NCBI GenBank assembly: GCA_963805625.1
Contig: CAWDVE010000017.1
Location: 128,001-192,000 of the forward strand
Direction: 5' to 3'
Length of the DNA stretch: 64,000 bases
Source: an uncultured Candidatus Rokubacteria bacterium
GTDB taxonomy: Bacteria > Methylomirabilota > Methylomirabilia > Rokubacteriales > DASRDR01
The notes under the pieces are model-generated. The model was not told the origin of the DNA, searched no databases, and saw nothing but the letters and a program-made list of their open reading frames with translations. How positions within the stretch are numbered: position 1 is the first letter of the stretch; each line of letters begins with the position of its first letter. The translations under genes were made by a program, and so were the position numbers. Positions 1 through 64,000 of this stretch are shown here, one piece after another.

Positions 1-2534
1 AGTACGTCCGGGCCACGACCTGCCAGAAGTGCGTGCGGGCGGGCGGCAAGCACAACGATCTGGAGAACGTGGGGCGCACGGCCCGCCACCACACGTTCTT
101 CGAGATGCTGGGAAACTTCTCCTTCGGCGACTACTTCAAGGCTGAGGCCGTCGCTTACGCCTGGGAATTCCTGACCCGCGACCTGGCCATTCCGGCCGGA
201 CGGCTCTGCGCCACGGTCTTCACCGACGACGACGAGGCGTTCGAGCTCTGGAAGGCGCACGTTCCGCAGGACCGGATCCTGCGCCTGGGGGAGAAGGACA
301 ACTTCTGGGCGATGGGGGACACCGGACCCTGCGGGCCCTGCTCGGAGGTCCACTTCCACCAGGGCGACCATCTCCCGTGCGCCGAAGAGGCGGCCGGGCG
401 CCGGTGCCTCGGGCCCGCGTGCGAGTGCGACCGGTGGCTCGAGATCTGGAACCTCGTGTTCATGCAGTTCGACCGCGACGCCTCGGGCCGGCTCACGCCG
501 CTCCCCAAGCCCTCGATCGACACCGGCATGGGCCTCGAGCGGATCGCCACCGTCGTCCTGGGAAAGTCCTCGAACTTCGACACGGATCTCCTCCGGCCGC
601 TCATCGCCGACGTCGAGCGCCGGTGCGGGAAGGCTTACGGCGCCCGCGAGGACGATGACGTGTCGATGCGGGTGATCGCCGACCACGCGCGCGCGACGTC
701 GTTCCTGATCGCGGACCAGGTCTCGCCCTCGAACGAGTGGCGGGGCTACGTGCTCCGGCGGATCATGCGGCGGGCGATGCGGCACGGGCGGCTCCTCGGT
801 CTCGTGGAGCCCTTCCTCTGGCAGGTGACGGGCGCCGTCACGGAGCTGATGGGCGGCGTCTACCCGGAGCTCGTGGAGCAGCGGACCCGCGTCGCCGAAC
901 TCACGCGTCTCGAGGAGGAGCGCTTCGCCGAGACGCTCGACCGAGGGCTGGAGCGCATCGCCGAGGAGGCGCAAGTCGCCGGGAGCTGGCCAGCCGCCGA
1001 CCAGGGATCGCGGCGCGTTCCGGGCAAGGTGCTCTTTACCCTCTACGACACGTACGGCTTCCCGGTCGACCTCGCCCAGGAGGTGCTCCAGGAGCGTGGC
1101 TTCATGGTGACGCCCGAAACCCAGGCCGAGTACGAGCAGGAGATGGAAACGCAGCGGGAGCGGGCCCGCGCGAGCGCGACCTTTGGCGCTGGCGACGTTG
1201 GCGGCGGGGCGGGGGATGAGAGCGCGGCGGTCTACCAGACGCTCTCGGCCGAGATCCCGAAGGCGGAATTCCTCGGCTACGAGGCGCTGACCGCGCCGGC
1301 TCGGATCCTCGCCATGGTCGCTGGTGGACGTCGCCGCCGCGAGGCGGTCGCGGGCGACGAGGTCGAGCTGATCCTCGATCGCACGCCGTTCTACGCGGAA
1401 TCGGGCGGCCAGATCGGCGACGCGGGCGTCATCACCGGCCGGCAGGGGCGCGGCGAGGTCGTCGACACGCAGTACCGGGGGGCGGGCCTGATCGCTCACC
1501 GGCTCCGTGTGGTGGATGGAGGCTTCCGTGAGGGCGAGGACGTGGCGGTCTCGGTCGAGTCGCCTCGCCGTCAGGGACTCCGGCTCCACCACACGGGCAC
1601 GCACCTTCTCCACGCGGCGCTCCGTAAGGTCCTCGGGACCCACGTGACGCAGGCGGGCTCTCTCGTGGCACCCGACCGCCTGCGCTTCGACTTCACCCAC
1701 ACCAAGCCGGTCAAGGATCGGGATCTGGAGCGGGTGGAGGACCTGGTCAACGAGGCGGTCCGGGAGAACATCACGGTCGACCCGTTCTGGACCGATCTCG
1801 ACGCCGCCCTGCGCATGGGCGCGATGGCCCTCTTCGGGGAGAAGTACGGCAACCACGTCCGCGTCATCCGGATCGGCGACTTCTCGACCGAGCTCTGCGG
1901 CGGGACGCACCTGGACGCCACCGGCCAGATCGGGCTGTTCAAGGTCACGACCGAGGGCGCCGTGGCCTCCGGCGTCCGCCGCCTCGAGGCGGTCACCGGG
2001 AGCGCGGCCCTCGCGCATGTCGGGCAGGAAGAGCAGGCGCTCCGCCAGGCGGCCGACCTCCTGCGCATCCCGCCGCTCGAGCTGCCGCGCCGCCTCCAGA
2101 AGCTCCTCGACGACCAGAAGGGCCTGGAGAAGCAGCTCGCCGCGCTGGAGACGCGCCTCGCGAAGGGCCGCGCCCGGGACCTTGTGGGCGGCGCCCGCGC
2201 GGTGGCTGGGATTCCCGTCGTCGTGGCGCGGCTTGACGGACTCGACGCGGAAGGTCTTCGCGCCGTCGTCGACTCGGTCCGGGAGCGGCTGCCCTCGGGC
2301 GTAACCTTCCTCGGGGCGGTCAGCGACGGCAAGGTCAACCTGGTCAGCGCCGTCACGAAGGACCTGACCGGCCGCGTCCACGCGGGCAAGCTGGTCCAAG
2401 AGGTCGCCAGAGCGGTGGGCGGCGGCGGGGGCGGCAGGCCCGACCTCGCCCAGGCGGGCGGGAAGAATCCCGCCGAGCTCGACCGAGCGCTGGCGGGTGT
2501 GTACGATCTCGTCGCGCGTGCTGCGGGCGGCTGA
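1..2534 (+). CDS. alaS: Alanine--tRNA ligase (5' end lies outside the window)
   Basis: Motifs QKCVRAGGKHNDLENVG, HHTFFEMLGNFSFGDYFK, HTGTHLLH, ELCGGTH and C-terminal GGGGGRPDLAQAGG; the frame stays open upstream of the listed GTG at 33. Confidence 0.98.
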   Translation, partial: YVRATTCQKCVRAGGKHNDLENVGRTARHHTFFEMLGNFSFGDYFKAEAVAYAWEFLTRDLAIPAGRLCATVFTDDDEAFELWKAHVPQDRILRLGEKDNFWAMGDTGPCGPCSEVHFHQGDHLPCAEEAAGRRCLGPACECDRWLEIWNLVFMQFDRDASGRLTPLPKPSIDTGMGLERIATVVLGKSSNFDTDLLRPLIADVERRCGKAYGAREDDDVSMRVIADHARATSFLIADQVSPSNEWRGYVLRRIMRRAMRHGRLLGLVEPFLWQVTGAVTELMGGVYPELVEQRTRVAELTRLEEERFAETLDRGLERIAEEAQVAGSWPAADQGSRRVPGKVLFTLYDTYGFPVDLAQEVLQERGFMVTPETQAEYEQEMETQRERARASATFGAGDVGGGAGDESAAVYQTLSAEIPKAEFLGYEALTAPARILAMVAGGRRRREAVAGDEVELILDRTPFYAESGGQIGDAGVITGRQGRGEVVDTQYRGAGLIAHRLRVVDGGFREGEDVAVSVESPRRQGLRLHHTGTHLLHAALRKVLGTHVTQAGSLVAPDRLRFDFTHTKPVKDRDLERVEDLVNEAVRENITVDPFWTDLDAALRMGAMALFGEKYGNHVRVIRIGDFSTELCGGTHLDATGQIGLFKVTTEGAVASGVRRLEAVTGSAALAHVGQEEQALRQAADLLRIPPLELPRRLQKLLDDQKGLEKQLAALETRLAKGRARDLVGGARAVAGIPVVVARLDGLDAEGLRAVVDSVRERLPSGVTFLGAVSDGKVNLVSAVTKDLTGRVHAGKLVQEVARAVGGGGGGRPDLAQAGGKNPAELDRALAGVYDLVARAAGG

Positions 2535-2540
2535 CGGGGC

Positions 2541-3269
2541 GTGAAGCCTCTGCGGGGCACCACCGCGTCCCGGCCCCGTGTCGTCGTCGGGCTCGCCCTG
2601 ATGCTCGCGGCCGGCTGCACGGCGCCGCGGATCGTGCCGGTCCCGGCCGCGGGCGTTCAGATCGACGCGGCGCAGGGCCTCGCCAGCATCGCCGCGGACG
2701 GGGTCGAGCTGGTCGTGCAGCCGTCGGCCTGGCGCGGGAGCCCCTGGGACCTTCGCGACTACGTGACGCCGTTCCTCGTCACTCTCTCGAACGGCGCCGG
2801 TGCCCCGGTTGAGTACGACTACCCGGACCTCCGGCTCTTCGACGACGCTCGATTCCAGTACACGGCGCTCCCCGCCGCCGAGGTCGAGCGCATCCTTCGC
2901 TGGCGCGCTGGCGGCGAGGTGCGCCTGGCCGCCATCAGCTCACCGCCACCCGTCATCCACCGGCGGGTCGTTCCCGATCCATCCGACTGGTGGTGGGACC
3001 GGTACGGGTGGTGGGACCGGTACGGATGGTATGGCTGGCCCTGGTACTATCCCGGGCTCCCGCCCGTCAGCGACGTCTACCTCCGCGCGCTGCCGATGGG
3101 CGCGCTCCAGCCCGGCGCGCGGCTCGAGGGCTTCGTCTACTTCCCCCGCCTCCGCGCCGACGCCCGCGGCTTGACGCTCGAGTTCCACCATCGGCTGGGC
3201 GAGCTCCCCCGCGTCCTGACGCTCCGCTTCGAGGTCGAGCGGGACGGGGCCGGCGGGCCCGGCGGGTAG
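2541..3269 (+). CDS. Hypothetical lipoprotein with a Trp/Tyr-rich segment
   Basis: Lipobox-like LAAGC after a hydrophobic stretch; WWDRYGWWDRYGWYGWPWYY segment; starts 6 bp after the alaS stop. Confidence 0.7.
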   Translation: MKPLRGTTASRPRVVVGLALMLAAGCTAPRIVPVPAAGVQIDAAQGLASIAADGVELVVQPSAWRGSPWDLRDYVTPFLVTLSNGAGAPVEYDYPDLRLFDDARFQYTALPAAEVERILRWRAGGEVRLAAISSPPPVIHRRVVPDPSDWWWDRYGWWDRYGWYGWPWYYPGLPPVSDVYLRALPMGALQPGARLEGFVYFPRLRADARGLTLEFHHRLGELPRVLTLRFEVERDGAGGPGG

Positions 3270-3286
3270 GGACGCGTCCAGTCGTC

Positions 3287-3916
3287 ATGAACCTCGAGGG
3301 GCTCGCCGGGCTCGTGCTCGATCCCGGCATCCCGCCTCTCGCGATCTACACCGTCGTCTTCCTGAGCTGCATTCTCGAGAGCTTCTTCCCTCCGTGGCCC
3401 ACGGACGTGCTCGTGCTCTACGCTGGATTCCTCGCCGGGCGAGGCCAGCTCGAGCCCGGCATCGTCGTGGCCGTCGCGATCGCGGGCACCCAGGTGGGCG
3501 TGATGGCTACCTTCTGGCTGGCCCGGCGCTGGGGTCCGGCGCTCCTCGCGGGCCCTCTCGGGCGACTGTTCCGCGCGGATCGACTGGCGCAGCTCGAGCG
3601 CTGGTTCGCCCGCTACGGGGTGCCGGCCGTGGCGATCTCCCGCTTCTTCCCGGGCATTCGCGCGCTGGTGATGCCGGCGGCCGGCCTGGCCCGCTTCTCG
3701 GCCTGGAAGGTCCTGTGGTGGGCGGGACTCTCGGTCGTCGTCTGGAATTCGCTCGTGGTGTGGCTCGGCGTGCTGACCGGCGCGCATCTCGAGTGGGCCA
3801 GGCAGGTGCTGGTGGGCTACAACACCGTCGCGTTCGGGATCGTGGCGGTCGGGCTCGTCGCGGCCGGCCTTGCGCTCTTTTGCCGCGCCCGTGCCCGGCG
3901 CTCGACGAGCCCGTGA
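3287..3916 (+). CDS. DedA family membrane protein
   Basis: ESFFPPWPTDV, ERWFARYG and SRFFPGIR DedA motifs; ATG at 3287. Confidence 0.9.
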   Translation: MNLEGLAGLVLDPGIPPLAIYTVVFLSCILESFFPPWPTDVLVLYAGFLAGRGQLEPGIVVAVAIAGTQVGVMATFWLARRWGPALLAGPLGRLFRADRLAQLERWFARYGVPAVAISRFFPGIRALVMPAAGLARFSAWKVLWWAGLSVVVWNSLVVWLGVLTGAHLEWARQVLVGYNTVAFGIVAVGLVAAGLALFCRARARRSTSP

Positions 3917-3929
3917 GCGGCGCGTCCGG

Positions 3930-5114
3930 CTACTCGAGCACCTCCAGGACGAGTCCCGTCAGGTAGCGCGTCTCGGGCACCGCCAGGAGCACCGGGTGGT
4001 CCCGGGCCTGGCTCACCCGAGCCGCGACGCGCACCGGGCGCCCGACGTCCTCGGTCGCCGCGCGACAGACCTCCTCGAAGAGGGCCGGGCTCACGTGGTG
4101 GGAGCAGGAGAAGGTGGCGAGGAGCCCGCCCGGCCGGAGGCAGCGGAACGCGCGCAGGTTGATCTCCTTGTACCCGCGCAGCGCCGCGTCGACCATCGAC
4201 CGCCGCCGGGTGAAGGGCGGCGGATCGAGGATGACCAGGTCGAAGCGGCGGCCATCTCGCTCGAAGGCGCGGAGCGTGTCGAAGGCGTTGGCCTCGAGAA
4301 CGTCGTGGCGCGCCGCGCTGCCGGGCGGCGTGTTCGCGGCGAGATGCGCCGCAGCGCGCGCGCAGGCGGCGCTGGAGCTGTCGAGCGCCAGCACGGACGT
4401 GGCGCCGCTCCGCAGCGCCCAGGCGGCGAAGGCGCCCGTGTAGGCGAAGGCGTCCAGCACCGCCCGTCCGGCCGCCCGGGCCCCGATTTGGGCGCGATTC
4501 TCTCGCTGGTCGAGGTAGAAGCCCGTCTTCTGGCCGCCCTCGAGGTCCACGCGGAATCGACACGGCCCCTCGCGGATCTCGATCGCGCTCTCCGCCTGGC
4601 CCACGAGCCAGCCGCTCAGGTCGTCGAACCCCTCGATGGCCGCGGCCGTGGGGTCACCGCGGCGGTAGACCGCCCGCGTGCCGGTGACCTCGGCCGCCAG
4701 CTCGGCCAGCCGGCCGGCCCGCGCCGCGATTCCCCGCGTCAGCGCCTGGAGGGCGAGGACGTCGCCGTAGCGGTCGACGATGAGCCCCGGCAGGTGGTCG
4801 CCCTCGCCGAAGACGACGCGCGCGGCATCCCCGTCGTAGCCCAGGGTTCCCCGGAAGGCCCAGGCAGCGTGAAGACGCCGGCGGAGGAAGCCGTCGTCGA
4901 CGGGCTCGTCGTGCCGCGTCACCAGCCGGCACACGATCTGGGGGCGGGGATTGTAGAAGCCACGCCCGAGGACGCGGCCGTCCGCGGCGCAGACCGTGAC
5001 CGCCTCGTCGTCCTTCCAGGTGCCGTCGAGCCGCGCAACGTCGGCCCGGTAGATCCAGGGGTGGCCGCCGCGGATCCGCGCCTCGCGCCGGGGACGAAGG
5101 ACGAGCCGCGTCAC
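3930..5114 (-). CDS. rlmI: RlmI-like class I SAM-dependent rRNA methyltransferase (PUA + MTase)
   Basis: GHPWIY PUA motif, GLIVDRYGD, GQKTGFYLDQRENR, LDPPPF, YLTG C-terminus. Confidence 0.85.
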   Translation of the reverse strand: MTRLVLRPRREARIRGGHPWIYRADVARLDGTWKDDEAVTVCAADGRVLGRGFYNPRPQIVCRLVTRHDEPVDDGFLRRRLHAAWAFRGTLGYDGDAARVVFGEGDHLPGLIVDRYGDVLALQALTRGIAARAGRLAELAAEVTGTRAVYRRGDPTAAAIEGFDDLSGWLVGQAESAIEIREGPCRFRVDLEGGQKTGFYLDQRENRAQIGARAAGRAVLDAFAYTGAFAAWALRSGATSVLALDSSSAACARAAAHLAANTPPGSAARHDVLEANAFDTLRAFERDGRRFDLVILDPPPFTRRRSMVDAALRGYKEINLRAFRCLRPGGLLATFSCSHHVSPALFEEVCRAATEDVGRPVRVAARVSQARDHPVLLAVPETRYLTGLVLEVLE

Positions 5115-5186
5115 GGAGCCAGACTTTCACCTCCGAACAGTTCGCGCAACACGGCCCGCGCGTGTCCGGAAGTCGAAGTCCGCGGC

Positions 5187-5966
5187 CTAGCGGGCGCGGA
5201 GTACGGCGATCATCACGAGCGCGGCGGCGCTCTTCTCGAGGGGGCGTCTCAGGCTGAAGTTCGAGAACCACCCGCAGAGCTCCCAGCCGCCGGCCAGCTC
5301 GACGAGCACCCGCAGCTCCTGCGGGAACACGATGCGAGTCGGGTGCCGCTGAACCACGGTGCGAGTCCGGCCCTTCTCGCTGATGTCGAACCGCATGACC
5401 TCCCGGCAGACCTGGCGCGCAACGTCGTAATCGAGCAGCGTCTGGAAGGTCGTGCGGACGGTGATTCCCCGCCGTTGCCGCGTCCAGGTCCAGCGAGCGC
5501 CCAGGCTCCAGCCGTTCGGCACCAGCCGGTCGAAGATGAACAGGCCGCCCGGGCGGACATTCCGTCGAACCGCCCGGAAGTGAGCCAGGAGCGCCGCCGT
5601 CTCGAGCAGGTGTCCCTGGGAGTCCTGCATGCAGATCGCCGCGTCGACGGGCTTGGGCAGGCGGAAGTCCGTCATGTCCCCGACGACGGTCGCCACGTCG
5701 AGGCCGCCGCGCGCCGCCTCCGCGTCGAGGAACGCGATCGAGGGCGCCGAGAGGTCCAGCGCGGTCATGCGATAGCCGCGCCGGGCCAGGCGGAGGCTGT
5801 GATGGCCCGTCCCGCACGCGACGTCGAGGACGTGGCGGACCGATCCACGCGCGTACTTCCGGAAGCACGCGGCCAGGAAGTCGGTCTCCGCCTTCCGGTT
5901 GAGCTCGAAGGCGATGTGGTAGTAGAGCGGCGCGGCGTAGGGGGTCGTCCGCCGGCGGGCCGTCAT
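5187..5966 (-). CDS. Class I SAM-dependent methyltransferase, substrate unknown
   Basis: VLDVACGTGHH motif I, GDM motif, PGGLFIFD; ATG overlaps the speB stop (ATGA at 5963-5966). Confidence 0.85.
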   Translation of the reverse strand: MTARRRTTPYAAPLYYHIAFELNRKAETDFLAACFRKYARGSVRHVLDVACGTGHHSLRLARRGYRMTALDLSAPSIAFLDAEAARGGLDVATVVGDMTDFRLPKPVDAAICMQDSQGHLLETAALLAHFRAVRRNVRPGGLFIFDRLVPNGWSLGARWTWTRQRRGITVRTTFQTLLDYDVARQVCREVMRFDISEKGRTRTVVQRHPTRIVFPQELRVLVELAGGWELCGWFSNFSLRRPLEKSAAALVMIAVLRAR

Positions 5967-6832
5967 CGCCGCCCCCACCATGTGAGGATCGCATCGCGAA
6001 CGATCGCGGCGGCCGTGATCCCGGTGCGCCCCGAGGGATCCCAGCGTGGGGAGACCTCCACCAGGTCGAAGCCGATCACCCGCGCGGCGCCGAGGTGCCG
6101 GAGCGCCGCGAGGAGATCCGGCACGCTGATGCCGCCCGGCTCGGGCGCGCCCGTCCCGGGAGCGATCGACGGGTCCAGCACGTCGATGTCGATCGTCACG
6201 TAGAGCGGCTGCCCCGCCAGCGCTCCGGCGATCGACGCCGCGGCGTCTCCCGCCGGACCCCCCCACCCCGGGAAGATATGCGTTCCGCGCGGCGGCTCCC
6301 ACTCCTCCCGATCCCCGGTCCGGAGACCGATCTGGTAGAGACGGTCGGCCCCGAGATGGTCGAGCACCCGCGTCATCGCCGAGGCGTAGTTCCACGACTC
6401 GCCGAGGTACTCGCCACGGAGATCCGGGTGGGCGTCGAATTGGACCACGCGAAGGTCCGGGTAGTGCTCGAGCGCCACTTCGACGACGGCCGCCGTCGTG
6501 GTGTGGTCGCCCCCGAGGAGCGCCCATCGCTGGGAGGGCACGAGCACCTGCCGAAGCTCGGCCGCCACGGCCTGGAGGGCCTCGCGCGGCGAGACGTCCG
6601 GAACCTGGACGTCACCCGCATCCGCGAGAGCCAGATCGGCGAGGTCGGCGGCGAGGTGGGGGGCGTAGGTCTCGATGAGGTCCGACGCCCGGCGGATCTC
6701 CCCGGGCCCCTGAAACGCGCCCTTGCGCTGGTTGACCCGGCCCTCGAAGGGGATGCCGTAGAGGACGACGTCGGCCCCCGCGACCTCCGGGCGCGCGGAC
6801 AGGAAGCGGGGGCGGGCGGGAGTCAGAGGCAT
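5963..6832 (-). CDS. speB: Agmatinase / ureohydrolase
   Basis: GGDH, DAHPD and DIDVLDPSIAPGTG ureohydrolase metal motifs; adjacent to arginine decarboxylase. Confidence 0.92.
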   Translation of the reverse strand: MPLTPARPRFLSARPEVAGADVVLYGIPFEGRVNQRKGAFQGPGEIRRASDLIETYAPHLAADLADLALADAGDVQVPDVSPREALQAVAAELRQVLVPSQRWALLGGDHTTTAAVVEVALEHYPDLRVVQFDAHPDLRGEYLGESWNYASAMTRVLDHLGADRLYQIGLRTGDREEWEPPRGTHIFPGWGGPAGDAAASIAGALAGQPLYVTIDIDVLDPSIAPGTGAPEPGGISVPDLLAALRHLGAARVIGFDLVEVSPRWDPSGRTGITAAAIVRDAILTWWGRR

Positions 6833-6890
6833 GGTCGGTGACGGAGGGTGGCCGGGTCTCGCGGACGCGCCCGGGCGCTGGCGCGGCGCC

Positions 6891-7373
6891 CTACAGCAGA
6901 TCGTCCTCCGAGAGGAGCGCGACGGCGGCCAGGGCGCAGCCGGCCCGCTCGACCCGGTGGTCCACCGCAACGACTTTCACCTCGCGGATGGCCTCGCCGC
7001 GCACGCGGAAGGCCTCGGCCAGCATCCCGCGGATCGCTTCTTCGGCCGTGCCGCGGTCGGTGACGTCGTGGAACTCCATGATCACCCCGGCCTTCGTGCG
7101 GTCGACGGGCAAGGCGTAGCCGACGGCGGCCGCGATGATCTGACCGGGCGTCGTGCTTGTCATGGCCGCGTAGGCGGTTGGCACCAGCGCCCCGGGTTTG
7201 ATCTGGGGCAGATCGACGATGTCGACCTCCGGCGGGACGATGCTGGAGACCTTGATCAGGTTGACGTTGCCGATGCCGGCCGCCAGCAGCGCGTTGTCGA
7301 ACGCGTTCAGCGGCGTTCCGCCCTCGGCCGTGCCCGCCGTCACCGATGCCTTGGTCACCTGCTTCCAGAACAT
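6891..7373 (-). CDS. pdaD: Pyruvoyl-dependent arginine decarboxylase
   Basis: LNAFDNALLAAGIGNVNLIKVSSIVPP with the SS self-cleavage site; GGAGG RBS before ATG 7373. Confidence 0.9.
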   Translation of the reverse strand: MFWKQVTKASVTAGTAEGGTPLNAFDNALLAAGIGNVNLIKVSSIVPPEVDIVDLPQIKPGALVPTAYAAMTSTTPGQIIAAAVGYALPVDRTKAGVIMEFHDVTDRGTAEEAIRGMLAEAFRVRGEAIREVKVVAVDHRVERAGCALAAVALLSEDDLL

Positions 7374-7488
7374 CGCCACCTCCCTCCGCGCCGCTTTCGT
7401 CACGCGAGCGGCGTGCCCGAACGTCGTCTTCGCCCGCGGCCGGTCGTCATCATCACTGGCACGAAAGTAAAACGCAAGCATTTTTTCC

Positions 7489-7516
7489 TTGCGCTGTCTC
7501 GTTCGTGCTCTATAAT
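7489..7516 (+). promoter_or_regulatory. Putative sigma70 promoter for speD-speE
   Basis: TTGCGC-16 bp-TATAAT in an AT-rich patch of the divergent intergenic region. Confidence 0.5.
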
Positions 7517-7645
7517 TCAGCCGACTTTCGCCCTGTGTCGCGTCGGCGAAGACGATGCCGCGGCGACAGCGAGCGCGACGCCAACGAGACGGTGTCGCAG
7601 TTCGATGATCGACGCCCGTCGCGGGCAAGGAGAGGGGGTCGGTAA

Positions 7646-8074
7646 TTGGAGAGTCTGGGTCGTCACCTGCTGCTCGAGCTGTATGACTGCAGCTCCGAGG
7701 TCCTCAACAGCCTTGAGTCCGTGAAGCGCGCGATGGTCGAGGCCGCCAAGCGGGCGGAGGCCACGATCATCGACGTCGTCTTTCACGAGTTCAACCCGTT
7801 CGGGATCTCCGGCGTGGTGGTGATCGCCGAGTCCCATCTCTCGATCCACACGTGGCCCGAGCACCGGTACGCCGCCGTGGACATCTTCTCGTGCGGCGAG
7901 ACGCTCAAGCCGGCGGAGGCCGCCAACTACCTTGTGGAGCAGTTCGGCGCGAGCCGGGCGTCCTGCGTGGAGGTCAAGCGGGGCGTCTTTCCCGGCATGG
8001 CTGGACTCGCGAACAAGGTTAAGGAGGGCGTCGCCGCGAATGGCGCTACAGAGTCCCTACAAATGGTTTTTTGA
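7646..8074 (+). CDS. speD: S-adenosylmethionine decarboxylase proenzyme
   Basis: GRHLLLE, ESHLSIHTWPE pyruvoyl site, DIFSCG; TTG start. Confidence 0.93.
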   Translation: MESLGRHLLLELYDCSSEVLNSLESVKRAMVEAAKRAEATIIDVVFHEFNPFGISGVVVIAESHLSIHTWPEHRYAAVDIFSCGETLKPAEAANYLVEQFGASRASCVEVKRGVFPGMAGLANKVKEGVAANGATESLQMVF

Positions 8075-8957
8075 GACCACGACGTCGGTCGAGGGGCACG
8101 CGCACGCGATTCTCCGGACGATTTTTGCCCTTCGCACCGAGTTCCAGCAGATGGAGATCCTCGAGACGGCGAGCTACGGCAAGTGCCTCGTCCTGGACGG
8201 GCGCATTCAGTCGAGCGTCGCCGACGACTTCATCTACCACGAGACCCTGGTTCACCCGGCCATGATCCTCCACCCCCATCCCGAGAGCGCGCTGGTCATC
8301 GGGGGCGGAGAGGGGGCGACGCTCCGCGAGATCCTCCGCTATCCGTCGATCCGGCGAGCCGTCATGGTGGACATCGACGGCCGCGTCGTCGACGCTTGCC
8401 GGACCCATCTCCCCGAGATGCATCAGGGCGCCTTCGACGACCCTCGCACCGAGCTCCGGCACGAGGACGCGCGCGGCTGGCTCGCGCGTACGCCCGAGCG
8501 GTTCGACGTGGCCATCGTGGACCTCACGGAGCCCTTGGAGGCTGGCCCCGCATGCCTCCTGTTCACCCGGGAGTTCTACCAGCTCCTGAGCGACCGTCTG
8601 ACACCGCACGGCACGCTGGCGCTCCAGGCCGGCATGACGAAGCTCGGGGAGCTGGACTTCTACGCGGCCATGAACCGCACGCTCCAGGCCGTCTTCCCGT
8701 TCGTAGGACCCTACCAGTCGTTCATTCCCTGCTTCGGGACGCCGTGGGGCTTCGCCGTGTGCGGCAAGCGCGACGACCCCATGGCGTTGACCCCGGCCGT
8801 CATCGACCGGCGGGTGGCCGAGCGTGTGACGGGGCCGCTACGCTTCTATGACGGCCTCGCGCACCAGCACATGCTGAGCCTGCCCGTGTTCCTGCGGAAG
8901 GTCGTCGCCGACTGCACCCGCGTCATCACGGACGCCGAGCCGCTGATCGTCGGATAG
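8040..8957 (+). CDS. speE: Polyamine aminopropyltransferase
   Basis: LVLDGRIQS, YHETLVHP, IGGGEGATLRE, VDID; ATG at 8040 overlaps the speD end. Confidence 0.93.
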   Translation: MALQSPYKWFFETTTSVEGHAHAILRTIFALRTEFQQMEILETASYGKCLVLDGRIQSSVADDFIYHETLVHPAMILHPHPESALVIGGGEGATLREILRYPSIRRAVMVDIDGRVVDACRTHLPEMHQGAFDDPRTELRHEDARGWLARTPERFDVAIVDLTEPLEAGPACLLFTREFYQLLSDRLTPHGTLALQAGMTKLGELDFYAAMNRTLQAVFPFVGPYQSFIPCFGTPWGFAVCGKRDDPMALTPAVIDRRVAERVTGPLRFYDGLAHQHMLSLPVFLRKVVADCTRVITDAEPLIVG

Positions 8958-9012
8958 AGCAGGCTCCGCCCGCGCGGCGCCGGCGGCGGTCCTCTCCGGT
9001 CGTGCGGCTCGC

Positions 9013-9609
9013 GTGCGCCTGATCCTGGCCTCGGCATCCCCCCGTCGGCGCGAGCTTCTTGCGCGACTCGGCGTACCCTTCGAGGTGCGCCCGAGCGGGA
9101 TCGAGGAGAGGCTCACCCTGGGGATCCCGCCGTCGGCGCTGGCCACGGCCCTCGCCCGGGCCAAGGCTCTGGACATCGCCGAGCAGCTCCGCGGGGCGGG
9201 GGAATCGCCGGCCCTGATCCTGGGGGCGGACACGCTCGTCGTGCTCGACGGCCAGCCGCTGGGCAAGCCCGCCACGCGGGACGAGGCGCGCGCCATGCTT
9301 CGCGCGCTCCGCGGCCGGAGTCACGAGGTCGTCACGGCCGTGGTGCTGCGGCTCGACGACCCGGGCGGGCGCGAGGCGGCGGCGGCCGTCACGAGCCAGG
9401 TTCTCATGCGCTCCTACACCGACCTCGAGATCGACGCCTACGTCGCCACCGGCGAGTGCGACGACAAGGCCGGCGCCTATGCCGTGCAGGGCGTCGGGGG
9501 GCACCTCGTCACCCGGGTCGAGGGCTGCTACACGAACGTCGTGGGCCTACCGCTCGGGACGACGGCCCGCCTCCTCCGTGCGTTCGGGCTTGCGCCGACC
9601 GACGCCTGA
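9013..9609 (+). CDS. maf: Maf family nucleotide pyrophosphatase
   Basis: LILASASPRRRELL, GADT, DKAGAY, NVVGLP. Confidence 0.93.
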   Translation: MRLILASASPRRRELLARLGVPFEVRPSGIEERLTLGIPPSALATALARAKALDIAEQLRGAGESPALILGADTLVVLDGQPLGKPATRDEARAMLRALRGRSHEVVTAVVLRLDDPGGREAAAAVTSQVLMRSYTDLEIDAYVATGECDDKAGAYAVQGVGGHLVTRVEGCYTNVVGLPLGTTARLLRAFGLAPTDA

Positions 9610-9627
9610 GCGTCGCCGGGGAGTTCG

Positions 9628-10704
9628 CTAGGGCGGTGGCGGGGACGCCCCGAGCTGACGCCGAGCCTCGGCGACGCCAGGCGGCGGAGCGAGGTCGTCC
9701 GGGCCCACGGTGAGCGAGACCGGCCAGGGGCTGCCGCCCCCGCGGAGCACGCGAATGGTCGCCTCGAACCCTTCCCGAGTCACGTCACCGGTTCCGGCGT
9801 AGGCCGCCTGCTGCGCGGCGAGCCGCGCCTCGAAGCGCGCGCGGTCACCGACGAGCGCGGGCGGCAGCCGCTCGGCGACGCCCGCCGGCGGGGTGGTCGC
9901 GAGCCAGGCCTGGACTCGGGCCACCGCGCGCACGTAGGCGGCGAGGGCGGTCTCGGGCGGCGGCTCGATGCGGGCCGGCGTCCCCTTCTTGGCATCCGCT
10001 CCGGCCTTCGACGTGTCCTTCTTGTCCTTGTCGTCCTTGGACGGGGTGACCGCGACGCTCACCACCTCGTAGAACGGGCCGCCGAGGACGCGCTCGACCT
10101 CCGATGGCTGCCGGAAGTCGATCAGGACGCCGGCGCGCCCCGCGGCGAGAAGCCGGCTCGCCCAGGGTTCCTCGACCATCGCGGCCGCCAGATCGCCGGT
10201 ACCCAGCTGCGCCAGGAGCGCCGTGCTCCCGACGCTCCGCGTGTCGACCTGCCAGGGCTGGATGCGGGCTCCGCGGAGAACCGCGGCCAGCAAGAGATGC
10301 CCCGTGGTCCCCGGGCCGGGGATTCCCACCGGCTTGCCCCGGAGATCCTCGACCCGGCGCACGGTATCCCGGGCAGCCGGGGCGACCAGGAGGGCGACCG
10401 CGGGCGCTCGCAGGTGCGCGGCCAGCACCTGCACCGGAATCTTCCGCGCCCAGGCGCCCCGGATCGCCTCGTCGAGCGTCGTCACCGCGATCCCGGTCTC
10501 CCGGTCCCTGAGCGCCGTCACGGCTCCGGTGGGATGCTTCGCGCGCTTGAGCGTCACCTTGACGCCCTCGGCCTCGAACGTCCCGAGCGCCACCGCGGCG
10601 TGGACCGGGAGGTACGCCGGGTCCTCCGCGGGCGCGCCCACGGCCACCGTCAACGATTGCGGTTCTGCCACGGCGGCCCGGGCGAGCAGGAGTCCACCGA
10701 GCAC
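9628..10704 (-). CDS. ABC transporter substrate-binding protein, NitT/TauT type (start uncertain)
   Basis: Signal-like N-terminus, YLPVHAA..G.FEAEGV, EDLRGKPVGIPGPG, EPW motif. Confidence 0.75.
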   Translation of the reverse strand: MLGGLLLARAAVAEPQSLTVAVGAPAEDPAYLPVHAAVALGTFEAEGVKVTLKRAKHPTGAVTALRDRETGIAVTTLDEAIRGAWARKIPVQVLAAHLRAPAVALLVAPAARDTVRRVEDLRGKPVGIPGPGTTGHLLLAAVLRGARIQPWQVDTRSVGSTALLAQLGTGDLAAAMVEEPWASRLLAAGRAGVLIDFRQPSEVERVLGGPFYEVVSVAVTPSKDDKDKKDTSKAGADAKKGTPARIEPPPETALAAYVRAVARVQAWLATTPPAGVAERLPPALVGDRARFEARLAAQQAAYAGTGDVTREGFEATIRVLRGGGSPWPVSLTVGPDDLAPPPGVAEARRQLGASPPPP

Positions 10705-10767
10705 GAGACCCCGCGCCAGCGCCCGCTTGCGCCGCCTGGCGTCCGTCGTCCTTATAATGAGACCCCC

Positions 10768-11466
10768 ATGCTGGCGCCTCCGCCGCTCCTGCCACGGCCC
10801 GACCCCGATCGTCGCCGCCTGCTCCGGCTCTACGACCGCCTCCATCGACGGTACGGCCCGCAGCGCTGGTGGCCGGCCCCCTCCCGCTTCGAGGTCGTGG
10901 TCGGGGCGATCCTCACGCAGAACGCCGCCTGGCGCAACGCCGAGCGGGCGATCGCGCGGCTCCGCGCCGCCGGGGTCCTCGACCTCCGCGGCGTCCTCGC
11001 GCTGCCCTTGGCCCGGCTCCCCCTGCTCATCCGTCCCTCCAGGACGTTTCGCGTGAAGGCCCGCCGTCTCCGCGCCTTCGCCCGGCACGTCGCGCGGCGC
11101 CACCGGGGACGCCTCGCCCGGCTTCTCGCCCTCCCGCTTCCGGCGCTCCGCGCCGAGCTTCGCGGGATTGCCGGCATCGGACCGGAGACCGCCGACGCCA
11201 TCGCGCTCTATGCCGCCGGCCGTCCGATCTTCGTCGTCGACGCCTACACGCGGCGGATCCTGGCGCGGCACCGGCTGGTCGCGCCCGACGCGGACTACGC
11301 GACCGTCCAGACACTCTTCATGGCGCACTTGCCGCACGACCCCGCGCTCTTCAACGAATTCCACGCGCTCTTGGTCCGGGCCGGCAAGGAGCACTGCCGG
11401 ACGCGGCCGCGCTGCGAGGGCTGCCCTCTCCGGTTCGACCTCCGGGGCCGGCGACCCCGGCTCTAG
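10768..11466 (+). CDS. Endonuclease III / HhH-GPD family DNA glycosylase-like protein
   Basis: FEVVVGAILTQN, GIGPETADAI HhH, VVDAY, C-terminal CRTRPRCEGCPL Fe-S motif. Confidence 0.9.
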   Translation: MLAPPPLLPRPDPDRRRLLRLYDRLHRRYGPQRWWPAPSRFEVVVGAILTQNAAWRNAERAIARLRAAGVLDLRGVLALPLARLPLLIRPSRTFRVKARRLRAFARHVARRHRGRLARLLALPLPALRAELRGIAGIGPETADAIALYAAGRPIFVVDAYTRRILARHRLVAPDADYATVQTLFMAHLPHDPALFNEFHALLVRAGKEHCRTRPRCEGCPLRFDLRGRRPRL

Positions 11467-12385
11467 GCGCGGCGGCTCCCGCCCGCGTCTGGCCGGCGGC
11501 GGCCGGCTGCCGGTTGACGAGGTAGATTCCCAGTGCCACGCACGCCATGGCGAGGACGAGCGCTGGTGTCACCGGCTCGCTCAGCAGGAGCCAGCCGGCA
11601 ACGAGCCCGAAGAGGGGCGTCCAGAACGTGTATGCGTGGAGAGCCGAGGCCGGGTAGCGGGTGAGCATCCAGAACCAGACGAGGTAGCTCACGAAGGCGA
11701 CCGCGACGATCTGGTAGAGCACCGCGAACACGACCGGCCCGGTGAGCCGCGTCACGCCCGCCTCGCCGCTCGCCACCGCGAGCGCGCCGAGGAGCATCGC
11801 CGAGCCTCCGAGCTGGTAGAACAGCGTCTGGTGCGGGCTGGTGGCCTGACCTCGCGCCTTGATGATGAGGGTCGTCGCCGCCCAGAGGAAGGCCCCCGCC
11901 AGCTCGAGGACGTCCCCCAGGACCTCGCGGTGCGTCGGCAGCCGCAGTCCATCGGCAAACGCGAGCGAGAGCCCGGCGAACGCCGCGATCAGTCCGGCGA
12001 TCTTCGTCCCGTGCAGGCGCTCCGCGGGGAAGAGCCAGTGGGCGCCGAGGGTGACGAAGAACGGCGTCGCATAGATGAACAGCACCCCGCGGGCGGCCGT
12101 CGTGAACATGAAGCCCCAGTAGACGCAGACGAACTCGAGCGCGAAGAGGATCGCGATGATCGCGCCGTAGGCGCCTGCCCCGTTGCGGCGGCTCAGTGGG
12201 ATCCCGCGCCACGCCGACCAGCCCCACACGAGGAGGGCGGCGCCGGCGGAGCGGATCGTCGCGTGATAGAGGGGCGAGATGCCCTGGTTGCCCACCTTGA
12301 TCGCCACCTGGCCGGCCCCCCAGACCGCGCACAGGACGACCAGCAGCGCGGCGGCCGCGGGGTCGATCGCGGAGCGCTGGCTCAC
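11351..12385 (-). CDS. DMT/EamA family transporter
   Basis: About 10 hydrophobic segments in two EamA-like repeats; the low-complexity tail overlaps the convergent glycosylase gene. Confidence 0.85.
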   Translation of the reverse strand: MSQRSAIDPAAAALLVVLCAVWGAGQVAIKVGNQGISPLYHATIRSAGAALLVWGWSAWRGIPLSRRNGAGAYGAIIAILFALEFVCVYWGFMFTTAARGVLFIYATPFFVTLGAHWLFPAERLHGTKIAGLIAAFAGLSLAFADGLRLPTHREVLGDVLELAGAFLWAATTLIIKARGQATSPHQTLFYQLGGSAMLLGALAVASGEAGVTRLTGPVVFAVLYQIVAVAFVSYLVWFWMLTRYPASALHAYTFWTPLFGLVAGWLLLSEPVTPALVLAMACVALGIYLVNRQPAAAGQTRAGAAAPRAGVAGPGGRTGEGSPRSAAASGSAPCRPGPRARGIR

Positions 12386-12391
12386 GCGCGA

Positions 12392-12976
12392 TCAGGTCTC
12401 GGTCGCGTCGAGCCAGACGGGCGGCGCGACCGGCGGCCGCCACGCCGCGAAGCGGTGCAGGAGCGCGTCGGGTCCGGGCTCGACCAGGAGGCGCGCCGCG
12501 TACTCGGGCCGGACGAAGCCCTCACCGACGGCGTGTCGGAGGAGGGCGAGGAGTCCGCCCCAGTAGCCCCCGACATCGACCAGCCCCACCGGCTTCCGGT
12601 GGATGCCGAGCTGGGCCCACGTGAGGATCTCGAGGATCTCCTCGAGTGTGCCGAGGCCGCCCGGCAGTGCCACGAAGCCGTCGGCGAGCGAGGCCATGAG
12701 CGCCTTGCGCTCGTGCATCGAGCCCACCAGGTGGAGTTCGGTGAGGCCGTCGTGCGCGAGCTCCTTCCGCGCGAGGCCCTTCGGCAGCACGCCGATCACC
12801 TCGCCACCCCCGGCGAGGACGGCGTCCGCGATGGTTCCCATCAGCCCGACCGACCCGCCGCCGTAGACGAGGCCGAGCCCCCGGTCGAGGAGCGCCACGG
12901 CCAGCGCGCGCGCCGCGTCGGCGTAAACGGTCTGCCGGCCGATCGCCGACCCGCAGAAAACGCAGAGACGCTTCAC
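12392..12976 (-). CDS. LOG family (TIGR00730) nucleotide phosphoribohydrolase
   Basis: CVFCGS, LVYGGG..GLMG, MHERKA, PGGLGTLEE motif; GTG at 12976. Confidence 0.92.
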   Translation of the reverse strand: MKRLCVFCGSAIGRQTVYADAARALAVALLDRGLGLVYGGGSVGLMGTIADAVLAGGGEVIGVLPKGLARKELAHDGLTELHLVGSMHERKALMASLADGFVALPGGLGTLEEILEILTWAQLGIHRKPVGLVDVGGYWGGLLALLRHAVGEGFVRPEYAARLLVEPGPDALLHRFAAWRPPVAPPVWLDATET

Positions 12977-13119
12977 TCGCGCCGGCCTTCCGCTTCGAGC
13001 GCGGCCTCGAGATGGGACACGAAGCCGGGCACGAAGACCACGTCGAGCGGACCCGCGCCCGTCACCTGGTAGGCGATGTGGACGTTGCCGCTCTTCGCGT
13101 AGCGTGTGACTGGTCGCAT
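12973..13119 (-). pseudogene. N-terminal stub of an alpha/beta-hydrolase (type usually fused to an adenylate cyclase domain)
   Basis: TRYAKSGNVHIAYQVTGAGPLDVVFVPGFVSHLE followed by a stop after 48 codons. Confidence 0.7.
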
Positions 13120-13195
13120 GCCGGCGTCTCGCTGGTGTCTCAGTCTCCCGCGCCGGCCGGGGCCGCCGCAAGGGGCCCGCGCGGCGGCCCCGAAG

Positions 13196-14371
13196 TCAGG
13201 CAGGCTGAGCCAGCTCGAGGACCAGATCGACGAGCCGCTCCGCCGCATCGGGCATGGCGAGGGCGCGGGCGTGCGCGGCCATCGTCCGGAGCCGCCCCGG
13301 ATCCGCGAGCAGATGGCTCACCTCGCGGACGAGGCGCTCCGGCGTGAGCTCCGTCTCCGGCAGGAGGACCGCGGCACCCGCGTCGGCGAGGACCCGCGCG
13401 TTCGCCGTCTGCTCGTCGCCACGGGCGCCGGGGAGGGGGACGAGGATCGCGGGCAGCCCCAGCGCCGCGAGCTCGGTCACGGTGCCGGCGCCGGCGCGGC
13501 CCACGACGAGGCTCGCGGCGGCATAGAGATCCGCGAGCTCCTCGCCGACGAGCGCCAGTACCTGGTATCGCGCGGCAAGCGGCGGCGGCAGCCGCGAGGC
13601 CTCGCCCCGCAGCCACGCGAGGTCTCCGTACACGTTGTCGCCCGCTTGGTGGACGAGCTGGGTGAGCTCGAGCAGCGGCGGGAGCGCCGCCCCGACGATG
13701 CGGTTCACGCGGTGGGCGCCGAGCGCGCCGCCCGTGACGTATGTGAGCGGAAGGGCGGGATCGAGGCCAAAGCGCGCGAACGCGCGGTCCCGCCGGCCCG
13801 TGTGGAGCTCGGGGCGGATGGGGTTGCCGGTGACCACGACCTTTCCACCAGGGAACGCGGAGGCCGATGCGGCGAAGGTCACCGCGACCTTGTCCGCGAG
13901 CCGGCCGATCAGCCGGTTCGCCAGCCCGGGTACGACGACCTGCTCGTGGACGAGGAGCGGACGGCGTCGCGCGGCGGCGGCCACCGCGGTGGGGACCGCG
14001 ACGAACCCGCCCGTCGCGACAACCACGTCGGGGCGGAGCCGCCCGAGGAGCGCGAGTGCGCGGCCGAAGCCCGCCGGCACCCGGAGCGTCAGGTCCGTGA
14101 CGTTGCGCCACGCGAGCTGACGGCGGAGCTTGCCGGTCGGGATCGCGTGATATGGAATGCCGGCCGCCGGCACCCACGTCGCCTCGATGCCCGATTGGCT
14201 TCCGATCCAGGCGAGCTGGACGCGGTCGCCCAGTCGGGCCCGGAGCGCCTTGGCGAGGGCCAGGCCTGCGGCCGTGTGGCCTCCGGTCCCGCCTCCAGCG
14301 AGGACGACCGTTACGGGCCGCCGCGAGAGGCGCGCCCCGTCGCCACGGCCGGGAGCGCTAGGCTCCTCCAC
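13196..14371 (-). CDS. murG: MurG-type glycosyltransferase (start uncertain)
   Basis: GGGTGGH, TGGFVAVP, HEQ, TGNPIR, GRAGAGTV.E, EQTANA motifs. Confidence 0.88.
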   Translation of the reverse strand: MEEPSAPGRGDGARLSRRPVTVVLAGGGTGGHTAAGLALAKALRARLGDRVQLAWIGSQSGIEATWVPAAGIPYHAIPTGKLRRQLAWRNVTDLTLRVPAGFGRALALLGRLRPDVVVATGGFVAVPTAVAAAARRRPLLVHEQVVVPGLANRLIGRLADKVAVTFAASASAFPGGKVVVTGNPIRPELHTGRRDRAFARFGLDPALPLTYVTGGALGAHRVNRIVGAALPPLLELTQLVHQAGDNVYGDLAWLRGEASRLPPPLAARYQVLALVGEELADLYAAASLVVGRAGAGTVTELAALGLPAILVPLPGARGDEQTANARVLADAGAAVLLPETELTPERLVREVSHLLADPGRLRTMAAHARALAMPDAAERLVDLVLELAQPA

Positions 14372-15554
14372 CCGGCTCGGTCCCCGATGGCGCTGGGGTG
14401 GCAAGCCGCCGCTTGCGGGCGTGGCGCTCGAGGGCGAGCGCGATCAGGCGGTCGACGAGCGCGGGGTAGGGGAGGCCGCTCGCCTCCCAGAGCCGCGGGT
14501 AGGCCGAGAAGCGGGTGAACCCCGGGATCGTGTTGATCTCGTTCACCCAGATGCGGTCGTCGGTGTCGAGGAAGAAGTCCACGCGCGAGAGCCCCGCCGC
14601 GTCGATCGCTCGGAAGGCCGCGACCGCCAGGCGGCGGAACTCCTCGGTCAGACCCGGGGACAAGGGGGCCGGGATGAGGAGCTTCGCGATCCCGTCGGTG
14701 TACTTGGCCTCGTAGTCGTACCACTCGCGGCCGGGCAGGACCTCTCCGGGAACCGAGGCCTCCGGCTCGTCGTTGCCGAGCACGCTCACCTCGATCTCCC
14801 GTCCCACCACGCCGCGCTCGATCAGGATCTTCCGGTCGTGAGCGAAGGCGGTCGCCACGGCGGCTTCGAGGGCGCGCTCCGCCGTCACCTTCGAGATGCC
14901 CACGCTCGAGCCGAGGTTGGCGGGCTTGACGAAGCAGGGATAGCCGAGCTCGTCGGCGACGCGCCGTCGCCAGGCGCCCGGCGCCCCACTCCACTCGTGG
15001 TCACGCACGACGAGGTACGGGACGACCGGGAGGTCGTGCGCCCGGAACACGGCTTTCATCGCCGCCTTGTCCATCCCGACCGCCGAGGCCAGGACGCCGG
15101 CGCCCACGTAGGGGACGTCGGCCAGCTCGAGGAGACCCTGGAGCGTGCCGTCCTCGCCGTACGGCCCGTGGACGAGGGGGAACATGACGTCCAGGCTTGC
15201 TGCCGTTCCAGCGGGCAGCCCGCCGGCCGTGGCCACGCGAGCGAGCGCCTGGCCGGATCCCGGGGTCGCCCACGGGACGCCCGGCGGCAGAGCGAGCGGT
15301 ACGCCGGCCGCCTCCGCCAGCGCCCGGAGCGGGTCACCTCCGACCAACCACTGGCCGTCGCGGGTGATGCCCATCGGGATCACGTCGTAGCGCGCCGGGT
15401 CGATCGCCGCCAGCACCGAGGCGGCGGAGGCGAGCGAGACCTCGTGCTCCCCGGAGCGGCCGCCGAAGATCACCCCGACCCGGACTTTTCGGGACTCTGG
15501 TCGGGGCTCGGGCCGGGACCCGGGTTCGCGGATGGGTTCAGTGGATCGCGTCAC
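14358..15554 (-). CDS. ddl: D-alanine--D-alanine ligase
   Basis: [37 protein letters not shown]. Confidence 0.96.
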
Positions 15555-16909
15555 GGGGCCTCCTCGGCCTTCCGGCGGTGGAGCTCGGCGCGCCAGCGCT
15601 CGAGGCGCGCGCGGATCTCCTGCTCGAACCCGCGCGGCACGGGGTGATAGTAAGTGCGCCCGCGGAGGGCCTCCGGCAGGTGCTCCTGCAGGACGACGGC
15701 ATCCGGATCGTCGTGCGCGTACCGGTAGCCGGCGCCGTATCCGAGTCCCGTCATGAGCCCGGTCGGCGCGTTACGGAGATGGAGCGGGACCGGCTCGGTG
15801 GGCCGGGCGTGGACGTCCGCGCGCGCCTGGTCGAAGGCCGTGTAGACGGCGTTCGACTTCGGCGCGCAGGCGAGGTAGACGGCCGCCTCCGCGAGCGCCA
15901 GCTCCCCCTCCGGCGTTCCGAGGAAGTCGTACGCCGCCTTGGCCGCGAGCGTGATCTGGAGGGCCTGCGGGTCGGCCAGGCCGATGTCCTCGGACGCCAT
16001 CCGCACGAGCCGCCGCGCGAGGAAGAGCCGGTCCTCGCCTGCCTCGAGCATTCGCGCCAGCCAGTAGAGCGTCGCGTCGGGGTCCGAGTCGCGGACCGAT
16101 TTGTGGAGCGCGCTGATGAGGTTGTAGTGCTGCTCGCCGTCCTTGTCGTAGAGGAGCGCCTTGCGCTGCGCGGCCTCGCGGACCGACTCGGCCGTGAGGT
16201 GCGCCGCCGCGCCGCGCGAGCGCCGGTCCGCGGTCAGGAGCCGCGCCGCGACTTCGAGGATGTTCAGCGCGGTGCGGGCGTCGCCCTCCGAGAGCCCCAC
16301 GATCGCCGCCACGGCCTCCGGGTCGACCTCGAGGCCGAGGCGACCCAGGCCGCGGTCGGGGTCCGCCACCGCCCGGCGGACGATCGTCTCGAGCTCCGTC
16401 TCGGTCAGGCGCTCGAGCACGTACACGCGGCAGCGCGAGAGGAGCGCCGCGATGACCTCGAACGACGGGTTCTCGGTTGTCGCGCCGATGAGGGTCACGG
16501 TGCCCCGCTCCACGTGCGGCAGGAACGCGTCCTGCTGCGCCTTGTTGAAGCGGTGGATCTCGTCGACGAATAGGATCGTACGCTGGCCGCGGAGCGCGAG
16601 GCGCTCCGCGGCTTCGCCGACGAGGCTCCGGACCTCCTTGACCCCGGTGAGCACGGCGGAGAACGGGGTGAAGTGCGCCTTGGCGTGCGCCGCGAGGAGG
16701 GAGGCGAGCGTCGTCTTCCCAGTGCCAGGCGGTCCCCACAGGATCATCGAGTGGAGGTCCCCCGACTCGATGGCGGCGCGGAGGAGTCGCCCGGGCCCGA
16801 GGAGATGCGCCTGGCCGACGAAGTCATCGAGGCTTCGCGGCCGCATCCGCTCGGCGAGCGGTGCCGCTTCGCGCCGACTCTCGCGCGCCGCCTCCTCGAA
16901 CAGCTCCAC
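15551..16909 (-). CDS. rarA: Replication-associated recombination protein A (MgsA)
   Basis: [49 protein letters not shown]. Confidence 0.95.
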
Positions 16910-17078
16910 GCCGCCCGCTCCCTGGCCTCCCGGCCCGGCGTCCGCCGGCGCGGATCCCGCACGGCCGCCCGTCGAGCGGAGCGCATGCCGCGCGCCCGTC
17001 TCGCTCAGGGTCAGGATGCCACAGACGCCGAGAGTGACAAAACGATCGGCACGCCGCGATACGGTCTCGAAGGAATGG

Positions 17079-17711
17079 CTACCAGGCGGCCGTGCGGAGC
17101 CACTCCGGCAGATGGCGCAGATCGCGCAGCACCGTGCGCGGCGCCACGCCCCGGCGGGCGAGCTCGACGGGATCGGCGCCGTAGGCGATGAAGGCCGCAC
17201 CGCCGGCCTGCGCCGCTGCGCCGTCCACCCACGAGTCGCCGACCACCCAGATGCGCCGCTCGGGGAACGCCGCCTCGAGCAGCCGGAGCCCCGACGGGTC
17301 GGGTTTGAGCGCTGCCTCGTCCCGCGTGATGAGGATCGGGAAGAACCCGTCGAGACCGCAGCTCGCGAGGGCCCGCCGCGCGACCGTCCCCGTGTTGTTG
17401 GTCCACACCGCGAGGGGATAGCCGGCCGCTCGAAGCGCGGTGAGCGCCTCGTGCACGCCCGGCTCGGGCTGGGCGTCGCGGACCGCCTCCTCCTCGTGTG
17501 TTGTGCAGAGTGCCCAACATGCCTTGCCGAGCGCCGTCCGGTGGAGGGTGGCCGCCTCGATGATCTGGCCGATCGTCCACGCGCGGGTGGCCTCGCCGAG
17601 GGGCACCCCATCCGTCTCCACGAGGGCGCGGATCTCGACCTTCAGCCGGACCAGATCGAGCGGCGAGCGCACCAGGGTGTGGTCGAGGTCGAAGGCGCAG
17701 AGCGGGCGCAT
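17079..17711 (-). CDS. HAD family hydrolase
   Basis: FDLDHTL motif I, TNN, KPDP, VGDSWVD motif IV. Confidence 0.88.
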
Positions 17712-17780
17712 GGAAGGCAGTATACCGCCGGCCGCACGTCGCATTCGGAGAACCCGGCCAACTTCTGGTAGGGTAGCCTT

Positions 17781-19213
17781 ATGCGACGGCGGCGACGCCT
17801 CGCGCCCGTTCTGGCCCGCGTCGCCCTCGCCGGGCTCGCCGTCCTGGCCATTCCGGCCCCGGGCGCCGCTGCCCGGTCAGAGGCGGACCGTCTCTGGCTG
17901 GTGGGCGCGGGGGCATTCGAGGACGGGCTCTACGAGACGGCGTACCGCGAGCTCGGGCGCTTCGTCCAGGTTGCGCCCTCGGACCGGCGCCGCGGGGATG
18001 CGGCCCTGCTGCGCGGCAAGGCGGCGTTCTCGATGGAGCGGTACGCCGAGGCGCTGACCGAGTTCGACGCGGCCGAGACTTTCCCCTGGCCGCCGCGACC
18101 CCGGGCGAGCCGATCTTCTGGCAGGGGGAGGCGTTGTTCCGTTTGCGCCGGCTGGAGGAGGCGCGGGACCGCTACGTGCGCTTCCTCGCGCTCAAGCCTG
18201 CGTCGCCCTACGTGCCGGAGGCCCTCTACGCGCGTGGTCTGGCCGAGCTCGAGACGGGGCGCGCCGACGGCGCCATCGACACGTTCCGGGATTTCCTCCG
18301 CGACTACCCCAACCACGCCCGTGCGCCGATGGCCGCGTACAACGCGGCCCGCGAGCTGATCCGGGCCAAGCGCTGGGAGGATGCCCTCGCCATTCTCGGC
18401 TCGTACGCGACCCGGTATCCGGGGAGCCCCTACCTGGTGGAGACGCGTTATCTCCTCGGCGTCGCCCAGCTCGAGATGGGTCGTCCGGAGGGAGTGCGAG
18501 CGCTCGAGCAGTTCATCTCCAAGGCTCCGGCGAGCGACCTCGTTCCCACGGCACGTGTCCTCATCGCCGAGGCCCAGGCGAAGGCCGGACGGCCCCGCGA
18601 AGCCCTCGAGCAGTACCAGGCCCTGGTCCGGGCGACGCCGACCCACGCGCTCGCCCCCCAAGCGCTCTACCGGATCGGTGAGCTCTCGCTCCGGTTGAAC
18701 CGGCCCACGGATGCGGAGGCCGCCTGGACCACGCTCCGGCGCGACTTCCCGCAGAACGCGCTGATCGGGCCGTCGGGGCTCGCGACTGCACGACTGCACG
18801 AGCAGCGGAAGCAATGGGAGCCAGCCCTCCAGGTCGCCCAGTCCGTCGCCGACCTCAAGGGCGAGGAGCGCTCCGCGGCCCTCCTCGTTGTCGGGCAGAG
18901 CGCATTGCAGCTTCGCCGGAACGCGGAGGCCGCGCAGGCCTATCACACCGTGGTCGTGGAGGCGCCTCCGGCCTCCAAGCGGTACTTCGAGGGGCTGGCG
19001 GGCCTCGCCGTCGCGCTCGAGGCCGCGACCGACAGGGAAGGCGCCAGGCGCGCGTACCGGGAGATCGTCGACACCAGCCAGGATCCGGAGCTCGTGCGCT
19101 GGGCGAAGGGGCACCTCGCCGCGTTTGACGCCCCGGCCCCACCTTCGCGGGAGGCCCCACGTCCCAAGTCCAAGCCCAAGCCCAAGGCCCCCGCGGGGTC
19201 AGGAGGGGGCTGA
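17781..19213 (+). CDS. Secreted TPR protein, split by an apparent single-base frameshift near 18085
   Basis: Signal peptide and TPR helices in ORF 17781 continue in ORF 18134; adding one C to TTCCCCTGG gives FPLAAATPGEPIFWQGEALFR. Confidence 0.75.
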
Positions 19214-19214
19214 G

Positions 19215-22200
19215 ATGAGAGGCCCGACACGCGTCCTCGCCGTCACGATCCTGGGGCTCCTGGTGGCGCCCGCCGCCGCGGCCCCGCCGCGCCCGGTGGA
19301 GTTCCCGCCGCCAGCGCTGACGGTGACGATCTCTCCGGTCCCGCCCGGGCTCGAACGGCCGCGCCTGGCCCCCCCGCCGGCGCCACCGGTTCCGGCCCCG
19401 GCGCTCGAGCTCGGCCGCGCCCCGGCTCCGCGCTTCATCTCGACGGTCAGCAAGCCTCTCCCGACGCCCGCGGATCCGGGTGGGTTCGCCTGCGCGTTTG
19501 TCGCGTTCCGGCGGGCCGTGGCGCTGGCGGACTGCGGCGTGGCCCGGGTGGCCTCGGGCAACTACCGGGAGGCGCGCGAGTCCTTCGAGGAGAGCCTCGC
19601 CGTCGATCCGCGCGGCGCCCAGGCGCCGGCAGTGTACGTCTGGCTCGGGGAGCTCGCCCTGCTCGAGGCGACCACGCCGACCTCGCCGGCCGCGAGCCGC
19701 GCCGAGCGTGCCTACCGCGCCGCGCTGCCCCTCGTCCCGCCGCCGCCGCTCGGGATGCACGCCGAGGTCGGGCTCGGGCTCCTGGCCCTCCGGCGGGGCG
19801 ATGCCGCCGAGGCGGAGGCTGCCCTCGAGCGTGGGCTCCGGGCCGTCCCTCCCCAGGCGGTTGCGCTCGTCGCGCGTTACCTGCTCGGCGTGGCGCGGCT
19901 CCTGCAGGACCGCCCCGCCGAGGCCATTGCGCTCTGGGACGAGGTGGTCCAGAGCGGCGCGTCCGGGGCCATCCTCGCGGAGATCCCGTTCTGGCGCGGG
20001 GTCGCGCTGGTCCGCCAGGGCGACTTGGACGGCGGCCTCGAGCTCCTGAACCGATTCATCGTCACGACGCCGGTCACCCACCCCCTCCGGGGCGACGCGC
20101 TCGTGCAGGCGGGCTGGATCGCGCTCGAGCGCAACGCGGCGGATCAGGCCGTCAAGCGCTTCCTCGAGGCCGAAGCCGCCGGGCCCCGGCCCGAGCTCCG
20201 GCCCCAGATCCGGGCAGGTCTCGTCCGCGCGTACCTGGCGCTCGGCGACACCGGCCGGGCGGCGGCGGCCGCGCGCCAGCTGAAGGCCGAGTCGGCGCGG
20301 GATCCGCTGGTTCCGGCGGCGCTCCTCCTCATCGCGGACGCCGCGAAGGCCCGGGGCGCCCAGGGCGAGGCGACCGACATCTATCGCGAGATCCTGCTCC
20401 TCCCGCTGCCGCCCGCGACCCAGGACTACGTGCGGTACCGTCTCGGCGAGCAGCTCGAGCAGGAGGGGCGGCTCCTCGAGGCCAAGGATCACTACCGGGA
20501 GCTCCGGGACAAGGGGCGTGACGAGGAGGTGGCCCAGCGGGCGACGTACCGGCTCGGGCTGGTCGCGCTCCGCGAGAACGACACGGCGGCGGCGCGCCGC
20601 GAGGGCGAGGCGCTCCTGCGCGCGGGGATCCTGCCGGAGCTGCGGGAAGGCGCCCTCCTGCTGGTCGCCGAGAGCGCCGCGCGGGGGGATGACCCGAACC
20701 GCGCCGCCGCCGTGCTGCGCACGGCCCTCCGCGATTACCCGGACTCGCCGAGGGCCGCCCGCACGCGTCTGGCGCTCGGGTGGGCCCTTCTCCGGGACGG
20801 CGACGCCGAGGGCGCGATCCGCGAGTGGCGCGACGTCGCGACGAAGGCGGATCTCGAGACCCGGGCGCTCGCGCTCCTCGCCGTCGCCGACGTCGCGCTC
20901 CGGCAGGGGCGGGAGGCCGAGGCGCTCGAGGCGCTCCGGGGCGTGACCGAGCCGCCTCCGGGTCTCCGGAACGCCGAGGCCGTGATGCTCAGTCGAGGCA
21001 TCCTCGCGCTCCGGACGGGCGCCTACCCCGATGCCGTCCAGGCGCTCGAGCCGCTCGCGCCCCGGATCGCGGATCTTCCGACGCAGGCCCTCGCTCGCCG
21101 CGCCCTCGGGATCGCCCAGTACGAGCTGGGGCACTACGACCAAGCCGAGCGGCAGTTCCGCATCGCGGCCAGCGTGACGCCCCAGGAGCCGTCGAACTGG
21201 CTCGGCGCGGGTCTGGCGGCGCTCGCCCAGAACCGCCTCGTCGAAGCGGAGGACGCGCTCGGACGCGCGCGCTACGCCGCCGTCGACGTGGCGATGTCGG
21301 CCTGGTACGGCCTCGTCCTCGTGTCCGTGCAGCGCGGGGACCGGGACGCGTTCCGCGAGCGTGGGACCAACTTCGTCGACCGGTTCCCGCGGCATCCCGC
21401 ATCGCCGGCGATCCTCTACGGACTTGCCGTCGCCGCGCTGGACCGGAACGATCTCGGTGGAGCGCAGACGTGGACCCAGCGGCTCCTCCGGGAGCACGCG
21501 GCGAGCGACTATGGCACCGACGCCCTGGTGCGCCTGGCGGCGGCCGCGGGGACGCGGGCGGACGTCGCCCGTCAGGCGTATCGCGACCTACTGACCCGGC
21601 CCGCGCCGGCGGACGTCCGAGCGGAGGCGTGGTTTGGCCTGGCCGAGACGGCTCTCGCCGCGGGTGACGGCGCGGAGGCGCAGCGGGCGGCCGGGGGATT
21701 TCTCCGTGACGTGCCCGAGGGCGATCCCCGCGCGGTGCGAGCGCACCTCATCCTGGTGCGGGCCCTCCAGGCACAGCACCAGCCGGATCGGGCGCTTGCC
21801 GCGATGGACGGCTTCCTTCGCCAGTTCCCCCGGGACGCGGCTACGCCGGCGCTCGAGCTGAGCCGGGGCCAGCTGCTCGCCGGGGCGCAGCGCTGGGCCG
21901 CGGCCCAGCAGGCGTTCGAGGCCGCCCGGCGGGCGGACGATCCGGCCGTGGCCGCGGAGGCGGAATTCAGGCTCGGCGAGGCGCTGCGAGCGCGCGGCGA
22001 CTTCGAGGGGGCGATCGGCGCCTACCTGAGCGCCACGTATGCTTACGGGGAACAGCCGGTGTGGGCGGCGCAGGGACTCCAGGGCGCGGCGCAGGCCTAC
22101 GTCGCCCGCCAGATGCCGCGCGAGGCGGCCATCGTTCTCCGGAAGCTTGCCGTGCGGCCCGGCGTCGATCCCGCGCTCGTCCAGTGGGCGCGCGACTCGC

Positions 22201-22274
22201 TCGGGCGTCTTGGACCGGCCGCGAACCCGAGCCCCGCGGCCCCGGGCGGCGCGGGGCTGGCCCCAAAGCCCTGA
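19215..22274 (+). CDS. Large secreted TPR-repeat protein (~1019 aa)
   Basis: ATG 19215 follows the upstream stop; signal peptide, Pro-rich linker, many A..LG..Y/F TPR helices. Confidence 0.8.
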   Translation: MRGPTRVLAVTILGLLVAPAAAAPPRPVEFPPPALTVTISPVPPGLERPRLAPPPAPPVPAPALELGRAPAPRFISTVSKPLPTPADPGGFACAFVAFRRAVALADCGVARVASGNYREARESFEESLAVDPRGAQAPAVYVWLGELALLEATTPTSPAASRAERAYRAALPLVPPPPLGMHAEVGLGLLALRRGDAAEAEAALERGLRAVPPQAVALVARYLLGVARLLQDRPAEAIALWDEVVQSGASGAILAEIPFWRGVALVRQGDLDGGLELLNRFIVTTPVTHPLRGDALVQAGWIALERNAADQAVKRFLEAEAAGPRPELRPQIRAGLVRAYLALGDTGRAAAAARQLKAESARDPLVPAALLLIADAAKARGAQGEATDIYREILLLPLPPATQDYVRYRLGEQLEQEGRLLEAKDHYRELRDKGRDEEVAQRATYRLGLVALRENDTAAARREGEALLRAGILPELREGALLLVAESAARGDDPNRAAAVLRTALRDYPDSPRAARTRLALGWALLRDGDAEGAIREWRDVATKADLETRALALLAVADVALRQGREAEALEALRGVTEPPPGLRNAEAVMLSRGILALRTGAYPDAVQALEPLAPRIADLPTQALARRALGIAQYELGHYDQAERQFRIAASVTPQEPSNWLGAGLAALAQNRLVEAEDALGRARYAAVDVAMSAWYGLVLVSVQRGDRDAFRERGTNFVDRFPRHPASPAILYGLAVAALDRNDLGGAQTWTQRLLREHAASDYGTDALVRLAAAAGTRADVARQAYRDLLTRPAPADVRAEAWFGLAETALAAGDGAEAQRAAGGFLRDVPEGDPRAVRAHLILVRALQAQHQPDRALAAMDGFLRQFPRDAATPALELSRGQLLAGAQRWAAAQQAFEAARRADDPAVAAEAEFRLGEALRARGDFEGAIGAYLSATYAYGEQPVWAAQGLQGAAQAYVARQMPREAAIVLRKLAVRPGVDPALVQWARDSLGRLGPAANPSPAAPGGAGLAPKP

Positions 22275-22286
22275 CTGGCCCCTCCG

Positions 22287-23501
22287 TCAGACGGCCAGCT
22301 CGAACGAGTCGTGGAGGGCGCGCACCGCGAGCTCCGTGTACTTGTCCTCGATGACGCAGGAGACCGCGATCTCCGACGTCGAGATCATGTGGATGTTGAC
22401 CCCCTCCCGTGAGAGGGCCCGGAACATCTGGGCCGCGACCCCCGAGTGGCTCCGCATCCCGACCCCGACGATGGAGACCTTGGCGATCCGGTCGTCGTAG
22501 GTCACGCTCTCGGCGCCGATCTTCTTTGCGACCTCCTCGAGGGTGGCGACGACCGTGGGCCGGTCGGGCCGGGGGACCGTGAAGGAGATGTCGGACATTC
22601 CGTCTCGGCTCACGTTCTGGACGATCATGTCCACGACGATCCCGTGGTCGCTCACGGTGCCGAAGACCTGTGCGGCGATGCCCGGCCGATCCGGGACGCC
22701 CCGGATCGTGACCTTCGCCTGGCCGCGATCGTGGGCGATGCCGGTCACGACGACGGCTTCCATGTTCCGGTCCTCCTTCGTCACGAGCGTGCCAGGATCC
22801 GTCTTGAACGTCGACCGGACGTGCACCGGCACGCCGTACTTCTTCGCGAACTCGACCGAGCGCGACTGGAGCACCTTGGCGCCGAGGCTCGCCATCTCGA
22901 GCATCTCGTCGTAGGAGATCCGGTCGAGCTTGCGCGCCTCGCGGACGATGTTCGGGTCGGCGGTGTAGACGCCGTCCACGTCGGTGTAGATCTCGCAGAC
23001 GTCGGCCCGCAGCGTCGCCGCGAGCGCGACCGCCGTCAGATCCGAGCCGCCCCGCCCGAGCGTCGTGATGTTGTCCTCCTCGGTCACGCCCTGGAAGCCC
23101 GCGACGATGGCGACGTAGCCGTCGTCGAGCGCGCGCCGGACCTTGTCGCCGTCGATCCCGACGATCCGGGCTCGCGTGTGCGCGGCATCGGTCCGGATTC
23201 CGGCCTGCTCGCCCGTGAACGAGCGCGCCTTGTGGCCGAGGGCGTCAATGGCCATGGCCAGGAGCGCGATGGAGACCTGCTCTCCGGTGGCGAGCAGCAT
23301 GTCTACCTCGCGCTCGGGGGGCGTGGGCGTGACCTCGTGGGCGAGCCGGAGCAGCCCGTCGGTGGTCTTCCCCATGGCAGAGACGACCACGACGACCCCG
23401 TGGCCGGCCTTGGCGGTCTCGACGACGCGCCGCGCGACGCCGCGGATCTTCTGGGCGTCGGCGACCGAGGAGCCGCCGTACTTCTGGACGATCAGGCCCA
23501 T
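22287..23501 (-). CDS. lysC: Aspartate kinase
   Basis: [27 protein letters not shown], two ACT domains, STSEI. Confidence 0.97.
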
Positions 23502-23584
23502 GGACGGCTCATGGTGCGGGCCATGCTACCCCATCGGCCCGCGGGGGTTCAAGCGCGCGGCGGGCGGGCGGCCTCCCGGACTCG

Positions 23585-24877
<1,293 letters not shown>

Positions 24878-25008
24878 GGCTTCGCCTCCTAGCCCGGGAC
24901 CGCCCGGATCCCGTGCAGCCGTGTAGTCCAGTACAAATCGTCCACCTGGCGACCCCCTCCGAGAGGATGACCTGAGTGCTTGGACCTGTGGGCGGGGAAC
25001 GAGGCTGG

Positions 25009-25037
25009 ATGATAGCCTCTCGCCCCGAACCTGTCAA
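25009..25037 (-). promoter_or_regulatory. sigma70-type promoter for hom-lysC
   Basis: Minus strand TTGACA-17 bp-TATCAT. Confidence 0.7.
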
Positions 25038-25051
25038 TTTTCCGGGGGATT

Positions 25052-25095
25052 CGGGGTCAGATCTCCGTCGTCCGTACCGTCAAAGTCTGACCCCG
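25052..25095. repeat. REP-like inverted repeat CGGGGTCAGA...TCTGACCCCG
   Basis: Perfect 10-bp arms with a 24-bp spacer. Confidence 0.55.
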
Positions 25096-25386
25096 TCGGC
25101 TTCCTGGGCGATCGCCCCGTCGAGCGACGACGCCGAGCGCGTCGAGGAGGGCGAGGAGGTCCTCCGCCATGCCCCGGGTCGTGTACGCGAGGTCGGGCGC
25201 GTCGCTCCGGCCGGCGCCGCGATTGTCGAACACGAGCACGCGGTGGCGCGGCGTCAGGGCTGCGAGCTGGAACGGCCACGCGGTGCTATCGCCCCTGAGC
25301 CCCATCGCCAGGACGCCGGGAACCCCGTTCCCGGCGCCGTGCCACTCGTAGTAGAGGCGAATCCCGTTGGCCGTCACGAACGGCAT
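25057..25386 (-). pseudogene. Truncated alpha/beta-fold hydrolase
   Basis: NGIRLYYEWHG, VLVFDNRGAGRSD, MAEDLLALLDALG; homology stops before the GxSxG nucleophile. Confidence 0.75.
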
Positions 25387-25417
25387 CGCCGCCTAGACCC
25401 GGCCACCCGGCCCACGC

Positions 25418-27382
25418 TCACTCATGGGCCGCCAGCGACTCCGAGAGCGTTTCCCACTCGTGGAGGAGCCAGGCGACCTGCTCCTCTGCCTGCTGGCGCT
25501 CGAGGGTGACCGCCCGGGCGCGCTCGCCGTCGGCGTAGAGCGCGGGATCGGCTAGCGTCCGACCCAGATCCTCGAGCCGGGCCTCGATCGCGTGGATCTC
25601 GGTCTCGAGGGTGTCGAGGCGCCGCCGGAGCTCGCGCACGGCGGGATCGACCCGGGGGCGCCGGCGCGCCCGGTCGGCCTGAGGGGGCGCGCCGGCCCGG
25701 GCGGCGGCGCGCCCGTCCCGCTTGCCGGCCGCCTCGCCGGGTGGTGGCGTCGGTGGCTCGGCAGCCGGCGCCGTCGCGCCGGCTGGCCGGCGCTCGAGCG
25801 CGGCGTGATAGTCGTCGTACCCGCCGAGGTGGATCACGAGGCGGCCGTCCCGGACCTCGACGACCTTCGTCGCCAGGCGGTTGATGAAGTAACGGTCGTG
25901 CGAGATGAAGACCATCGTCCCGGGGAAGCCCGCGAGGGCGTCCTCGAGGACGTCCCGGGACGCGAGATCCAGGTGGTTCGTCGGCTCGTCGAGACAGAGG
26001 AAGGGCGCCGGGCGGACGAGCATCCGCGCGAGCGCGAGCCGCGCCTTCTCGCCTCCCGACAGGACGGCGACGCGTTTCTCCACGGCGTCGCCCGAGAAGA
26101 GGAACGCGCCCAGCAGGGTTCGGAGCCGCGTGCGGTCGGTCTCGGGCGCGGCGGCTTCCATCTCCTCGAGGACCGTGCGCGCGGGGTCGAGCGCGTCGAG
26201 TTGGTGCTGGGCGTAGTAATGTGTCGTGACGTGGGCCCCGAGGACCCGCTCCCCCCCGTCCGGGGCAAGCACGCCCGCGAGGATCCGGAGGAGCGTCGAC
26301 TTGCCGGCGCCGTTCGGCCCGACGAGCGCGATGCGCTCGCCACGCTCGAGGTCGAGGTCGATCCCCGCGTAGACGATCTTCGGGCCATAGGCCTTGGCGA
26401 TGCGCCGCAGCTGGACGACGTGCCGACCGGTCCGGGGCGGCGCAGGGAAAGAGAAGCGGATGTGGCGCGCGGCGCCTTCGACCTCCACCCGGTCCAGCCG
26501 ATCGAGCATCTTGATCCGGCTCTGGACCTGCCGCGCCTTCGAGGATTTGTAGCGGAAACGCTCGATGAAGCGCTCGATCTCGGCCACGCGCTTGGCCTGG
26601 TTGCGGGCGCGGGCCTCGAGGAGCGCCTGCCGCGCCTCGCGCTGGGCGAGGTAGTCGTCGTAGTCCCCCGGATACAGGTCGAGTCCGGTCGGCGAGAGCT
26701 CGGCCACCGTCGTGACCATGCGGTTCAGGAAGTAGCGGTCGTGGGAGACGACGACGACGGTGCCGTCGTACGCGCTCAGGTAGTTCTCGAGCCAGCCCAA
26801 GGACTCGAGATCCAGGTGGTTCGTCGGCTCGTCGAGGAGGAGGAGCGCGGGACCTTGCAGGAGGAGGCGCGCCAGCGCGGCGCGCATCCGCCAGCCCCCC
26901 GAGAATTCCAGGAGGGGCCGCGCGAGGTCGGCGTCCCGGAAGCCAAGCCCGCTCAGGACGACCCGCGCCTCCGTCTCGAGCCGGTAGCCACCGAGCGTCT
27001 CGAAGCGGTGCTGGAGGTCTCCGTACCGCGCGGTCAGCGCCTCGTCGGCCGCCTCGTGGAGCCGGGCGGCCACCGCCTCCAGCTGGCGCTCGATCTCCCA
27101 GACCTCGGGGAACCCGGATAGCGCCTCGCCCAGGACCGAGCCGCGGGCCTCCCCCGCCGCCTCCTGGGGAAGGTAGCCGACCGTCATCTCGCGGGCCCGG
27201 CTCACGCGACCGGTGTCGGGCGGCTCCAGGCCCACGAGGATGCGGCAGAGCGTGGTCTTCCCGATGCCGTTCGGGCCGACGAGCCCGATGCGCTCGCGCC
27301 CGCTGAGCTGCCACGTGACGTCGCGGAACAGCACCCGGTCGCCGTAGGCCTTGGAAACCCCTTCGAGCTGGATCACCCTCAC
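25418..27382 (-). CDS. ABC-F family ATPase
   Basis: Two ABC cassettes (GPNGIGKTT, FSGGWRMR, LDEPTNHLD; GPNGAGKST, LSGGEK), no TM segments, C-terminal coiled coil. Confidence 0.93.
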   Translation of the reverse strand: MRVIQLEGVSKAYGDRVLFRDVTWQLSGRERIGLVGPNGIGKTTLCRILVGLEPPDTGRVSRAREMTVGYLPQEAAGEARGSVLGEALSGFPEVWEIERQLEAVAARLHEAADEALTARYGDLQHRFETLGGYRLETEARVVLSGLGFRDADLARPLLEFSGGWRMRAALARLLLQGPALLLLDEPTNHLDLESLGWLENYLSAYDGTVVVVSHDRYFLNRMVTTVAELSPTGLDLYPGDYDDYLAQREARQALLEARARNQAKRVAEIERFIERFRYKSSKARQVQSRIKMLDRLDRVEVEGAARHIRFSFPAPPRTGRHVVQLRRIAKAYGPKIVYAGIDLDLERGERIALVGPNGAGKSTLLRILAGVLAPDGGERVLGAHVTTHYYAQHQLDALDPARTVLEEMEAAAPETDRTRLRTLLGAFLFSGDAVEKRVAVLSGGEKARLALARMLVRPAPFLCLDEPTNHLDLASRDVLEDALAGFPGTMVFISHDRYFINRLATKVVEVRDGRLVIHLGGYDDYHAALERRPAGATAPAAEPPTPPPGEAAGKRDGRAAARAGAPPQADRARRRPRVDPAVRELRRRLDTLETEIHAIEARLEDLGRTLADPALYADGERARAVTLERQQAEEQVAWLLHEWETLSESLAAHE

Positions 27383-27534
27383 ATTCTACGCACGGGCACA
27401 ATCGCCCCAGCTGTTCGAGCCGAATCGCGCCCCCCAACCCGGCGGTCACCGCCCCGCCCGACCGGCCCCGCGGCGATCACGCGCGAGCGGAAGTGTCGAC
27501 GTCGATGGACGAGTGCAGCCCGTGTGCCGACGGA

Positions 27535-30500
27535 TCAGGCCGGCGCGTCGAGCGTCCGGGCGAGGGCTTCCGCGCGCTCTGCCCAGTGAGGGACGCGGAG
27601 ATCGACGAACCACTGGCGGGCGTGCTCCCAGTGCTGGGCTGCCGACGTCCTGTCACCCGTGGCGAGGGCGGCCTCCCCACGGTCCATCCACACCCGCGCC
27701 ACGTCGTAGCGCGCCTGGATCGCCTCGAACGTCGTTCCTGCTTCGTGGAGCGTCGCCATGGCCTCGGCCAGGGCGCCGGTCGCAAGCTGGACACGCCCGA
27801 GCGCCCGGAGCGCCAGGCCGACGCCGTAGGCCGAGCGGGCCGCGCGGGTGATCTCGAGCGCCTCCCGCGCGGTCGCGAGCGCCCGCTCGCGCCGGCCATC
27901 GAGGCGGTATGCGTCGGCCAGGAAGGCCGTGAACCAGCCCTGGAACTGCGGGAAGGGGAACGCGCCGTGCTGCTGAACCGCCGCCTCCAGGGCGGGCATC
28001 GCACGCGCGGCGTCGCTATGCTCGACGAACGAGAATCCGAGCCAGCCAAGTGCGACGGCGCGCGTGAGCGGGTCGGGAGCGACCGAGAGGCTCTGTTGGC
28101 AGGCCTCGATACCAGACTCGGCGTGACCGAGAGCTGTGTGGATGATGCCCGTGGCGCAGAGCGCCGAGGCCTGGAGCTGACGGTTGCCGCCTGCCTCGCC
28201 GATGATCAGGGCTCGCGTCTCGGCCTCGAGCGCGGCGCCGAGCTCTCCGAGCTGGGCATGGTTGAGCCCGACGACCCAGTGAGCCTGTCCGATCCACCAC
28301 TCGTCTCCCGTGCTCTCGAGGCATGTGAGCGACTCCAAGGCGTGCTTGATACCCTCCGCCGCCCGTCCGGACAGCGGGGCTTCCTGCGCGAGCACGTAGT
28401 GCGCCTTGCCGCGCGTTGCCGTGTCACCGCTTCGCGTGGAGTCGGCGATTGCGCGTTCGGCGCTCTCGATTGCCCGCTCGCGGTCACCGAGGAAGAGGTG
28501 CGTCCGGGCGAGCAGGAAATGGTTGTAGGCCGACATCGCGGCATCGTCCAGGCGGTCCAGCGAGGCCTTCCAGTGGAGTAGCAATCCCAAGGTTTCGCGG
28601 AACCGCCCAAGGTGGATCAGCGTCGAGGCTTTGCGGAGCACGAGGCGGAGGCGCCGGTGATCGCGCACGTTGGCGGGGAGTCGCTCAACGTGGGCGAGCG
28701 CCTCTTCCAGAAGGCCTAGCGCCTCGGTGTGCGCGTAGCCCCGCGCCGCTTTCTCCGCCATGCGCGAGAGGCACCCGACGGCGCTGTCGGCCTGATCGGT
28801 GCGGGCGTAGTGGTAGGCGAGCCGGTCGTCCGCCTCTTCGAGGCGCCCCTCGTAGAGCCGCTCGAGGGCGCGCGCGGCCGCGGCGTGCAGCGCCTGGCGC
28901 TGGGCCACCGGCAGGCTGTCGTACACGACCTCCTGCGTCAGGGCGTGCTTGAACACGTGGACGGACTCGCCGGGGCGCGTCTGCTCGTAGACGAACTCGA
29001 GGCGCGTGAGCTCGCGGAGCTGCTGCTGGATATCCCCCGGGCCCCGCCAGACGGCCTGGAGGAGCCGCAGCGGAACCTCCCGGCCGATGACGGACGCCAG
29101 CCGCAGTGTGTCCTTCACGTCCTCGGGCAGGCGGTCGATGCGTGCCCGCAATGCCTCCTCGACCGTGTCAGGCACGGCGATTCCACCGCCCGCGTCGGGC
29201 TCCTCGCTGACGGCCCGGCACAGCTCCTCGAGGAAGAAGGGGTTCCCCTCCGCCTTGCTGAGAATCGCGGGGGCCAGTGCCTCCTGCGCGGAGCCCATCA
29301 CCAGGAGCGACTCGACGATTCTCTGGCTGTCGCCCCGCGAGAGGGGCTGGAGTGCGAGCTGCGTCGCATATGACTTGTCCATCCAGGGCGGGCGGTAGCC
29401 GGGGCGGTACGTGAGGAGCGAGAGAACAGACGCGCCCGCCGCGGCCTCGATCAGCGAGGCGAGGCACTCCTCGGAGGAGCCATCGATCCACTGAAGGTCC
29501 TCGCACACGAATACGATCGGCCGCTGCCGGCTGCCCCGGAGACCCATTTGACGGAGCGCGTCCACCGTCCGAGCCCGGATGGCATCGCGGCTCAGCATGC
29601 TCAAAGGCTCGGTCCCCTCCTTCATGCCCAGGAGGTGGTGCAGGTACGGAGCCCATTCTTCCGGCTCCATTTCGAGGTCCTCCAGCCCCGCCCGAACCTT
29701 CCGCGCGATCGACGCCGGGCTGTCCCCCTCGGCAATCCGGAGGCTCCGCCGGAGGATCGCGATCACCGGCAGATAGGGAACCGCGCTCCCGTACGAGAGA
29801 CAGTGGCCCTCAACCCAGACGGCGCGCTCGCTCCGAAGGCTCCTGCGGAGCTCGAGAAGGAGCCGCGATTTCCCGATCCCGGCCTCGCCCACGATGCCCA
29901 CGACCTGCCCGTGTCCGTCGGCGGCGGCGGCGAAGCGGTCGCGCAGGAGCTCGAGCTCCCGGCTGCGGCCGGCCAGCGCGGTGAGCCGGCGGCCTGATCC
30001 GAAGCCAGCGCGCTCGACCCCGTCCAGCCGGTACACGGGGCCGTCGGCGGGGGCCGGCGCTGGGAGCGGCACCAGCGTGAATCGACGGTCGAGGAACGGC
30101 GCGGCCGTTTCCGAGACGACGGTCCGGTCGGGATCGGCCCGCAGGACGAGGCCTTCCAGCGCTTGCCAGGCACGGCGCTTGCCGTCGAGCTCGAGCCGGA
30201 TGTCCCGGCCCGCGTACCCCACCAGGAGCTGCGTGACGTGGATACCCAGCCGGATCGTGATCCACGGCGGCTCGGTCCGCCGCTCGCGCTCGACCGCCTT
30301 GCGGATCGCGACGGCCGCGTGCGCGGCCCGCCGGGTCGCATCCTCGACGGGCTCGAGGCCGAAGGTGGCCACGATGCCACTCGGGCCGAGGTCTTCCATC
30401 CGGCCGCCGAAGCTTCGCGCCTTCTCGATGAGGGCTTCGATCAGGCGGCTCGGGTACAGGCGGCCGTCGTCGGACGGCGGGCCGTCGATCACCGCGCGAA

Positions 30501-31605
30501 GCAGTGTCACGCGGCGGGGCTCCCAGCGGACGGTTGCCGCCGGCGCGTCCGCGGCCATCGGCGGCCGAGGTGGGCCCGTGGGAGCCACCACCTCGGGCGC
30601 GGCCTCCGGCGACGATCCGGGCCGAGATCCGCCCGGCCGGAGCCGGTGCTTGGTGATGCGGTACCGCAGCGTGTCGCGGGAGATCCCGAGCCGCCGGGCG
30701 GCGCGCGTCACGTTCCAGAACGTCTCGTCGAGCGCTTCGAGGAGCTGCGTCCGCTCGACCGCGCCCAGCGTGGCGTCGAGGGCGCGGCCCGGGGCGGGCG
30801 GGTCGCCCCGCTCCTCGACGAAGCTGGCGGCGGGGGGGATGTCCAGCATCGCCGCTGTCACCACCGCGCCGTCGACGAGGAGGGCCACCCGCTCCATCGT
30901 GTTCATCAGCTCCCGGACGTTTCCTGGCCACGGATGGCGGAGCAGCGCCGTGCGCGCCTCCGGCGCGAGGCTCTTGGCTGCCAGGCCATATTCGGCGCAG
31001 GCCACGCCCAGGTAGTGCTGCGCCAGCAGGACCACGTCCTCGCCCCTCTCACGGAGCGGCGGCAGCCGCAGGGTCACGACGGCGAGCCGGTGATAGAGAT
31101 CCTTGCGGAAGCGCCGGGCGTCCACCGCCGCCGCGAGATCCTCGTTGCTCGCGGTGATGATCCAGACATCGACGGGCTCGGAGCGGGTGGCGCCGAGCCG
31201 CCGGACGGCGCGGTCCTCCAGGACCTTCAGGAGCTTGGCCTGGAGGCTGTCGGGCAGGAGCGCCACCTCGTCGAGGAAGAGCGTGCCGCGGTTGGCCGCC
31301 TGGAACAGCCCGGCCTTCGGCTGGCGCGCGTCCGTGAAGGCCCCGCGCTCGAAGCCGAACAGCTCGGACTCGAGCAGGGTCTCGGGGAGGGCGGCGCAGT
31401 TGAGGGGGACGAACGGCTGCTCCGCGCGGGGCCCCTCGTCGTGAAGCATGCGTGCGAGCAGACCCTTGCCCACCCCGGTTTCCCCCTGGATGAGCAGCGG
31501 TGGCAGCCGCCCCCGATCGGAGGGGTGCTGGAGCAGCCGGGCGGCACTCTCCCGGAGCGCGATGATGCCGGGCGAGTTGCCGAGGAGCGCGGCCAGCGGG
31601 CCCAT
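27535..31605 (-). CDS. sigma54 activator fused to a degenerate cyclase-like domain, STAND ATPase and TPRs (paralog 1)
   Basis: GETGVGK, ESELFG.ERGAFTDA, LFLDEV, WPGNVREL, Fis HTH AARRLGISRDTLRYR; then GEAGIGKSRL, EDLQWID, GNPFFLEE, FKHALTQEV and helical repeats; start chosen at MGPLAALLG. Confidence 0.9.
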   Translation of the reverse strand: MGPLAALLGNSPGIIALRESAARLLQHPSDRGRLPPLLIQGETGVGKGLLARMLHDEGPRAEQPFVPLNCAALPETLLESELFGFERGAFTDARQPKAGLFQAANRGTLFLDEVALLPDSLQAKLLKVLEDRAVRRLGATRSEPVDVWIITASNEDLAAAVDARRFRKDLYHRLAVVTLRLPPLRERGEDVVLLAQHYLGVACAEYGLAAKSLAPEARTALLRHPWPGNVRELMNTMERVALLVDGAVVTAAMLDIPPAASFVEERGDPPAPGRALDATLGAVERTQLLEALDETFWNVTRAARRLGISRDTLRYRITKHRLRPGGSRPGSSPEAAPEVVAPTGPPRPPMAADAPAATVRWEPRRVTLLRAVIDGPPSDDGRLYPSRLIEALIEKARSFGGRMEDLGPSGIVATFGLEPVEDATRRAAHAAVAIRKAVERERRTEPPWITIRLGIHVTQLLVGYAGRDIRLELDGKRRAWQALEGLVLRADPDRTVVSETAAPFLDRRFTLVPLPAPAPADGPVYRLDGVERAGFGSGRRLTALAGRSRELELLRDRFAAAADGHGQVVGIVGEAGIGKSRLLLELRRSLRSERAVWVEGHCLSYGSAVPYLPVIAILRRSLRIAEGDSPASIARKVRAGLEDLEMEPEEWAPYLHHLLGMKEGTEPLSMLSRDAIRARTVDALRQMGLRGSRQRPIVFVCEDLQWIDGSSEECLASLIEAAAGASVLSLLTYRPGYRPPWMDKSYATQLALQPLSRGDSQRIVESLLVMGSAQEALAPAILSKAEGNPFFLEELCRAVSEEPDAGGGIAVPDTVEEALRARIDRLPEDVKDTLRLASVIGREVPLRLLQAVWRGPGDIQQQLRELTRLEFVYEQTRPGESVHVFKHALTQEVVYDSLPVAQRQALHAAAARALERLYEGRLEEADDRLAYHYARTDQADSAVGCLSRMAEKAARGYAHTEALGLLEEALAHVERLPANVRDHRRLRLVLRKASTLIHLGRFRETLGLLLHWKASLDRLDDAAMSAYNHFLLARTHLFLGDRERAIESAERAIADSTRSGDTATRGKAHYVLAQEAPLSGRAAEGIKHALESLTCLESTGDEWWIGQAHWVVGLNHAQLGELGAALEAETRALIIGEAGGNRQLQASALCATGIIHTALGHAESGIEACQQSLSVAPDPLTRAVALGWLGFSFVEHSDAARAMPALEAAVQQHGAFPFPQFQGWFTAFLADAYRLDGRRERALATAREALEITRAARSAYGVGLALRALGRVQLATGALAEAMATLHEAGTTFEAIQARYDVARVWMDRGEAALATGDRTSAAQHWEHARQWFVDLRVPHWAERAEALARTLDAPA

Positions 31606-31663
31606 GGGTGCCGGTATCCTACGCCCGTTCGACCGGCCGACGCACCCGGTCGGCCTTCCGCGC

Positions 31664-31694
31664 TCCCCCACCCAAATTGGGGGTTTCCCCACCG
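31664..31694 (+). promoter_or_regulatory. Candidate enhancer (UAS): two CCCCACC copies
   Basis: CCCCACC at 31666 and 31687; the same motif occurs twice at the paralogous locus. Confidence 0.45.
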
Positions 31695-31758
31695 CACCTA
31701 CCTGGATCGGCGGCCCCGCAGCCATCGCAACCTCCTGTTTTTTGGCGATCGAGCCTTG

Positions 31759-31773
31759 TGGCATTCCCGTTGC
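31759..31773 (+). promoter_or_regulatory. sigma54 -24/-12 promoter
   Basis: TGGCATTCCCGTTGC matches TGGCAC-N5-TTGC spacing; 34 bp before ATG 31808 with AGGAG RBS. Confidence 0.8.
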
Positions 31774-31807
31774 CCTGTTTCTAGGGTGCAAGCAAGGAGC
31801 CACGCAA

Positions 31808-32281
31808 ATGAGCGAAAGCAAGGTTCGCGAGGTGACGAGGTCCGAGCCGCCCATGGGGCGCGCCAACGTCCGCGTGGCGTGGTGGATGATCGGCGGGAGC
31901 ATGGCCGTCGGCGCCGTGCTGGGGCTGTGGTCCTTCGGGGGTCCGGTGGCGCCCCCGCCCGGATTCCGGGCGTTCGACGACCTGCCCCGGCGCCTGGTGC
32001 GGCTGGGCCACATCGCCGCCATCGCGCTTCCGGCGCTGAACCTGCTCTACGTTCCCTGGATGGCGCGTTCGCGCTGGGGCGGCTCCGCGCAGCGTGCGGG
32101 GTGTCGACTGCTCCTCTTCGGCACGGTGGCTCTGCCGAGTCTCCTCATGCTGGCGGCCTTCTGGAGTCCGGGGCGCTACCTGCTTCCGATCCCCGTGACG
32201 ACGCTGATCGCCGCCGTCTGGCTCCTAGCAGCCGGCCTTCCGGCGCGGGCCCGCGGCCCGCGGGAGGACGCGTTCCCATGA
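31808..32281 (+). CDS. Hypothetical 4-TM membrane protein
   Basis: Four hydrophobic segments, RRLVRLGHIA motif; stop overlaps the next ATG. Confidence 0.75.
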   Translation: MSESKVREVTRSEPPMGRANVRVAWWMIGGSMAVGAVLGLWSFGGPVAPPPGFRAFDDLPRRLVRLGHIAAIALPALNLLYVPWMARSRWGGSAQRAGCRLLLFGTVALPSLLMLAAFWSPGRYLLPIPVTTLIAAVWLLAAGLPARARGPREDAFP

Positions 32282-33663
32282 GGATCGGGTTGATGGCGAT
32301 GAGCGGCGTCCGCGTGCGCACGACCGAGCTTGCCGCGCTCGGGGTGACGCTCCCGGGCTTCGTCCGCCGTGGCCGGGTCATCGCCCAGCTGCCGAGCCTC
32401 GGGCTCCTCACCGTAGCGGGGCTCACGCCCCCGGGTCACGAGATCACCTATCTCGAGGTCGACGACCTCCAGGGCTTCGGCACCCTGCCCGAGTTCGATC
32501 TCGTGGGGATCTCGAGCTTCACCGCCCGGATCGATGCCGCCTACGCGCTCGCCGGGCGGTTCCGGGCGCAGGGCGTGCCCGTCGTGCTGGGCGGGCTCCA
32601 CGTCTCGCTCCTGCCGGACGAGGCGCTCGAGCACGCCGACGCCGTGGTCGTCGGCGGAGCCGAGGGAGCCTGGCCGCGCCTCCTGGCCGACGCCGAGCGG
32701 GGTCGGCTCGCGCGCCGCTACGGGGGGGCGCTCGATCGGGTCTTCGAGCCTGGTCGCTACGCCGTCCCGCGGTTCGACCTTCTCGGGGGCCGCCCGTACA
32801 ATCGGATCACCGTCCAGAGCTCGCGGGGCTGCCCGCGGGCGTGCGAGTTCTGCGCGGCGAGCCTCCGGATCACGTCGCGCTTCAACCAGAAGCCGGTGGA
32901 CCGCGTGATCGCCGAGATCCGCGCCGCCCGCGGATACGTCGCGGAGCCGTTCTTCGAGCTGGCGGACGACAACACGTTCCTCGACCGGCGCTGGGCGGAG
33001 GACTTTCTCCGCGCCGTGACGCCGGAGGGGATCCGCTACTTCACCGAGACTGACGTCTCCGTGGCCGACGACCCCGCGCTGTGCGACCGTCTGGCCGCGT
33101 CCGGCTGCCGGCAGCTCCTGATCGGCTTCGAGAGCCCGCGCGCGGACGACCTGGCGGGGCTCGATCCGGCAGAGTGGAAGCGCCGGCGGGCGCCGCACCT
33201 CCGGCGTGTGGTCGACACGCTCCAGTCGCGAGGGGTGAGCGTCAACGGCTGTTTCATTCTCGGGCTCGACGCCCACACGCCGGACGTCTTTGGCGAGGTT
33301 CTCGAATTCGTCCGCGGCTCGGGGCTCGCCGAGGTGCAGTACACGGTGCTGACTCCGTTCCCCGGCACCCCGCTCCACGCGCGGCTCCGCCGCGAGGGCC
33401 GGCTGCTCCAGGAGCGGTTCTGGGACCGGTGCACGCTCTTCGACGTGACGTTCACGCCGAAGCGCATGACCGTCGAGGAGCTCGAGGCCGGGCTCCGCTG
33501 GCTGTTCGAGGAGACCTACACGCGCCGGGAGACCGAGACACGGCTCCAGAGTTTCGTCGCGCAGCGCCGGGACGCGCGTCTGGGGGCCCGACGCGCCGCG
33601 GTCGAGCACCCCACAAAGCCCGCCGCACCGCTCCTCACCTCGAGTGACGGTATGGGGCCCTGA
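32278..33663 (+). CDS. B12-binding-domain radical SAM enzyme
   Basis: [24 protein letters not shown]-terminal domain; [11 protein letters not shown] CxxxCxxC; [17 protein letters not shown]. Confidence 0.9.
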
Positions 33664-33690
33664 GGCAGGCGCCGCGCCCGGGCGCGTGTC

Positions 33691-33735
33691 TCGGCCCTCT
33701 CAAGGCCGAAACACGGGTTCGAATCCCGCAGGACG
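33691..33735 (+). pseudogene. 3' fragment of tRNA-Glu(CTC), att-like scar
   Basis: Anticodon arm CGGCC-CTCTCAA-GGCCG followed by AAAC and T-arm ACGGG-TTCGAAT-CCCG; no D-arm or 5' acceptor strand, no CCA. Confidence 0.8.
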
Positions 33736-33739
33736 AAGC

Positions 33740-34509
33740 CTTCCGCCCTCGGCAACCAGGCCACCACCATCTCACCACGGTGAGTCACGACATCGTTGAC
33801 CGCGTAGTCCGTGGACCGTGCCCATTCACCTTTGAAGACCATGCCCACGGAGCCAGTGGGCCCGGGTATCCCAGGCGGGCCCGGTGGACCCGGTGGTCCC
33901 AGAGCCCCGCTCGGGCCCGCCGGACCAGCCGGCCCCGGGATCCCCGCGGGACCAGAACGACCGACCGGCCCAGCGGCGCCCGACGGCCCCGGCGGGCCGG
34001 CCGGCCCCCTGGGCCCAGTCGGACCCTGCTTGCCCTCCACACCGATCGGACCCGGCTGCCCCGCCGGCCCCCCCGCGCCCCGCAGGACCACGGCGGCGAT
34101 CTGAGCCTAAGAGGCCTGGGCCCTGGAAGGGCTGGATGCCGGAGCCCGCCACACGCAGGAACAAGGGGCCGTCGATGCTGGGCGCACTGACCGTCGCGCC
34201 CAGGCGGAGGGCGCCAGTGCCCCCCGGTGGCTGCTGGCCCGCGGGCTCAAGGTCGACTCGTTCGACGAGCAACCCGGGCGTCCCGACCACGAGCTCCTCG
34301 GTGTGGAGCACCGTGGCGCAGGCGCCGTCCCCGCACATCTGGAATCGCAAGCTGTCGCCCGCGGAGACGCCCTGGACGAACGGCTCGCGCTCGACCAGGT
34401 AGCTGACCGGCACGCGGCCAGCGCCCACGGCCGGGGCGCCCGGCACCGTGATACTGACGGCCGTCCAGATCGCGAGGATAGTCGACGCTCGTGGCGAGAC
34501 AGGCTTCAT
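33740..34509 (-). pseudogene. Secreted collagen-like protein, disrupted
   Basis: Signal peptide and N-domain from ATG 34509; frameshift plus TAG near 34108; about 25 Gly-X-Y triplets; then [21 protein letters not shown], truncated at the tRNA fragment. Confidence 0.75.
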
Positions 34510-34579
34510 GACGGGTCTCCGTCGTTCGGGCGTGGGGGGTCGGCACCACCGAGGGAACCGGCCGGGACTCCAACGGCTG

Positions 34580-35056
34580 TCATCGATGGCCGCTGGCCTC
34601 GCGCTCACGGGCGAACCTGTCGATCATCGTTTCGATGACGTCCACCAGGTGGCGTCTGGCGTCGGACACGGGCCCGTGGAGCACGAATGTGCTCCGCCAC
34701 GCTTCGGCCCGCGAGAACTCGCCGGTCTCCACGACGATAGCCCGCCGGAGAACTGTCAGGTCGGCCACGCCGTAAAACACGGTCGGCGACGACGTGGCCA
34801 GGATGAGGAGGACCCGCAGGGCGTCCGGACAGGTCACCATGATCGGCAGTTTGGGCATACGCGTGCGCAGGGCGACCTCCACGGCGTCGCGCACCACCTC
34901 CCCCGTGATGCCGAGGTCGAGGGGAGCCACGAAGTCCCCGACGGCGACGTCGACGCACCACACGCGCTCGAGCAGAGCCTGGCGCGGTTCGTCCGCCCAG
35001 ACCGGTGCGCTACCGACGGACGCGATGAGGAGCAACGCAAGTGCGAGCCTATGCAT
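34580..35056 (-). CDS. Hypothetical secreted protein
   Basis: MHRLALALLLIASVGSAPVWA signal peptide followed by a globular-looking sequence. Confidence 0.6.
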   Translation of the reverse strand: MHRLALALLLIASVGSAPVWADEPRQALLERVWCVDVAVGDFVAPLDLGITGEVVRDAVEVALRTRMPKLPIMVTCPDALRVLLILATSSPTVFYGVADLTVLRRAIVVETGEFSRAEAWRSTFVLHGPVSDARRHLVDVIETMIDRFAREREASGHR

Positions 35057-35259
35057 CGCTCGAGGACCTGCTTCTGGCATGCGTGGCACGGCGGAAAGAC
35101 ATGAAAAACGCCTCCGGGAACCACCTTCTCCAAGTGCAATGCCGGAAACCTTCTTCAACAGGATCCACAGCTTTCCCCCGAGAAGGTCTCGATTTGGTGG
35201 GGGCCACCTGCCCACTTGGGGCATGGACACCCCAACAAGACAGAGGCGGCTCACACGCC

Positions 35260-35630
35260 GCCGGGAAGCTTCCCCCGTGCCCCGCAGAGGCCGGGGCTGA
35301 GAGTGGCGCCCTCGCCCGGTGCTCCTCGCCTGGCCCGCCTCTGCTATGACGGCCGGCACCAGGTTGGCGCGGAGCTAGCTCTACGCGCTGCTCGGCGCGG
35401 CCGCGCGCTCGGTCGGCCGGCATCACGGCGAAGCCTACTGCGCGCAGGTCCGCTATGGCTGCGAGGACCTGACGCTCCTGCGCCGGCGGGTGCGCACGTT
35501 CAAGGGCGACATCGAGAAGCTGCCCCGCCGTAGGCTGCCGAAGATCGCGCCCATCGCCGCCACGCGGAAGCTGCTGATCGCTGTCTATCACGTCTCCAAG
35601 GATCGCCGGCCGTTCATCGCCGCGCGTGGT
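35260..35630 (+). mobile_element. IS110-family transposase remnant (frameshifted, internally deleted)
   Basis: RLARLCYDGRHQVG, ASVGRHHGEAYCAQVRYGCEDL and the C-terminal KIAPIAATRKLLIAVYHVSKDRRPF motif typical of IS110. Confidence 0.55.
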
Positions 35631-35857
35631 GGCACCTGCGGACACATTCGGGGCGCTCCCCAAACGACGACGGGCAGTACCCGACCCTTGACGGCAACAG
35701 CCCGTCGCCACGAAGAAAAGCCGCATCGCGCAACTGAGCTAATCGTCCGTGCGTGGGATCCTACCCACTCCCGGGACCGCCGTCAACGGCCGCGCCCGCC
35801 CGAATGCGCTGGTTGCCGGATGATCTCGTCCGTCGAGTCGTGGAAGAGCGCGAAGCC

Positions 35858-35947
35858 TCACGGCCCCGGGGGGGCCTCGGGCCAGAGGTCCGTGCCGAGG
35901 TACTTCAGCCCCGAGTCCGCGAGGACGACGGCGACGGTTCCGCCGGC
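35858..35947 (-). pseudogene. C-terminal remnant of a cysteine synthase-family PLP enzyme
   Basis: Minus-strand translation AGGTVAVVLADSGLKYLGTDLW resembles the DSGxKYLS tail; there is no upstream body. Confidence 0.55.
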
Positions 35948-36402
35948 AATTCAATGGCTCGAGCTGGCGTCGAAAGTGTTGCGTCGCACGCGTTGGGTTC
36001 CGAGTATCGCGCGGCGCGGAGGCGAGCTTCCTGCGCATGGTTTCAGGCCATGGTGATAGGCGAGCACGTTCACGATCAGCCTTGTCCGATGCGTCATCGC
36101 GTACGGCGTCGAGCCCGAAGTCAGAGACTACCTCGAGCAGGGCCCGCTCCTGATCGGTGCGGGCTCCGGTGCCCGCCGCCTCCACCCTGTCTGCGCACCG
36201 AGCCGAGAGGCCGTCCGGGCCTGCCCGCCACGTCGTCCTCGTGCCTGGCCCGCGCCCCCTCGCGTCGCGCCTTGAGGTGCGCTATGGTGGGCAGGAGGCG
36301 CCCGGGGCGATGGCGCTGAGGGCGAGGCCGCGCGCCACGCGATATCGCACGTTGCGGAGCGGCTCGGTGGACGCGGCGTCTGGCAGCGGGAAGACTCCGG
36401 CG

Positions 36403-37563
36403 ATGACCGTCGAGGCCAAGGCGCGCGATCGATTCGCTCGGCACCTGATGGACGAGTTCGCCGAGGTCACCGGCCTTTCGGGAGGCCAACCGGCGCGCCG
36501 GTACCTGTGGACGGACGCCTTCGCCGTCTGCAACTTCCTCGGTCTCTATCGTCAGAGCGGTGAGGGAAGCTACCTGGACCTGGCGCTGCGCCTCGTCGAT
36601 CAGGTGCACCACGTGCTGGGGCGGTACCGTGCGGACGACACGCGCCAGGGCTGGATCGGGGGCCGCTCCGAAGGCGAGGGCGAGCGGCATCCCACCCGAG
36701 GCGGGCTCCGGATCGGCAAGCCGCTCCCCGAGCGCGCGCCTGGCGACCCATTCGACGCACGCCTCGAGTGGGACCGAGACGGCCAGTATTTCCATTACTT
36801 GACCCAGTGGCTGCACGCGCTCCACAGGATCCATCGCGAAACCAGCCAGCCGATCTTCCACACGTGGGCGGTCGAGTTGGCGCAGGCGGCTCATGCCGCC
36901 TTCGTCCGCTCGGACTCGCCGATGGGCGCGCCGCGGATGGTCTGGAAGATGAGCATCGACCTCGACCGCGTCCTCGTGCCTTCAACGGGACAGCACGATC
37001 CGCTCGACGCCTGGATCGCCTACCTCGAGCTGCGCGGCGCCGCAGCCGAGGCGGGATCGGCGCTTGGTTCTGCCACGCTCGAGCGGGAGATCGAGAAGGT
37101 GGCTGCACTCTGCCGGGGCGCCGCCTGGGCGACCGACGATCCGCTCGGCATCGGAGCCCTGCTGACCAGCGCGTATCGTCTGGCGGCGATGATGTTGGAC
37201 CACGGCGTTGAAGGCGGCGAGCTCCTGGAAGGAATCGTCGCAGCGGTCGAGGTCGGTCTCGCCGCCTACGCGCGTGGCGAGCCTCTGGCTGAACCGGTGA
37301 GCCGTCGGCTCGCGTTTCGCGAGCTCGGGCTCGCCATCGGCCTGCACGCGCTCGAGCGGATGCTGGCGCGCACCGCCAGACCCCAGCGGGTCCTGAAACG
37401 GCTGGCGGACCTTGCAGGCTATCTACCCCTGGCTGGACGGATCGACGACTTCTGGTGCGCCGTGGGCAACCGTCAGGAGCCCACCTGGCGCGCCCATGGC
37501 GACATCAACGCGGTGATGCTCGCGACGAGCTTGGCTCCGGGCGGATACCTCGGCCCGGAGTGA
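36403..37563 (+). CDS. Conserved hypothetical protein (RRYLWTDAF family), possibly an alpha/alpha-barrel
   Basis: Motif-rich intact ORF: RRYLWTDAFAVCNF, GGLRIGK, DGQYFHYLT, WKMSIDL, GQHDPLD, RLAFRELGL, DINAVML. Confidence 0.75.
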   Translation: MTVEAKARDRFARHLMDEFAEVTGLSGGQPARRYLWTDAFAVCNFLGLYRQSGEGSYLDLALRLVDQVHHVLGRYRADDTRQGWIGGRSEGEGERHPTRGGLRIGKPLPERAPGDPFDARLEWDRDGQYFHYLTQWLHALHRIHRETSQPIFHTWAVELAQAAHAAFVRSDSPMGAPRMVWKMSIDLDRVLVPSTGQHDPLDAWIAYLELRGAAAEAGSALGSATLEREIEKVAALCRGAAWATDDPLGIGALLTSAYRLAAMMLDHGVEGGELLEGIVAAVEVGLAAYARGEPLAEPVSRRLAFRELGLAIGLHALERMLARTARPQRVLKRLADLAGYLPLAGRIDDFWCAVGNRQEPTWRAHGDINAVMLATSLAPGGYLGPE

Positions 37564-37919
37564 CGAAGGGTCCGCGGATCGCTCGGGGTTCGGCGCTTCC
37601 AGGCCGCCGCTGCCCAGCGCCCGATCGCGACCGTGGCACGCCTCGGCAGTGGTGGCGGCGGAGCGCCGGGAGAGGGACACAGGCTACTTCGGGCAACGCC
37701 TTTGAGCCTGCTCGACCCTCTGGCCGACCGGGTTTCTCGGGACATGAGCTCGGCGCTCAGGCCAGACAGCACGACCAGGAGAATGATCACCCACCCGATG
37801 AACGCGATCGGGCTGAAGGCACTCCGCTCTATTTGCGCACTCAGCGCGGGGCTGTACTCGGGTCGCGCTCTTGGGGCGTTCGGCTTCGTTGCCATTGCGA
37901 TGGGCGCTCGGGGGCTCTC

Positions 37920-38170
37920 GAGGGGGATGGGCTTCTGTGTATCGTGCGGCACGCCGTCGAGACGGTTCTCCAGGCGGAGCCCGTGCCAGTGAACGGTGGC
38001 ATCGACGTCGCCGTCGTTCGTGACGTTCACGATGCTCTCGGAGCCCTGCCGGACGAGAAGCGTCGGGTCCGGGATGGATCTGTTGTACGCGAGCATCCGA
38101 ACGACGGTGTCACCGATCGGCTGGGCGACCGCAGCGACGCAGATCCGGCTCGTCCCCGTCGTCCAGTCGC
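37920..38170 (-). pseudogene. Multicopper oxidase N-terminal remnant
   Basis: RMLAYNRSIPDPTLLVRQG...TVHWHGLRLENRLDGVP with the first HWHG copper motif only. Confidence 0.7.
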
Positions 38171-38696
38171 ACGGTCGCCGTCAACCCGGCCGTCGGTAGT
38201 CCGGACACACCGCGCGAGAACGGTCCGATTCCCGCGTCGTCGTGATGCGGCATTTCTTCCATCTGAACCCCCGCTACCCGACTACCCCGCCTTCTAGGCG
38301 ACGACCCAGCTGGCGCGTGACTAGGGTGGCCGGAGTCTAGCGCCGCGTGGGCCGGGCCGGCAAGGGCCGGGGCGGACTCGACTTTGACCGGATCTCGATC
38401 GAGTGTGTGCACGGCAGCAAGCTGCCGTGACGGAGAATCAAGCGCGGTCGAAGAGCAGGACCTCGGCCACCCGTTCCCGGGTGACGCCCTATTCGTCGGG
38501 TTTTCGCGGGCGACCTCGGCGCTCTCAAAACCGTTTCTCCCGCGCTACAGTCGAGAGCCAGCGCCGTCACTCCCGCCTCCTTGCGGCCGAGCGAGGCGAC
38601 GGAGTATCTCATCAGCACCGTCTCCTGGCGCCCGGTCGGGTGAAGGCCCATCCCAGACTCGCCCCCGGGCGCGCGGGCCGGACCGTGCCGGGCCGC

Positions 38697-39230
38697 TCAG
38701 GGGGCCGGCGCGAGAAGCTTGTAGTAGAACGCGGTCGCGTCGAGGGTGCCCGTGGCGCTCCGCGCGTAGGCAGGGATCGCGCCGGCGAACGTCCAGCCCG
38801 CCGCCCGGTAGAGAACCTCCGAGGGATCGCCCTGCCGGGTGTCGAGGATGAGGGTCGTGCGCCCGAGCCGCCGGGCGTGATCGTCCAGGGCGAGCATGAG
38901 CGCGCGACCCACCCCCCGCCGGCGCGCGCGGCGGTGCACCATGACCTTCGACACCTCGGCTCGGTGCCGGGCGTTCGCGCGCATGGCGAGCTCCAGCTGG
39001 GCCGAGCCCACGAGCCCGAGCTCGCCGTCGCGAGCGGCGAGGACGACTCGCGAACCCTCCCGGAGTCCCGCGGCGACCGTGGCCCAGTACGATGCGGCCT
39101 CGGCGTCCCCCAGCGGCGGGAGGAACCCGACGGACGCGCCGCTCTCGACGGTGTCCCGGAGGAGCGCCACCAGGGCGGCGCGCTCGGCATCCACCTCCGC
39201 GACCGTCATCGGCTCGATCGAGAGGCTCAC
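38697..39230 (-). CDS. GNAT family N-acetyltransferase
   Basis: GASVGF, HRAEVSKVMV, ARRRGVGRALM, LYRAAGW; GTG lies 1 bp after the upstream stop. Confidence 0.9.
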   Translation of the reverse strand: MSLSIEPMTVAEVDAERAALVALLRDTVESGASVGFLPPLGDAEAASYWATVAAGLREGSRVVLAARDGELGLVGSAQLELAMRANARHRAEVSKVMVHRRARRRGVGRALMLALDDHARRLGRTTLILDTRQGDPSEVLYRAAGWTFAGAIPAYARSATGTLDATAFYYKLLAPAP

Positions 39231-39231
39231 G

Positions 39232-42200
39232 TCAGCTGACCGCGCCCCAGGCCCGGACGTGCTCCTCGACCCGCTCCACCCAACGCGGGACGCCGAGCGC
39301 GCGGAAGCGCCGGGCGGCCTCGCCGACATGCGCGGCCGTCGCGCTCGCGTCGCCGCGCGCGTGGGCGAGCATGGCCAGGTCGAACCAGGTTCGGGCGATC
39401 TCGAACTCGGCTCCCACGGCCTCGAAGGCGCCGAGCGCTTCGTGGAGATGGTCCTGAGCATCGCCGAGCGCACCCCGGGCCTGCGCGATGTGGCCGAGCG
39501 CCCGCTCCGCCCACCCGATGCCCTGCGTCGAGCCGGTGGCCCGGGCGTGCTCGAGTCCCTGGCTGGCCAGCTCGAGCGCCGTCTCGAGCCGGTGGGCCCC
39601 CCGGTGCGCCTCGGCCAGGAATGCCGAAAACCAGGCCTGGGGCGAGCGGAAGCGGAACTGGTCAAGCAATCGCAGCGCCTCTTCGAGGCGCGTCATGGCC
39701 GGAGCGAGGTCCCCGCGTTCGAGCCAGGCGAAGCCCAGCCAGCCGAGCGCCAGGGCGGTGTTGAGCGGATCCGGCGAGCGCGTCAGCGCGTCTTCGCAAC
39801 TGCGAATGCCGGCTTCCAGGTCCCCCCGGCACACATGGACTACACCGCTCGCCCAGGCGGCCGAGCTCGCGACCTGTGGGTCACCCACCTCGGTGCCGCG
39901 CGCCATGGCCTGGGCCTGCGCAGCCAGCGCTGCGTCGAACTCGCCGAGGAGCGCGTGGTTCAGCCCGACCGCCCAGTGCGCCGGGCCGATCCACCAAGAC
40001 TCCCCGGCGCGCTCGAGCAGGGCGACGGCCCGCCGGCCGTGCTCGAGGCCATCCCGCGGATGTCCCGACATAACGTCGTGCTGGGCGAGGACGTAGTGGA
40101 TCTTGCCCCGCGTCGCGTCGTCGTCGCATCGCTTGGCTTCCGCCAGGCCCACCTCCAGGTGGTGCGACGCCTGCCGCTGGTCCGCGAGGAAGAGATAGCT
40201 CCGCCCGAGCAGGAGGTGATAGGGGCCGGCCAGACGCGGATCACCAAGGCTCTCGAGGGAACCCTGATGGCGAAGCAGCAGGGAAACGATGTCCTGCAAG
40301 GCGCCCAGCGGCGTCATCGAATAGGCCTGCAGGAGAACGAGCTCGAGGCGGCGTCGATCCTGCTCTGCTGGCGGGAGCCGCTCGACATGGGTGCGGGCCT
40401 CCTCGAGAATCCGGACAGCCTCCGCGAGGGCGTGCGCGCTGACCGCCTGGTTGGCGAGGCGCGTGAGGTAGAGCACGGCCTTGGCCGCCTCATCCGTCCG
40501 GCCATAATGATGCGCGAGCCGATCGTAGACCTCTCCCAGCCGGTCGGCGTACACGGCCTCGAGCGCCCGGGCGATCGCGCCGTGGAGCACGCGGCGGCGG
40601 GCCGGCGGCAGGCTCTCGTAGGCGACGTCACGTGTCAGGCTGTGGGTGAACGCGCAGAGCGGCTCGCCACCCCCCGACTTCGCGTGGAGGAACTCTAGGC
40701 GCATGAGCTCCCGGAGGTTGGAATCCAGCTCTCCCTCCCAGACGGCGTGGAGGAGCGCGAGCGGCACTTCCTGTCCGACGACGGCCGCCGTTTGGAGCAG
40801 ACGGCGCGGCTCGTCGGGCAGGCGGTCGATCCGGGCGAGCAGCACCTCCTGGATGGTGTCGGGCACTGCGAGGCCCGGGGCGGCCTCGACGGCCCCGTCG
40901 ACCACCCGCGACAACTCCTCCAGGAAGAAAGGGTTCCCCTCCGCCTTCTCGAGGATGACCTCGGCGACCCGGTCGGACACCGCGTCGGTGCGGCGAACCG
41001 ACCGCACGACGCTCAGGCTGTCCTCCCGCGACAGCGGCGGAAGCGCGACCTGGGTGACGTACGAGCGGTCCATCCACGGCGCCCGGTAACCCGGCCGATA
41101 GGTCACAATGCACATCGCTGGCGCTCCGGCCGCGCTGTCCATCAGCGTGGTCAAGCACTCCTCCGACGTGGAGTCGATCCAGTGGAGGTCCTCGATGACG
41201 AACAGGATGGGCCGCCGACGCGCCCCCTGCAGCACCAGCTGGCGCAGCGCCTCGAAGGTCCGCGCCTTGACGGCCGAGGTCGTGAGCGCGGCGAGCGCCT
41301 CCGTGCCCTCCGAGATGCCGAACAGACGGAAGACGTACGGGACCGCCCCGGCTGGCTCGATCCCGACTTCCTGGACCCCCGTCCGGATCTTGCCGGCGAT
41401 GACGTCCTGGCTCTCACCCTCGGTGATGCGGAAGTTCGACCGGAGGATGTCGAGAATCGGAAAGTACGGGATGGCGCTGGCGTAGGACTGGCACCACCCC
41501 TCCAGGAACGTCACCCGTCGCTCGGGCTCGCCGAGCAGCCGCTCGCGAAACTCGTGGAGCAGTCGCGACTTCCCAATGCCGGCTTCGCCGAGCAGCCCGA
41601 CGACCTGACCGTGGCCTCTGAGCGCGTCCTCGAGACGGCTCCACAGGAGCCCGAGCTCGCGGGCGCGACCCACGAACATCGGGGCGCGCCGGCCGCGCCC
41701 CGAGCCCGGTCGCTCGGTCGCCACCAGCCGATGCACGGGCCCCGCCGCGCCGGCGCCGTCGACCGGGGCGAGGTCGAAGTGGCGCGCGAGGAAGGCCGCC
41801 GCGGCCTCCTCGACGAGGATCGCGCCTGGCTCGGCGAGTCCGAGGAGCGTGTCGAGCACCGTCCACGCCTCACGCTTGCCATCCAGGTCGACCTGGGCTC
41901 CGCCCCGGGAGGACCCGACGAGCACCCGCCGGACGGCGATTCCCGAGTGGACCCAAATGCCTGCTCCCTCGCCGCCGCTGGCCCGCTCCGCGGCCTTGTG
42001 CACCGCCGTCGCCGCCAGCGCGGCCCGTTGCGGGGCGTCCTCGATCGGCTCCAGCCCGAACGCCGCGACGATGCCCGTCGGGCTCATCTCCTCGATCCGT
42101 CCGCCGAACGTCTGGATCTTCTCGACCAGGGTCTCGAGCGCGCGGCTCGGACTGAACCCGGGATCGGCGTCGGCTGGCAGGACGAGCGCGCTCCGCAGGA

Positions 42201-43374
42201 ACGCGAGCCGTCGGCCCTCCCAGCGGACCGCCAGCGGTGCGATGGACTCGACCGTGGCCGCCGTCGCCCCGGGCGCTCGAGGCGCGGCTGCCTCGAGCGG
42301 GAGCGGGTCCTCGGGCGGGACGGGCTGGTCGGACCGGATCGTGCGGCTTCGCGCGGGTCGGGCCGGCTCCTCGCGCCCCAGGCCGTGCTTCACCATGCGG
42401 TACCGGAGGGTGTCCCGGGAGATCCCCAGACGCGCGGCCGCCCGCGTGACGTTGCCGCCGGTCTGACGCAGGGCCTCGACGAGATGCACCCGCTCCACGC
42501 TGCCCAGCGCCACCGCGAGTGCGGGCGACTCCGGCGCCTTTGGCTCGCCCCGGGCGTCCGTGGCCGCTGGTGCCGCCGGCACGGTGGGCAGCCCAAGGAG
42601 CTCCGCGGTCACCACCGGGGCCTCGGAGAGGAGCGCAACGCGCTCCATCACGTTTGCCAGCTCCCGCACGTTCCCGGGCCACGGATAGGCGAGGAGTGCC
42701 GCCCGGGCGTCCAGCGTGAGACTCCGCGAGGGGAGTCGATACTCCGCGCACGCCCGGCCGAGGAAGTGCTCTGCGAGGAGGAGCACGTCCTCGCCTCGGT
42801 CGCGCAGCGGTGGAATGGTCAGCGTCACCACGGCGAGGCGGTGATAGAGGTCCTCGCGGAATCGTCGCGCATGTGCCGCGCTCGCGAGGTCCTCGTTGCT
42901 GGCCGTGACGATCCAGACGTCGACGGGCTCGCTCCGGGTGCTGCCGAGCCGCCGGACGGCGCGGTCCTCGAGCGCCTTGAGGAGCTTGGCCTGGAGCGCC
43001 TCCGGCAGGAGACCCACCTCGTCCAGGAAGATCGTCCCGTGGTTGGCCGTCTGGAAGAGGCCGGCCTTCGCATGGCGCGCGTCCGTGAAGGCGCCGCGCT
43101 CGTAGCCGAAGAGCTCGGCCTCGAGCAGGGTTTCGGGAATCGCCGCGCAGTTGACGTCGACGAATTGCCCGGAGGATCGAGGCCCCGCACGGTGGAGGGC
43201 CCGCGCGAGCAACCCCTTGCCCACGCCCGTCTCGCCCTGGATCAGGACGGGCGGCAACCGGCCGCGCTCGGACTGCCGCTGGAGAAGCCGCGCCGCCGTC
43301 TCGCGGACCGCGACTATCCCCGGGCTCTCCCCGAGCAACTCGAGCAGGAGAGGCGGTGCCATGGGAGCGCCCAT
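39232..43374 (-). CDS. sigma54 activator fused to a degenerate cyclase-like domain, STAND ATPase and TPRs (paralog 2)
   Basis: GETGVGK, ELFGYERGAFTDA, IFLDEV, WPGNVREL, AAARLGISRDTLRYR; GEAGIGKSRL, EDLHWID, GNPFFLEE, helical repeats. Confidence 0.9.
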   Translation of the reverse strand: MGAPMAPPLLLELLGESPGIVAVRETAARLLQRQSERGRLPPVLIQGETGVGKGLLARALHRAGPRSSGQFVDVNCAAIPETLLEAELFGYERGAFTDARHAKAGLFQTANHGTIFLDEVGLLPEALQAKLLKALEDRAVRRLGSTRSEPVDVWIVTASNEDLASAAHARRFREDLYHRLAVVTLTIPPLRDRGEDVLLLAEHFLGRACAEYRLPSRSLTLDARAALLAYPWPGNVRELANVMERVALLSEAPVVTAELLGLPTVPAAPAATDARGEPKAPESPALAVALGSVERVHLVEALRQTGGNVTRAAARLGISRDTLRYRMVKHGLGREEPARPARSRTIRSDQPVPPEDPLPLEAAAPRAPGATAATVESIAPLAVRWEGRRLAFLRSALVLPADADPGFSPSRALETLVEKIQTFGGRIEEMSPTGIVAAFGLEPIEDAPQRAALAATAVHKAAERASGGEGAGIWVHSGIAVRRVLVGSSRGGAQVDLDGKREAWTVLDTLLGLAEPGAILVEEAAAAFLARHFDLAPVDGAGAAGPVHRLVATERPGSGRGRRAPMFVGRARELGLLWSRLEDALRGHGQVVGLLGEAGIGKSRLLHEFRERLLGEPERRVTFLEGWCQSYASAIPYFPILDILRSNFRITEGESQDVIAGKIRTGVQEVGIEPAGAVPYVFRLFGISEGTEALAALTTSAVKARTFEALRQLVLQGARRRPILFVIEDLHWIDSTSEECLTTLMDSAAGAPAMCIVTYRPGYRAPWMDRSYVTQVALPPLSREDSLSVVRSVRRTDAVSDRVAEVILEKAEGNPFFLEELSRVVDGAVEAAPGLAVPDTIQEVLLARIDRLPDEPRRLLQTAAVVGQEVPLALLHAVWEGELDSNLRELMRLEFLHAKSGGGEPLCAFTHSLTRDVAYESLPPARRRVLHGAIARALEAVYADRLGEVYDRLAHHYGRTDEAAKAVLYLTRLANQAVSAHALAEAVRILEEARTHVERLPPAEQDRRRLELVLLQAYSMTPLGALQDIVSLLLRHQGSLESLGDPRLAGPYHLLLGRSYLFLADQRQASHHLEVGLAEAKRCDDDATRGKIHYVLAQHDVMSGHPRDGLEHGRRAVALLERAGESWWIGPAHWAVGLNHALLGEFDAALAAQAQAMARGTEVGDPQVASSAAWASGVVHVCRGDLEAGIRSCEDALTRSPDPLNTALALGWLGFAWLERGDLAPAMTRLEEALRLLDQFRFRSPQAWFSAFLAEAHRGAHRLETALELASQGLEHARATGSTQGIGWAERALGHIAQARGALGDAQDHLHEALGAFEAVGAEFEIARTWFDLAMLAHARGDASATAAHVGEAARRFRALGVPRWVERVEEHVRAWGAVS

Positions 43375-43456
43375 CCTACTCCGGCCGAGCGCCCAAGCTC
43401 AACCGGTGCCCTGGCTGACCCAAGCGCGTCTCGCCCGTGACTCGAGGCGACGGATT

Positions 43457-43490
43457 TTCCCCCACCGTTGCCGTGTCCCCACCCGGTGGG
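43457..43490 (+). promoter_or_regulatory. Candidate enhancer (UAS): two CCCCACC copies
   Basis: CCCCACC at 43460 and 43477; the second copy ends 67 bp before the sigma54 box (66 bp at paralog 1). Confidence 0.45.
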
Positions 43491-43549
43491 TCACGTACCT
43501 CATCGATGGCGTGATCCGTAAGTACATGCTGTGAATCAGTTTTCATCGA

Positions 43550-43564
43550 TGGCACTGAGGTTGC
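43550..43564 (+). promoter_or_regulatory. sigma54 -24/-12 promoter
   Basis: TGGCACTGAGGTTGC, near-perfect consensus, preceded by an AT-rich patch. Confidence 0.82.
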
Positions 43565-43668
43565 CCCACCTTGGGCCAGTGGCGACGGCTCGAAGGCGTT
43601 GCCGGGGGAGGGCGGGGATGGCCGGATGCAGCGTGGTGGTCGTGGATGAGCCCGGGCTGGAGACCACC

Positions 43669-44763
43669 ATGCCGAGCATGCCCTGGGGGAGGCTCCTCCT
43701 GGGTGGGCTCGGTTTCCTGGCGCTGACAGTGGGCGCGTTCTGGTGGCTGTTCGCCCGGGTCCCGGGCGACCATGCGGCGCCGCTCCTGGGAGATCTGCGC
43801 TGGGGCTACTTCATCCTCCTGCTCCTGGCCCTGCCGGTCGAGAGCGTGACCTCGGCCGCGCGGATCTGGCTCATCTGCCGCGTGCTCCACCCGGGCGTCT
43901 CGTTCTGGGCGTGCATCCAGTCCGAGCTCGCCAACATCGGGATCTCGATCCTCACGCCATCGCAGTCGGGTGGTGGCGCAGGCCAGGTCTACATGCTCAC
44001 CCGCAGCGGGGTGAGCGTCGGCACCGGGCTCACCGCGACCCTCATCTCGTTCATGGGGACGATGGTGGGGCTTCTCCTGATGGGGCTCTACTCGCTCCTG
44101 ATCTCCGGGGTGGGGGCCAGCGGGTTCGTCTTCCTCGCCCCGGTGTGGACGCTGACGGCAATCGCCGCCGCGCTCCTCCTCGGGGCCACCTGGCCGGATC
44201 TCTGCCGCATCGCGCTGGCCGCGCTCTCGCGGACGGTCTGGCGCCTGCTGCGCCGGCCCGGGGCCGTCATCGACTGGTGGCCCCCTGGCGCGCCTCGCTC
44301 GGGTCCCGCCGTCGACCGGATGGACGCCACGATGGCCCGACTGGTGGACCTTCTCTACACCTACCGCGAGGACGCCCGGCGCTTTCTTCGCCACGGCAAG
44401 GCGTGCTTCGCGGCGGTCTGCCTGCTCAGCCTGAGCTTTCTCCTGGCGCGGGCCCTCATGCCGTATCTCTGCGCGCGCTTCCTCGGAGTCGAGGGTGGGT
44501 CCTTGCGCCAGATCGTGGAGGCGCAGATGGCCCTCATCTTCCTGGTCTTCTTCGCCCCGACCCCGGGAGGCGCGGGCATCGCCGAGGGAGCCTCGCTCTC
44601 GATCATGGCGGACATCGTGCCCCCCGGCATCGCGCCTTACTACAACCTGCTCTGGCGATTCTCGACGACCTACCTCGCCGCCCTGGCGGGGTTCCTGTGT
44701 CTCGGCCGGGCCCTCGCCCGGGATGCGTCCAGGATCACGCCCCGTCAACCCGAGCCGCGGTGA
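43669..44763 (+). CDS. Lysylphosphatidylglycerol synthase TM-domain (UPF0104, flippase-like) protein
   Basis: LTPSQSGGG, APTPGGAGIAEG and LLWRFSTTY motifs; about 8 TMs; start uncertain. Confidence 0.8.
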   Translation: MPSMPWGRLLLGGLGFLALTVGAFWWLFARVPGDHAAPLLGDLRWGYFILLLLALPVESVTSAARIWLICRVLHPGVSFWACIQSELANIGISILTPSQSGGGAGQVYMLTRSGVSVGTGLTATLISFMGTMVGLLLMGLYSLLISGVGASGFVFLAPVWTLTAIAAALLLGATWPDLCRIALAALSRTVWRLLRRPGAVIDWWPPGAPRSGPAVDRMDATMARLVDLLYTYREDARRFLRHGKACFAAVCLLSLSFLLARALMPYLCARFLGVEGGSLRQIVEAQMALIFLVFFAPTPGGAGIAEGASLSIMADIVPPGIAPYYNLLWRFSTTYLAALAGFLCLGRALARDASRITPRQPEPR

Positions 44764-44791
44764 TCCCGCGCACGAACGGAGGGCTCGAGCC

Positions 44792-45379
44792 ATGACCATC
44801 ACCGACTTCGCCGTGCACCTGGTCCTGGGTACGATCCTCATCATCGGGGCCTACCAGTTCTACTTCTGGTGCCAGCGAAACCCCCTCAGGCCGGTCCGAG
44901 AGTTCCGGCTCTCCCTCGATGACCGCATCCCCTACTGGCCCGCGTGGGTCTGGATCTACAGCTTCCTCTACTACCCGGTCATCCTCTACACGACCTGGGT
45001 GGTCGATTCGTCCCGCGAGTTCGTCTACCTCGCAGTGAGCTTCCTGGGGCTTCTCGCCATGCAGATGGCCTTCTTCCTCGTGTTCCCGGTTGCGACGCCC
45101 GAGTCCTGGCGCGCCATCAACCGCCGGCGGACGTGGTCGGAGCGGTTTCTCGCGTTCGTCCAGCGGTTCGACGCCCGGTCGAACAGCTTCCCGAGCATGC
45201 ACACCTCCGTGGCGATGCTGACGGCCCTCTACCTCCAGCCACACTTCGGCACGTGGGTCTTCGGCTTCCCGACGCTGATCGGACTTTCGTGCCTGTTCAC
45301 CAAGCAGCACTACCTGGTCGACCTGCCCGCGGGGGCCGCGCTCGGCTTGCTCGCGTATCGCTTCTTTGCCATCGCGTGA
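44792..45379 (+). CDS. PAP2-family phosphatase/phosphotransferase (Aur1/IPC-synthase-like)
   Basis: LDDRIP, NSFPSMHTS, KQHYLVDL catalytic motifs; multiple TMs. Confidence 0.85.
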   Translation: MTITDFAVHLVLGTILIIGAYQFYFWCQRNPLRPVREFRLSLDDRIPYWPAWVWIYSFLYYPVILYTTWVVDSSREFVYLAVSFLGLLAMQMAFFLVFPVATPESWRAINRRRTWSERFLAFVQRFDARSNSFPSMHTSVAMLTALYLQPHFGTWVFGFPTLIGLSCLFTKQHYLVDLPAGAALGLLAYRFFAIA

Positions 45380-45392
45380 GAAGGGCCCAGCC

Positions 45393-45899
45393 ATGACCCT
45401 GCGCGCAGGCATCGAAGGTCTGTTCGAGATGCAGGTGACCCAGCTCGCCGCGTCCCGGGAGTTCCGGGCGCTGGAGAGCGGGAGCACCCCGCCGGCCGAT
45501 TACGACCGGTTCCTCGGCGACGTCGTACGGACGCACCTCCGGGCGACGGAGTTCGTCGCTTTCCTCTGCGCGCTGGCGCCGCCCGCGACGAGCGAGAGCC
45601 GTCTGCGGAACCTCCTGGAGGAGCTTCATCACCCCGGACTCCTGCGGCAGCTGGCCGCGGGCGCGGGACTGGGCGACCGGCTGCCCGAGCTGGAGGCCCT
45701 GGCCGCCGCCGACGTCCGTCGCCTCGTCGTCGAGCCGGTGCTCTACCGGACGCTCGGCGAGGTGGGGCTCGCCGCGTTCTGCGAGGACGAGGACGGGCTG
45801 GCCATCGCCGAGCTGACCTTGCGGGAGAACGTGTTCCTCCGGCGGTACTTCCGGGACGGAACGCTCGCGGGAGTGGAGGGCACGCCGTGCGGCTCGTAA
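45393..45899 (+). CDS. Heme-oxygenase-like (TenA/PqqC/HDO) protein, apparently shortened
   Basis: All-helical; NLLEEL-HHP metal-ligand-like motif; the second His/Glu cluster appears to be missing. Confidence 0.45.
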   Translation: MTLRAGIEGLFEMQVTQLAASREFRALESGSTPPADYDRFLGDVVRTHLRATEFVAFLCALAPPATSESRLRNLLEELHHPGLLRQLAAGAGLGDRLPELEALAAADVRRLVVEPVLYRTLGEVGLAAFCEDEDGLAIAELTLRENVFLRRYFRDGTLAGVEGTPCGS

Positions 45900-47029
45900 G
45901 CGCGACGGTCTATGCCCTCAGGATCCCGTTCCTCACGTCCGTTCGCCACAGCCTCGGAAACCGGACGTGGAGCGACTCCGTGGTCGTCCGCGTCCTGGAT
46001 GCGGACGGTGTCGAGGGGTTCGGGGAGGCGGCTCCGCGGCCCTACGTCACCGGCGAGACGCCCGCCGCCGTCGTCGAGCACCTGGCGCGGGTCCTCTGGC
46101 CGGTTGTCCGCGGGGCCGCGTTGCCCGATCTCGGGAGTCCCGCGGACCTCGAGGCCATGGAGCGGCTCGTGCCCGACGGCGGGCCGGCGGCGGGGCGCCA
46201 TCACGCCGCGCGCTCGGCGCTGGAGCTGGCGCTTGTCGACCGGGCGCTCCGGTACCGGGGCGCCTCGGCGGCGACCCTCCTTCCGCCGCTCCGCAGCCAG
46301 GTCGTCTACGGAGGGGCGATCACCGCGGAGTCGCCCGATCGCGCGGCCCGGCAGGCGCGCTGGGCGCGGCTGGCCGGCCTCCGACAGGTGAAGGTCAAGG
46401 TCGGGGTGGGCGACGACGGCGCCCGCGTCGACGCGGTGCGGGACGTTCTGGGTCCCGACGTGACGATCAGAGCGGACGCCAACGGTGCCTGGACGCCCGT
46501 CGAGGCCCGGGCCGCGGTGATTCGACTCGCCCGGTGCGGAGTCGCCAGCGTGGAGCAGCCGATTCCACCCGGCTCCCCCTGGATCCTGGCCCGCCTCCGG
46601 GCGGAGTGCCCGCTTCCCCTGGTGGCGGACGAGTCCCTCGTGACCCCGGCCGATCTGGAGGCCCTCATCGCGGCGGGCGCGGTGGACGCCGTCAACGTGC
46701 GCGTCTCGAAGTGCGGTGGCTTCGCGCGATCCGTGGCGATGGCCCGCCGCGCGGCGGCGGCCGGCCTTGAGGTCCAGGTGGGAAGCCACGTGGGTGAGAC
46801 GGCCGTCCTCGCGGCGGCTGGCCGCCACCTCGCCGCCGGGCTTGAGACCCCGGTCTTCGTGGAAGGGTCGTACGGTACGCTCCTGCTCGTCGAGGACGTG
46901 TCGGACGACGGTCTACGATTCGGCCACCGTGGCGAGGCGCCGCTCTTGACCGGACCGGGCTGGGGCGTCCGCGTGCGAGTGGACCGGCTTCGCCGACACG
47001 CCCAAGCGGTTGTCGAGCTGGCGGCGTAG
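45887..47029 (+). CDS. Enolase superfamily enzyme (MLE / dipeptide epimerase subgroup)
   Basis: GFGEAAPRPYVTGET, KVKVG, DANG, EQP, ADES, SKCGG. Confidence 0.88.
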   Translation: MRLVSATVYALRIPFLTSVRHSLGNRTWSDSVVVRVLDADGVEGFGEAAPRPYVTGETPAAVVEHLARVLWPVVRGAALPDLGSPADLEAMERLVPDGGPAAGRHHAARSALELALVDRALRYRGASAATLLPPLRSQVVYGGAITAESPDRAARQARWARLAGLRQVKVKVGVGDDGARVDAVRDVLGPDVTIRADANGAWTPVEARAAVIRLARCGVASVEQPIPPGSPWILARLRAECPLPLVADESLVTPADLEALIAAGAVDAVNVRVSKCGGFARSVAMARRAAAAGLEVQVGSHVGETAVLAAAGRHLAAGLETPVFVEGSYGTLLLVEDVSDDGLRFGHRGEAPLLTGPGWGVRVRVDRLRRHAQAVVELAA

Positions 47030-47041
47030 GGCGAGGTCCGG

Positions 47042-47691
47042 ATGGGCACCTTGCTCAGGGCCGGGCTTCGACTCCGGGAGTGGAGGCACGACGTCCGCTT
47101 CGAGCGGGCCACGGCGGGGCCCGCTCGCGCGCAGGCGACGGCGCTCCAGGCGCTTCTCCAGCGGAATGCCCGGACGGCCTTCGGCCGGGAGCAAACCTTC
47201 GTCGAGGTCCGCGGGTATCACCGCCGGACACCCCTGGTCGCCTTCGTCCGAAAGGGCCGGGACACGACGAGCATCACCGGGGAGAAGCTCCACCTCAATC
47301 ACGTCCGGGCCGCGGTTCGAGCGGCCGAGGACGCGACGCAGGTCGAGGTCTGGCAGTTCCGCCTGATTCCCGACGTCGAGACCTGTCGCTAAGACCTGCT
47401 CGTCGAGCCGCGCGGGGCCGGCCTCGACGCGCTCGGGGCCGAGGCATTCGCGCGGTCGGTCGACGAGGCGCTCGGCCGGACAACGTGGAGTACGCGGCGA
47501 AGCGACGCTCCCGCCGGCTCGGGCCTCCGCGCCTCTGCGTCATGCGGGCGGGGTGGGCCGAGCGACAGTGCCAGGCCGAATTCGCCCGGGGCCGGCGGGA
47601 AGTGCAGCACAAGTGGCCGGCGATCCAGCCCGCGTGGGATCGCGAGAGCCGCGGCGAGGTCGTCCGAATCTGGGGGGAGGGAGCCGCGTGA
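47042..47691 (+). pseudogene. GH3-family acyl-adenylate/amide synthetase, internally deleted and interrupted
   Basis: N-term Q..LL.RNA.TAFGR joined directly to C-term TPLVAFVRKG..SITGEKL; TAA at 47390-47392; frameshift before NVEYAAKR.S.RL; C-terminal QHKWP. Confidence 0.75.
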
Positions 47692-48369
47692 CGAGAGAGA
47701 CAGCCCGGCGGGCGGGTCAAGCGCTCCTCTGGTGGGGTGTCGTCGGCGGGCCGATTCTCGCGTGGTGGCCCGGGGCGCTGCGGCTGCCCGCGCTCTGGGC
47801 GGTCGTCGTCCTCGGCGTGCTGGCGAACGCGCTCCAGCCGTCCTACCGATTCCGGGACACCGCCCGGTCACCGGAGGATGGCGGCACATTCCGTCAGATC
47901 ATGCTCACCGTCTATGGGAGCCAGGCGGCCGCACTCGTCGAGCTCGTCCTCCGCCGGCCCGCGGGGCTGCCCTTCGACGCGCTGGGCATGGGCGCCCTCC
48001 TGGCGATGGGCGCGGGCCTCGCCCTCCGGACGTGGGCGATCGCCACGCTCGGCGGCTGGTTCACGCTGCGCGTGGCCATGGAACCCGCGCAGCGCCTGGT
48101 TGACGAGGGGCCGTACCGCCTGATGCGCCATCCGAGCTACGCGGGAGCATTCCTCGCCTTCGTCGCGAGTGCGGTCCTGCTGCGCGCGTGGGTGGCGACG
48201 GCCCTGGGCGCGGTGGCCCTCTACTTGGCCTTCCGGCGCCGGATCCACCACGAGGAGCGAGTGCTGGCGGCGGGCCTGCCTGGCTACCGGGCCTACATGA
48301 CGCGGACGGGTGCGCTTTTGCCGCGTCTCGGACCCTGGTCCGCCCGGCGGGCGCCGGCCACCGAGCGGG

Positions 48370-49347
<978 letters not shown>

Positions 49348-49362
49348 CGCGGTGTCCTCTCC

Positions 49363-50337
<975 letters not shown>

Positions 50338-50411
50338 GAGAGCTCCTTGTCAGCAGCCTGCCGTGATGTCGCGGGTCACGCAGCGGATGGAGGCGTCGCG
50401 CATCCGGAGCC

Positions 50412-51203
50412 TCAGGCGCCGCGGGCGGCTTGCCGCTCGCGCGCCCGGCGCGACCACTCGCTCGCGGGGAACTCGTCGACCAGGCGCTTCAGGACGGATG
50501 CCGCCTCGTCCGAGCGGCCCAGCCGGACCAAGGCGTCGGCCTTCTGGTAGAGGGCCTCGGGCGCGGCCTGGGTCCGGCCGTAGTCCTTGATTACCGTGTC
50601 GAACCGAGGTAGCGCCGCCTCGTACTTCCCCTGACGCACGTAGAACGCCGCGATCCACAGCTCCTTCTGGGCCAGTCGCAGGCGGCATGCCTCGATCTTG
50701 ACGATGGCGTCGGGGGCGTAACGGCTCTCGGGGTAGAGGCGGATCAGCTTCTGGAACTCGGTGAGCGCCTGGGCGGTGAGCTTCTGGTCCCGCTCCACGG
50801 TCGGCATCTGGTCGAAGTAGGTTCGCGCGAGCCGGTACTGGCCGAGGTCCGCGATCTGGTTGCTCGGATAGAGAGTGACGAAGGTCTCGAACTCCGGCCC
50901 GGCCTTCTCGTAGTCCTTGTTCCGGAAGTAGCTCTCTCCGATCAGGAAGCGAGCCACCGGAGCCAGATCCGACTCCGGGTGTCGCTCGACGAGCCACGAG
51001 AACTGCTCGCGGGCCTGCGGGTACTTCTCCTGGAGGAGGAGCCGCTCCCCGTCTTCGTAGAGCTTCGCGGCGGGAGCGACGGTGGTCGGACGGCCGCCGA
51101 AAAGGGTGCAGCCCGAGAGCAGGAGAACAACGGCAGCGAGAGCGAGTGCTCCTCGCCGGAACGGCCGTCGTCTCGAATCGCTTGAGCGCTTGAGGATGAG
51201 CAC
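50412..51203 (-). CDS. bamD: Outer membrane protein assembly factor BamD
   Basis: Lipobox LLSGC, TPRs, ERDQ motif, YPESRYA, LAQKEL.IA.FY. Confidence 0.85.
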   Translation of the reverse strand: MLILKRSSDSRRRPFRRGALALAAVVLLLSGCTLFGGRPTTVAPAAKLYEDGERLLLQEKYPQAREQFSWLVERHPESDLAPVARFLIGESYFRNKDYEKAGPEFETFVTLYPSNQIADLGQYRLARTYFDQMPTVERDQKLTAQALTEFQKLIRLYPESRYAPDAIVKIEACRLRLAQKELWIAAFYVRQGKYEAALPRFDTVIKDYGRTQAAPEALYQKADALVRLGRSDEAASVLKRLVDEFPASEWSRRARERQAARGA

Positions 51204-51228
51204 GCGCCTCCCGTGCGGTGAGTACGCT

Positions 51229-51257
51229 ATCCTAGGAGGCGCCTTCGATCAAGTCAA
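51229..51257 (-). promoter_or_regulatory. Putative sigma70 promoter for bamD
   Basis: Minus strand TTGACT-17 bp-TAGGAT. Confidence 0.5.
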
Positions 51258-51438
51258 GGCCAAAGTCCCGCATTTTCGGGCCTTGCGGGGGCCCGGCGCC
51301 TGAGGTATAGGCATGCTCGGGACCGCAGAGCGGGCCCCCTGCCGTCCCGCAATCCTCTATCATGGGAGATGGCTGGGCGCGGGGGCAGCGCCGGCCCGAG
51401 TGACCGCACCGGCGCAAGGAGGCCCAGCGGTGGCAAGG

Positions 51439-51852
51439 ATGACGCGCAGGGCGCGGGGGATCAACTGGTCCGTCGGCGCCATGGTCCTCGCGGTGAGTCT
51501 CGCGGGCTGCACGGGTGGGCCCACGTCGGGTCCGCGGCTCATGCAGGCCGGCGACTTCAAGTGGCTGGCCGGCCAGTGGCGCGGATCCTCGTATGTCCAG
51601 GCGGAGGCGACGACCAATATCGAAGGGGTCATCTACGAGAACGGCTCCTTCTTCATCGCGCCCCGTGGGATGCCCGGGGCTCAGCAGCCGGGGCAGATGA
51701 AGATCGTCGACGGGGGCGTCGTGTATGAGACGACGACGTCGGAGGGCAAGATGACCTTCTTGGAGGCTTCGACGGAGTGGGTCTGGCAGTGGCAGGGCAA
51801 GACCAAGATCGGGGACCGCGCCGTGACGCACGAGCTCAGGAAGCCGAAGTGA
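51439..51852 (+). CDS. Hypothetical lipoprotein
   Basis: Lipobox LAGC; LAGQWRG beta-barrel-like motif. Confidence 0.65.
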   Translation: MTRRARGINWSVGAMVLAVSLAGCTGGPTSGPRLMQAGDFKWLAGQWRGSSYVQAEATTNIEGVIYENGSFFIAPRGMPGAQQPGQMKIVDGGVVYETTTSEGKMTFLEASTEWVWQWQGKTKIGDRAVTHELRKPK

Positions 51853-51877
51853 GGCCCTTCGTTCCAGGAGGAACACA

Positions 51878-53149
51878 ATGAGATTGACCGGCATTCCGCG
51901 AGCATCCCACACCCCCCGCATGGCCCGGGTCAAGCAGCAGTTCGCGGGGCCGATGCTCCAGGACATCCCCGCCGCGGTACGGCAAACGCTCGGGAGCCTC
52001 GCGCTGCCGATCAAACCCGGACAGAGTGTAGCGCTGGCGGTCGGGAGTCGCGGCATCGTGAACATCAACGTGATCGCGAAGGCCGCGGTGGAGCACATGA
52101 AGGCGCTCGGCGCCAAGCCGTTCATCTTCCCGGCGATGGGAAGCCACGGCGGCGGCACGGCGGAAGGCCAGCGCTCGGTGCTCGAGCACTACGGCGTCAC
52201 CGAGGCCACGATGGGGTGTCCCGTGCGCGCCACGATGGACGTGGTCCAGCTCGGCGAGGCGCTTGGGCTGCCCGTATGGCTCGACCGCTACGCGTCGGAG
52301 GCGGACTGGATCGGCATCATCAACCGCGTCAAGCCTCATACCGACTTCGTCGGCGGCATCGAGTCGGGCCTCTTCAAGATGATGACGATCGGCGTCGGGA
52401 AGCATCGCGGCGCCGTCCAGGCGCACCGGGCGGCCGTCCGGCACCGGTACGAGCCCATGGTGGTGGCCTTCGGGCGCGAGGTGCTCCGGAAGGCCCGGAT
52501 CGCCTTCGGGCTCGGCATCGTCGAGAACGGGTACGACGAGACGGCCGTGGTCCAGGCGTTCCTGCCGGGTGACCTGGAGGCCGGGGAGCGCGAGCTTCTG
52601 CGCCGGGCCAAAAGCTGGATGGCGCGGCTGCCATTCGAGCAGATCGACCTCCTGATCGTCGACGAGATGGGCAAGGACATCTCGGGGTCGGGGATGGACT
52701 CGAACATCATCGGGCGCCACGGGACATTCTTCGAGCCGCCCTACACGAGCCCCAAGGTCACGTTCATCGTGGTCTCCGACCTGACGGCGCACACCTACGG
52801 CAATGCGATCGGGCTCGGCAGCGCCGACTTCGTGACGCGCCGGCTGGTCGACAAGATCGACTGGGAAGCGACGTACGTGAACGGGCTCACCGCCTGCTCG
52901 CCGGCCGGCTGCAAGATGCCGGCGACGCTCGATTCGGCCCAAGAGGCGGTCTCGATCGCGCTGTCGTGCCTCGGGCTCGACCGCGTGGAAGACGCCCGGG
53001 TGGTGCGGATCAAGAACACGCTCCAGATCGCCGAGGTGGACGTCTCCGAGAACCTGATTCCCGAGGTTGCCAGGCGCGACGACCTCACGCAGGTCGGCGA
53101 TCCGGGGCCGATCACTTTCGACGCGACCGGCTACCTCCTGCCGTTCTGA
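51878..53149 (+). CDS. LarA/DUF2088-like (lactate racemase superfamily) protein
   Basis: VGSRGI, PAMGSHGG, NRVKPHTDF, ESGLFKM..IG.GK, GKDISGSGMD; GGAGG RBS. Confidence 0.75.
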   Translation: MRLTGIPRASHTPRMARVKQQFAGPMLQDIPAAVRQTLGSLALPIKPGQSVALAVGSRGIVNINVIAKAAVEHMKALGAKPFIFPAMGSHGGGTAEGQRSVLEHYGVTEATMGCPVRATMDVVQLGEALGLPVWLDRYASEADWIGIINRVKPHTDFVGGIESGLFKMMTIGVGKHRGAVQAHRAAVRHRYEPMVVAFGREVLRKARIAFGLGIVENGYDETAVVQAFLPGDLEAGERELLRRAKSWMARLPFEQIDLLIVDEMGKDISGSGMDSNIIGRHGTFFEPPYTSPKVTFIVVSDLTAHTYGNAIGLGSADFVTRRLVDKIDWEATYVNGLTACSPAGCKMPATLDSAQEAVSIALSCLGLDRVEDARVVRIKNTLQIAEVDVSENLIPEVARRDDLTQVGDPGPITFDATGYLLPF

Positions 53150-53206
53150 ACGCGGTCCCACCCCGGCGGCCCGACGACGGTCGCGTGCCGCCGGGGGTCG
53201 ACCGCG

Positions 53207-53725
53207 TCAGTGGGCGCTCGGGCCCTCGAGGATCTTCTCCATGACGATCGTATCCACCCAGCGCCCGTCCAGGCGCCCCTGCTCGCGGTAGATCCCCACT
53301 TCGCGGAATCCCGCGCGCGCGTAGGCGCGCATGCCCGCCTCGTTCCACGGGAAGGCCGCGAGGACGAGCTTGTGATAACCGAGCTCGATCGCCCGCGCGA
53401 CGAGCGCCTCCAGGAGCTGACTCCCCACGCCGCGCCCTCGCGCGTCCCGCTCGACGTAGAGCGAGAGATCCGCGACGTGCTCGTACGCGCGCCGCGCGTT
53501 GAAGACGTTGAGGCTCGTCCAGCCGAGGAGGCCGCCGTCGCCCTCGGCGACCAGTACGGGGTGACGTGGTCCGCGCGCCCCGAGCCACTGGGCGCGTTCC
53601 TCCGGGGTGCGTTCCTCCGTCTCGAGCGTGGCCACGCGATCCTGGATGCCTTGGTTGTAGATGCGGCAGATCGCGGCGGCGTCGGCGCCGGTCGCCGCGC
53701 GGATCCGGAGGGGTGGCCCCGTCAC
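53207..53725 (-). CDS. GNAT acetyltransferase, phosphinothricin/arsinothricin (ArsN1-like) type
   Basis: IYNQGIQDRVATLE, RGRGVG, GFREVG, GRWVD..MEK. Confidence 0.85.
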   Translation of the reverse strand: MTGPPLRIRAATGADAAAICRIYNQGIQDRVATLETEERTPEERAQWLGARGPRHPVLVAEGDGGLLGWTSLNVFNARRAYEHVADLSLYVERDARGRGVGSQLLEALVARAIELGYHKLVLAAFPWNEAGMRAYARAGFREVGIYREQGRLDGRWVDTIVMEKILEGPSAH

Positions 53726-53836
53726 GGGAGATCCCGAGCGGCCAGGCGACGGGGGCCGAGAGGGCTCACGCGAGTAGCCGGAGGCAGGCGCGAGGGAAGG
53801 GGAGCGGACGCCCGGGCGAGAGGACCCGGCGCGGGG

Positions 53837-54184
53837 CTATCGGCGGCGGGCGCCGGGGCGCAGGGGTTCGTCGACCCCCGGAATGCACCCGGGCATCACG
53901 CTGATGTACACGCCGCGCCCGATCGAGGTCGTGGCCTGGGGCCAGCGGCTGGTGCCGGCGCCGGTCGATGCGCGGACCCGCTCCACCTCACCGGTCTCGG
54001 TGAACGGGGTCTGGCCCAACGACAGCGCGCGGATCGACAGCACCAGCGGCACCTCCGACTGAATCGGAGCAGTCGGGGGGGGGACCGTGCCCTGCACCGC
54101 AGCCGGGTCACTACCGGCATAGGCGGCCCCACCCAGGAGGGTCACGGCGAGGAGGACGGCGACGAGCAACCATTGACGCCGCAT
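53837..54184 (-). CDS. Small secreted hypothetical protein
   Basis: MRRQWLLVAVLLAVTLLGGAAYA signal peptide; GAGG RBS. Confidence 0.6.
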   Translation of the reverse strand: MRRQWLLVAVLLAVTLLGGAAYAGSDPAAVQGTVPPPTAPIQSEVPLVLSIRALSLGQTPFTETGEVERVRASTGAGTSRWPQATTSIGRGVYISVMPGCIPGVDEPLRPGARRR

Positions 54185-54372
54185 ACCTCGACCGTACCCC
54201 CCGGGCGCCGTGCCTGTCAAGACGGACGGACGGCGGGGATCCCGGGGCCGTCGGCGGGCCGCCGCCGCGAGGCGCCCGCGTCGGACCCCCCCGACCGGCT
54301 GCCATGATGGCAACTCGTCGGGGCGCAAGGGGGCCGAAGCTAGAATTATCCCACCTGGCATCCGCAGGGAGG

Positions 54373-54836
54373 ATGAACGGCTCCGAGGGCCTTCGCCGGA
54401 CCTACCGCGAGACCGCGATCGCGTGTGGCGCCATGGTGGCGTCCCTCTTGGCCTACGCCGTTGTCGTCGAGGTGCTGACGTCGCGACTGCCCCCGGGCGG
54501 CGTGGGGGCGGGTGTCGACGCCGACCTCCTTCGATACGGCTTCCTCCTCGCCCTCCTCGCCGCCGTCGCGGGGCTCGGCATTCCGCTCCTCCCCCGGACG
54601 GCCGAGGCAGCGCCAGCGGTTCGAGAGAACGTGCCGGCCCGCCTGCGGGCGGGTGCCCTGGTGACGGCATCGGTCGCGGAGGCGCCGACCCTCCTGGGCC
54701 TCGTGCTCTTCCTGCTCGCGGCCGCCAGGACTTCTACCCTCTCGCCGGCTGGTCGTTCCTCCTCAACCTGTTCCACTTCCCGCGCTACGAGCGCTGGGAG
54801 GAGGCCGCGCGGGCGGCGGCGCGCCGCCCCGGCTGA
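54373..54836 (+). CDS. Hypothetical membrane protein with an apparent frameshift near 54720
   Basis: TM segments and AEAP.LLGLV motif continue in another frame as DFYPLAGWSFLLNLFHFPRYERW. Confidence 0.6.
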
Positions 54837-54955
54837 GCCGGCCCCGCCGGTAGTCCGGGCGCCTCCGGGGTCGGTGGCACGCCCGTTGCCGGGTTTCCTG
54901 CCGTGCGCCATAATCGCGGGCACATCGATCCCCGCACATCCGAGGAGGCGACGCG

Positions 54956-55741
54956 ATGGAGCTCGGGAAGACACCGAAGGAGATCCGGCAGGCCATCCGC
55001 CAGGGACGTTACACGGGCGGAACCGCCGGGCTCGCGCCCGGTTACGTGCAGGCGAACCTCGTGATCCTTCCCCGGGCGCAGGCCTACGATTTCCTCGTCT
55101 TCTGCCAGCGGAACCCCCGGCCGTGCCCCCTGATCGAGGTCACGGACCCGGGAAACCCCGAGCCGACCGGCGTCGCGGCCGGCGCGGACCTCCGGACGGA
55201 CGTCCCCAAGTACCGGATCTACCGGGACGGCCGCCTCGCCGCAGAGGTCTCGGACATCACGAGCGAGTGGCGCGACGACTTCGTCGCCTTCCTCCTCGGC
55301 TGCTCCTTCACGTTCGAGTCGGCGCTCCTCCAGTCTGGCGTGCCCGTCCGGCACATCGAGGAGCAGCGGATCGTCCCAATGTTCCGGACGAATCTCGCGT
55401 GCCGGCCGGCCGGCGTATTCCGGGGTCCGATTGTGGTCTCGATGCGCCCGATCCCCGCGCCGCTCGTGCCGCGGGCCGTCACCGTCACGGCGCGCTATCC
55501 GATGGCCCACGGTGCCCCGGTCCACGTGGGTGATCCGTCGCTCATCGGCATCGCCGACGTGATGAAGCCCGACTGGGGTGAGCCGCCTACGCTCCTGGCC
55601 GGCGAGGAGCCCGTCTTCTGGGCGTGCGGCGTGACGCCGCAGGCGGTGGCCCTCGAGGCCAAGCCGCCGCTCGTCATCACGCACGCGCCGGGGCACATGT
55701 TCGTCACGGACCTGCCGGACCACGCGCTTTCGGCGCTGTAG
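54956..55741 (+). CDS. D-glutamate cyclase family protein (DUF1445/YcsI)
   Basis: QANLVILP, FCQRNPRPCPL, DLRTD, GCSFTFE, VVSMRP, FWACGVTPQ, THAPGHM. Confidence 0.92.
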   Translation: MELGKTPKEIRQAIRQGRYTGGTAGLAPGYVQANLVILPRAQAYDFLVFCQRNPRPCPLIEVTDPGNPEPTGVAAGADLRTDVPKYRIYRDGRLAAEVSDITSEWRDDFVAFLLGCSFTFESALLQSGVPVRHIEEQRIVPMFRTNLACRPAGVFRGPIVVSMRPIPAPLVPRAVTVTARYPMAHGAPVHVGDPSLIGIADVMKPDWGEPPTLLAGEEPVFWACGVTPQAVALEAKPPLVITHAPGHMFVTDLPDHALSAL

Positions 55742-55771
55742 CCGCCCGTCGACGCCGCTCCCTCTCCGTTG

Positions 55772-56506
55772 ATGGGTCTCTACGCTGCGCCGCGCCTGCT
55801 CCCTGCGGGGGACGGCGCGGTTTCCATCGAGCTCGGTGACGAGATCTCCCGTGAGGCCAATGCGCGCGCGCTGACGCTCGAGCGGCTCCTCCTCGCCGCG
55901 CGGCTGCCGGGCCTGGTTGACACGGTCCCCACGTTCCGGGCGCTCCTCGTGCACTACGACCCGCTCGTTCTCCCGTGGGCGACGCTCCACGCGCGGCTCC
56001 TCGAGCTGTCGGGTCGGCTGGCGGACGCCCCGCCTCCGCCGGGGCGCCGGGTGGAGCTCCCCTGCGCGTACGGCGGAGAGCACGGTCCCGACCTCGAGGA
56101 GGTCGCCCGCCGCCTCGCCCTCGCTCCGGCGGAGGTCGTGGCGCTCCACGCGGGGGCGGAGCACTACGTCTATTTCCTCGGCTTCACACCGGGGCTCCCC
56201 TACATGGCGGGGCAGCCCGCGCGACTCACCATCCCGCGGCTCGACCGGCCCCGGACCAAGACTCCCGCGGGCAGCGTCGCGATCGGCGGGACGCAGACCT
56301 CCATCTACTCCGTGGAGAGCCCCGGGGGCTTCTGGCTCCTCGGCCGGACCCCGCTGCGCCTCTACGATCCCGGCGCGGCCGAGCCGATTCTGCTTCGCGC
56401 CGGCGACCGCGTCCGCTTCCGGCCGATCGACACGGCGGAGTTCGACGCGATCGTCAAGCAGGTCGCGGCCGGGGCCTACCGCCCCCGGATCGAGGACGAG
56501 ACGTGA
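55772..56506 (+). CDS. pxpB: 5-oxoprolinase subunit B
   Basis: AGDGA, YGGEHGPDL, GFTPG, PAGSVAIGG, SPGGF.LLGRT. Confidence 0.92.
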   Translation: MGLYAAPRLLPAGDGAVSIELGDEISREANARALTLERLLLAARLPGLVDTVPTFRALLVHYDPLVLPWATLHARLLELSGRLADAPPPPGRRVELPCAYGGEHGPDLEEVARRLALAPAEVVALHAGAEHYVYFLGFTPGLPYMAGQPARLTIPRLDRPRTKTPAGSVAIGGTQTSIYSVESPGGFWLLGRTPLRLYDPGAAEPILLRAGDRVRFRPIDTAEFDAIVKQVAAGAYRPRIEDET

Positions 56507-57492
56507 CGGGCCGAAGCGTCGGGCGCGGGCTCCTCGTTGGGGTCCTCGCCGGCGCGCCGCCGGCCGTGGCTCAGCCCGTGGCCCGGCCCGCGACGGTCGG
56601 GCTGCTGTGCGTCGGCGAGTGTCCGGCGCCCCCCCTCGACGTGAGGTTGCCGGTGTTCGTGAACGCGCTGCGCGAGGCCAGGTTCGTGGACGGCCAGAAC
56701 GTGGTGGTCGAGCTGGGAGGGGTCGGTGACGCGCCGGCGCAGTTGTCCACGCTCGCGACGGGACTGATTCGTCGCCAGGTCGACGTCATCCTTGCGATGG
56801 GCGCAGCGGCGGCGCTGGCGGCGAAGCAAGCGACCACGACGGTACCCATCGTCATGCTCGACGCGCCGAACGCGCTCGAGTTGGGACTGGTCGCGGGCCT
56901 CGCGCGCCCGGGTGGGAACGTCACGGGTGTAACCTTCCCGCTCGCGGAGCTGTCCGCGAAGCACATGGAGCTCTTCAAACAGATCGTCCCTGGGCTGACG
57001 TCGGTCGGAGTCCTCTGGAGTCGGGCGACTCCGTACGCTGCTCTCGCACGCCAGCACACCGAGGCGGCCGCACGGTCGGTGGGATTGCAGACGCGCCCTC
57101 TCGAGGTTCGGGGAGCGGGGGATCTGGCCCGCGCTCTTGGGTCGTTCGCCCGTGAGCGTAAGCATGCGCTCCTGATCGTGGAGGACGTTCCGCTGACGAT
57201 GCTCCGAAGGGACATCAGCGTCCTCGCGCTCGCGGAACGGCTCCCTGCCGCTGCCTGGTCGCGACAGTTCCCGGCCGGGGGTGGTCTCATGTCCTACGGT
57301 CCCAGCCGCGTCGAGATGCAGCGACTCGCGGCGACGGTCGTCGCCAAGATCATCAGGGGGAGGCGCCCCGCCGACATCCCGGTCGAGCAGCCGACGCGCT
57401 ACGAACTCATCGTGAACCTGGCGACCGCCAAGACGATCGGCGTGACGATCCCGCCATCCGTGCTCGCGCGCGCCGATGAAGTCATCCAGTGA
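56503..57492 (+). CDS. Orphan ABC transporter substrate-binding protein (ABC_sub_bind type)
   Basis: TTTVPIVM, GLV.GLARPGGNVTG, GGLMSYG, PADIPVEQPTRYELIVNL, ARADEVIQ. Confidence 0.88.
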   Translation: MTGRSVGRGLLVGVLAGAPPAVAQPVARPATVGLLCVGECPAPPLDVRLPVFVNALREARFVDGQNVVVELGGVGDAPAQLSTLATGLIRRQVDVILAMGAAAALAAKQATTTVPIVMLDAPNALELGLVAGLARPGGNVTGVTFPLAELSAKHMELFKQIVPGLTSVGVLWSRATPYAALARQHTEAAARSVGLQTRPLEVRGAGDLARALGSFARERKHALLIVEDVPLTMLRRDISVLALAERLPAAAWSRQFPAGGGLMSYGPSRVEMQRLAATVVAKIIRGRRPADIPVEQPTRYELIVNLATAKTIGVTIPPSVLARADEVIQ

Positions 57493-58430
57493 GCGACCTC
57501 GTCGTGGTCGATCCCGGGCTCCTGACCACCGTCCAGGATCTGGGGCGCTTCGGTCACCAGCGCGTCGGTGTCCCGCCGTCGGGGCCGATGGATCGCGCGG
57601 CGTTCCTGGTCGCCAATCGGCTGGTGGGGAACCCTGACGCCGCGGCCGCGCTCGAGTGCACCATCAAGGGCCCGCGGCTCGAGGTGCGGCAGGCGGCGGT
57701 AATCGCGGTGACGGGCGCTCCGATGGGCTTCACCGTCAACGGCGAGGAGGCCGCGTCCTGGACCGCCGTGGGCGTTCGGCCAGGTGACGTCCTGGGGTTC
57801 CAGATGGCCAGCGCCGGCTGCCGCGCGTATCTGGCCGTGGCGGGTGGCATCGACGTCCCGCTGGCGCTCGGCTCTCGCTCGACCTATCTCCGCGGCCGCC
57901 TTGGCGGGCTCGGTGGCCGGGCGCTCCAGAAGGGCGACGTCCTGCCGGTGGGACCCCCGGCTCCAGGGGCGGGGCGAGAGGGCCGGACCGTCCGAGCGGC
58001 GCTCCGGCCCGCATATCCCGCGGAGCGGGAGTGCCGCGTGATCCTGGGACCGCAGGACGACCGTTTCACGGCCGAAGGGATCCGGGCGTTCCTCGAGGGC
58101 CCCTACGCCGTCACGCCACAGGCCGACCGGATGGGGTATCGTCTGAAGGGACCGGCGATCACGCACGCACGCGGGCACGACATCGTGTCGGACGGCATCC
58201 CGCTGGGTGGGATCCAGGTGCCGGGTGAGGGGCAGCCGATCGTGCTCCTGGTCGACCGCCAGACGACCGGCGGCTACACGAAGATCGCGACCGTGATCGG
58301 CGTGGACATCGGCGCGATCGGCCAGACCCGCCCGGGTCAGCGGATCCGCTTCGGGCGAGTGACCCTGGAGGAGGCCCACGCCGCGCTCGTCGCGGAGGCC
58401 GCGTGGCTCGCCCGCGCGGTCGAAGGCTGA
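57489..58430 (+). CDS. pxpC: 5-oxoprolinase subunit C
   Basis: TTVQDLGR, ANRLVGN, RAYLAVAGG, DRMGYRL, QTTGGY. Confidence 0.93.
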   Translation: MSDLVVVDPGLLTTVQDLGRFGHQRVGVPPSGPMDRAAFLVANRLVGNPDAAAALECTIKGPRLEVRQAAVIAVTGAPMGFTVNGEEAASWTAVGVRPGDVLGFQMASAGCRAYLAVAGGIDVPLALGSRSTYLRGRLGGLGGRALQKGDVLPVGPPAPGAGREGRTVRAALRPAYPAERECRVILGPQDDRFTAEGIRAFLEGPYAVTPQADRMGYRLKGPAITHARGHDIVSDGIPLGGIQVPGEGQPIVLLVDRQTTGGYTKIATVIGVDIGAIGQTRPGQRIRFGRVTLEEAHAALVAEAAWLARAVEG

Positions 58431-58491
58431 GTTGTGAGTCGAAGGAGAGCGCGGCGCCGCACCGGCTCGCGGCGCCTGGAGGAATGACGCG

Positions 58492-59265
58492 ATGGCCAAC
58501 GTGATCGATCTCAACTGCGACATGGGCGAGTCCTACGGGCGGTGGACCCTCGGCGCCGACGAGGCCATCATGCCGCAGATCACCTCCGCCAACATCGCGT
58601 GCGGGTTCCACGGCGGCGATCCCCACGTCATCCGGAAGACCGTCGCGCTCGCGCTGAAGCACGGGGTCGCGATCGGGGCGCACCCGTCCCTGCCGGATCT
58701 CATGGGATTCGGACGGCGGGTCATGGACGTGACGCCCGCCGAGCTGCGGGACTACGTGTGCTACCAGACCGGTGCCGTTCGCGAGTTCTGTCGCGCGGCG
58801 GGCGTCGACCTCCAGCACGTCAAGCCTCACGGCATCCTGTACACGATGGCCGAGCAGCAGGAGGCGATGGCCGAGGCGATCGGGCAGGCCGCGCGGGAGT
58901 CGGGGGGGCGGCTCATTCTCATGACGCTCGCCTCCGGCAAGTACGACGCCCACTGCCGGAAGATGGGCATCCGGGTCGCCTCGGAGGGCTTTGCGGACCG
59001 CGCCTACGAGGTGGACGGGACGCTGGTGTCCCGGCGGAAGGCGGGCGCCCTCATCACGGACCCGGCGCAGGCGGCGGCGCAGGCCGTCCGGATGGTGGCC
59101 GAGGGCAAGGTGCGCACGATCGACGGCGTCGACATCGACCTGTCTGTCCAGACCATCTGCTGTCACGGGGATACACCGGGGGCCGAGCGCATCGTCCGCG
59201 CGGTCCGCGCCGGGCTCGACGCCGCGGGGATCCAGGTCCGGCCGCTGCGGGATTGGCTTCCGTAA
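58492..59265 (+). CDS. pxpA: 5-oxoprolinase subunit A (LamB/YcsF)
   Basis: DLNCDMGES, ANIACGFH, GAHPS.PD..GFGRR, HVKPHG, FADRAY, HGD. Confidence 0.95.
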   Translation: MANVIDLNCDMGESYGRWTLGADEAIMPQITSANIACGFHGGDPHVIRKTVALALKHGVAIGAHPSLPDLMGFGRRVMDVTPAELRDYVCYQTGAVREFCRAAGVDLQHVKPHGILYTMAEQQEAMAEAIGQAARESGGRLILMTLASGKYDAHCRKMGIRVASEGFADRAYEVDGTLVSRRKAGALITDPAQAAAQAVRMVAEGKVRTIDGVDIDLSVQTICCHGDTPGAERIVRAVRAGLDAAGIQVRPLRDWLP

Positions 59266-59266
59266 G

Positions 59267-59947
59267 GTGGTGACCGCGCGGCCGTACGACGTCGTGACGT
59301 TCGACTGCTACGGTACCCTCATCGACTGGGAGGGCGGGCTCGCCACGGCGCTCATGCGTGCCGCGTGGGCGGACGGCGTGCGGCTCGAACGGGCGGGAGT
59401 CATCCGGGCCTACATGGCCGCGGAGCGGGAAGTCGAGGCGGGCGCCTACCGGCCGTACCGCGAGGTCCTGGCGGATTCGGCTTGCGGCGTCGCGGCCCGC
59501 CTCGGCTGGCGGCTCGATCCCGCGCGGGCGTCGTTCCTGCCCGACAGCCTGCCGGCGTGGGTGCCGTTTCCCGACACCAACGCGGCCCTCGAGCGCCTTC
59601 GCGCCGCCGGTTACGCGCTCGGCATCTTGTCGAACGTGGACGATGACCTCCTGGCTGCGACCCGGCGGCACTTCACCGTGGATTTCGAGTTCGTCGTCAC
59701 CGCCCAGCAGGTGCGGGTGTACAAGCCGGCGCGCCCACACTTCGAGGCCGCTCGGCGGGCGATCGGCTCGCGCTCCTGGCTCCACGTCGGCCAGGGCTAC
59801 TTCCACGACATGGTCCCGGCGCGGGCCCACGGCATCCCGAACGCCTGGATCAACCGGAACGGCGACGTGCCGGAGGACGGGGGCCGGGTGGATCGGGAGT
59901 TTCCCACGCTTCGCGAGCTGGCCGACTGGCTGGCCCCCGCCCGGTGA
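59267..59947 (+). CDS. HAD family hydrolase (haloacid dehalogenase type II-like)
   Basis: FDCYGTLIDWE, LSNVD, YKP, WLHV..G.FHD. Confidence 0.88.
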   Translation: MVTARPYDVVTFDCYGTLIDWEGGLATALMRAAWADGVRLERAGVIRAYMAAEREVEAGAYRPYREVLADSACGVAARLGWRLDPARASFLPDSLPAWVPFPDTNAALERLRAAGYALGILSNVDDDLLAATRRHFTVDFEFVVTAQQVRVYKPARPHFEAARRAIGSRSWLHVGQGYFHDMVPARAHGIPNAWINRNGDVPEDGGRVDREFPTLRELADWLAPAR

Positions 59948-59965
59948 CGGGCTGGGAGCGGCGCG

Positions 59966-60850
59966 ATGGCCCGCTGTCACGAGCTGCTCTACGGCGCGAT
60001 CGACCTCCACACGCACTCGTCGCCGTCGTTCTTCGACCGGCTGCTCGACGACGTCGACCTCGCCGAGCAGGCCCGCGCCGCCGGGATGCGGGCGGTGCTT
60101 TACAAGGCTCACGAGCAGGACACGACGGGGCGGGCGGCGCTCGTTCGCCGGGCGGTGCCTGGCATCGAGGCCTTCGGCGGCGTGGTGCTGAACCAGGTGG
60201 TGGGCGGCCTCAATCCGGCCGCGGTGGACGCATCGATCAAGCTCGGCGGCCGCATGGTCTGGATGCCGACCATGTCGGCGCAGCACCACATCGGCTTCTT
60301 CGGCGGCAGCCACTTCGGCTCGCACATGAAGGGGAAGACGGCTGCCGCCGGCCCGCCGCAGGGCCTGACGGTCCTCGACGGGGCGGGAGGGTTGCGCCCG
60401 GAGGTCCGGGAGATCCTCCGGCTAATCGCCGCCGCGGGGATCTGTCTGTCGACGGGGCATCTGTCGCTCGCGGAGATCCAGGCCCTCGTCCCGGCGGCCC
60501 GCACGGCCCGCGTCTCTCGTATCCTCGTCACGCATCCGGATCTCAAGCTCTCCGGTATCGGGGTGGCGGACCAGAAGGCTCTCGCCGACGCGGGTGCGAT
60601 CCTCGAGAAGGACTTCAACACGCTCGGGCCGCCCTGGCACTCGACGACGCTCGACGCGATGATCCATTCGATCCGGGAGGTAGGCCCCACCCGCTGCGTC
60701 CTCGCCACCGACTACGGGCAGCTCCACAGCCCGGCGCCGGTGGAGGGGATGCGGATCTTCGTCCAGCTCTGCCTCGAGCAGGGGATCTCGGAGACGGAGA
60801 TCCGCACCATGGTGGCCGACAACCCGGCGCGGCTCCTCGGTCTCGACTGA
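59966..60850 (+). CDS. Amidohydrolase-fold metalloprotein (DUF6282-like)
   Basis: DLHTH, VWMPT, TGHLS, THP, TDYGQ, NPARLL. Confidence 0.8.
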   Translation: MARCHELLYGAIDLHTHSSPSFFDRLLDDVDLAEQARAAGMRAVLYKAHEQDTTGRAALVRRAVPGIEAFGGVVLNQVVGGLNPAAVDASIKLGGRMVWMPTMSAQHHIGFFGGSHFGSHMKGKTAAAGPPQGLTVLDGAGGLRPEVREILRLIAAAGICLSTGHLSLAEIQALVPAARTARVSRILVTHPDLKLSGIGVADQKALADAGAILEKDFNTLGPPWHSTTLDAMIHSIREVGPTRCVLATDYGQLHSPAPVEGMRIFVQLCLEQGISETEIRTMVADNPARLLGLD

Positions 60851-60907
60851 GCGGGCCGTCCGGCGACCCCCGGCGGCTCCCCGGCGCCGGGTGAGAGGGG
60901 TAGAGCG

Positions 60908-61303
60908 ATGGCACAGAAGGCCGTCGAGCTCATCCTCATGCGGCAGCTCGCGAGCTACCTCGCGGTGCCGATCTTTCTCGTCGACCCTGAGGGGAACCTC
61001 CTCTACTACAACGAGCCGGCGGAGCGCCTGTTAGGGCGCCGGTACGACGAGACCGGCGAGATGCCGGCCGCCGCGTGGTCGACGGTCTTCGCCCCCACGG
61101 CCGACGACGGAAGCCCGCTCCGGGCGGAGGAGTTGGCGCTCTCGATTGCCCTCCAGCAGTGGCGCCCGGCGCACAACACGCTCGTCATCCGGGGTCTGGA
61201 CGGCGTCGACCGGCGCATCGCGGTCACCGCCTTCCCGCTCGAGGGCCAGGGCCGGCGCCGCCTGGGGGCCGTCGCCATCTTCTGGGAGGACGGGCCGTCG
61301 TGA
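60908..61303 (+). CDS. Stand-alone PAS domain protein
   Basis: IFLVDPEGNLLYYNEPAERLLG PAS core; GAVAIFW end. Confidence 0.8.
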   Translation: MAQKAVELILMRQLASYLAVPIFLVDPEGNLLYYNEPAERLLGRRYDETGEMPAAAWSTVFAPTADDGSPLRAEELALSIALQQWRPAHNTLVIRGLDGVDRRIAVTAFPLEGQGRRRLGAVAIFWEDGPS

Positions 61304-62193
61304 GGCTCACGCTCTGGGGCACGCGCGGCTCCGTGGCCGCGGCCGGGCCCGACACGGTGCGATACGGCGGCAACACCTCCTGCGTCGAGGCGCGGGCCGC
61401 CGACGGCAGCGTGCTCGTCCTCGATGCCGGCACGGGCATGCGCCGCCTGGGCGTGGCGATCCGCGATCAGGGGCGCCGCGTAGACATCCTGCTGACCCAT
61501 CTCCACATGGACCACATCCAGGGGCTCGGCTTCTTCGCCCCCTTCTTCGAGCAGGACCGCGAGGTGCACGTGTGGGGCCCGCCGTCCACGACGCTGGCGC
61601 TCCGGGAGCGGCTCACGCGCTACCTGTCGCCACCGCTCTTCCCCGTGCGGCTCCGCGAGCTGCCGTGTCGCCTCGTTCTCCACGACGTGCCCCTCGAGGG
61701 GTTCGAGATCGGGCCGTTCCGCGTCAACGCCGCACTGGTCTGCCACCCCGGCCCCACCGTCGGTTACCGGATCGCGGCGGACGGCGCCACGCTCGCCTAC
61801 CTGCCGGATCACGAGCCGGCGCTCGGATTCGGGCGGATGCCTGCCGCGCCCGACTGGATCTCCGGGTTCGCCCTTGTTGCCGGTGTCGACGTGCTGGTTC
61901 ACGACGCGCAGTACAGCGCCGCCGAGTACCTCGATCACATCGGCTGGGGTCACAGTGCGCTGACCCACACGCTGGCCCTCGGGACTGCCGCCGGCGTCCA
62001 GCGACTGGTGACCTTCCACCACGATCCGGGCCACGACGACGACACGCTGACGCGCCTGCTCGACGAGGCCCGCGGGGGCGCCGCCTTCCCGTTCGAGATC
62101 GTGCCGGGGACCGAGGGTCTGTCCTTCGATGTTGGCGACGCTGGCGACCCTGGCGATCGTGGAGGTCCGGGACACTCCGCGGCGTCGCGCTAA
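61300..62193 (+). CDS. Metallo-beta-lactamase fold hydrolase (phosphodiesterase-like)
   Basis: WGTRGS, YGGNTSCVE, LDAGTG, THLHMDHIQG, HDAQY, WGHS, FHHDP; GTGA overlap with the PAS gene. Confidence 0.9.
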   Translation: MRLTLWGTRGSVAAAGPDTVRYGGNTSCVEARAADGSVLVLDAGTGMRRLGVAIRDQGRRVDILLTHLHMDHIQGLGFFAPFFEQDREVHVWGPPSTTLALRERLTRYLSPPLFPVRLRELPCRLVLHDVPLEGFEIGPFRVNAALVCHPGPTVGYRIAADGATLAYLPDHEPALGFGRMPAAPDWISGFALVAGVDVLVHDAQYSAAEYLDHIGWGHSALTHTLALGTAAGVQRLVTFHHDPGHDDDTLTRLLDEARGGAAFPFEIVPGTEGLSFDVGDAGDPGDRGGPGHSAASR

Positions 62194-62218
62194 GCCGGCC
62201 GGGGGCCGCCGGCCCGGA

Positions 62219-62538
62219 TCAGGCGCGGGTCGAGAGGCCCGAGCCCACGCCGACGACGCGGAACGGGAAGACCTCCCCCGCATCACGCGGGCGCGCACGG
62301 CCGGATCGTCGTCCATCACCTGCTGGGCCTCGTCCGGCGAGCCGGCGCGGAAGATCACGATCCCGAAAGTCGCGGCGTCCGTGGTCTGGGTGCGCCCGAA
62401 GAGCAGGACGACTCCGGCCGCCGCCAGCCGCTCGAGGTACGCGCGATGCGCGGCGACGGCCTCGCGCTCCGCCGGCGTGGGGCCCTCGGTCAGCATGGCC
62501 GGGCGCGTGGTCTGGATTCGATAGATGAACTCGGACAT
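62219..62538 (-). CDS. YCII-related protein with an apparent frameshift near 62277
   Basis: H.AYL, LFGRT, FGIVIF, DDPAV; continues as EVFPFRV in another frame across a G5 run. Confidence 0.7.
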
Positions 62539-62583
62539 CCGCGGCGCTCGTTTCTCCGGGCCGCGGCTCTCGGGCGGCGGCCG

Positions 62584-62612
62584 TTGACACGCCGTCCACG
62601 CCCCCCTATTAT
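62584..62612 (+). promoter_or_regulatory. sigma70-type promoter
   Basis: TTGACA-17 bp-TATTAT upstream of a GGAGG RBS. Confidence 0.7.
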
Positions 62613-62665
62613 TCGCTCGAATCCGGTCACCGCCCTGAGTTTGTCGCTCCTTTCGAGGAGGCGCC

Positions 62666-63940
62666 ATGCGAATCTGCCACGTGCTGCTCTCGATCACCGT
62701 CGCTCTCGTCCTCGCGCTCCCGGTCGCGCCGGCCGTCGCCCAGCAGAAGGAAGTCGTGATCGGGATGCTGTACCCCCTGAGCGGCCCGACGGCGTCGGCG
62801 GGGCTCGACGAGAAGCACGTCTACGAGCTCTTCGCCGACATGGTCAACGGCAAGGAGCCGATGATCCCCGGCGCCTTCTACCAGCAGCTCAAGGGCCTGC
62901 CCGGGTTCCCGGGCGGGGCCCGGCTCCGCCTCATCTTCGTCGACCACCAGGGCAAGCCCGATATCGGCCAGGCCGAGGCAGAGCGCCTGATCACCCAGGA
63001 GAAGGCGCACGTCCTTGTGGGCTCGTGGCAGTCGAGCGTCACGGCAACGACGAGCCAGGTCGCCGAGCGCTTCGGCATCCCGCACTTCAACTCCGAGTCG
63101 AGCTCGCCGGGGCTCACGCGCCGCGGGTTCAAGTGGTTCTTCCGGTCGTCGCCCCACGACGAGCACTTCACGCAGGCGATGTTCGACTTCCTGGCCGACT
63201 TCCAGAAGAAGCGGGGCGTCAAGCTGGAGACGGTCGCCATCTCGAACGAGGACACCCTGTTCGGGACCGACTCGGCGAAGGCGCAGCGCGCGCTCGCCCA
63301 GAAGGCCGGCTATCGGATCGTGACCGAGTTCGCGTACCGGGCGAACAGCACGTCGCTGACCGCCGAGGTGCAGAAGCTCAAGGCCGCGAACCCGGACGTG
63401 TGGTTCCCGACCTCGTACCAGTCCGACGCCATCCTCTTCACGCGGACGTCCAAGGAGCTCGACTGGAACCCGAAGATCATCCTCGCCCAGAACTCGGGGC
63501 ACATCGACCCGAAGTTCATCGAGGCCACCGGGAAGGACTCCGAGGGATACCTCTCGCGCTCGCCCTTCGCGCAGGATCTGGTTGAGAAGACCCCGGTGGC
63601 GAAGGCCGTCAATCCCAGCTACAAGGCGCGCTCGGGCAAGGACCTCTACGACCTGCCGGCCCGCGCGTTCACCGGCATCGTGACGCTGGTGGACGCCCTC
63701 AACCGCGCCGGCTCGACGGAGCCGGAGGCGATCCGCGCGGCTCTCGCCAAGACCGACATCAAGGCCGCTGACCTCCTGGTGCCCTGGACCGGCGTCAAGT
63801 TCGACGAGACGGGCCAGAATGTCGGGGTGCGGGCGATCATCGTCCAGCTCCAGGGTGGGAAGTACTGGACCGTCTGGCCATTCGAGGTGGCGGCGCGCGA
63901 AATCCTCTATCCCATCCCGAGGTGGTCCGACCGGAAGTAG
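62666..63940 (+). CDS. ABC transporter substrate-binding protein, branched-chain amino acid (LivJ/K) family
   Basis: Signal peptide, IG.LYPLSG, AERLITQEK, SSSPGLT.RG.KWFFR, EV.KLKAANPD. Confidence 0.9.
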   Translation: MRICHVLLSITVALVLALPVAPAVAQQKEVVIGMLYPLSGPTASAGLDEKHVYELFADMVNGKEPMIPGAFYQQLKGLPGFPGGARLRLIFVDHQGKPDIGQAEAERLITQEKAHVLVGSWQSSVTATTSQVAERFGIPHFNSESSSPGLTRRGFKWFFRSSPHDEHFTQAMFDFLADFQKKRGVKLETVAISNEDTLFGTDSAKAQRALAQKAGYRIVTEFAYRANSTSLTAEVQKLKAANPDVWFPTSYQSDAILFTRTSKELDWNPKIILAQNSGHIDPKFIEATGKDSEGYLSRSPFAQDLVEKTPVAKAVNPSYKARSGKDLYDLPARAFTGIVTLVDALNRAGSTEPEAIRAALAKTDIKAADLLVPWTGVKFDETGQNVGVRAIIVQLQGGKYWTVWPFEVAAREILYPIPRWSDRK

Positions 63941-63970
63941 GGCCGCGCGCCGGCCCTCGAGGGTGAAGCG

Positions 63971-64000
63971 GTGAGTGTCCGTGTCGGAATCGACGTCGGG
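63971..64000 (+). CDS. Start of a probable hydantoinase/oxoprolinase-family protein (partial)
   Basis: Translates VSVRVGIDVG, matching the GIDVGGT N-terminal motif; only 10 codons are visible. Confidence 0.45.
   Translation, partial: MSVRVGIDVG

Follow-up and report, generated by a model that had tools for sequence, protein, structure and literature searches.

Gene A, encoded within a 64,000-nucleotide stretch of an uncultured Candidatus Rokubacteria genome (the window, meaning the whole of the DNA that was analysed), joined a bEBP motor to a degenerate class III cyclase-fold domain and a STAND-TPR half. By analogy with known STANDs, we give a probability of roughly 0.5 to the reading that the STAND-TPR half would be a ligand-gated switch, whose oligomerisation would cluster the tethered motors into a ring and open a divergent sigma-54 promoter. 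No paper on this architecture was found in a search of the openly accessible literature. A sigma-54 activator with an apparently swappable NLR-like sensor is an undescribed combination in the literature found, built from known kinds of component.

Domain organisation of genes A and B

Pfam matches in gene A were Sigma54_activat (residues 35-179), the AAA lid, HTH_8 (280-319), AAA_16 (544-722) and TPRs, and gene B gave the same layout (Table 1). This agreed with the sequence-only reading, which had proposed that both genes encode a GAFTDA-bearing AAA+ domain, a Fis HTH, a cyclase-like segment, a second Walker A and TPRs; the motifs it quoted were all found. It had also proposed that there is no N-terminal REC, GAF or PAS domain, which was borne out by the position of the start. 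Some database gene calls are 1391-1397 aa long as they use an in-frame ATG 40 codons upstream (31725), but this longer start was rejected because the extension showed no codon-position bias among six orthologues; variable columns by codon position were 24/20/24 in the extension compared with 10/7/30 in the coding start. The protein began 29 residues or fewer from the AAA+ model in 76/76 full-length representatives.

Table 1. Coordinates of the features of genes A and B and of their divergent regions in the window
Feature	Position	Strand	Remarks
Gene A (P0001), AAA+-HTH-pseudocyclase-STAND-TPR protein	27535..31605	-	1356 aa; ORF, Pfam
A, arm and TPR sensor region	27538..28815	-	aa 931-1356
A, STAND NOD (NBD-HD1-WHD)	28816..29979	-	aa 543-930
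A, STAND Walker A	29863-29889	-
A, class III cyclase-fold domain	30001..30534	-	aa 358-535; catalytic residues replaced
A, Pro/Ala-rich unconserved linker	30535..30645	-	aa 321-357; 8% A/B identity
A, Fis-type HTH	30646..30768	-	aa 280-320; PF02954, E 2.7e-12
A, bEBP AAA+ domain	30841..31584	-	aa 8-255
A, GAFTDA loop	31327-31344	-
A, AAA+ Walker A	31462-31485	-
Sigma-70-type -10-like hexamer, predicted own promoter of A	31616..31621	-	11 nt before start
Conserved element, candidate enhancer of A	31665..31692	+	three UAS-like half-sites; 6/6 aligned orthologues
IHF-like site of A	31728..31740	+	1 mismatch; 31 nt before -24
Sigma-54 -24/-12 promoter, divergent from A	31759..31773	+	kept in 5/6 orthologues
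Predicted target operon of A	31808..33663	+
Family-less membrane protein, A operon	31808-32281	+	157 aa
B12-binding radical SAM enzyme, A operon	32278-33663	+
Gene B (P0002), paralogue with the layout of A	39232..43374	-	1380 aa; 53% identical to A
UAS-like palindrome of B	43448..43464	+	17 bp; 12.8 bits; 102 nt before -24
IHF-like site of B	43519-43531	+	3 mismatches
Sigma-54 -24/-12 promoter, divergent from B	43550..43564	+	kept in 7/7 orthologues
Predicted target operon of B	43618..48419	+

The PF00158 AAA+ match of gene A scored 198 bits against a cut-off of 20.2, and its Walker B, arginine fingers and sensor II were, like its Walker A, all intact. The positions that we take to be the Walker A/B, switch Asn, arginine finger and sensor II residues of bEBPs were each conserved in 59-61 of 61 non-redundant proteins. 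GAFTDA was present in 60 of these 61 proteins and in 94 of 106 genome members; four others had GAFTGA and the rest were frameshifted or cut. GAFTDA is the loop of NorR G266D, which is described as activating in vivo and in vitro with a weaker, less cooperative ATPase (PMC2941729), as would suit a motor helped by clustering imposed from outside. An Asp in the GAFTGA loop is also reported as functional in Desulfovibrio vulgaris DVU2106 and in FlgR (PMC4641369, PMC3162934); GAFTDA is a known working variant and not an oddity.

The cyclase-like segment between the HTH and the second ATPase had been described by the sequence-only reading as a degenerate cyclase fold, and this was upheld. Its HHalign probability against cyclases was 98.8%, a profile match to CyaB had an E value of 0.002, and a model of aa 358-935 (pLDDT 89.4, pTM 0.87) retrieved CyaB in a fold search (Z 21.3, rmsd 3.0, 171 aligned). 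A phmmer search of the segment alone against the PDB gave no match, and its single-sequence fold was poor (pLDDT 46.8) and was not used. Both metal aspartates were absent from A, their positions being occupied by Val372 and Ser409, and the transition-state Asn and Arg positions were occupied by Ala479 and Leu483. Among the residues listed for 103/106 genome members there was no Asp in either metal column; among 150 representatives Asp occurred in the first column in 19, where column placement is uncertain by 1-2 residues, and in the second in three. The Asn or Arg was kept in 0/106 genome members and the Arg in 0/150 representatives, and the four catalytic positions were all replaced, mostly with small or hydrophobic residues. 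On these residues the domain is predicted to be inactive. With a dN/dS of 0.07-0.21 (0.07-0.28 across every domain), it is, judged from codon substitution, under purifying selection.

The second ATPase is, on its predicted structure, a STAND with an NBD-HD1-WHD arrangement. What we take to be the STAND motifs were conserved in the 61 proteins: the Walker A Lys in 61/61, the Walker B Glu in 60/61 and Asp in 57/61, the WHD His in 59/61 and the GxP motif within the same 57-61/61 range. Walker B, GxP and the WHD His were all conserved in gene A, and the second Walker B acid was Asn in about a dozen of the 106 members. The NOD model matched Apaf-1 (E 1.6e-12), CED-4, plant NLRs and 6mfv, and aligned with WRR4A (Z 17.5, rmsd 3.7, 303 aligned) and with MalT 8bob (Z 12.8). 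The model was nearer to oligomeric than to closed NLR structures, a predicted conformer being uninformative on state. The protein also had a C-terminal repeat sensor, assigned to TPR families and including LGN/Pins TPR matches, and an effector at one end, as in the STAND definition given in PMC4381067. TIGR03903 (TOMM kinase/cyclase fusion) matched aa 385-990 (E 1e-79); the kinase domain was absent and the score was 268.8 bits, compared with 705.75 for a whole-protein assignment.

An alignment of A with B by domain showed identities of 75% for the AAA+, 73% for the HTH, 47% for the pseudocyclase, 56% for the NBD, 51% for HD1-WHD and 45% for the TPRs. The closeness of the AAA+ and HTH regions was as the sequence-only reading had claimed, whereas the greater divergence it ascribed to the TPRs was overstated. 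Its proposal that the two TPR regions sense different ligands is unsupported, because at 45% identity they fall only slightly below the neighbouring domains (47-56%); they were also each other's closest relatives within the genome. The architecture had also been called inverted, which holds from the bEBP side only: an effector at either end is normal for STANDs according to PMC4381067, so that an N-terminal one is ordinary, and C-terminal control is itself described for LevR-type bEBPs (PMC3162934).

Divergent promoters and predicted target operons

Three sigma-54 -24/-12 sites were found in the window, compared with 0.18 expected, and A and B each had one divergent from the gene. The predicted B operon encoded a flippase-like/LPG-synthase membrane protein, a PAP2 protein, a haem-oxygenase-like protein, an enolase-family enzyme, a GH3-like fragment and an isoprenylcysteine-methyltransferase-like protein, and we infer that it functions in lipid or envelope modification. 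Across the family, a strict divergent -24/-12 promoter was present upstream of 50/97 genes (21/50 sequence clusters) compared with 0.7% of random windows; three of the 47 genes without one had one downstream instead.

IHF-like sites were scored against what we take to be the IHF consensus. With two mismatches or fewer, they occurred at offsets 29-32 in 12/21 representatives and at other offsets between 20 and 44 in one. This is the fixed-offset count; a best-site count of 17/21 was dropped as its ties had been broken towards offset 30. A 17-bp palindrome was present in 12/28 held-out clusters and in 0/28 control windows. The sequence-only reading had proposed that A and B share DNA specificity, and this is favoured by the common palindrome and by a recognition-helix region that was 86% identical, with the limit that the A site consisted of half-sites only and fitted the family 17-mer weakly (3.0 bits). 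The hexamer TANNNT was found near the start in 36/49 clusters and 2/49 control windows. The genome encoded sigma-54 and three HU/IHF genes. RNA runs gave fragments of relatives, with only 6-7% of words matched.

As the promoters were divergent -24/-12 sites, usually with an IHF-like site and the shared palindrome, the family proteins are, on this sequence evidence, very likely real sigma-54 activators.

Distribution and ancestry of the two halves

The family was present in 98/170 genomes of the phylum and was expanded in Rokubacteriales, with six copies in this genome. The AAA+ tree placed the family in one clade (support 99), sister to a REC-bEBP. The STAND halves did not form one clade (AU test, p-AU 1.3e-60, on 20 rows picked after earlier STAND-half comparisons had been inspected) and interleaved with intact cyclase-STAND-TPR receptors, of which the same genome has about 20. 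In the comparison that preceded the AU test, rows L108 and L126 were flagged only through broken tails. The cyclase-domain tree is partly circular, the members having been collected by that domain, and the AAA+ tree serves as its independent check. On these trees, the AAA+ and pseudocyclase have a single origin and the STAND-TPR half does not. Given the interleaving, repeated exchange of the sensor half with cyclase-type receptors seems to have taken place, which would make the sensors swappable. Coupling that survives replacement of the whole half is more easily explained by a generic mechanism, for instance oligomerisation.

Of 41 shorter protein hits, those inspected included no conserved STAND-less form and were either fragments or proteins with frameshifted tails. 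Eleven genomic members were short; six continued in another frame and five had no continuation, and some may be natural truncations.

Possible mechanism, alternatives and known systems

In the mechanism that we favour, which is modelled on MalT and NLRs, the uninduced protein would sit on the enhancer in ADP-bound form, as a monomer or a dimer, and would probably repress its own gene, since the enhancer overlaps the gene's own promoter. An inducer would bind the TPRs, and the NOD would open, take up ATP and multimerise. The pseudocyclase, inherited with the motor, would probably relay the signal as a dimerisation or adaptor module, much as the parent receptors would bring an active cyclase domain together into a dimer. 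IHF would bend the DNA and the AAA+ ring would remodel sigma-54. We infer the gating by the STAND, its sign and its ligand by analogy. The sequence-only reading had likewise proposed that oligomerisation of the STAND drives AAA+ ring assembly, which is plausible. The AAA+-HTH-pseudocyclase cassette arose once, probably from a response-regulator bEBP after loss of its receiver, and appears since to have recombined with several STAND-TPR lineages. More tentatively, and with odds somewhat under even, this could extend to a Rokubacteriales-wide modular one-component toolkit, in which NLR-like STAND-TPR sensors are interchangeable between an active cyclase and a sigma-54 motor, the dead cyclase is a universal adaptor and promoters are opened by a second ATPase ring, whose assembly is driven directly by a resistosome-like ATP switch.

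The rather unlikely alternative that comes closest is release from repression, with an AAA+-HTH core competent alone (cf. PspF, and NorR without its GAF) and held inactive, perhaps as a dimer, by the closed STAND together with the pseudocyclase until an inducer frees the AAA+ domains to build a ring on enhancer DNA. Negative control through oligomeric state is described as common in bEBPs, and PspF, which has the same AAA+-HTH core and no sensor, is active by itself and subject to repression in trans (PMC3128695, PMC2941729). A six-fold oligomer is not a given for a STAND, and MalT multimers are reported as polydisperse (PMC4381067). The pseudocyclase was constrained as much as the AAA+ among orthologues and travels with it, not with the STAND, which might just as well reflect a specific contact through which it inhibits the AAA+. 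Against such restraint, the HTH-pseudocyclase linker was unconserved, very different STAND-TPR halves were tolerated, and GAFTDA is the very change described as escaping loop-targeted repression in NorR.

Improbable by comparison is that activity is set by ATP/ADP or a cyclic nucleotide sensed in the pseudocyclase pocket or at the STAND site, the TPRs being a scaffold that binds no inducer. The PDB does hold a cyclase-like ATP-binding protein (6yii, by its title) and stand-alone cyclase genes adjoined four sampled members, but the replacements at all four catalytic positions argue against nucleotide binding by the pseudocyclase, and purifying selection acts on the TPRs, which have been exchanged as complete units. 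We hold it to be just as improbable that the activator is constitutive or controlled by abundance, with its C-terminal 1000 residues a passenger or localisation module and its output set by autoregulation or a trans partner. The palindrome's overlap with the gene's own promoter region, the lack of a known ligand and the broken tails of several copies would suit this; the near-invariant STAND motifs, a dN/dS below 0.3 in all domains and retention of the fusion across 98 genomes would not. That the protein is a repressor or sigma-70 regulator retaining the fold, like TyrR, is the least credible alternative. In its favour, the loop differs from canonical GAFTGA and half of the members had no strict adjacent promoter; against it, validated activators and mutants are reported to carry GAFTDA (PMC3162934, PMC4641369, PMC2941729), and the -24/-12, IHF-like site and palindrome were arranged as in sigma-54 promoters.

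If the ligand-gated switch is correct, sigma-54 control would extend outside the described classes found (receiver, GAF/PAS, PTS, trans partner), in that an ATPase switch would control the ring of a second ATPase. It would also provide a simple transcriptional read-out for a large, unstudied class of cyclase-STAND-TPR receptors; since chimeras occur in nature, ligand screens of any sensor of this class could use a sigma-54 reporter. An abundant uncultured lineage would gain a predicted regulon (promoter, IHF-like site and operator), and the pseudocyclase would be a case of a dead cyclase retained under selection.

The PspF gene is divergent from its target, as A is from its predicted operon. 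PspF, a class Ic bEBP (PMC3162934), has the AAA+ first, then a Fis-type HTH and no sensor domain, as here, but it ends after the HTH and PspA represses it in trans (PMC3128695), whereas gene A encodes 1030 more residues; its match to the PspF family TIGR02974 was 234 bits, below the cut-off of 443.55. NorR G266D, DVU2106 and FlgR share the loop variant, but have N-terminal sensors or no HTH, and none has a STAND. In the class II bEBPs LevR and CelR the regulatory domains are likewise C-terminal to the AAA+ (PMC3162934); in LevR the HTH is N-terminal and PTS-phosphorylated domains are present, whereas here the HTH follows the AAA+, the control module is a STAND-TPR and Pfam gave no PRD or EII family match in gene A. 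The STAND transcription factor MalT is described as having the same NBD-HD1-WHD, arm, TPR-type sensor and transcriptional output (PMC4381067). The cyclase-STAND-TPR receptors (Guanylate_cyc, AAA_16 and TPR; also the TIGR03903 TOMM kinase/cyclase fusion), to which the SWACOS clade name is linked (PMC7159879), also have a cyclase fold directly before TPRs and a STAND of the same type. Neither aspartate nor the arginine is lost in them, and their N-termini are zinc ribbons, kinases or other domains, whereas the proteins described here combine a degenerate cyclase with a bEBP output.

Layout, gene starts and motor of the two paralogues

Genes A and B were 53% identical over their full length and had the same Pfam domain order (Sigma54_activat, AAA lid, HTH_8, AAA_16 and TPR), which, with the ORF coordinates, confirmed the reading frames and common layout of the sequence-only reading. 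Pairwise comparison by domain gave identities of 75% for the AAA+ domain and 73% for the HTH, as close as had been claimed, 8% for the linker, 47% for the cyclase-like domain, 56% for the NBD, 51% for HD1-WHD and 45% for the TPRs.

Some database gene calls were approximately 40 aa too long because a conserved ATG with a Shine-Dalgarno-like run lies upstream of gene A. A start at this ATG was ruled out, as in six orthologues the 40 codons behind it show the variation of non-coding DNA. A TANNNT hexamer was present near the gene start in 36 of 49 clusters (controls: 2 of 49), and the AAA+ model lay no more than 29 residues from the start in all 76 full-length proteins among the best 150 cluster representatives. 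The start-region variation, the hexamer and the family start positions together bore out the proposed absence of an N-terminal domain. In one member, L061, the open frame spans 2325 codons, about 930 of them ahead of the AAA+ domain; it may be a merged gene or carry an N-terminal fusion. At the other end, the GNAT acetyltransferase gene is probably co-transcribed with gene B.

Among 61 proteins sharing <80% identity, Walker A, the switch Asn, Walker B, the arginine fingers and sensor II, whose roles we take to be those usual in bEBPs (sigma-54 activators), were each kept in 58–61, and the GAFTDA loop in 60. On these motifs the AAA+ motor looks functional. GAFTDA is also present in D. vulgaris DVU2106 (PMC4641369), FlgR is listed with Asp at the same loop position (PMC3162934), and NorR G266D formed open complexes and escaped GAF repression, with a lower and less cooperative ATPase (PMC2941729); the variant is thus not a defect.

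Coordinates of the features (L, fetched loci of relatives; G000:C, contigs of the window's own genome; all others, window positions)
Feature	Location	Strand	Remark
Gene A	27535-31605	-	1356-aa ORF
Stretch with conserved upstream ATG	31606-31725	-	Shine-Dalgarno-like run coincides with IHF-like site
Second -24/-12-like element	31788-31802	-	points back at gene A; overlaps ribosome site of target gene
tRNA-Glu piece	33692-33728		37 nt
Collagen-like and unknown ORFs	33800-38300		
GNAT acetyltransferase gene	38697-39239		overlaps stop of gene B
Gene B	39232-43374	-	1380-aa ORF
Short B-operon gene	45393-45899		168 aa (233-235 aa in relatives)
Short B-operon gene	47042-47392		116-aa GH3-like piece
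Third exact sigma-54 consensus	54875-54889		before putative hydro-lyase and following genes
Orphan sigma-54 promoter	G000:C10:2107403	-	
Helical target family	L004:6567-7555; L055:5073-5618; G000:C17 near 469190; G000:C10 near 1998980		
Zinc-ribbon-cyclase-STAND-TPR proteins	L005; G000:C22:20280-23873		intact cyclase residues
Stand-alone adenylate/guanylate cyclase genes	L053, L056, L114, L126		directly upstream of a family member or in its predicted target operon
STAND Walker B Asn carriers	L001 (paralogue C), L048, L051, L055, L069, L082, L104, L111, L117, L122		

Promoters and predicted targets

The window contained three exact TGGCA-N6-TTGC sites (0.18 expected). Two were on the strand opposite to genes A and B, at 153 nt (A) and 176 nt (B) upstream; the operon following the first encoded a B12 radical SAM enzyme and that following the second predicted lipid or envelope modification. 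The third had no high-scoring family palindrome and is therefore probably under another activator or a chance match.

A survey of the best 100 of about 150 listed matches (covering most of the query) and the six copies of the genome itself, with nine exclusions (seven without an in-frame Walker A, one short contig and one long upstream ORF), revealed a strict -24/-12 element within 450 nt on the divergent strand of 50/97 genes (0.7% of random windows), at a distance of 105–256 nt in 49 of the 50; same-strand elements were found at 7/97. By 65%-identity cluster, 21/50 had a divergent promoter, and in one further cluster the promoter lay downstream of the gene (3/89 genes). Scored against what we take to be the IHF consensus, 12 of the 21 representatives had a site with at most two mismatches 29–32 nt before the -24 element, and other offsets between 20 and 44 occurred once. 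A 17-bp palindrome, TG-N13-CA with an A/T centre, was mostly 77–103 nt upstream; it held 11.3 bits (four shuffles, for which fewer iterations were used, gave 7.0–7.6) and was near the start in 12/28 clusters outside the training set and 0/28 control windows. It scored 12.8 bits at B and only 3.0 at A, where the element is conserved in the six orthologues of gene A and has half-sites in common with the palindrome. The predicted promoters thus agree with the motor motifs.

The second element near gene A was present in 5/6 orthologues, including one with a decayed forward promoter; it may serve in positive autoregulation, or be only a side effect of the ribosome site that it overlaps. The nearest family gene was about 19 kb away from the orphan promoter, which had an IHF-like site and a family palindrome scoring 12.3 bits and lay upstream of predicted lipoprotein genes; this promoter is a candidate target in trans.

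Predicted targets vary from cluster to cluster. The commonest was a small helical, TPR-like protein of ~160–190 aa with a predicted signal peptide (upstream of 29/98 genes, 14/50 clusters), which matched no Pfam family; a protein of this kind also follows a GAF-type bEBP with its own sigma-54 promoter. The short genes of the B operon look like frameshifts or decay. Between the regulator modules, the tRNA-Glu piece shared 97% identity with the 3′ portion of tRNA-Glu genes at other sites of the genome, no whole tRNA occurring within the window, and may be the edge of inserted DNA; the ORFs following it were mostly unmatched in the loci of 13 relatives.

The pseudocyclase and the separate histories of motor and sensor

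Alignment of the cyclase-like linker with the genome's intact cyclase domains (98.8% probability, 169 columns) placed Val372 and Ser409 at the metal aspartates, Ala479 at the Asn/His and Leu483 at the Arg; a catalytic Asn or Arg was found in 0/106 members. A model of aa 358–935, built from 99 sequences (pLDDT 89.4, pTM 0.87), matched CyaB over its first 176 residues (Z 21.3, rmsd 3.0, 171 aligned), as well as other class III cyclases, and the remainder matched the NODs of NLR, Apaf-1, CED-4, archaeal STAND and MalT. Both the cyclase-like linker lacking its metal aspartates and the second ATPase after it (AAA_16, a STAND NOD fold) had been read correctly; the linker is a pseudocyclase, predicted to be inactive. 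With dN/dS of 0.07–0.21 in four orthologue groups (AAA+ 0.07–0.25, TPR 0.17–0.28), it is constrained. About a dozen of the 106 members had Asn as the second acid of the STAND Walker B, which may slow hydrolysis.

In a tree with 32 further bEBPs from the genome, the AAA+ domains of 19 members formed one clade (support 99). The sister of this clade was a receiver-domain bEBP whose loop and HTH are similar. The pseudocyclases also formed one clade, in a partly circular test. STAND modules were interleaved with those of the genome's intact cyclase-STAND-TPR receptors, forcing at least five changes in a quick tree (43 rows) and at least three in a careful one (20 rows); STAND monophyly was rejected (p-AU 1.3e-60, rows selected after the first tree). 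In a comparison that set six paralogues against 17 receptors, the cyclase domain was nearer an intact receptor than another own-genome paralogue in 0/50 cluster representatives, the NBD in 12/50 (for L073, 69% vs 41%), and HD1-WHD and the TPRs in 17/50 each, two rows being flagged through broken tails. These trees and counts point to a single origin of the AAA+-HTH-pseudocyclase cassette, recombined with several sensor halves. The STAND halves of the two zinc-ribbon proteins grouped with family members, making them possible exchange donors or recipients. The suggestion that the TPRs of A and B sense different ligands found no support, since the two share a sensor lineage and their TPRs are mutually closest in the genome (45%).

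The genome encoded six family copies (one with a frameshifted tail), sigma-54 and three HU/IHF-family genes. Labelled homologues were nearly all from Methylomirabilota/Rokubacteria, other labels being on a few metagenome bins. The cyclase-like domain profile matched 98/170 genomes of the phylum (14/14 and 82/108 in two large families of the order, 1/11 in one other family and 0/36 in the remainder), and 328 clusters (50% identity) were found at E 1e-30 or better; kin not being independent, these counts give range only. A second ESM Atlas cluster, mostly Acidobacteriota, had the identical three families by Pfam content alone, so joining of a STAND to a bEBP probably occurs beyond this order.

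Activation and comparison with known systems

Resting STANDs are closed ADP-bound monomers that a repeat sensor and inducer turn into multimers, with effectors at either end (PMC4381067), and bEBPs require a hexameric ring, their oligomeric state often being the control point (PMC2941729). Joining the two, we favour, at a probability of roughly 0.5, a motor switched on by STAND-driven clustering, in which an inducer at the repeat sensor would cluster the STAND modules and so turn on the sigma-54 motor. Release of the motor from repression, the main rival, seems less likely. The co-inheritance of pseudocyclase and motor fits it and clustering alike, and the evidence leans to clustering because unrelated sensor halves are tolerated, the linker is unconserved and the loop is a weak-motor variant. 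By either route, the protein would be a STAND-TPR-gated sigma-54 activator, which is probable overall.

The AAA+-HTH-pseudocyclase-STAND-TPR layout was not among the bEBP classes in the available part of PMC3162934, nor was a paper on it found in the full-text literature, whose coverage leaves out most subscription journals; database auto-annotation already names family proteins as sigma-54 regulators with TPRs. The protein is not a member of the active class III cyclases, nor of PspF, LevR or TIGR03903, whereas by every feature tested it is a member of both the bEBP family and the STAND class: a real system that joins these two known kinds in a new form.
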